Of a stretch of DNA of 24,000 nt, positions 1 through 24,000 are shown piece after piece. How positions within the stretch are numbered: the first letter of the stretch is position 1; each line of letters begins with the position of its first letter. This DNA comes from an uncultured Methanosarcinales archaeon. GTDB taxonomy: Archaea > Nanobdellota > Nanobdellia > Woesearchaeales > UBA12501. Location: contig CAYWPA010000007.1 in the NCBI GenBank assembly GCA_964459835.1, forward strand, positions 11,662 to 35,661, written 5' to 3'. A program made the translations under genes and the position numbers. The notes under the pieces were generated by a model. It did not search any database and had not been told where the DNA came from. It was given only the letters and a program-made list of their open reading frames with translations.

Positions 1-226
1 CATTTATCCTTGATTCGTGGAAATCATTGTAAAGGCACATAAGGACAACTTTGCTTACGTCAGCACCCTCAAGCTTTGCAAGAGTATGGCCAATAATAGC
101 AGACCTCTGGGAATGCTCTGCAACGTTTTCAGGGTCGTTTATGTTAATAAGCCACCAGCCGCTTCTCTTTACTCTCTTCAGCTGCCCAGCTTCGTACCAG
201 AAATTGGCAATGTCTTTGTCTTTCAT
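1..226 (-). CDS. HD-domain phosphohydrolase (HD_3 / YfbR-like), N-terminal part only; gene runs off the left edge
   Basis: Absent from the ORF track because no stop lies in the window. My reverse-strand translation from the ATG (complement of 224-226) reads MKDKDIANFWYEAGQLKRVKRSGWWLININDPENVAEHSQRSAIIGHTLAKLEGADVSKVVLMCLYNDFHESRIN. LKR..RSGW and ENVAEHS are typical of the HD_3 family. A TATA-like ctataaaaa (complement of 249-257) is centred about 27 nt upstream. Confidence 0.7.
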   Translation of the reverse strand, partial: MKDKDIANFWYEAGQLKRVKRSGWWLININDPENVAEHSQRSAIIGHTLAKLEGADVSKVVLMCLYNDFHESRIN

Positions 227-275
227 GCAATGTGGTTTATTTGTTTAGTTTTTATAGTTTTCCTTCTAAAACACC

Positions 276-439
276 GGCTCTGTCCTAAATATAGGTTAGC
301 ATCATTTTTGCGAGGCTCTTCGAATAATATGTCGAGTCGACAAGGGGCTTGTCCCTTACGGGGAACGTCGACTTTCTATAAAAATATCAAAAGCCGAGCC
401 GATGCTAACCCGAGCAGAGCGAGATTTAGGACAGAGCCC
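276..439. repeat. Intergenic imperfect palindrome, family 1 (inverted orientation), flanked by 8-bp direct repeats
   Basis: Perfect 15-bp inverted repeat ggctctgtcctaaat (276-290) / atttaggacagagcc (424-438). Second tier ggttagcatc (294-303) / gatgctaacc (401-410). Inner pair gtcgac 336-341 / 367-372. Direct aaaacacc at 268-275 and 440-447. The core at 336-390 matches, in reverse complement, the core at 1126-1178 of the next element. Confidence 0.6.
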
Positions 440-453
440 AAAACACCAAAACC

Positions 454-462
454 TTTATATAT
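454..462 (+). promoter_or_regulatory. TATA box (tttatatat) for the 484 gene; spacing implies a leaderless mRNA
   Basis: aaacctttatatattc is centred about 26 nt upstream of ATG 484. The same (a/c)tttatata pattern recurs upstream of other genes in the window. Confidence 0.5.
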
Positions 463-483
463 TCACCTTACAGAAAATAACCC

Positions 484-1071
484 ATGGCAGAGCCTTCAGT
501 GTTCAGGAATGCAATCGATTTTCTTGCAGAATTGGGGATTTATGATGTTGTCCTTCCTTTCTTATTGATATTCGCTATTGTTTTTGCTGTTCTTGAAAAA
601 ACAAAGATTTTTGGAACTGAAAAAGTAGAGGGAGTAGAGTATACAAGAAAAAATGTCAATGCTATAGTTGCATTTGTTGCGGCATTATTAGTAGTAGCAT
701 CTGCAAAGATGGTTGCAGCAATTAATATAACAGTAGCAAGGCTATTGATAATATTAGTTCTTGCAATAATGTTTCTGCTTCTGTACGGAACGTTTTTCGG
801 AGAAAAGCAGGACTTGTTTGAAGACTTAAAGAGCAAGAGAGGATTATTTTTCATAATAATGTTTGCCGGCGTAATCCTTATATTCCTTGATTCATTAACA
901 AGGTCTGACGGAAAATCATACTTAAGATATTTCTATGAGCAAGTTAGATATAATTTTACCTCAACCACTGTCGCAACGATAATTTTTCTGCTGATAATAC
1001 TTAGCTTTATTTTCTGGCTTGTAAAAAGCCCTGCGCCAAAGAAACCTGCTTCTCATGAAGAAAGTCATTAA
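484..1071 (+). CDS. Polytopic membrane protein (about 5 TM), tandem paralog 1 of 3; function unknown
   Basis: 195-aa ORF with hydrophobic segments. The N-terminal motif AIDFLAELGIYDVVLPFLLIFAIVFAVLEKTKIFG is shared with the next two ORFs. Confidence 0.75.
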   Translation: MAEPSVFRNAIDFLAELGIYDVVLPFLLIFAIVFAVLEKTKIFGTEKVEGVEYTRKNVNAIVAFVAALLVVASAKMVAAINITVARLLIILVLAIMFLLLYGTFFGEKQDLFEDLKSKRGLFFIIMFAGVILIFLDSLTRSDGKSYLRYFYEQVRYNFTSTTVATIIFLLIILSFIFWLVKSPAPKKPASHEESH

Positions 1072-1094
1072 GAAGAGTATTAGGCCAAGCGAAA

Positions 1095-1246
1095 TTTTTT
1101 TGTGGGTTGAGCGTCTTCAAAATTCTTGATATATTTTTCTAAGGCTCTGCGTTCCCGTAGGGAGCATCCCCTCGCGACGAGCTCTATGTTTTTTTCAAAG
1201 GAATTTTGACCTGATGACGCTCAACCCACTTAAGCAGGCTTTGTAT
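1095..1246. repeat. Intergenic imperfect palindrome, family 1 (forward orientation), flanked by 11-bp direct repeats
   Basis: Perfect 14-bp inverted repeat gtgggttgagcgtc (1102-1115) / gacgctcaacccac (1216-1229). Second tier tcaaaattc (1117-1125) / gaattttga (1201-1209). Direct gccaagcgaaa at 1084-1094 and 1247-1257, and a third copy of that 11-mer at 16638-16648. Core cgttcccgtagggagcatcccctcgcgac. Confidence 0.6.
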
Positions 1247-1311
1247 GCCAAGCGAAACATTTATATATCCTCTAAGCAATATTTAAACCATTCATTTAAA
1301 AGAGGATTATC

Positions 1312-1887
1312 ATGGCTGTAAGCGATGTTTTTGTAAGAGGCGTTGAAGTTTTGGAACAATTGGGACTAAGCGATGTTCTTCTTCCGTTCTTTCTTGTCTT
1401 TACCCTTGTTTTCGCAATACTTCAGAAAAGCCATATACTTGGATCAGATGAGGCTGCCAAAAAATACAATATCATTCTTTCACTTGTGATGGCTTTTGCA
1501 GTCATCATTCCCCATGTCCTTGGAGTTTTTCCGCCTCAAGCAGATGTTGTTAACATAATAAATACTGCATTGCCTAATATTGCCTTGGTTATAATAGCTT
1601 TAGTGATGGTTCTTTTGCTGCTTGGCCTGTTCGGAGCAAAGGTTTCAGGGAATGTATCAGGCGGAATAGCATTAGTCGCTTTCATTGTTGTTGCGTATGT
1701 TTTCGGTGCAGCAGCAGGCTACTGGCAGGTAAGCCCCTGGTTTACTTTCTTGGAAGACCCTGATACACAGGCATTGATTATCATTCTTCTTGTATTCGGC
1801 TTAGTGGTTACCTTTATTACAGGAGGAGAAAAGAAAACTGCCGGTGAAGGAATGCTAAAAGGCCTAAAAGACTTATTTGCAAAATAA
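1312..1887 (+). CDS. Polytopic membrane protein, tandem paralog 2 of 3
   Basis: 191-aa ORF. VLEQLGLSDVLLPFFLVFTLVFAILQKSHILG aligns with paralog 1. SD-like agagga lies 8 nt upstream and TATA tttatatat is at 1260-1268. Confidence 0.75.
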   Translation: MAVSDVFVRGVEVLEQLGLSDVLLPFFLVFTLVFAILQKSHILGSDEAAKKYNIILSLVMAFAVIIPHVLGVFPPQADVVNIINTALPNIALVIIALVMVLLLLGLFGAKVSGNVSGGIALVAFIVVAYVFGAAAGYWQVSPWFTFLEDPDTQALIIILLVFGLVVTFITGGEKKTAGEGMLKGLKDLFAK

Positions 1888-1888
1888 A

Positions 1889-2452
1889 ATGGCAACAATC
1901 TTGGATGTTACTATACTGGAGAATTTTAAAGTCATAATTGGAATGGTTTTTGTTATTGCCGTTGTGTTTGGGATTCTTGAGACAATAAAGATATTCGGCG
2001 AGAACAGGGGACTAAACATACTTGTTGCGGTTCTTATAGGTTTGCTAGTTTTGGTTTTTCCTGATGTAATTTCAATTATTGCAATAGCAGTCCCATGGTT
2101 TACCATGCTTTTCCTTCTTATACTTGTGATGCTTATAGCTTACAAAATGCTCGGTGCAACAGATGCTGACATTTCTTCTGCTTTGACAGCTGACAGGACA
2201 ATAGTATGGGTTGTTGCAATAGTGTGCATTGTTATTGTGATTGCTGCTGCATCTTCTGTTTTCGGGCAGAAATTACTGACTGGAACAGAAGAAGCGCCTG
2301 CAGAGGGCGCTATTCCGGGAACAAGCACTGCAACAGAAGACTTTTCAGCAAACGTCGGGGCAACATTCTTTCATCCAAAAATGCTTGGCCTAATCTTGAT
2401 TTTCCTGATTGCTGTTTTTACAATGGCAATTCTTGGAGGGAAAGTACGATAA
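1889..2452 (+). CDS. Polytopic membrane protein, tandem paralog 3 of 3
   Basis: Same frame as track ORF 1877..2452. I prefer ATG 1889 (MATILD...) because all three paralogs then start with MA and the overlap with the upstream stop disappears. ILETIKIFG matches LEKTKIFG in paralog 1. Confidence 0.7.
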   Translation: MATILDVTILENFKVIIGMVFVIAVVFGILETIKIFGENRGLNILVAVLIGLLVLVFPDVISIIAIAVPWFTMLFLLILVMLIAYKMLGATDADISSALTADRTIVWVVAIVCIVIVIAAASSVFGQKLLTGTEEAPAEGAIPGTSTATEDFSANVGATFFHPKMLGLILIFLIAVFTMAILGGKVR

Positions 2453-2454
2453 GA

Positions 2455-2463
2455 TTTATATAT
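2455..2463 (+). promoter_or_regulatory. TATA box (tttatatat) for the 2486 gene; leaderless spacing
   Basis: agatttatatatttc is centred about 27 nt upstream of ATG 2486. Confidence 0.5.
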
Positions 2464-2485
2464 TTCTGATTAAAACTCCCTTCTT

Positions 2486-3187
2486 ATGAAGTTTAAGATT
2501 GACAATAAAGTTATTGAGGCTTTTCATGGTTTAAACATAGGAATTGTAATTGCTAATAGTATTGATAATACTGGTTCTAATGAGGAAATTATGAATTTAA
2601 TTCAGGAAAAACAAGAAGAAATTAAAGCAAATTTTGATAAGGAAAATCTGTCACAAAATCCAAAAATAGAAGTATGGAGAAAAGCATACTCTTCTTTTGG
2701 AGCAAAGCCAAAAAAATACAAATGCTCTGTTGAAAACCTTTATAGAATGATTTTGGATGGAATTGATTTAAAGCATATAAATAAAGTTGTTGATATTTAT
2801 AATTACATTTCCATAAAGCATATTCTTCCTGTTGGAGGGGATGATATAGATAAGGTTGATGGAAACATTTTATTGAAGTTTGCTTCTGGAAATGAGCAGT
2901 TTACCGAGCTAAACTCTAATGAAACAAAGAATCCACAAAAAGGAGAGGTTGTTTATGTTGATGACAAAGAAGTTCTATGCAGAAGATGGAACTGGAGAGA
3001 ATGTGACAAGACAAAGATGACTGATGAAACAAAAAATGTTGCTTTAGTTATTGAAGGTTTGCCTCCTTTTACAAAAGAAGAAATTGAAAATATTAGCAAA
3101 GAATTGGCTGAGTTAGTTGAGAAGTTTTGCGGTGGGGAAGTTAAAACAGTTATTTTAAATGAAAATATAACAGAAGCAGAACTATAG
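2486..3187 (+). CDS. Stand-alone B3/B4 tRNA-binding domain protein (PheRS beta-subunit B3/4-like, COG3382-type)
   Basis: 233 aa. VWRKAYSSFGAKPKKYKCSVENLYRMIL, INKVVDIYNYISIKHILPVGGDDIDK, GEVVYVDD..VLCRRWNWRECDKTKMT and NVALVIEG fit the B3/4-domain family pattern as I remember it. Confidence 0.75.
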   Translation: MKFKIDNKVIEAFHGLNIGIVIANSIDNTGSNEEIMNLIQEKQEEIKANFDKENLSQNPKIEVWRKAYSSFGAKPKKYKCSVENLYRMILDGIDLKHINKVVDIYNYISIKHILPVGGDDIDKVDGNILLKFASGNEQFTELNSNETKNPQKGEVVYVDDKEVLCRRWNWRECDKTKMTDETKNVALVIEGLPPFTKEEIENISKELAELVEKFCGGEVKTVILNENITEAEL

Positions 3188-3805
3188 TTATCTCTTCATC
3201 CTTTTTGTAATCCTTGACAATTCATTAACATTTTCTACAAAGCCGGGAAGGATTTTCTGGAAGACTTTTTCCAATGCCTTTATTTCTGTTGCAACATTTG
3301 TCAGGCCTTTGTCATACTCTCCTACTTTTCCTAAAATTCCCTCATGAAGCCTGTCAAAGCTCTGCTTTATGTCGGACATCTGCTGTTCCATTCTTGTTAA
3401 TCTTGTTTCTGTATTGTCTTTCCAGTCTGCAATCCTTGATACATTTGCCATAAGCTCCTTCCATTTTTCATCAATAATTGTTTCTGCAACTTCCTCTATC
3501 CTTTCCTCATTGGATGCAGGAAAAAATGAAGAAGAAACAGGCTGAAACCCTCCTGAAGAAGGTGGCATCGGCATTTCTGATGGAAAGCCGGCAGGAGAAA
3601 CTGCTTCTTTCATGTCTGCCTGATGTAGTGCCTCATTTATCTGGTCAATTGAAAATCCGCCTCTCTGCAGGTTCTGGACTATTTGGTTGTTCGTAAAGCC
3701 CTGCTGCTTCATTATAAGAACCTGCTCTGTAGGAATACCCATCTGTTCCTGGCCCATTGGCGGCGGACTGCTCTTTTTTCCAAAAATATCGTCAAGTAAA
3801 GCCAT
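3188..3805 (-). CDS. Coiled-coil protein with an N-terminal small helical module and a P/S-rich linker; possible pilus/archaellum accessory protein
   Basis: 205-aa ORF. N-terminal GIPTEQVLIMKQQGFTNNQIVQNLQRGGFSIDQINEALHQAD, a low-complexity PAGFPSEMPMPPSSGGFQP stretch, then heptad-like sequence (TRLTRMEQQMSDIKQSFDRL...). A TATA-like element lies about 27 nt upstream. The function is inferred only from the neighbourhood. Confidence 0.6.
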   Translation of the reverse strand: MALLDDIFGKKSSPPPMGQEQMGIPTEQVLIMKQQGFTNNQIVQNLQRGGFSIDQINEALHQADMKEAVSPAGFPSEMPMPPSSGGFQPVSSSFFPASNEERIEEVAETIIDEKWKELMANVSRIADWKDNTETRLTRMEQQMSDIKQSFDRLHEGILGKVGEYDKGLTNVATEIKALEKVFQKILPGFVENVNELSRITKRMKR

Positions 3806-3849
3806 TTTTCTTATTATTGTTAGATTTATATTTAAAGTTTACCTTCTTT

Positions 3850-4299
3850 TTATCTTCTTCTTTGATTTAATTTTTCATCGATTACTTTTTCAACTTCCTC
3901 GCGAGTGATAAAATGCATAGGCTCCCACAAGTTAATGTAGTTTTCCAAAACCTTAACTTCTTCTATTTTTGCGCATTCTCTCAGCTCTTTGACAATAAGC
4001 TTTACCTTTCCTTTCAAATCCTCAAACTCTCTTTTGAAATCAGTAAGGTCAGAATTAATAAGCTTCAGCTCATTTTCAACGCCTTTGTTTGTATCAAGGA
4101 TGTTCTGCTCTGTTACTTGAGTCTTGTTTCTTAGGTTATTGTATCTCTCTTCCAGCAGCCTCATTCTTGCAGAAATATTGTTGAGCTGTCCTGAAAGCTC
4201 TATTGAAGGGCCAGCAATCTCAGGCCTGTGGCCAAATAAGTCTCCAAAGCCGCGCTTTTTTTCTTCCTTTGACTCTGGCTGCAACGGAAATTCCGGCAT
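3850..4299 (-). CDS. Coiled-coil protein; weak FlaC-like pattern (tentative)
   Basis: 149-aa ORF. An SD-like aaagaggtg sits directly upstream. Long heptad-like region (MRLLEERYNNLRNKTQVTEQNILD...DLKGKVKLIVKEL) ending in LENYINLWEPMHFITREEV, which resembles the coiled-coil plus LxxYE...NPF end of the FlaC_arch family. This rests on memory only. Confidence 0.55.
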   Translation of the reverse strand: MPEFPLQPESKEEKKRGFGDLFGHRPEIAGPSIELSGQLNNISARMRLLEERYNNLRNKTQVTEQNILDTNKGVENELKLINSDLTDFKREFEDLKGKVKLIVKELRECAKIEEVKVLENYINLWEPMHFITREEVEKVIDEKLNQRRR

Positions 4300-4453
4300 A
4301 GCACACCTCTTTTTACACTTATACCGGCTTTATGTTTATAAAGTTTCCTTGAAAAACCCAAAACTTTATATAGTAATTATAATATAAACTATATTTAATA
4401 TTATAAAAAATAGAAAACATTAAAAAATATATATTATAATATAAGGAAAAAGC

Positions 4454-4603
4454 ATGAAAAGGCCTATTTCAGCGACTATTGATAAGGAGCTTATATCATG
4501 GCTAGATGAAATTCTTAAGGACAAGAAAAAGTACAGGAACAAATCCCATGTCATAGAAATAGCCTTGGAAAACCTGAAGGAGGACCTGAAGAAGAATGCC
4601 TGA
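4454..4603 (+). CDS. Ribbon-helix-helix (CopG/Arc/MetJ-like) DNA-binding protein, 49 aa
   Basis: Below the ORF-track size cutoff. My translation is MKRPISATIDKELISWLDEILKDKKKYRNKSHVIEIALENLKEDLKKNA, which gives a beta-strand (ISATID) followed by two helices. The stop TGA at 4601-4603 overlaps the ATPase start at 4596 (ATGCCTGA). Confidence 0.7.
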   Translation: MKRPISATIDKELISWLDEILKDKKKYRNKSHVIEIALENLKEDLKKNA

Positions 4604-6896
4604 ACAGAGAGAGAGCTGGGTATATGAAGTGATAAGGGAAGGAGAAGAAGTAATTCTTAGAATAGACTGCGAAGGGCTGTTAAGAGTACCTTCAATAGAG
4701 AATGAGCCAATATACATGGCAAAGACTTTTGAAACATTGATGGAAGTTGGCAATGCAACAAAAATTGTCTTTGTCCAGAAAAGGGATTATGAATACGAAT
4801 ATGAGCAGACAAAAATGCTGCTGGAAGTTGCAAAGCTTTACAATGATTTTCTGAAGCAGAAAGATATTTTTTCCTACCAGGCCTTGAGCTTTGGCGGAAA
4901 GTGCATGAAAAATCTGAACGAGAGGTATACAACACTGCAGAATGTTATTTTCAGAAAAATAAAAGAAGACCCTGTGGGAGCGTATGTTGAGCTGAAAAGG
5001 ATTATAAGGGATGAAAAGATAAAATCAACAAAAATAGTCAGCGCTGAAGATGACTACTGCATAAGAAAATATATCGGAGTCCTTAGCTATGTTATAAAGC
5101 ATCTTGAGAAGACAAAATTAATACAGCTTGCAACGCCGTACACAGAAGGCTTTAAGCTTGGGGACAGAAGCGTTTACAGGGAAATCTTTCATCCGATAAT
5201 CAAGCCTGACTTTATGTTCACAAAGCTGATGAGCGGCTACCCTAAAGACAGCGAAGAGATAGACAACTATTCCATTGAAAGCAATACAGAAGTCAGCATT
5301 TTCAAATTTCCGAACAATGTAAAGTATCTATATCATTTAACCCCCCCCGAGTTCAAGCTGTCAGAGGACAAATATGACCTTCTTGACCTCGCAAGAAACA
5401 TAATGGCAGAGCACAAGCCAACAAGGGCAGAGTTTGTAAACCCAAAGAGAATGAGGGAGGTTTTCTATAATGTAGGAAGGGACCTGATAGATGAATTGCT
5501 TACATACAGGCCAGTAAAGATGACTGAAAAAGAGAAAGCAGAGGTAACTGATATTTTAGTTAGGTATACTGTTGGCTTTGGCCTTGTTGAAATGCTGCTG
5601 AGAGATGAAAAGATACAGGATATTTCTGTAAACTCTCCTTTGGGAAGAATACCTTTGTTTATTGTTCATGGAGATTATGCTGACTGCGATACAAATATTG
5701 TTCCAACAATGCCTGAGGCTGAATCATGGGCTTCAAAATTAAGGATGATTTCAGGAAGGCCTTTGGATGAGGCAAACCCTATACTTGACACAGAATTAAG
5801 GCTGCCAGGTGCAGACACAAGAGTAGCTGCAATCACACAGCCATTGGACCCGACTGGATTTGCTTTCTCTTTCAGTAGGCACAGGGAGAGGCCTTGGTCT
5901 TTGCCTTTGTTTTTCAAATACAAAATGATAAACCCCTTAGGAGCAGGAATTCTCAGCTTCATGATCGACGGAACAAGGAGCATGCTTATTGCAGGAACAA
6001 GAAGCTCAGGAAAATCGTCTTTCCTGTCAAGCTTAATGGTGGAGATAATGAGAAGGTACAGGATGATAACTATTGAGGACACTCTGGAGCTGCCGACAGG
6101 AAGCTTAAGAGACCTTGGCTTCAACATCCAGTCACTGAAAGTTGCTTCTGCATTAGTGAGAGGAAGCTCAGAGGTTTCTGCAGAGGATGGAATAAGAAGC
6201 ACACTGCGTTTGGGAGACTCATCTTTGATTATTGGAGAAGTAAGAAGCAAGGAGGCAATCGCGTTGTATGAAGCGATGAGAGTTGGAGCTGCTGCAAATG
6301 TTGTTGCAGGAACAATCCACGGCGATTCTCCCTACGGAGTATATGACAGGGTTGTCAATGACATAGGAATCCCTAAAACTTCATTCAAGGCTACCGATAT
6401 AATCGTTGTTGCAAACCCGATCAAAAGCCCTGATGGCATACACAGAAACAGAAGAATAACGCAGATAACAGAGGTAAGAAAGCACTGGAAAGACGACCCT
6501 ATGCTTGAGGGAGGGTTTGTTGACCTGATGAAGTACGATGCAAAGACAGACCAGCTTGAGCCTTCACAGGACTTGATAAATGGAGAGAGCGATACATTAA
6601 AGGCAATAGCTGCAAACATAAAGGATTTTGCAGGAAACTGGGATGCAGTGTGGCAGAACATTGAGCTGAGGGCAAAGATGAAGCAGACTCTTGTTGAGTA
6701 TGCAGAAAAGCTGAAGGATTATGAAATGCTGGAAGCGCCTTTTACAATATTGTGCAATGACATGATGCACCTGCTTTCAGACAGGATAAGAAGGGAGACA
6801 GGATATGTTGATCCTAAAAGGATATTTATGGAATGGGATATGTGGCTGAGAAGGGAGCTTAAGAAGAGGGCTTTGGAAAAGCAGATTAAGCGCTAG
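4596..6896 (+). CDS. Type II/IV secretion-family ATPase (FlaI/ArlI/PilB-like), unusually long at 766 aa
   Basis: Walker A LIAGTRSSGKSSFLSSL, Walker B / Asp-box region DSSLIIGEVRSKEAIALYEA and His-box GTIHGDSP appear in the expected order for this family. A long N-terminal region precedes the NTPase core. Confidence 0.85.
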   Translation: MPEQRESWVYEVIREGEEVILRIDCEGLLRVPSIENEPIYMAKTFETLMEVGNATKIVFVQKRDYEYEYEQTKMLLEVAKLYNDFLKQKDIFSYQALSFGGKCMKNLNERYTTLQNVIFRKIKEDPVGAYVELKRIIRDEKIKSTKIVSAEDDYCIRKYIGVLSYVIKHLEKTKLIQLATPYTEGFKLGDRSVYREIFHPIIKPDFMFTKLMSGYPKDSEEIDNYSIESNTEVSIFKFPNNVKYLYHLTPPEFKLSEDKYDLLDLARNIMAEHKPTRAEFVNPKRMREVFYNVGRDLIDELLTYRPVKMTEKEKAEVTDILVRYTVGFGLVEMLLRDEKIQDISVNSPLGRIPLFIVHGDYADCDTNIVPTMPEAESWASKLRMISGRPLDEANPILDTELRLPGADTRVAAITQPLDPTGFAFSFSRHRERPWSLPLFFKYKMINPLGAGILSFMIDGTRSMLIAGTRSSGKSSFLSSLMVEIMRRYRMITIEDTLELPTGSLRDLGFNIQSLKVASALVRGSSEVSAEDGIRSTLRLGDSSLIIGEVRSKEAIALYEAMRVGAAANVVAGTIHGDSPYGVYDRVVNDIGIPKTSFKATDIIVVANPIKSPDGIHRNRRITQITEVRKHWKDDPMLEGGFVDLMKYDAKTDQLEPSQDLINGESDTLKAIAANIKDFAGNWDAVWQNIELRAKMKQTLVEYAEKLKDYEMLEAPFTILCNDMMHLLSDRIRRETGYVDPKRIFMEWDMWLRRELKKRALEKQIKR

Positions 6897-6946
6897 TTAA
6901 AAAAGAAGTTAAAAAAGAGGTGAATAAGAAGAGGTGGATTTCTTAA

Positions 6947-9220
6947 ATGGCAGAGGAAGAAGATAAAGGGATGACAGAAAAGGAGAAGAGGAAGAAAGAA
7001 GTAGAGGAATTGCTGCATAAGTACAAGCAGAGGATGAGAGAAGAGTTCAAGACAGAGCCAAAGGAAAATGTTTTGATAAATCCGGTTGCAACAAAAGAAT
7101 ATGTTGATTTCAAGAAAGATTACATGCCAAGGCATCTGAACTTGTATGAAAAATCCTGCAACCTTGCAGAGCAGATACTAAAGATTTCTCCTGACAAGAA
7201 AAAGCTTTCCGATATACAGGAAGCCATAAACATATGCCATCTAAGTGCTACTCCTTCAGGTGTAGCTTCCCTTGCCATACTTGTCCCTATTTTAGTTATT
7301 GTGCTTGGCTCTTTGATAAGCTATGTTTTGGTGCAGTCAACATTCTTTATCATATTCTTTCTTATAATTGGCGTTTCATTGATTCCTGCTTTAAACAAAG
7401 CGCCTTTCTACCTTGCCAACAACTGGAGGATGAAGACAAGCAACCAGATGGTTCTGTCAATATTTTATGCTGTGACATACATGAGGCACACATCAAATAT
7501 TGAAAGGGCTATTGAGTTTGCCTCTGACCATATAGCCCCTCCTTTGTCTCTTGACCTGAAAAAAGTGCTGTGGGACGTTGAGACAGAGAAGTACGAGTCT
7601 GTAAAGGAAAGCCTTGACATATACTTGGAGACATGGAAGAAATGGAACATGGAATTTATTGAGTCTTTCCATCTGATTGAGGGATCTTTGTATGAGGGAA
7701 GCGAAGACAGGAGAATTGCACTGCTTGACAATGCGCTTTCAGTGATGCTGGAAGAGACATACGAAAAGATGATGCATTATTCTCAGAACCTGAAATCGCC
7801 AATCACAATGCTCCATATGCTTGGGGTTATTCTTCCAATACTTGGCTTGGTCATACTTCCTCTTGTTGTCAGCTTTATGTGCGAGGTCAAATGGTACCAC
7901 CTTGCAGCTTTGTACAATGTTGCATTGCCTGTCGGTGTTTTTTTCCTTGCAAAAAGCATTCTTTCTTCACGTCCGACAGGGTACGGGGATACTGACATAA
8001 GCGAGGAGAACCCTGAAATAGCAAAGTACAGGAACATTATTTTCAACATTGGCAAAAAAGAAATAAAGCTGAACCCATTGGTTGTAAGCCTTGGATTTAT
8101 CTTTTTGTTTATTTTTGTAGGATTAATCCCTTTGATTCTTCACTCGCTCACTTCAGATACAAAATGGGACTTGATCTACGATGGTGAAACAGTAAAGGCA
8201 GACTTTACATACGATAATCCTGAAGCAAAGTACAGCCTTTTGGGATATAAAACATCAAAAGGATGCCCTCCAGGAGAAAAAGACGTAGGAAACATAATAG
8301 GGCCATTTGGTTTAGGCGCTTCTATTTTGAGCCTGCTGGTTGTTGCGGGAGTTGGTGTGGGAACAGGGCTTTATTTTAAGCTAAAGTCCCAGAATGTAAT
8401 AGCCATAAGGGAAAAAGCAAAGCAGCTTGAGCAGGAGTTTGCAGCAGCATTGTTCCAGCTTGGAAACAGATTGGGAGATGGCCTGCCTCCAGAGATTGCT
8501 TTCGGAAAAGTGGCTGAATCAATGCAGGGGACTGTTTCAGGAGATTTCTTCAATATGGTTTCTGCAAACATCACCCGCCTAGGAATGAGTGTTGAAAAGG
8601 CAATATTTGATCCTCATCATGGAGCTCTTGTTTATTACCCTTCAAACTTAATTGAAAGCTCAATGAAAGTCTTGACAGAGTCTGCAAAGAAAGGGCCATT
8701 GATTGCAGCACAGGCAATCATCAATGTTTCGCGCTACATAAAAGAGATACACAGGGTTAACGAAAGGCTGAAAGACCTAATGGCAGATATAATTTCATCA
8801 ATGAAGGCGCAGATTTCTTTTTTATCTCCTGTTATCTCAGGAATTGTAATTGGAATTACTTCAATGATAACTACTATTTTAGGGAAGCTCGGGCAGCAAA
8901 TAAGGACAATAAGCGAAAGAGCAGGACCGGATGCAACTGCTCCAGGTGCTCCAGGGACAGAGGGAATAATGAGCTTGTTCGGAGACGGAGTTCCAACTTT
9001 CTATTTCCAGATTGTTGTAGGGTTTTATGTTGTGCAAATTGGATATATACTAACAATTATGGTAAATGGTGTGGAAAATGGATCTGATTCACTGAATGAA
9101 AGGTTCCTGCTTGGAAAAAACCTCATAAAAAGCACACTGCTCTATTGCCTTGTTTCATTATTTGTAATCGTTACCTTCAACATAATAGCCAGTACTATTG
9201 TAGGAGGGATAAAAGGATAA
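6947..9220 (+). CDS. Polytopic membrane protein, probable FlaJ/PilC/TadC-like platform (two T2SSF-like repeats)
   Basis: 757 aa. SD-like gaggtg appears twice just upstream. Two soluble helical blocks are each followed by TM clusters: NIERAIEFASDHIAPPLSLDLKKVLWDVETEKYESVKESL, and LEQEFAAALFQLGNRLGDGLPPEIAFGKVAESMQGTVSGDFFNMVSANITRLGMSVEKAI. That arrangement is the T2SSF layout. It lies immediately downstream of the ATPase. Confidence 0.6.
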   Translation: MAEEEDKGMTEKEKRKKEVEELLHKYKQRMREEFKTEPKENVLINPVATKEYVDFKKDYMPRHLNLYEKSCNLAEQILKISPDKKKLSDIQEAINICHLSATPSGVASLAILVPILVIVLGSLISYVLVQSTFFIIFFLIIGVSLIPALNKAPFYLANNWRMKTSNQMVLSIFYAVTYMRHTSNIERAIEFASDHIAPPLSLDLKKVLWDVETEKYESVKESLDIYLETWKKWNMEFIESFHLIEGSLYEGSEDRRIALLDNALSVMLEETYEKMMHYSQNLKSPITMLHMLGVILPILGLVILPLVVSFMCEVKWYHLAALYNVALPVGVFFLAKSILSSRPTGYGDTDISEENPEIAKYRNIIFNIGKKEIKLNPLVVSLGFIFLFIFVGLIPLILHSLTSDTKWDLIYDGETVKADFTYDNPEAKYSLLGYKTSKGCPPGEKDVGNIIGPFGLGASILSLLVVAGVGVGTGLYFKLKSQNVIAIREKAKQLEQEFAAALFQLGNRLGDGLPPEIAFGKVAESMQGTVSGDFFNMVSANITRLGMSVEKAIFDPHHGALVYYPSNLIESSMKVLTESAKKGPLIAAQAIINVSRYIKEIHRVNERLKDLMADIISSMKAQISFLSPVISGIVIGITSMITTILGKLGQQIRTISERAGPDATAPGAPGTEGIMSLFGDGVPTFYFQIVVGFYVVQIGYILTIMVNGVENGSDSLNERFLLGKNLIKSTLLYCLVSLFVIVTFNIIASTIVGGIKG

Positions 9221-9221
9221 G

Positions 9222-9295
9222 TGGGAACGCGGGGATTTGAACCCCGGACACCTACGTCTTCAGCGTAGTGCTCTCCCAGGCTGAGCTACGTTCCC
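9222..9295 (-). tRNA. tRNA-Phe: tRNA-Phe (anticodon GAA), no encoded CCA
   Basis: The reverse complement folds by hand into a cloverleaf: GGGAACG TA GCTC AGCCTGGGA GAGC A CTACG CTGAAGA CGTAG GTGTC CGGGG TTCAAAT CCCCG CGTTCCC A. Confidence 0.9.
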
Positions 9296-9384
9296 ATGTG
9301 TTATCGAGCCCTTTGGAAAATGGCGAAGATAGCACCTTCGTGTCAACGGAGTAAGCCGTTGCCGCGCCTGAGCTACGTTCCCAT
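9296..9384 (-). other. Duplicated tRNA 5' end plus a structured 70-nt spacer, either a leader or an insertion
   Basis: The 17-bp direct repeat ctgagctacgttcccat occurs at 9281-9297 and 9368-9384, 87 bp apart. The spacer RNA can form CAACGG-CTTACT-CCGTTG and GAAG-GTGCTAT-CTTC hairpins closed by GGC/GCC. Confidence 0.6.
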
Positions 9385-9404
9385 AGGGTTTCTGGATTAA
9401 TGTT

Positions 9405-9414
9405 TATTTTAAAA
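9405..9414 (-). promoter_or_regulatory. TATA box (ttttaaaata on the minus strand) upstream of the tRNA-Phe locus
   Basis: It is centred about 26-27 nt upstream of position 9382-9383. That position is the G+1 of the upstream duplicated tRNA 5' end, not of the complete tRNA. Confidence 0.5.
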
Positions 9415-9425
9415 GGTTTTTGTTT

Positions 9426-9629
9426 TTATCCTATAAGCTTAAACCTTGAAACTTCTTTTCCATCAATGTTTACTGTTTCAAGAAATTCTGATTTTGGCCT
9501 TGCCCATAATGAAGAATCATTTAAAGCTCTGTAAACAACAAGCTCTTCTTTTGTTTCGCTGTGTTTTGCAATGCCAATAACTTCGTAGAAATTTCCTTTG
9601 TAGTGCTGGTATTTGCCTGGCTTTACCAT
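9426..9629 (-). CDS. DUF1653-family small protein
   Basis: 67 aa. GKYQHYKGNFYEVIGIAKHSETKEELVVYRAL...WARPKSEF matches the DUF1653 pattern (Y.HYKG..Y.V...A.HSET.E..VVY). The start overlaps the SSB stop by 1 nt (TAATG). Confidence 0.8.
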   Translation of the reverse strand: MVKPGKYQHYKGNFYEVIGIAKHSETKEELVVYRALNDSSLWARPKSEFLETVNIDGKEVSRFKLIG

Positions 9630-10024
9630 TACTCTATCCTTTCTTCTTCAACATCAAGGTCTTCTTCATCAGAGTCTTCTTTCGGCTCTTTTTCAAAAGC
9701 TTCTTCAGTAGCTTCTTTTGCTGCAGGTGCTGCGCCTTTTTCAACAACCTCAAGCTTTCCGAACTTTCCTGTGCTTAGCTGAAGCTCTCCCTGCCATTCT
9801 CCGACATAGCCGTTAGAAATCTTGACTTTATCGCCTGTATGAGCCTGCTCAACCTGGTCATTCCATAGGGTTAAGGTAATTGTGCCTGTTTCATCCTTTG
9901 CCTTGCAGCTGCAGACTTTTCCAGAGCTTCCGAACTTCTGAAACTGTCTTGGCTCTGATTTTTCAACAATTTCAAGCATAATGTCTACTTTTCCCTGCCT
10001 TGCCTGTAGGTCTTTTATTTGCAT
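9629..10024 (-). CDS. Single-OB-fold ssDNA-binding protein (archaeal SSB/RPA-like) with an acidic C-terminal tail
   Basis: 131 aa. VDIMLEIVEKSEPRQFQKFGSSGKVCSCKAKDETGTITLTLWNDQVEQAHTGDKVKISNGYVGEWQGELQLSTG parallels crenarchaeal SSB. The tail is EDSDEEDLDVEEERIE. Confidence 0.8.
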   Translation of the reverse strand: MQIKDLQARQGKVDIMLEIVEKSEPRQFQKFGSSGKVCSCKAKDETGTITLTLWNDQVEQAHTGDKVKISNGYVGEWQGELQLSTGKFGKLEVVEKGAAPAAKEATEEAFEKEPKEDSDEEDLDVEEERIE

Positions 10025-10068
10025 TTTACCAAGGAATAGGCGCTGTTTTAAAAAGTTTTTTATTATGA

Positions 10069-10197
10069 GGTTAAATCAAGCAGAGTGCCAATGCTGCGCT
10101 CTGTTCGCTTTTGCTTTTCTTTTTCGCAATCGAGGAACTCTCGCAACCGCTTCATTGGCCGGGCACGGCGCTTGGCAGCATTGGCACTTAACTTGAC
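10069..10197. repeat. Intergenic imperfect palindrome, family 2, copy A
   Basis: Perfect 14-bp inverted repeat agtgccaatgctgc (10084-10097) / gcagcattggcact (10175-10188). It shares ggttaa.tcaag, gtgcca.tgctgc.ctctgttcgc, ctcgcaacc and gcacggcg.tt.gcagca.tggcacttaacttgac with the element at 17485-17625. Its flanks match only weakly (ttattatga vs ttattgggc). Confidence 0.6.
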
Positions 10198-10221
10198 AGT
10201 ACATTATTGGGCTGTGTATGC

Positions 10222-11076
10222 TTACTCAAACCTTTTAAAGGCTTTGTCAAGAACATCGTCAGGCCAGCCAAGGCTTTCAAGGTGCTTTCTTATCTCAGCT
10301 TTTGAATGGCCAGAATATAATGCATCAAATATATAATTCTGGAGCTGCCCCATATGCTCTTCTTTGATTAGCTCTTTTATTTCCTTTTCCTCTTTTCTTT
10401 CCTCAAGCAGAAACATGCCTGCTGCTATTACAATAACCAAAACAACTATTCCTATGATGGAGTACCAGAAATACTCATCTGAAAAAAGCTTCGGATCAAG
10501 AATTTTCTTTGCGCCGGGGCAGCAGTTAAATCCCCTTGCTTGCAGCTGCCAGTTGCTTAGGCACTGCTCAACCACGGGGCAGTATTTTTCCACAAACTCT
10601 TCATTGCAGATAACTTCCCCGCCTTCTTTTACAAGCTTTGATGGAAAGTAGATAAAATCTTTTCCGCTTCCCTTGACAAAAGTATTACAGGAAGGGCTTT
10701 TTACTGACTTCAGAAAAGCATCATAGCTCGTGTATTTTATTACAATATCTTCTTTGTCCAGGCCATCGCAGTAAATGCTGTTCGGGCTCTCGCTGACTTC
10801 AACTGTACCTGATGTCTTTTCTATATCGAAAGAATAGATATTCTCATTCCCGAAGTCAATAAGCAGGCACATGTTTGCGCCAACACCAGCGTATCTTGCC
10901 ATTGGATTTGCGGCTGCAAAGCTTGCGACATTAAGCTTTACATCGGTCATGTCTACTCCTGGTATTTTTGCAGCAAAGCCTGTTATCGTAAAACCAGATG
11001 CAAGGTTTATAAGAATTATGACTATAAGCACAAAAACGATTACAATTCCATAGCCTATATCCTCTTTTTTCGGCAT
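10222..11076 (-). CDS. Bitopic/surface protein: N-terminal TM, Cys-containing ectodomain, second TM, and a cytoplasmic small helical module
   Basis: 284 aa. TM segments are MPKKEDIGYGIVIVFVLIVIILINL and YSIIGIVVLVIVIAAGMFLL. There are 8 Cys between them. The C-terminus is LQNYIFDALYSGHSKAEIRKHLESLGWPDDVLDKAFKRFE. A TATA-like aaaatataaatac (complement, about 11097-11108) lies about 27 nt upstream. Confidence 0.65.
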   Translation of the reverse strand: MPKKEDIGYGIVIVFVLIVIILINLASGFTITGFAAKIPGVDMTDVKLNVASFAAANPMARYAGVGANMCLLIDFGNENIYSFDIEKTSGTVEVSESPNSIYCDGLDKEDIVIKYTSYDAFLKSVKSPSCNTFVKGSGKDFIYFPSKLVKEGGEVICNEEFVEKYCPVVEQCLSNWQLQARGFNCCPGAKKILDPKLFSDEYFWYSIIGIVVLVIVIAAGMFLLEERKEEKEIKELIKEEHMGQLQNYIFDALYSGHSKAEIRKHLESLGWPDDVLDKAFKRFE

Positions 11077-11103
11077 TTTTATTCTGCTGTGTATTTTTTG
11101 TAT

Positions 11104-12618
11104 TTATATTTTTGAAAAATCTATTTTGCCGCCAATCAGGTTCTTTAATTTGTCTCTCAGCTCTGAAATCTTCACTCTTTTCTGGCTTGTGGTGTCCCTG
11201 TCCCTTATTGTAACTGACTTGTCATTCAATGAGTCAAAATCAACTGTTATGCAGAAAGGAATTCCTATTTCATCAGCCCTTGCATATCTTCTTCCAATGC
11301 TTCCTGACTTGTCGTACTGGCAATGGAAATCCTCTCTTAAATCACCAAATATGCCTAAAGCAATTTTCAGCAGCTCTTCTTTGTTGCTTACCAGCGGAAA
11401 GATTCCTGCCTTGATAGGAGCCAGCTTAGGGTGCAGCTTCATCACAATATTTCCCCTTTTTTTATCGTCATTATATGCATCAAACATGAATGCAAGGAAG
11501 GCTCTTCCTACTCCCTGCGACGGCTCTGAAGCAACAGCAGGAAGTATTTTTTCCTTTGTGTCTTCATCAAACAGCTTAAGGTCTTTTTTTGATGTTGCTT
11601 CATGCTGCATTAGGTCAAACGTCCCTCTGTCAGCATTTCCATAAATCTCTTTCCATCCAAAAGGAAAATTGTATTCAATATCAAAGCAGGCCTGCGCATA
11701 GTGTGCAAGCTCCTGCACAGCATGCTGCCTTATCCTTATGTTTTCCTTTGCAATTCCAAGGTCAAGGAACCATTTATACTCAAGCGCAAGCCAGTATTTC
11801 AGCCATTTGTTTGCAGCCAAAGATCCTATTTTTGTCTTTGCCTGCTTTTTGTTGTCGTAAAAATTGACTTCCATATTTTTTATCTCATCATAATAAGGGC
11901 AGTCATCCTTTTTCATAGGGTGCGTGAAAAATTCAATCTCCATCTGCTCAAACTCCCTTACTCTGAAAAGGAAATCCCTTGGCGAAATTTCATTTCTGAA
12001 TGCTTTTCCTGCCTGCGCAATTCCAAACGGAAGCTTTAATCTTGAAATCTCTGCAAGAAGCTTTACATGGGTAAAGATTACCTGCGCAGTTTCCCCTCTT
12101 AAGTATGCTATTGAATCGCTGTCCTTGTCAGCTCCAACCTGCACAGGGAACATTAAGTTGAAGTCATTTGCCTCCTTGAAATCTCCATTACACATTGGGC
12201 ATTTCAGCTTGTAAGTTTTTATAACATCATTTATGTCTTCTGCAGTTATTCCCTCAAGCACAAGCTTGTCTTTTGGGTCAATTTGTTTTCTTGCAACTAA
12301 ATCCTCAAGAAAATGATCTGCTCTTGTTTTGTATTTGCATTTTTTGCAGATAATCACTAAGTCTGAGAAGCTTGACAAATGCCCTGAAGCCTGCCATATC
12401 TTCTGGTTTGTTATAATGCTGCCGTCTACCCCAACAACATCATGCCTTGATTGCACAAACCTTTTCCACCAGTCTGATTTTATCGCGTTATTGACTTCTG
12501 TTCCCAAAGGTCCAAGATCAAAGAATCCTGATAATCCTCCGTATATCTCAGCAGCAGGAAAAACAAATCCCTTTTTCTTGCAGAAAACAGCCATCTCCTC
12601 TATTGTTGGTTTGGACAT
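11104..12618 (-). CDS. glyS: Glycine--tRNA ligase (archaeal/eukaryotic-type class II GlyRS)
   Basis: 504 aa. KKGFVFPAAEIYGGLSGFFDLGPLGTEVNNAIKSDWWKRFV, RADHFLEDL, FNLMFPVQVG, YLRGETAQVIF and SEPSQGVGRAFLAF are hallmark blocks of this enzyme. Confidence 0.93.
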   Translation of the reverse strand: MSKPTIEEMAVFCKKKGFVFPAAEIYGGLSGFFDLGPLGTEVNNAIKSDWWKRFVQSRHDVVGVDGSIITNQKIWQASGHLSSFSDLVIICKKCKYKTRADHFLEDLVARKQIDPKDKLVLEGITAEDINDVIKTYKLKCPMCNGDFKEANDFNLMFPVQVGADKDSDSIAYLRGETAQVIFTHVKLLAEISRLKLPFGIAQAGKAFRNEISPRDFLFRVREFEQMEIEFFTHPMKKDDCPYYDEIKNMEVNFYDNKKQAKTKIGSLAANKWLKYWLALEYKWFLDLGIAKENIRIRQHAVQELAHYAQACFDIEYNFPFGWKEIYGNADRGTFDLMQHEATSKKDLKLFDEDTKEKILPAVASEPSQGVGRAFLAFMFDAYNDDKKRGNIVMKLHPKLAPIKAGIFPLVSNKEELLKIALGIFGDLREDFHCQYDKSGSIGRRYARADEIGIPFCITVDFDSLNDKSVTIRDRDTTSQKRVKISELRDKLKNLIGGKIDFSKI

Positions 12619-12839
12619 GGTATTTAGATATTAGGCTGGATTTATATATGTTTTCCATAGATGGAAGCAACGGTAAAGTGGCTTTTATTTATTTTCTATA
12701 TAGAAAATAATTCATAAAAAGACTAAGTTTTAAATACCATATGTGATGTAAATAGCAGATGGAAGACAAATACTGCATTACATTGATAAGCCTGATATGC
12801 ATAGGCTTAGTATTGATTGTTGTTCTATCTTGATATTGC

Positions 12840-13196
12840 CTATCTTAGCCATCCAAAATATCTAAAACCATATATTATCAGAAAGGCAAAGACATACTTC
12901 AACATCCATGCATAGAACGCTTTCTTGTATGTTAATTCATAAGCAAACTTGTATATAGCGATTGTCGCCAGCAGGACAGCCAAGCCTACATATGTGCTTA
13001 CTCTTGCTGTTATCACAACAATAAGAACGTCTATTGCAACCACTGCAACTATCGATCTCCAGAATCCTGTTTTTCCGCCAAGAAACTTTACTGCAAAATA
13101 CAGCGGCAGAGAAATAGTAGCGAGTATAATTATTAAAGGAAAAATATTGTTGTTGAAAAAACCAACTAATGAGTCAAGGAATGATTCAAGCACCAT
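12840..13196 (-). CDS. Small membrane protein (3-4 TM), unknown function; probably co-transcribed with the wHTH gene upstream
   Basis: 118-aa hydrophobic ORF. Its start lies 9 nt downstream of the stop of 13206..13535. Confidence 0.6.
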   Translation of the reverse strand: MVLESFLDSLVGFFNNNIFPLIIILATISLPLYFAVKFLGGKTGFWRSIVAVVAIDVLIVVITARVSTYVGLAVLLATIAIYKFAYELTYKKAFYAWMLKYVFAFLIIYGFRYFGWLR

Positions 13197-13205
13197 TTTA
13201 AAAAA

Positions 13206-13535
13206 TCAAGCATTCACTAAAATTTCTTTTCTATTATGGCTTTTTCCAAGAGCCTCTAAAATTAATGCCTTTTCTAAATCCAAAATTCTTTTCACAATCA
13301 AGGTTTTTGAATTTAAAGTATAAAGCTTTGTCTTGCCAAACTTCCGTGTAACCCTTACAATGCCATACACTTCTAATTCTTTCCAATAGTTAAATAATGA
13401 AGCCCTGGAAATATCTGCTCCTTTAGCAACGTCTGACTTGGTAAAGTCCATGCCTTTATTTTCTACTAGGAAATCGATTATCTTGAAAAGCGGCATTTCT
13501 CCAGTTAAGTGCAATAACAATGATTTTTCTTTCAT
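13206..13535 (-). CDS. Winged helix-turn-helix transcriptional regulator
   Basis: 109 aa. FKIIDFLVENKGMDFTKSDVAKGADISRASLFNYWKELEVYGIVRVTRKFGKTKLYTLN gives the helix-turn-helix plus wing layout common in small archaeal regulators. Confidence 0.65.
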   Translation of the reverse strand: MKEKSLLLHLTGEMPLFKIIDFLVENKGMDFTKSDVAKGADISRASLFNYWKELEVYGIVRVTRKFGKTKLYTLNSKTLIVKRILDLEKALILEALGKSHNRKEILVNA

Positions 13536-13627
13536 TTTAGCTTCCTTTAACCATAAAGATATATTGTTAAATTATATAGAAAAGTATATAAATCTTTTGT
13601 TTCAAAGTATGTTTTGGTGGACTTTTT

Positions 13628-13891
13628 ATGTGGTCTGATGAGGAAATTAAAGGAAAGATCCTGCATAAGCTGACTCGTATGGGCAAGTTTAAGCACAGCC
13701 ATACTTCAATAGATAATCTTCCAAAAGGATTTCCAAAAGATTTAAGAGGCAGAGTTAAAGGCATGGTCGAAGAACTAATCAAAGAAGAGATATTTTTTAC
13801 AAAGCAAACAAGCTATGGAAAAGAAATTTCAATTAATACCGAAAAGAAAGAAAAGATAATGTTTTACATTGAGAAATTTTTAGATAAATGA
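13628..13891 (+). CDS. Small basic protein, unknown function (possibly DNA-binding)
   Basis: 87-aa ORF, divergent from the wHTH gene and convergent with RFC-L. I recognised no family. Confidence 0.45.
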   Translation: MWSDEEIKGKILHKLTRMGKFKHSHTSIDNLPKGFPKDLRGRVKGMVEELIKEEIFFTKQTSYGKEISINTEKKEKIMFYIEKFLDK

Positions 13892-13897
13892 TATGGA

Positions 13898-15106
13898 TTA
13901 CTTCCTCATCCACTCAACTTCATCCTTATCCAATTCAAACTCTTCTGCAATTTCATTTGCAAAATTTTTGTTTTTTCTCATTGCTTCCTGCAGGAACGGA
14001 AGAGTGTCTTTAATTACCGCTGCTGCGCTTGAGTGCGTTTTTTCAGCAATCTTTGCTGCAATTGCCTTTCTTTTCTGGTATTTCATGTTTGCAATGTATA
14101 TTTTCAGAAGGCGCTGCGTAGGGCCGTAGCTGACGAACTTTTTGTACTTCTCATCTTTTGAGACAGAAATCCCTGCTGTCAGGAAAGCATTAACATAAAC
14201 CAAGAATCTCCAGTGCTGCCATCTTCTTATTCTCCTGCTCATGACATCTGCTTTTGAAATGTAGTCATACGCCCTTGCAAGGTCTTCAGGCTTTTCATAC
14301 TCTTTTGGAAGGTTTTCATCCAGCCACAAAAACCTCTTGTCAAAATCCTCAGCTACATTGTCAAATGCATTTATTGCTATGTTTGGGTCTGTTGTCTTGA
14401 ATACCTTAAGCAATGCATTGATTATTGTCTCTTCCCTTTCCCTCTGCCCAAGCCCGTCTATATCTTCTTTTTTCAGCTCCTTCTTCTCATGGGAAATGCT
14501 CTGGAGATCGTTTATTGCGGCCCTTACATCCCCTCCGGCCCTTCTTGCCAGCGAACTGATATCATCATCCGCTGCCTTAATGCCTTCTTTTTTGCATATC
14601 TTTGAAAGAATCTTTGCAATGTTAGCATAATTAATCTCATTGAATTCAATAATGCTGCATTTTTTTCTTAGTGAAGCAAACTTCTTGTCAAAAGGGTCAT
14701 TTGCAGTGCAGACAATTGGAAATCCTGTTTCATCAATAAGCTCTGCCAGTGCAGTAACTCCGCCTCTGTCTTCCATGCCTGACAATCCATCTATTTCATC
14801 AACAAGAATTATTTTGCCTTTTGAGAACAACGACTGCTGCTTTGCCGCGCTTCCAACTGTGCTTTTTATATTCTCTGCGTTTCTGAAATCAGATGCATTG
14901 ACTTCTATCAGCTCAAGCCCGAGCTCATTTGCCAGTGCATAAGCTGCTGCTGTTTTTCCACAGCCTGTCGGGCCGTATATTATTGAAGCTTTTTTCTTCT
15001 GCTTTTTAAAATTCTCAATAAACTCTTTCAGCTGCCTTACAGCACTCTCCTGGCCTTCTATGTCTTTGATTGTTTTAGGCTGATAAAGCTTTATCCAAGG
15101 AATCAT
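13898..15106 (-). CDS. rfcL: Replication factor C large subunit (AAA+ clamp loader)
   Basis: 402 aa. N-terminal PWIKLYQPKTIKDIEGQ, Walker A GPTGCGKT and Walker B ILVDEIDGL are present, with a C-terminal helical region. A TATA-like aatttaaataatc (complement, about 15128-15140) lies about 27 nt upstream. Confidence 0.85.
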   Translation of the reverse strand: MIPWIKLYQPKTIKDIEGQESAVRQLKEFIENFKKQKKKASIIYGPTGCGKTAAAYALANELGLELIEVNASDFRNAENIKSTVGSAAKQQSLFSKGKIILVDEIDGLSGMEDRGGVTALAELIDETGFPIVCTANDPFDKKFASLRKKCSIIEFNEINYANIAKILSKICKKEGIKAADDDISSLARRAGGDVRAAINDLQSISHEKKELKKEDIDGLGQREREETIINALLKVFKTTDPNIAINAFDNVAEDFDKRFLWLDENLPKEYEKPEDLARAYDYISKADVMSRRIRRWQHWRFLVYVNAFLTAGISVSKDEKYKKFVSYGPTQRLLKIYIANMKYQKRKAIAAKIAEKTHSSAAAVIKDTLPFLQEAMRKNKNFANEIAEEFELDKDEVEWMRK

Positions 15107-15167
15107 TTAACTAGACAAATGCACTGATTATTTAAATTTTGTTGATGTATGATGCTATAGAAAGATA

Positions 15168-15175
15168 TTTATATT
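15168..15175 (+). promoter_or_regulatory. TATA box (tttatatt) for the 15197 gene; leaderless spacing
   Basis: agatatttatattgg is centred about 26 nt upstream of ATG 15197. Confidence 0.45.
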
Positions 15176-15196
15176 GGTTATATCACCTACTCCCTG

Positions 15197-16120
15197 ATGA
15201 AATCAACCCCAAAAATAGCTACAGTGGTGCTGTTTACAGCATTTGTACTTATTCTATTGGTAAGCGGCTGCAGTGACAATGATAAGCTAAAGCTTGTTCT
15301 TCAGAAATATAAGGAATCACAGAACAGGATACAAGAGCTTGAGTCAAAGGTTGCAGAGCTTGAGTCAGAAAACCAAAGGCTGAAGAGCGAATCATCTACT
15401 GCAGAGCAGAAGGCAAAGATAGCTGAGGCAGAGAAAAAGATCCAGGAAAGCAAATGCGATGCAGATGTAAGGGATGCTACAAACAAGCTGAAAGCTGCGA
15501 CAACTCAGGCAGTTATTGACAGTGCAAAGGCAACATTAAGGGGACTAGCTGTAACTTGCAATATAAACGCAGAGTCAATAATATCAGCAAATGCTCCTAA
15601 ATTAACAGTAGAGCTAAGCGCATGCGACGAGGCTGTTAACGACACTGTGTCAGAAGTAATCAAGATGATTGATCATCTTGATAAAGCAAAGGATTTTATT
15701 GAAAATGCAGATCGTGCCGTTAACTCAATTGATGAGGATGATATCAATACGAGCTCATCTGATGCAGACGAGGCAGATGACCTGACTGATATAGACGATG
15801 CAAAGAACAAGATTGATGATATCAAAGATTTGTTTGATGATGTAGATAACAGCATCTCAAAAGTAGATGACAATGCAAAGAGCAAGGATGATGGAGAGGC
15901 AATGGATAACTTTGAGGAGGCTGAAATCAAGTTCAATGATCTTGATGATGCAATTAAAGACCTTGACGGCATACTTGACAAGATAGAAACAAGTGATGTA
16001 CAGAGTGATGTTAATGATGCAAAAGACGAAGTTGCAGATGCTATAACAGAAATTGATGACGCAGACAATAACTTAGGAAGAATAAAGAACTTCATCAATG
16101 ACATAAAAGACGAGTGCTGA
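15197..16120 (+). CDS. Putative lipobox-anchored, extremely acidic coiled-coil surface protein
   Basis: 307 aa. N-terminal MKSTPKIATVVLFTAFVLILLVSGCSD is a signal peptide plus a lipobox-like LVSGC. The rest contains heptad-like and Asp-rich periodic segments (IDDAKNKIDDIKDLFDDVDNSISKVDDNAK...). Confidence 0.6.
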   Translation: MKSTPKIATVVLFTAFVLILLVSGCSDNDKLKLVLQKYKESQNRIQELESKVAELESENQRLKSESSTAEQKAKIAEAEKKIQESKCDADVRDATNKLKAATTQAVIDSAKATLRGLAVTCNINAESIISANAPKLTVELSACDEAVNDTVSEVIKMIDHLDKAKDFIENADRAVNSIDEDDINTSSSDADEADDLTDIDDAKNKIDDIKDLFDDVDNSISKVDDNAKSKDDGEAMDNFEEAEIKFNDLDDAIKDLDGILDKIETSDVQSDVNDAKDEVADAITEIDDADNNLGRIKNFINDIKDEC

Positions 16121-16144
16121 ATAAAAATAAGAATTTATTATTTT

Positions 16145-16573
16145 TTATTTAACTTCTACAACTTTTATCTTGAAGTTCAGGGTTTTCCCGGCTAAAGGAT
16201 GGTTTAAATCAAGAAAAATCTTGTCATCTTCAACCTTTACTATTGTTGCAGCAAGCATTGCACCGTTTGGAGCTTTTAATGTAAGAGTCATGCCTTTTTT
16301 CGGCTCCCTGTCTTTTGGAAGCTTGTCTCTTGGAATCGGCTGGACCAATTCTTCTTTTATTTCTCCGTAGCCGTCTTTTGGCTTTATCTTTATATCTTTT
16401 TCATCCCCTTCTTTCATTCCCCTTACTGCTTCGTCAAATCCCTTTATAACTTTTCCTTCTCCAACTGTAAATTCAATAGGCTCTCTTCCTTCTGAAGAGT
16501 CAAATACAGTTCCATCATCGAATTTTCCTGTATAATGCACTTTTACATTGCTTCCTTCTTTTGCCTGTGCCAT
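16145..16573 (-). CDS. FKBP-type peptidyl-prolyl cis-trans isomerase (short archaeal/SlyD-like with an IF insert)
   Basis: 142 aa. VKVHYTGKFDDGTVFDSSEGREPIEFTVGEGKVIKGFDEAVRGMKEGDEK...DGYG and LNHPLAGKTLNFKIKVVEV. Confidence 0.92.
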   Translation of the reverse strand: MAQAKEGSNVKVHYTGKFDDGTVFDSSEGREPIEFTVGEGKVIKGFDEAVRGMKEGDEKDIKIKPKDGYGEIKEELVQPIPRDKLPKDREPKKGMTLTLKAPNGAMLAATIVKVEDDKIFLDLNHPLAGKTLNFKIKVVEVK

Positions 16574-16656
16574 GGCACCGATTGGTTAGGGCAATGTTTA
16601 TAAATGTTGGGGTTTTCAGCCATTTTATGTTTATAACGCCAAGCGAAATACTAGAC

Positions 16657-17190
16657 ATGGCAATCATGACTGCAATACTTGGATATATCTTTATGGATAT
16701 GTTCAAGAGGCCAATGCATGACTATAATCCGATAGAATATCTAAAAAATAAAAAAAAGAGCGATTTCTGGTTTGCTGTTGCTGTTACAGCGCCTGCTGTA
16801 ATACTGCATGAGCTAGGGCACAAGTTTGTTGCGCTTTCATTTGGCTTGGAAGCTACCTTTCATGCAGCTTATTCCTGGCTTATAATGGGCGTGCTGCTGA
16901 AGATAATCCTAGGGTTTGTTTTCTTTATTCCAGGATATGTAACTCATCAGGGCTTTGCAACCCCTTTGCAGCACAGCTTAATTGCCTTTGCAGGGCCATT
17001 GCTTAACTTGATTTTGTGGCAGGGAAGCATCTTCGCATTGAAGAACAAAATGCTTCCAAAAAAACATGATGCGCTGCTTTTCATGACTTCAAGAATCAAC
17101 ATGTTTTTGTTCTTCTTCAACATGATACCTATTCCGCCGTTTGACGGCTACACAGTATTCTGGGGCATTGTTAAGAATTTTATTGGCTAA
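16657..17190 (+). CDS. M50/site-2-protease-family membrane zinc metalloprotease
   Basis: HELGH (HExxH) lies in a TM segment and FFNMIPIPPFDG is the NxxPxxxxDG motif. I prefer ATG 16657 (MAIMTAILGY...) over the track start at 16561. The 16561 start would overlap the divergent FKBP gene, and TATA tttataa (16630-16636) sits about 25 nt upstream of 16657. Confidence 0.8.
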   Translation: MAIMTAILGYIFMDMFKRPMHDYNPIEYLKNKKKSDFWFAVAVTAPAVILHELGHKFVALSFGLEATFHAAYSWLIMGVLLKIILGFVFFIPGYVTHQGFATPLQHSLIAFAGPLLNLILWQGSIFALKNKMLPKKHDALLFMTSRINMFLFFFNMIPIPPFDGYTVFWGIVKNFIG

Positions 17191-17247
17191 AATGATAAAA
17201 TCAATTATCTTATGGTATTTGTGTGTATGTGTAATGGGCGGAATTAA

Positions 17248-17484
17248 CACAATCGTTTATCGTCTAAAGAAAGAAAAAAATTAGGAAGTTTCTTCAAATG
17301 TTATTGTGAAAATTGCGGAAAAAGGATTCCTACTTTATTATGCTCTCTTCCTATTATAAATTATATCTATCTCAAAGGCAGGACCAAATGCTGCAATAAA
17401 AAAATATCAATGCTCCATCCATTAACAGAACTAATCGGAGGAACAATTATATTCTTCCTTATCATATATTTCTTTGAATTTTAG
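17248..17484 (+). pseudogene. Remnant of a bacterial-type (PilD-like) prepilin peptidase N-terminal Cys4 domain; no start codon and no A24 peptidase domain
   Basis: Open frame from after the stop at 17245-17247 to TAG 17482-17484. It reads HNRLSSKERKKLGSFFKCYCENCGKRIPTLLCSLPIINYIYLKGRTKCCNKKISMLHPLTELIGGTIIFFLIIYFFEF. The pattern GSF..C.C..CG..I....LP...Y....GR.+C.C...IS...PL.EL matches the PilD N-terminal domain. No ATG, GTG or TTG occurs in frame before residue 54. A short out-of-frame ATG ORF (17213-17245, MVFVCMCNGRN) sits upstream. Confidence 0.55.
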
Positions 17485-17625
17485 GGTTAAGTCAAGTAGT
17501 GTGTCTTGTGCCAGTGCTGCACTCTGTTCGCTTCTGGCTTTAATCTCGCAACCTATTATCACTCGCATTCGCTTCCATAGTAGAGCACGGCGTTTGACAG
17601 CACTGGCACTTAACTTGACTTAATC
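17485..17625. mobile_element. MITE-like 141-bp inverted-repeat element (family 2, copy B) with a perfect 9-bp target-site duplication
   Basis: Terminal inverted repeat ttaagtcaagt (17487-17497) / acttgacttaa (17613-17623). Inner inverted repeat gtgccagtgctg (17508-17519) / cagcactggcac (17598-17609). Flanking direct repeat gaattttag at 17476-17484 and 17626-17634. It has no coding capacity. Confidence 0.65.
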
Positions 17626-17639
17626 GAATTTTAGAAATC

Positions 17640-17647
17640 TTTATATA
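17640..17647 (+). promoter_or_regulatory. TATA box (tttatata) for the 17671 gene; leaderless spacing
   Basis: agaaatctttatataagg is centred about 27 nt upstream of ATG 17671. The 15-mer ttttagaaatcttta is repeated at the pyrG promoter. Confidence 0.5.
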
Positions 17648-17670
17648 AGGTTTACTATTCTCGGATAGTT

Positions 17671-18177
17671 ATGGAAAAAGAAGACTACAACATAATTAAG
17701 GCTTATGTTCCAAATGGGGTTCTTTTTACGTCTTCTTTGCATGATTCTCTGAATAGGGTATATGGTAGGCTAGAGCATATTGCCAAACGCGTGAAAAAAA
17801 GCCACGGAATCGAGCTTGTATTATATGAGCCGATGAGGGAGGCAAATGCCGCAGGGCTTGACCCTAAAAAAGACATGGACCAAATCACTGAAAATAACCA
17901 ATGGTTTGTATTATTTGAAGCTGATATGTTTTTTGCCTACCTTGACAGCGGCCCAAGTGTTGATTCAGGAGTTTCAGTTGAAGTTGGCATGGCAAGAGCA
18001 CTTAAGCTTCCAATACTTGCTTTGCGATCTGACAAAAGCCACCTTGAAGACGGCTGTGTAATATCCGCACAGATGATGTGCGCAATAAACTACAAAGGCA
18101 GGCTTTATACTGTTGAAGAGGAATGGTATCAGGGAATAGAAAACGCTGTTATACAACTTCATAAAGAAAGGTTCTGA
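17671..18177 (+). CDS. Nucleoside 2-deoxyribosyltransferase-like protein
   Basis: 168 aa. EADMFFAYLDSGPSVDSGVSVEVGMARALKLPILALRSD fits the family block (aD.vvA.ld....D.Gt.fE.G.A.alGkP...l). Called by eye only. Confidence 0.55.
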   Translation: MEKEDYNIIKAYVPNGVLFTSSLHDSLNRVYGRLEHIAKRVKKSHGIELVLYEPMREANAAGLDPKKDMDQITENNQWFVLFEADMFFAYLDSGPSVDSGVSVEVGMARALKLPILALRSDKSHLEDGCVISAQMMCAINYKGRLYTVEEEWYQGIENAVIQLHKERF

Positions 18178-18202
18178 AAATCTTCCGGATTTTTTTAGAA
18201 AT

Positions 18203-18211
18203 CTTTAAATA
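18203..18211 (+). promoter_or_regulatory. TATA box (ctttaaata) for pyrG; leaderless spacing to ATG 18234
   Basis: ttttagaaatctttaaatacc is centred about 27 nt upstream of ATG 18234. Confidence 0.5.
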
Positions 18212-18233
18212 CCCTTTCTTACCTACCTCACTA

Positions 18234-19994
18234 ATGCACACACAAAAAATACACGGGAATTCTGAGAGTGATAGATTGTGCACAATGGATACGCAGGACA
18301 GGCTTAAGAAGGCAGGGGCAGAGACAGAGGATCATGAGTACTATACTCCTATCCCTAAAGGATATAAGATAGGAAGCACAAAGTACGTGATAGTTACAGG
18401 AAGCGTCATGAGCGGCTTAGGCAAGGGAATCTTCGCCAGCTCAATGGCAAAGCTTCTGCAGTTCAAGGGATTGAAAGTAGCGCCGATAAAGCTTGAAGGA
18501 TATCTTAACATTGACGCAGGCACATTAAACCCTTACAGGCACGGTGAAGTTTTTGTTCTTGATGACGGCATGGAATGTGATATGGATTTGGGAACTTATG
18601 AAAGGCTGCTGAACCTTAACCTAACTGCCAGAAACTTCATTACAGCAGGAAAGCTTTACACAAGCATTCTGGAAAGGGAAAGAAAGGGGAGCTATTTGGG
18701 AAGGGATGTTCAGATTATTCCGCATGTCACAGGAGAAATAAAAAGAATACTGAGAAAGCTTGCAATGGAGAGCAGCGCAGATGTTGTTTTTGTTGAAATC
18801 GGAGGAACTGTAGGGGATATTGAAAATAATATTTACATTGAAGCTGCAAGGGAATTAAGATATGAAGAAGGAAAGGAAAACGTATGCGTTGTAAACCTTA
18901 CTTATGTTCTTGAGCCTTCAAGCCTTGGAGAGCAAAAGTCAAAAGCAGCGCAGCTTGGAATAAGAAACTTGATGTCACTTGGCCTGCAGCCAGATATCGT
19001 TGCATGCAGAAGCGTAAATCCTATAACAGAGAAGATAAGGGAGAAGATAAGCATTTTCTCAAACGTTCCTCTTAAAAGGGTTGTAGGGGTGCATAATATA
19101 AAAAATATATACAGGATTCCTTTGTTGCTGAAGGAAGTTGGCCTGGATAAGGAAGTAGTTGAAATTCTGAATTTACAGGAAATGGTGGATGAAAAAAGAG
19201 AGAAAAAAGCTTTGGAAGAATGGAGAGAGTATATTGAAAAAACAGAAAATTCAAAAAAAGAAATAACAATAGGAATTACAGGAAAGTACACAGGGTTAAG
19301 GGATTCCTATGCATCTATTCTTCATGCGCTTGATCATGCAGCAGCTGAAAACAATGCTTCTGTAAAAGTAAAATGGATTGAGACAACTGAGATAGAAAAT
19401 GGAAAGCCTGTCAAGGAATACCTGAAGGATGTTGACGGCGTTATTGTGCCTGGCGGATTTGGAAAAAGAGGCACAGAAGGAAAAATAAGCTGCATACAAT
19501 ATGCAAGGGAAAATAATATTCCTTATTTAGGATTATGCTTTGGGTTTCAGATGGCATTGATAGAGTTCGCAAGAAATATCTGCGGCTTGAAAAATGCAAA
19601 CTCAACAGAGCTTGACATAGACACTCCTTACCCTGTCATTGACTTGCTGCCTGAGCAGAGGGCAATTGAAGGACTAGGAGGAAGCATGAGGCTTGGGTTG
19701 AGGAAGGTTGAGATAAAAAAAGGCACTATTGCATACAAGCTTTTCGGCAACACAATGGCAGACATGCGCTTTAGGCACAGATACGAGTGCAATCCTGTTT
19801 ATATAGAGAAGTTTGAGAAAAAAGGAATGGTGTTTTCCGGCAAAGCCCCTAATGTGCCTATAATGCAGATCCTTGAATTGCCTGGTCATCCTTACTTTAT
19901 TGGCACACAGGCGCATCCTGAATTCACGTCAAAGCCGCAGAATCCTAATCCTTTATATTTAGGCTTTGTCAAGGCTTGTTTGGAGAAGGAATAG
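18234..19994 (+). CDS. pyrG: CTP synthase
   Basis: 586 aa. KYVIVTGSVMSGLGKGI, LEGYLNIDAGTLNPYRHGEVFVLDDG, EIGGTVGDIE, the glutaminase domain GLCFGFQ and the HPEF block are all present. About 50 residues precede the conserved KYVIVTG start. Confidence 0.95.
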   Translation: MHTQKIHGNSESDRLCTMDTQDRLKKAGAETEDHEYYTPIPKGYKIGSTKYVIVTGSVMSGLGKGIFASSMAKLLQFKGLKVAPIKLEGYLNIDAGTLNPYRHGEVFVLDDGMECDMDLGTYERLLNLNLTARNFITAGKLYTSILERERKGSYLGRDVQIIPHVTGEIKRILRKLAMESSADVVFVEIGGTVGDIENNIYIEAARELRYEEGKENVCVVNLTYVLEPSSLGEQKSKAAQLGIRNLMSLGLQPDIVACRSVNPITEKIREKISIFSNVPLKRVVGVHNIKNIYRIPLLLKEVGLDKEVVEILNLQEMVDEKREKKALEEWREYIEKTENSKKEITIGITGKYTGLRDSYASILHALDHAAAENNASVKVKWIETTEIENGKPVKEYLKDVDGVIVPGGFGKRGTEGKISCIQYARENNIPYLGLCFGFQMALIEFARNICGLKNANSTELDIDTPYPVIDLLPEQRAIEGLGGSMRLGLRKVEIKKGTIAYKLFGNTMADMRFRHRYECNPVYIEKFEKKGMVFSGKAPNVPIMQILELPGHPYFIGTQAHPEFTSKPQNPNPLYLGFVKACLEKE

Positions 19995-20018
19995 AAATAT
20001 TTATAATGCTGAAGTTCT

Positions 20019-20843
20019 ATGAACTGTTTTATGTTTGATAGGCTTAGAAAAGATAAAAGAGGAATTGGCTTAGTACTTTTCATCATTATTCTCACCCTTA
20101 TTATTTTTATGATAGGAATGTGTTCTGGTGCAATGTGCGGTGACCAGAGCAACGGTGACCAGAGCAAAGGCTGTACCGAAGACACGCAAGGTGATGAGCC
20201 TGAAGCTTCTCCATTCTCTGATAGCGGCTTTGGAAAAGAAAAGCCTGAATGTGAAAAAGGGGCAACAAGATCGTGCGAAGAAAGCGGTTATCCAACAGAA
20301 GGAGTCTGCAGGGGAGCGATGGAGAAATGCGTCAAGGGAACATGGAGCGGATGCGGAGAAAACCAGTTCGGGGAAAAATACGAAGAAACCGAAGTATCAT
20401 GCGACAAGCTTGACAATGACTGCGACGGAGAAACAGATGAAGGTTGCGATGATGACGGAGACGGATTTATAGATTCTTTGATGAAATATGAAAACGGGGA
20501 AGAAAGAGATGACTGCAGAGACAATGATGCAGCTGTCAATCCTAGTGTGCAGGAATTCTGCGGAGACCAGATAGACAACAATTGTGATGGAAGCGCTGAA
20601 GAAGACTGCGAATGCAGCTCAGGAGAAAAAATGCCTTGCGCAAAGCAATCTGGAATATGCGCAGGCTCTAGGGTTACGTGCACAACAGACGGAAAAATTC
20701 CAGAGTGCAATTATGCAGTATTAGTAAAGCCATTTGTTTACATGGAACAGGATACTTTATGCGATGGGTTGGATAATGACTGCGATGGAATCATAGACGG
20801 CCATCAGGCAGGGACAGAGCAAAACTGCCCACCTCAGCCTTAG
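20019..20843 (+). CDS. Secreted Cys-rich protein with DNDCDG (MopE-like putative metal-binding) repeats and a pilin-like class III N-terminus
   Basis: 274 aa. The N-terminus (MNCF)MFDRLRKDKRG-IGLVLFIIILTLIIFMIG has a basic stretch, then Gly, then a hydrophobic helix. Repeats are CDKLDNDCDGETDEGCDDDGDGF, CGDQIDNNCDGSAEEDC and CDGLDNDCDGIIDG. TATA tttataa (20000-20006) is centred about 27 nt upstream of the second ATG at 20031, so that may be the true, leaderless start. Confidence 0.7.
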   Translation: MNCFMFDRLRKDKRGIGLVLFIIILTLIIFMIGMCSGAMCGDQSNGDQSKGCTEDTQGDEPEASPFSDSGFGKEKPECEKGATRSCEESGYPTEGVCRGAMEKCVKGTWSGCGENQFGEKYEETEVSCDKLDNDCDGETDEGCDDDGDGFIDSLMKYENGEERDDCRDNDAAVNPSVQEFCGDQIDNNCDGSAEEDCECSSGEKMPCAKQSGICAGSRVTCTTDGKIPECNYAVLVKPFVYMEQDTLCDGLDNDCDGIIDGHQAGTEQNCPPQP

Positions 20844-20953
20844 CTGCCTTCTTAATCCTCAGCCTTAACTACTTCTGAATGCTTAACAAGCTTTTTATGC
20901 TGTTTTTCTATTATCATACGCAAAGCTGCAATATTCGGTAGAAGTTGGTAGGG

Positions 20954-21841
20954 ATGGATCCTAAATTAGTAGAGTATATACAGAAAGAGATAAGCGACGG
21001 CTATAGCTTGAATTCTATAAAATTGTCGTTATTAAAGCAGGGCTATCCTGCAAATACTGTAGATGAAAACATAAATTATGTGATGCAGGAAGAGTCTGCA
21101 TTAATCAATTATATAAAACAGCAAAGGGCAAGGAAGATAGAAGACGATGTCATCAAAGCAGCCTTGATAAATTCCGGATATCCTGTCCCTGACATAAACA
21201 ATGCCCTCAATGCACTGAAGAAAACTCCTAAATTGATTTATATTCTTGCAGCTTTAATTATATTTGGGCTTGGGCTTTACATGTTCTGGCCGAGTTCAGA
21301 GCCAGCTTCTACCAAGCCCAGCCCAGGTATAACAGAGAAAGAATTCGGGAAAGAAATAATTGCAGAAGAAATTCCTGAAGAACCTATTCCAGAAGAGAAA
21401 GGCTTTGAAGATTTTGAAAAAGGATTGTTTGAAGAAGAAAACATAACAAATGAAACAGCTGAAGAAATTGTTTTTGAAGAGAACAAAACAGCAATATCTG
21501 AAGAAGGGCGTGAAGAAATTCCTCCAGAACCAGAAGTAACACAGTTTGAAGAAAAAACAGAATTAGAGGAAATAATTGAAGATGTCGAAACAAGCAATGT
21601 GGATACTGCAACGCAGATATGCACAGAAACAGATGACAATGTTTATAGGGATGCTTGCTTTAATCAGCTGGCAAAATCATCAAGCAATCCGGATTACTGT
21701 GAAAATATAATCAACACAGAAAAAAAGGATTCATGCTACCTAAGTTTCATACTTAACAGCAAGGACTATTCATTGTGTGCAAAGCTTGTTTCAGAGGATT
21801 TAAGGCAATCCTGCGAGTCATTGAAGGAGACAGCTTCATGA
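20954..21841 (+). CDS. Single-pass membrane protein: two N-terminal small helical modules, a TM, a Glu-rich spacer and a C-terminal Cys-repeat domain
   Basis: The track ORF starts at TTG 20945; I prefer ATG 20954 (MDPKLVEY...). Modules are LVEYIQKEISDGYSLNSIKLSLLKQGYPANTVDENINYV and LINYIKQQRARKIEDDVIKAALINSGYPVPDINNALNAL. The TM is LIYILAALIIFGLGLYMFW. The C-terminus is CTETDDNVYRDACFNQLAKSSSNPDYCENIINTEKKDSCYLSF...CAKL...SCESL. The stop overlaps the next start (ATGA). Confidence 0.7.
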   Translation: MDPKLVEYIQKEISDGYSLNSIKLSLLKQGYPANTVDENINYVMQEESALINYIKQQRARKIEDDVIKAALINSGYPVPDINNALNALKKTPKLIYILAALIIFGLGLYMFWPSSEPASTKPSPGITEKEFGKEIIAEEIPEEPIPEEKGFEDFEKGLFEEENITNETAEEIVFEENKTAISEEGREEIPPEPEVTQFEEKTELEEIIEDVETSNVDTATQICTETDDNVYRDACFNQLAKSSSNPDYCENIINTEKKDSCYLSFILNSKDYSLCAKLVSEDLRQSCESLKETAS

Positions 21842-24000
21842 GCAAAAAAGCACAGGTAACAACTTTTATGATTGTGGGGCTGATTTTGATAATCACAGTG
21901 CTGACTATTGTTTACTATACTTCCCAGGCAGAGGAGGCTGTTGCGGAAAAAGAGGCAGAGAAAGCTGCTTTGCCTGCAGAGGTCCTGGACGAGTTTGCGC
22001 TTTCTTCTTTAGTGAGAAGCTGCATTGCAAACGAGAGGCAGGCATTTGAAAAAATAGGGGAATTCGGAGGTTTCCTGTTGCAGCAGGAAGGAAGGCACAG
22101 GAAATACAACACAACTTACTACAACTATCACTGCTCTATAAGGCCCGGGTTTGACAAATGCACAAATAATTTAGTGTCAAGAAAGGAAATGGAAAACACT
22201 TTAGAAAGCAACATAAAAAACAGAGTAAAGCAATGCATTGATCTTTCACTGTCAAAATTTGAAGAGCAGGGCTATAATATACAAAAAGGAAATTATGAAT
22301 TAAAAGTCAGCATTGCTGTTGACGACATCAGTGTAAAGGTAAACTATCTTATGACTATAGTAAGAGATTCTACAACAATAAAATCAGGAGAATTCGGAGC
22401 AACATTCCAATATCCTTTAGGGAGGATGTATGATCTTGCAAACGAAATTTTAAATTCTGAATTAAGGAACGGATATTTTGATCAGGTTAAGTGGATTAAA
22501 GAGCACGGCGCAGAGGTTGTAATTGAAAAGCACAAGCCTTATCCGGATATTTTGTACAAATTAAAAAAATTAAATCCAGAAACAAGGGAAATATATTTCT
22601 TTAACTTTGGCTTGCAGGGAAAAGACAAGATGAAAAATCTTGCAAATCCAGAACCGCAGCCTTCTCCAGATCCTGATGCTTTCCTTGGCTGCTGTTATCT
22701 AGCAGATGGCAATGTTTATGAAAATACACAAGAAGATTTGTGCACAGGAGAATTCAAAAAAGGATTATGCGACTTGGGACGATATTTTCCTGCAGCAAGC
22801 TTTGAGGAAAAAGAGCTTTGCAATGGCTTCCCATGCAAAAGCTGCGAAAAGACTTATTCCCATGAAGATGACCCAGCCAACAGGGAGAAATGGACAGGGC
22901 CTTTAAGAAAGCACAGTGAAAGCTGGTGCGTTTACGAGGGTCCAACAGGCAATGGAAGGGATTTTGTAGGAAGCAGGCACTACAGACATTACTGCGCAAA
23001 TGGAGTTGAGTATGTGGAAGAATGTGGCGATTTCAGGACAGAGCTTTGCGCAGAAGAGCAGAATAATGTTAACGGCTATAATTTCAGGACAGCAATATGC
23101 AGGCCGAACAGATGGCAGGAATGCCATTCCATTACAAACAAAGAAGAATGCCTTGACAGGGAAAAAAGAGACTGCAGCTGGAGCGATTTGCAGGATCAGG
23201 TAATTTCTTATGGAGATTTGAATCCACCACCACAGACAAAAGAGCAGACAAGAAAATGCATTCCAGAAGTTGCTCCAGGATTAATGTTCTGGGATACTGC
23301 TTCAGCAAATGATGTCTGCAACTGGGGAAATGATGTAAGGGAATGCGACCAGACAGACTGCCCGCAGAAATGGACAGACTTCACTGCCTTGTACTGCAGT
23401 CAGCTTGGAGACTGCGGAGTGTCAAGAAATCTAAACGGAAGATTGAACAGGGAGCGAATAAGCGGAATAGGGGCAAGCATTGACAACACTTTGTTTACAC
23501 CAAGCTTTACAACATTTCCTAACCAAATCCATCAAAATGTTTTTGAAAGAATTTTCCCGAGCCAGGATGCTGCATGGGATGAATACTCTTACAAATTAAA
23601 TCTGCCTGTTTCCCCTTCAAAAAGAGATCCTGTGGAAATAACAAAAGGAATGTTCATAAATCCAGGCTATACTCACAAAGATATCTCTGTTTTTGTTCAA
23701 AAATATGCAGAATGGGTAAAAAATCTGGACATCGGAATGTTCATGTGGCAGCTAGCATTTGGAGAGAAGATAGAGCTTTACACAGTCGGAGCTTCTGTGT
23801 GCAATGCATGGAGCGCCCCAAACAGGATAGACGACTGCGGAGTCTGCAACAACAACCCATTAAGGCCTTGCACTCCATATAGGTGCTACAGCTTGGGAAG
23901 AAGCTGCTTTTACGAAGAGGATGAAAATGGAGTAGGGCTGTGCAGTTTTGGAACAGCTGATGACAGGTCTTATTACATCAAATTCAAAAGCCAGATTTCA
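21838..24000 (+). CDS. Large (more than 720 aa, 3' end outside the window) Cys-rich extracellular protein with a pilin-like class III N-terminus
   Basis: Absent from the ORF track because no stop lies in the window. I translated 721 codons from ATG 21838 by hand and found no stop. The N-terminus is MSKKAQVTTFMIVGLILIITVLTIVYY (basic, then Ala-Gln, then a hydrophobic helix). Many Cys pairs follow (LGCCYLADG, FPCKSCEK, CGVCNNNPLRPCTPYRCYSLGRSCFYEE). The listed ORFs at 21905-23203 are out-of-frame or antisense to it. Confidence 0.75.
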   Translation, partial: MSKKAQVTTFMIVGLILIITVLTIVYYTSQAEEAVAEKEAEKAALPAEVLDEFALSSLVRSCIANERQAFEKIGEFGGFLLQQEGRHRKYNTTYYNYHCSIRPGFDKCTNNLVSRKEMENTLESNIKNRVKQCIDLSLSKFEEQGYNIQKGNYELKVSIAVDDISVKVNYLMTIVRDSTTIKSGEFGATFQYPLGRMYDLANEILNSELRNGYFDQVKWIKEHGAEVVIEKHKPYPDILYKLKKLNPETREIYFFNFGLQGKDKMKNLANPEPQPSPDPDAFLGCCYLADGNVYENTQEDLCTGEFKKGLCDLGRYFPAASFEEKELCNGFPCKSCEKTYSHEDDPANREKWTGPLRKHSESWCVYEGPTGNGRDFVGSRHYRHYCANGVEYVEECGDFRTELCAEEQNNVNGYNFRTAICRPNRWQECHSITNKEECLDREKRDCSWSDLQDQVISYGDLNPPPQTKEQTRKCIPEVAPGLMFWDTASANDVCNWGNDVRECDQTDCPQKWTDFTALYCSQLGDCGVSRNLNGRLNRERISGIGASIDNTLFTPSFTTFPNQIHQNVFERIFPSQDAAWDEYSYKLNLPVSPSKRDPVEITKGMFINPGYTHKDISVFVQKYAEWVKNLDIGMFMWQLAFGEKIELYTVGASVCNAWSAPNRIDDCGVCNNNPLRPCTPYRCYSLGRSCFYEEDENGVGLCSFGTADDRSYYIKFKSQIS

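What the first reader, a model, noticed from the sequence alone, without database searches (positions are those of the whole stretch)
20019..24000. Operon of cysteine-rich surface proteins with pilin-like N-termini, including an untracked ORF of more than 720 aa
Three co-oriented genes sit at 20019, 20954 and 21838, and the last two are joined by an ATGA overlap.
- The first and third genes begin with a short basic stretch, then Gly or Ala, then a roughly 20-residue hydrophobic helix: MFDRLRKDKRG|IGLVLFIIILTL and MSKKA|QVTTFMIVGLILIITVL. This is the architecture of archaeal class III (prepilin) signal peptides cut by FlaK/PibD-type peptidases.
- Unlike ordinary small pilins, both carry large Cys-rich ectodomains. 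One has three DNDCDG (MopE-like) motifs. The other is over 720 aa with dense Cys pairs and no family I recognise.
- They would therefore be unusual substrates: pilin-anchored adhesins or tip proteins for the assembly machinery about 11 kb away, possibly a cell-cell attachment apparatus.
- The middle protein links a cytoplasmic helical module to an extracellular Cys domain.
Basis: partly seen in the sequence, partly recalled or inferred. Interest (0 to 1): 0.72.

Follow-up and report, generated by a model that had tools for sequence, protein, structure and literature searches.

The report
Prepilin-signal giant surface protein, DPANN archaeon
The large gene at the window's end encodes an intact 1171-residue, disulfide-rich surface protein of a Woesearchaeota-type (DPANN) archaeon; its N-terminus carries a family-wide conserved prepilin-type signal, which points to a pilus-related surface or attachment structure, but the other "pilin-like" gene and the link to the ATPase 11 kb away are not supported.

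Summary
The three co-oriented genes and the ATGA overlap are real.

- **g3 (the large ORF).** A near-identical public contig shows it is intact at 1171 aa. It has a single N-terminal hydrophobic helix and 44 Cys, and no Pfam, NCBIfam, PHROG or PDB match. Its N-terminus, MSKKA|QVTTF, fits a motif kept in essentially all relatives: K/R at -2, G/A/S at -1, Q at +1, T/S at +3, F/Y at +5, with leaders mostly 3-10 residues. This is the best-conserved segment of the protein. The first 265 residues form a DPANN-only family of 8768 clusters at 50% identity.
- **Fused and split forms.** In Pacearchaeota-type loci this N-terminal module is a separate ~250-aa gene. It sits next to a 950-1360-aa Cys-rich protein and four small prepilin-like genes. 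g3 is the fused form.
- **g1.** A MopE-repeat protein whose relatives carry ordinary Sec-type signals, not class III signals.
- **g2.** An N-in bitopic protein with a 6-Cys C-terminal domain. It is a recurrent direct neighbour of g3 relatives.
- **The ATPase at 4596.** It is FlaI/TadA-like but belongs to its own conserved block. No g3 relative lies within 10 kb of 80 ATPase relatives.

Verdict: a new DPANN family of a known kind (a class-III-signal adhesin or modular pilin). Processing and function are untested.

The parts
20000..20006 (+). TATA-like box TTTATAA, about 27 nt upstream of ATG 20031. It implies a leaderless g1 mRNA.
   Evidence: Read directly from the sequence. The Logan gene call also starts at 20031, giving 270 aa. 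The promoter assignment is an inference.
20031..20843 (+). g1: a 270-aa secreted or membrane-anchored Cys- and Asp-rich protein with three MopE-type repeats. An alternative start lies at 20019. The N-terminus is Sec-type, not class III.
   Evidence: Pfam PF11617 E 8.8e-15, three stretches. One hydrophobic segment at residues 12-30. 23 Cys. Relatives in L002, L022 and L045 have Sec-type signals.
20954..21841 (+). g2: a 295-aa bitopic protein. It has two N-terminal helical modules (predicted cytoplasmic), a TM segment at 94-112, an acidic linker and a conserved C-terminal 6-Cys domain. Its stop codon overlaps the g3 start (ATGA).
   Evidence: Family members lie adjacent to g3 relatives in 12 distinct loci, directly adjacent (0-130 bp) in most of them. 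No Pfam, NCBIfam or PDB match.
21838..24000 (+). g3: the first 721 codons of a 1171-aa ORF. The ORF continues 1353 nt past the window end, as seen on contig L001:5445-8960.
   Evidence: 35 relatives in the first protein search and 162 in species-representative genomes, all DPANN.
21838..21921 (+). g3 residues 1-28: leader MSKKA, predicted class III cleavage site A5|Q6, then the hydrophobic helix QVTTFMIVGLILIITVLTIVYY.
   Evidence: The only FlaFind-like hit in the window. Family logo: -2 K/R 93%, -1 G/A/S 98%, +1 Q 100% (by construction of the count), +3 T/S 93%, +5 F/Y 95%; modal leader 5 residues. Most conserved segment of the protein.
21985..22632 (+). g3 residues ~50-265: the conserved alpha/beta 'N-domain', with the invariant motif K-H-[RK]-P-Y-P-D-x-x-Y. 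It occurs as a separate ~250-aa protein in split-type loci.
   Evidence: AF2 pLDDT ~90-95. Profile search: 8768 clusters at E<=1e-3, always at the protein's N-terminus. Stand-alone forms. No PDB fold match below 1e-3.
22684..23487 (+). g3 residues ~283-550: disulfide-rich core with 21 Cys, most of them invariant. It contains HxESWCxYxxxxGxGxDxVGSRHYxHxC and CRPNRWxxC.
   Evidence: Invariant columns in alignment A1. Shared with the 950-1800-aa Sec-signal proteins P0028-P0035 and with the large proteins of L072-L083.
23800..23943 (+). g3 residues ~655-702: a small Cys knot, CxxWxAPxxxxDCxxCNxxxxxPCTxYxCxSLGxxCxYEE.
   Evidence: Invariant C655, C667, C670, C678, C683, C690 and C702. Conserved in the split-type large proteins.
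4596..9220 (+). Context only, not shown to belong: a 766-aa FlaI/TadA-like ATPase (4596-6896) and a 757-aa polytopic partner with ~8 hydrophobic segments (6947-9220).
   Evidence: Pfam T2SSE 46.5 bits against a cut-off of 24.9. NCBIfam FlaI E 4e-32, below its cut-off. The partner has no T2SSF hit. The block is conserved without any g3 relative within 10 kb.

Best explanation
g3 is a modular cell-surface protein of a Woesearchaeota-type DPANN archaeon that starts like a prepilin.

**Architecture**
- A short basic leader (MSKKA).
- A class III signal-peptidase-type site (A|Q).
- A ~22-residue hydrophobic helix, then a flexible linker.
- A conserved alpha/beta N-domain, a disulfide-rich core, a Cys knot and a long helical hairpin.
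- C-terminal Ig-like beta-sandwich domains.

**Most likely mechanism**
1. The helix inserts N-in.
2. An A24-family prepilin peptidase removes the leader, leaving Q as the first residue, as in Methanococcus EppA/Epd-type pilins.
3. The helix either anchors the ectodomain in the membrane or lets it be built into a short type-IV-filament-like structure together with small pilin-like proteins. Either way the Cys-rich and Ig-like part is displayed as an adhesin or tip module.

**Partners.** In related lineages the pilin-like N-module and the Cys-rich body are two adjacent genes; here they are fused. g2 (an N-in bitopic protein with an extracellular 6-Cys domain, start/stop-overlapped with g3) is its conserved partner. 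g1 (a Sec-secreted MopE-repeat protein) and the downstream ABC-2 exporter are accessories specific to this clade.

**Shown:** gene structure, intactness, single N-terminal helix, motif conservation, the fused/split relationship, clustering with small class-III-like genes, DPANN restriction.

**Inferred:** cleavage, incorporation into a filament, adhesin function, the g2-g3 interaction.
For: **Intactness and topology**
- The ORF is intact at 1171 aa.
- It has a single hydrophobic segment at residues 7-25.

**The N-terminal motif**
- g3 is the only FlaFind-like N-terminus in the window.
- The motif [KR][KR][GAS]Q[IVL][TS]x[FY] with short leaders occurs in essentially all complete relatives.
- Residues 3-16 are the best-conserved segment. 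Their majority fraction is 0.61, against 0.48-0.54 for the folded domains.

**Family and architecture**
- The N-domain family has 8768 clusters. The match always lies at the N-terminus, in both ~1100-aa fused and ~250-aa stand-alone proteins.
- The members looked up are named only as Woesearchaeota, Nanoarchaeia or unclassified archaeon hypotheticals.
- Split loci have N-domain gene plus Sec-signal Cys-rich gene, repeated two to three times. In L081 and L082 four small class-III-like genes and then an S-layer gene follow.
- The AF2 model (pLDDT 76, pTM 0.66) shows a helix at 3-42, a low-confidence linker, then folded domains and Ig-like C-terminal domains. Eight of 27 relatives give weak Big_13 hits.
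- 44 Cys, many of them invariant.

**Neighbours**
- g2-family genes are adjacent in 12 loci and ABC-2/ABC genes in ~10.

**Literature**
- Class III signals on large non-pilin proteins encoded away from the filament machinery, and large Ig- or Cys-rich adhesin-like proteins in archaeal type IV filament loci, are documented (PMC4858521; bioRxiv 10.64898/2026.04.22.720090).
Against: - No cleavage data exist, and no prepilin peptidase gene was found. A GxGDxK-plus-TM screen of ~2.3 Mb of fetched loci gave nothing, but these are only fragments of genomes.
- The helix is followed by a variable, low-confidence linker rather than packing onto the globular domain as in true pilins.
- Foldseek finds no pilin or any other PDB fold below E 1e-3.
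- Pfam Class_IIIsignal and Pilin_N do not match.
- Ser at -1 (21% of the family) lies outside the classic FlaFind G/A set.
- No small pilin-like genes lie near the fused form, either in this window or in L002 and L022.
- There is no conserved linkage to the FlaI-like ATPase.
- One published statement says type IV pilus components are missing in DPANN genomes (bioRxiv 10.1101/2020.05.14.094862).
Confidence: 0.55

Rival explanations
1. g3 is an ordinary uncleaved type II (signal-anchor) membrane glycoprotein. On this reading the conserved basic residues, small residue and Gln only set topology or pack the helix. The protein would be a membrane-tethered envelope or adhesion protein with no involvement of type IV filament machinery.
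For: - A single N-terminal TM segment with positive-inside charges.
- A variable flexible linker after the helix.
- No pilin fold.
- No ATPase, peptidase or pilin genes beside the fused form.
- Neighbours are envelope-biogenesis genes: GT2, GT-C/AglB-like, LGT-like and ABC-2.
Against: - Topology alone does not explain an invariant Q at +1, G/A/S at -1 (98%) and T/S at +3. It also does not explain why this is the most conserved segment.
- The same motif sits on four families of small proteins clustered with the split form.
Confidence: 0.25
2. g3 is the S-layer or main envelope-lattice protein of these archaea.
For: - It is large, extracellular and widespread in the lineage.
- It lies next to glycosylation genes in several loci.
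- In L081 and L082 the cluster sits beside an S-layer gene.
Against: - A separate bona fide S-layer-family protein exists in L082 (PF05124, E 3.5e-14).
- g3 has no S_layer_N or S_layer_C hit.
- There are 2-4 divergent paralogues per genome, with long and short forms.
- g3 has only 3 N-glycosylation sequons.
Confidence: 0.08
3. The g3 N-terminus is a long Sec signal peptide cut by signal peptidase I (for example after SQA30), releasing a soluble secreted protein.
For: The window copy has a small-x-small site, TSQA|EE, just after the helix.
Against: - That site is not conserved in relatives.
- The hydrophobic stretch is TM-length, ~22 residues.
- The conserved feature lies at the N-terminal side of the helix, not at its C-terminal side.
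Confidence: 0.07
4. The trio is carried by a virus or mobile element, for example as a receptor-binding or fusion protein, rather than being a cellular surface system.
For: - An integrase and a resolvase lie ~2 kb from one relative (L004).
- The best BFVD Foldseek hits are phage tail or internalin-like proteins, at marginal scores.
Against: - No PHROG hit.
- The flanks are core housekeeping genes such as CTP synthase, RNase HII and Topo VI.
- The BFVD matches are generic strings of Ig-like domains with TM-scores below 0.1.
- The family occurs throughout the lineage.
Confidence: 0.02

Closest known systems
Class III signal peptide substrate-binding proteins of the Sulfolobales 'bindosome' (GlcS, AraS, TreS)
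   Same: A prepilin-type leader and hydrophobic helix sit on a large non-pilin ectodomain. The genes lie away from the filament machinery and next to ABC transporter genes (bioRxiv 10.64898/2026.04.22.720090; PMC4858521).
   Different: g3 has no substrate-binding domain (no Pfam hit). The neighbouring transporter is an ABC-2 exporter type. The lineage and the domains are unrelated.
EppA-processed Epd pilins of Methanococcus maripaludis (Pfam PF04021, Class_IIIsignal/DUF361)
   Same: A short basic leader, a small residue at -1, Gln at +1 and Ser/Thr at +3. The 2026 preprint reports 'System 1' filament loci in some DPANN. The Q+1 preference of EppA is recalled from memory.
   Different: +5 is Phe/Tyr, not Glu. 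PF04021 does not match (E 7.3). g3 is more than 1000 aa, not a small pilin.
Large adhesin-like proteins of archaeal type IV pilus loci (DUF2341/PilY-like proteins; Cys-rich or Ig-rich proteins of Thermoproteales)
   Same: They are large and extracellular with conserved cysteines or Ig folds, and are inferred tip or adhesin components encoded with minor pilins (PMC4858521; bioRxiv 10.64898/2026.04.22.720090). The split-type clusters in L081 and L082 look like this.
   Different: There is no sequence or fold similarity. The clusters lack an adjacent ATPase and platform gene. In g3 the pilin-like module is fused to the body.
Modular type IV pilins of Streptococcus sanguinis (PilB, PilC) (recalled from memory, not checked here)
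   Same: A prepilin N-terminus with a large functional module grafted on, displayed by a filament.
   Different: These are bacterial and have a recognisable pilin fold. No pilin fold was detected in g3.
Pfam PF11617 Cu-binding_MopE repeat proteins (applies to g1 only)
   Same: Three repeats score above the gathering threshold.
   Different: Metal binding is only 'putative' in the Pfam name. g1 is a short archaeal protein with a Sec-type signal.

Membership tests
Archaeal class III (prepilin-type) signal peptide proteins: g3 | K/R at -2, a small residue (G/A) at -1 and a short leader | tested here: met
   g3 reads MSKK-A|Q. In the family, -2 is K/R in 93% and -1 is G 55%, A 22%, S 21%. The modal leader is 5 residues. 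Ser at -1 is outside the classic rule.
Archaeal class III (prepilin-type) signal peptide proteins: g3 | A hydrophobic stretch of about 20 residues immediately after the cleavage site | tested here: met
   Residues 6-28; mean hydropathy 2.75 over residues 7-25; the only TM segment in the protein.
Archaeal class III (prepilin-type) signal peptide proteins: g3 | Cleavage by an A24 peptidase (FlaK/PibD/EppA) encoded in the same genome | not testable with these tools
A motif screen of the fetched loci found no candidate. No proteomics data.
Archaeal class III (prepilin-type) signal peptide proteins: g1 | A K/R-G/A motif directly before the helix, conserved in relatives | tested here: not met
   The window copy has KRG|IG, which fails at +2. 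The relatives read SRS|TIIL and SKT|TIIL, or show a plain Sec signal with an AxA-like c-region.
Type IV pilin / archaellin fold: g3 N-module | The N-terminal helix continues into and packs against a globular beta domain, with structural similarity to known pilins | tested here: not met
Pfam PF11617 Cu-binding_MopE: g1 | Score above the gathering threshold | tested here: met
   55.1 bits against 27; three stretches.
Type II/IV secretion ATPase (PF00437 T2SSE; FlaI/TadA-like): ORF 4596 | Score above the Pfam gathering threshold, and a FlaI equivalog score | tested here: inconclusive
   Pfam gives 46.5 bits against 24.9, which is met. NCBIfam FlaI gives 111.6 bits against 550, which is not met. 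It is a member of the superfamily but not an identified FlaI.
TadC/FlaJ platform protein (T2SSF): ORF 6947 | A T2SSF domain match | tested here: not met
   No Pfam or NCBIfam hit even at E 10. Only context supports the assignment: ~8 hydrophobic segments, and adjacency to the ATPase in 63 of 80 loci.
Archaeal S-layer family (PF05123/PF05124): g3 | An S_layer_N or S_layer_C domain | tested here: not met
   No hit in g3 or in 27 relatives. A distinct S_layer_C protein exists in L082.
   1 of 79 g3 loci (L007) and 0 of 80 ATPase loci show it within 10 kb. Flanks are limited to 10 kb, so looser synteny is not excluded.

The most novel reading that the evidence does not exclude
The N-domain protein, the Cys-rich giant protein and the four small prepilin-like proteins would together build a DPANN-specific, type-IV-filament-derived surface organelle. 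These components are separate genes in Pacearchaeota-type genomes; in Woesearchaeales the first two are fused, as in g3. On this reading the organelle is the host-attachment or host-penetration apparatus of these episymbionts. It would also supply the 'missing' pilins of nanoarchaeal-type secretion ATPases.
Probability: 0.2. Interest if true: 0.85.

Novelty: new variant of a known kind. Interest (0 to 1): 0.55.

Why it matters
Woesearchaeota and Pacearchaeota are abundant, uncultured, small-genome archaea thought to live attached to hosts. How they attach is unknown.

- One paper states that type IV pilus components are missing from DPANN genomes (bioRxiv 10.1101/2020.05.14.094862).
- An earlier census could not find cognate pilins for nanoarchaeal secretion ATPases (PMC4858521).

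The family found here is very large (thousands of 50%-identity clusters), DPANN-restricted and unannotated. Its most conserved feature is a prepilin-type N-terminus. It occurs either fused to, or next to, a giant disulfide-rich Ig-bearing protein and small pilin-like genes. That makes it a concrete and testable candidate for such a surface apparatus. It also gives a clean motif for finding class III substrates in these genomes.

If the signal turns out not to be processed, the result is still a well-defined new surface-protein family with two new domains.

Tried and rejected
**Family and structure searches that found nothing useful**
- Pfam, NCBIfam and PHROGs on g1, g2 and g3: only MopE for g1.
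- PDB sequence searches with the g3 profile and with g2: nothing.
- Foldseek of the full-length model against PDB and BFVD, and of the N-domain model against PDB: only generic Ig strings or weak NTF2/cystatin-like hits, none below 1e-3 in PDB.

**Attempts to reach more of the genome**
- I tried to reach the 49-kb NCBI source contig for more flank. Only short Logan contigs were returned.
- A regex screen for prepilin-peptidase-like ORFs (GxGDxK plus at least 4 TM segments) in all fetched loci found none. This is uninformative because the loci are genome fragments.

**Weak similarity not pursued**
- The g2 N-terminal helical module against ORF 3188 and ORF 10222: no similarity, or only weak (E 0.013).

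**Readings rejected**
- S-layer identity.
- Viral origin.
- A decayed ORF.
- A class III signal on g1.
- An operon or synteny link with the ATPase.

Full report
**Organism and context**

The window is archaeal. It encodes an RFC large-subunit-like AAA+ protein, a class II prolyl-tRNA-synthetase-like protein, an SSB-like OB-fold protein, FKBP, an M50 protease and CTP synthase. Every relative of the large protein comes from Woesearchaeota, Nanoarchaeota/Nanoarchaeia or Pacearchaeota MAGs. The organism is therefore a DPANN archaeon of the Woesearchaeales type. GC content is 32-44%.

- Three + strand ORFs lie at 20019/20031-20843 (g1), 20954-21841 (g2) and 21838 to the window end (g3).
- The g3 ATG overlaps the g2 TGA (TTCATGAGC).
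- A TTTATAA box at 20000-20006 sits ~27 nt before ATG 20031.
- Logan contig L001 matches the window at 7606 of 7607 bases and runs 1729 bp further. On it g3 is an uninterrupted 1171-aa ORF followed by an ABC-2-type permease gene.
- Relatives of 1070-1330 aa align over 96-100% of g3, so the ORF is not decayed.

**g3 anatomy**

- It has one hydrophobic segment (residues 7-25), 44 Cys and no Pfam, NCBIfam or PHROG family.
- An alignment of 27 relatives (A1) has 45 invariant columns. Thirty-one of them are Cys, and Q6 and G14 are nearly invariant.
- AlphaFold2 on that alignment gave pLDDT 76 and pTM 0.66. The model has these parts:

| Residues | Feature |
|---|---|
| 3-42 | helix |
| 39-48 | low-confidence linker |
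| 50-265 | alpha/beta domain, pLDDT ~90 |
| 283-550 | beta-rich Cys core |
| 655-702 | Cys knot |
| 803-903 | long helical hairpin |
| 908-1167 | beta-sandwich domains |

- Eight of the 27 relatives give weak Big_13 Ig-like hits.
- Foldseek against PDB and BFVD finds only generic strings of Ig-like domains.
- The N-domain modelled alone (pLDDT 89.5) has no PDB match below 1e-3.
- Profile and sequence searches of PDB are empty.

**The N-terminal signal**

- A FlaFind-type rule requires K/R at -2, G/A/S at -1, permitted residues at +1 to +4, and a hydrophobic 18-mer. Applied to every possible start in the window, it returns only g3.
- All complete relatives begin the same way.
- I counted 126 sequences in which my script located the motif. 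The script anchored on a Q just before the helix, so the 100% at +1 is by construction.

| Position | Residues |
|---|---|
| -3 | K/R 89% |
| -2 | K/R 93% |
| -1 | G 55%, A 22%, S 21% |
| +1 | Q 100% |
| +2 | I/V/L 88% |
| +3 | T/S 93% |
| +5 | F/Y 95% |

- The modal leader is 5 residues, and most leaders are 3-10 residues.
- By eye, about half of the 36 'misses' carry the motif and were lost to my heuristic. Most of the rest start inside or after the helix, or are otherwise truncated or mis-started.
- Residues 3-16 are the best-conserved stretch of the whole protein. Their majority fraction is 0.61, against 0.48 for the N-domain, 0.50 for the Cys core, 0.34 for the rest of the helix and 0.24 for the linker.
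- A plain membrane anchor would not need an invariant small-residue-Gln junction.
- The pattern resembles EppA-type Methanococcus pilins (Q at +1, S/T at +3; from memory), except that +5 is aromatic rather than Glu. The short Pfam models for class III signals do not match.

**Fused and split forms**

- A profile of residues 1-280 (A2) was searched against 1.84 billion cluster representatives. It finds 8768 proteins at E<=1e-3, 6458 at E<=1e-10 and 504 at E<=1e-30. The match always lies at the extreme N-terminus, in proteins of either ~1100 aa or ~250 aa.
- Twenty stand-alone ~250-aa members were inspected. All start M..[KR][KR][GAS]Q and end shortly after the domain.
- The members that carry names are hypothetical proteins from Woesearchaeota, Nanoarchaeia or unclassified archaea.
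- In loci L072-L083 and L084 the small protein sits directly upstream of a 950-1360-aa protein. That protein has its own Sec-type signal and 54-73 Cys, and it is colinear with g3 residues ~330-1100. The pair is repeated two or three times in tandem.
- In L081 and L082 four small proteins with class-III-like N-termini follow: ~170-180 aa, ~320 aa, ~165-185 aa and ~140-150 aa (for example MKLLKKG|QGEIVGLLVIVLL). Relatives of some of them also follow in L072 and L084.
- In L081 and L082 a gene follows that starts with an S-layer-type signal. The complete L082 copy (919 aa) matches PF05124 at E 3.5e-14.
- This arrangement looks like a minor-pilin set plus a tip or adhesin complex. g3 is the fusion of the pilin-like N-module to the Cys-rich body.
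- The fused form in this window, and in L002 and L022, has no such small genes within 10 kb.

**g1 and g2**

- g1 has three PF11617 repeats.
- Its relatives in L002, L022 and L045 carry an n-region, an h-region and a small-x-small c-region, with no K/R-G/A before the helix. The window copy's 'KRG|IG' also fails the rule at +2. g1 is best read as a Sec substrate or a signal-anchored protein.
- g2 has two ~40-residue helical modules, a TM segment at 94-112, an acidic low-complexity linker and a C-terminal 6-Cys domain.
- The family is defined by that C-terminal domain. The middle region varies among an acidic linker, a beta domain and GIDCGGxC repeats.
- g2-family genes lie adjacent to g3 relatives in 12 distinct loci, directly adjacent (0-130 bp) in most and sometimes in two copies.
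- The full g1-g2-g3 trio followed by ABC-2 permease, ABC ATPase and SecF/SecD genes is conserved only in the closest clade, L002 and L022.
- Other clades pair g3 relatives with GT2 and GT-C/AglB-core-like membrane proteins or with LGT-like genes. That is an envelope-biogenesis neighbourhood.

**The 'assembly machinery 11 kb away'**

- ORF 4596 belongs to the T2SSE superfamily and is most like FlaI/TadA.
- ORF 6947 is a polytopic protein with ~8 hydrophobic segments and no T2SSF match.
- I fetched 80 metagenome loci around ATPase relatives of 54-67% identity. The block is strongly conserved:

| Neighbour | Loci out of 80 |
|---|---|
| 6947-like partner | 63 |
| ORF 3850 relative | 53 |
| ORF 3188 relative | 42 |
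| each of the three 4-TM paralogues | 29-30 |
| SSB | 26 |
| ProRS | 23 |
| g3, N-domain or large Cys protein relatives | 0 |

- Class-III-like small genes are only sporadic in these loci.
- Conversely, only L007 among 79 g3 loci has this ATPase within 10 kb.
- The gene immediately upstream of g1, CTP synthase, is not conserved next to any other g3 relative.
- Both tests are blind beyond 10 kb. Functional coupling does not require linkage, and bindosome proteins are a precedent (bioRxiv 10.64898/2026.04.22.720090). The ATPase therefore remains a possible engine, but nothing here ties it to g3.

**Comparison with what is known**

- Class III signals on large non-pilin proteins are documented, as are large Cys- or Ig-rich adhesin-like proteins in archaeal type IV filament loci (PMC4858521; bioRxiv 10.64898/2026.04.22.720090).
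- g3 works like these by its sequence logic, but it is not a member of any described family. The tested membership features (pilin fold, S-layer domains, substrate-binding domain, PilY/DUF2341) were not met.
- I therefore rate it a new variant of a known kind. It has two new domains, a fused/split architecture and a DPANN-only distribution.
- The topic has some weight. One paper states that type IV pilus components are missing in DPANN genomes (bioRxiv 10.1101/2020.05.14.094862). Makarova et al. could not find cognate pilins for nanoarchaeal ATPases (PMC4858521).

**Verdict**

- The best explanation is a prepilin-signal modular surface or adhesin protein with g2 as its partner. My confidence is about 0.55.
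- The main rival is an uncleaved signal-anchor surface glycoprotein, at about 0.25.
- Interest is 0.55.

Noticed in passing
window 484-9220: A strongly conserved Woesearchaeal gene block. It holds three paralogous ~190-aa 4-TM proteins (484, 1312, 1877), two coiled-coil proteins on the - strand (3188, 3850), a 766-aa FlaI/TadA-like ATPase and a 757-aa polytopic partner that lacks any T2SSF match. The ATPase is 54-67% identical across the 80 best of 319 confirmed metagenome matches, far more conserved than g3. No pilin gene is adjacent. The function of the block is unknown.
   Followed up: partly
L081:7147-21761; L082:8534-21844; L072:4411-17594; L084:10001-20711: Split-type clusters: (N-domain ~250 aa + Sec-signal Cys-rich 950-1360 aa) repeated two to three times. 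In L081 and L082 four small class-III-like proteins and an S-layer-type gene follow; the complete L082 copy matches PF05124 at E 3.5e-14. In L072 and L084 the fetched stretch shows only some of the small proteins.
   Followed up: partly
L039:5944-6750; L022:5728-7743 and 14 other loci: Lgt-like genes (PF01790, prolipoprotein diacylglyceryl transferase, E 1.5e-14) lie within a few kb of g3 relatives in 16 loci. In L022 two copies sit directly upstream of the g1 relative. This is an unexpected bacterial-type lipoprotein enzyme in DPANN archaea.
   Followed up: no
L003:1391-4313; also L011, L021, L024, L037, L042, L051, L061, L067: One or two ~490-aa polytopic proteins (one has a weak AglB-core hit, E 5e-4) lie near g3 relatives on the opposite strand, with GT2 genes nearby in about half of these loci. 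This suggests the g3 family is glycosylated.
   Followed up: no
L031:3806-4240: An archaellin- or pilin-type N-terminus, MKKGEMGVGTLIIFIAMLLVAAVAAG, lies immediately downstream of a g3 relative.
   Followed up: no
P0028-P0035; L072:5348-9247; L081:10824-13898: Most of the split-type large Cys-rich proteins examined (12 of 14) carry one to five internal hydrophobic Gly/Ala-rich segments between the Cys core and the Cys knot. g3 lacks them. Their topology is unclear.
   Followed up: no
window 10222-11076 (- strand): A 284-aa protein with N- and C-terminal hydrophobic segments and a Cys-containing middle. Its C-terminal helical module is weakly similar to the N-terminal module of g2 (BLASTP E 0.013).
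   Followed up: partly
window 20000-20031: A TTTATAA box ~27 nt upstream of ATG 20031 suggests a leaderless transcript. The ATG at 20019 is then probably not the start.
   Followed up: partly
locus list (e.g. L007, L012, L017-L021): Many records titled 'uncultured Methanosarcinales archaeon' carry typical Woesearchaeota-type genes. The title is probably a placeholder or a wrong taxonomy.
   Followed up: no
L001:9038-9334; L002:6271-10838; L022:13850-16931: In the closest clade, an ABC-2 permease, an ABC ATPase and SecF/SecD genes follow the trio. ABC genes also lie next to g3 relatives in about 10 loci.
   Followed up: partly
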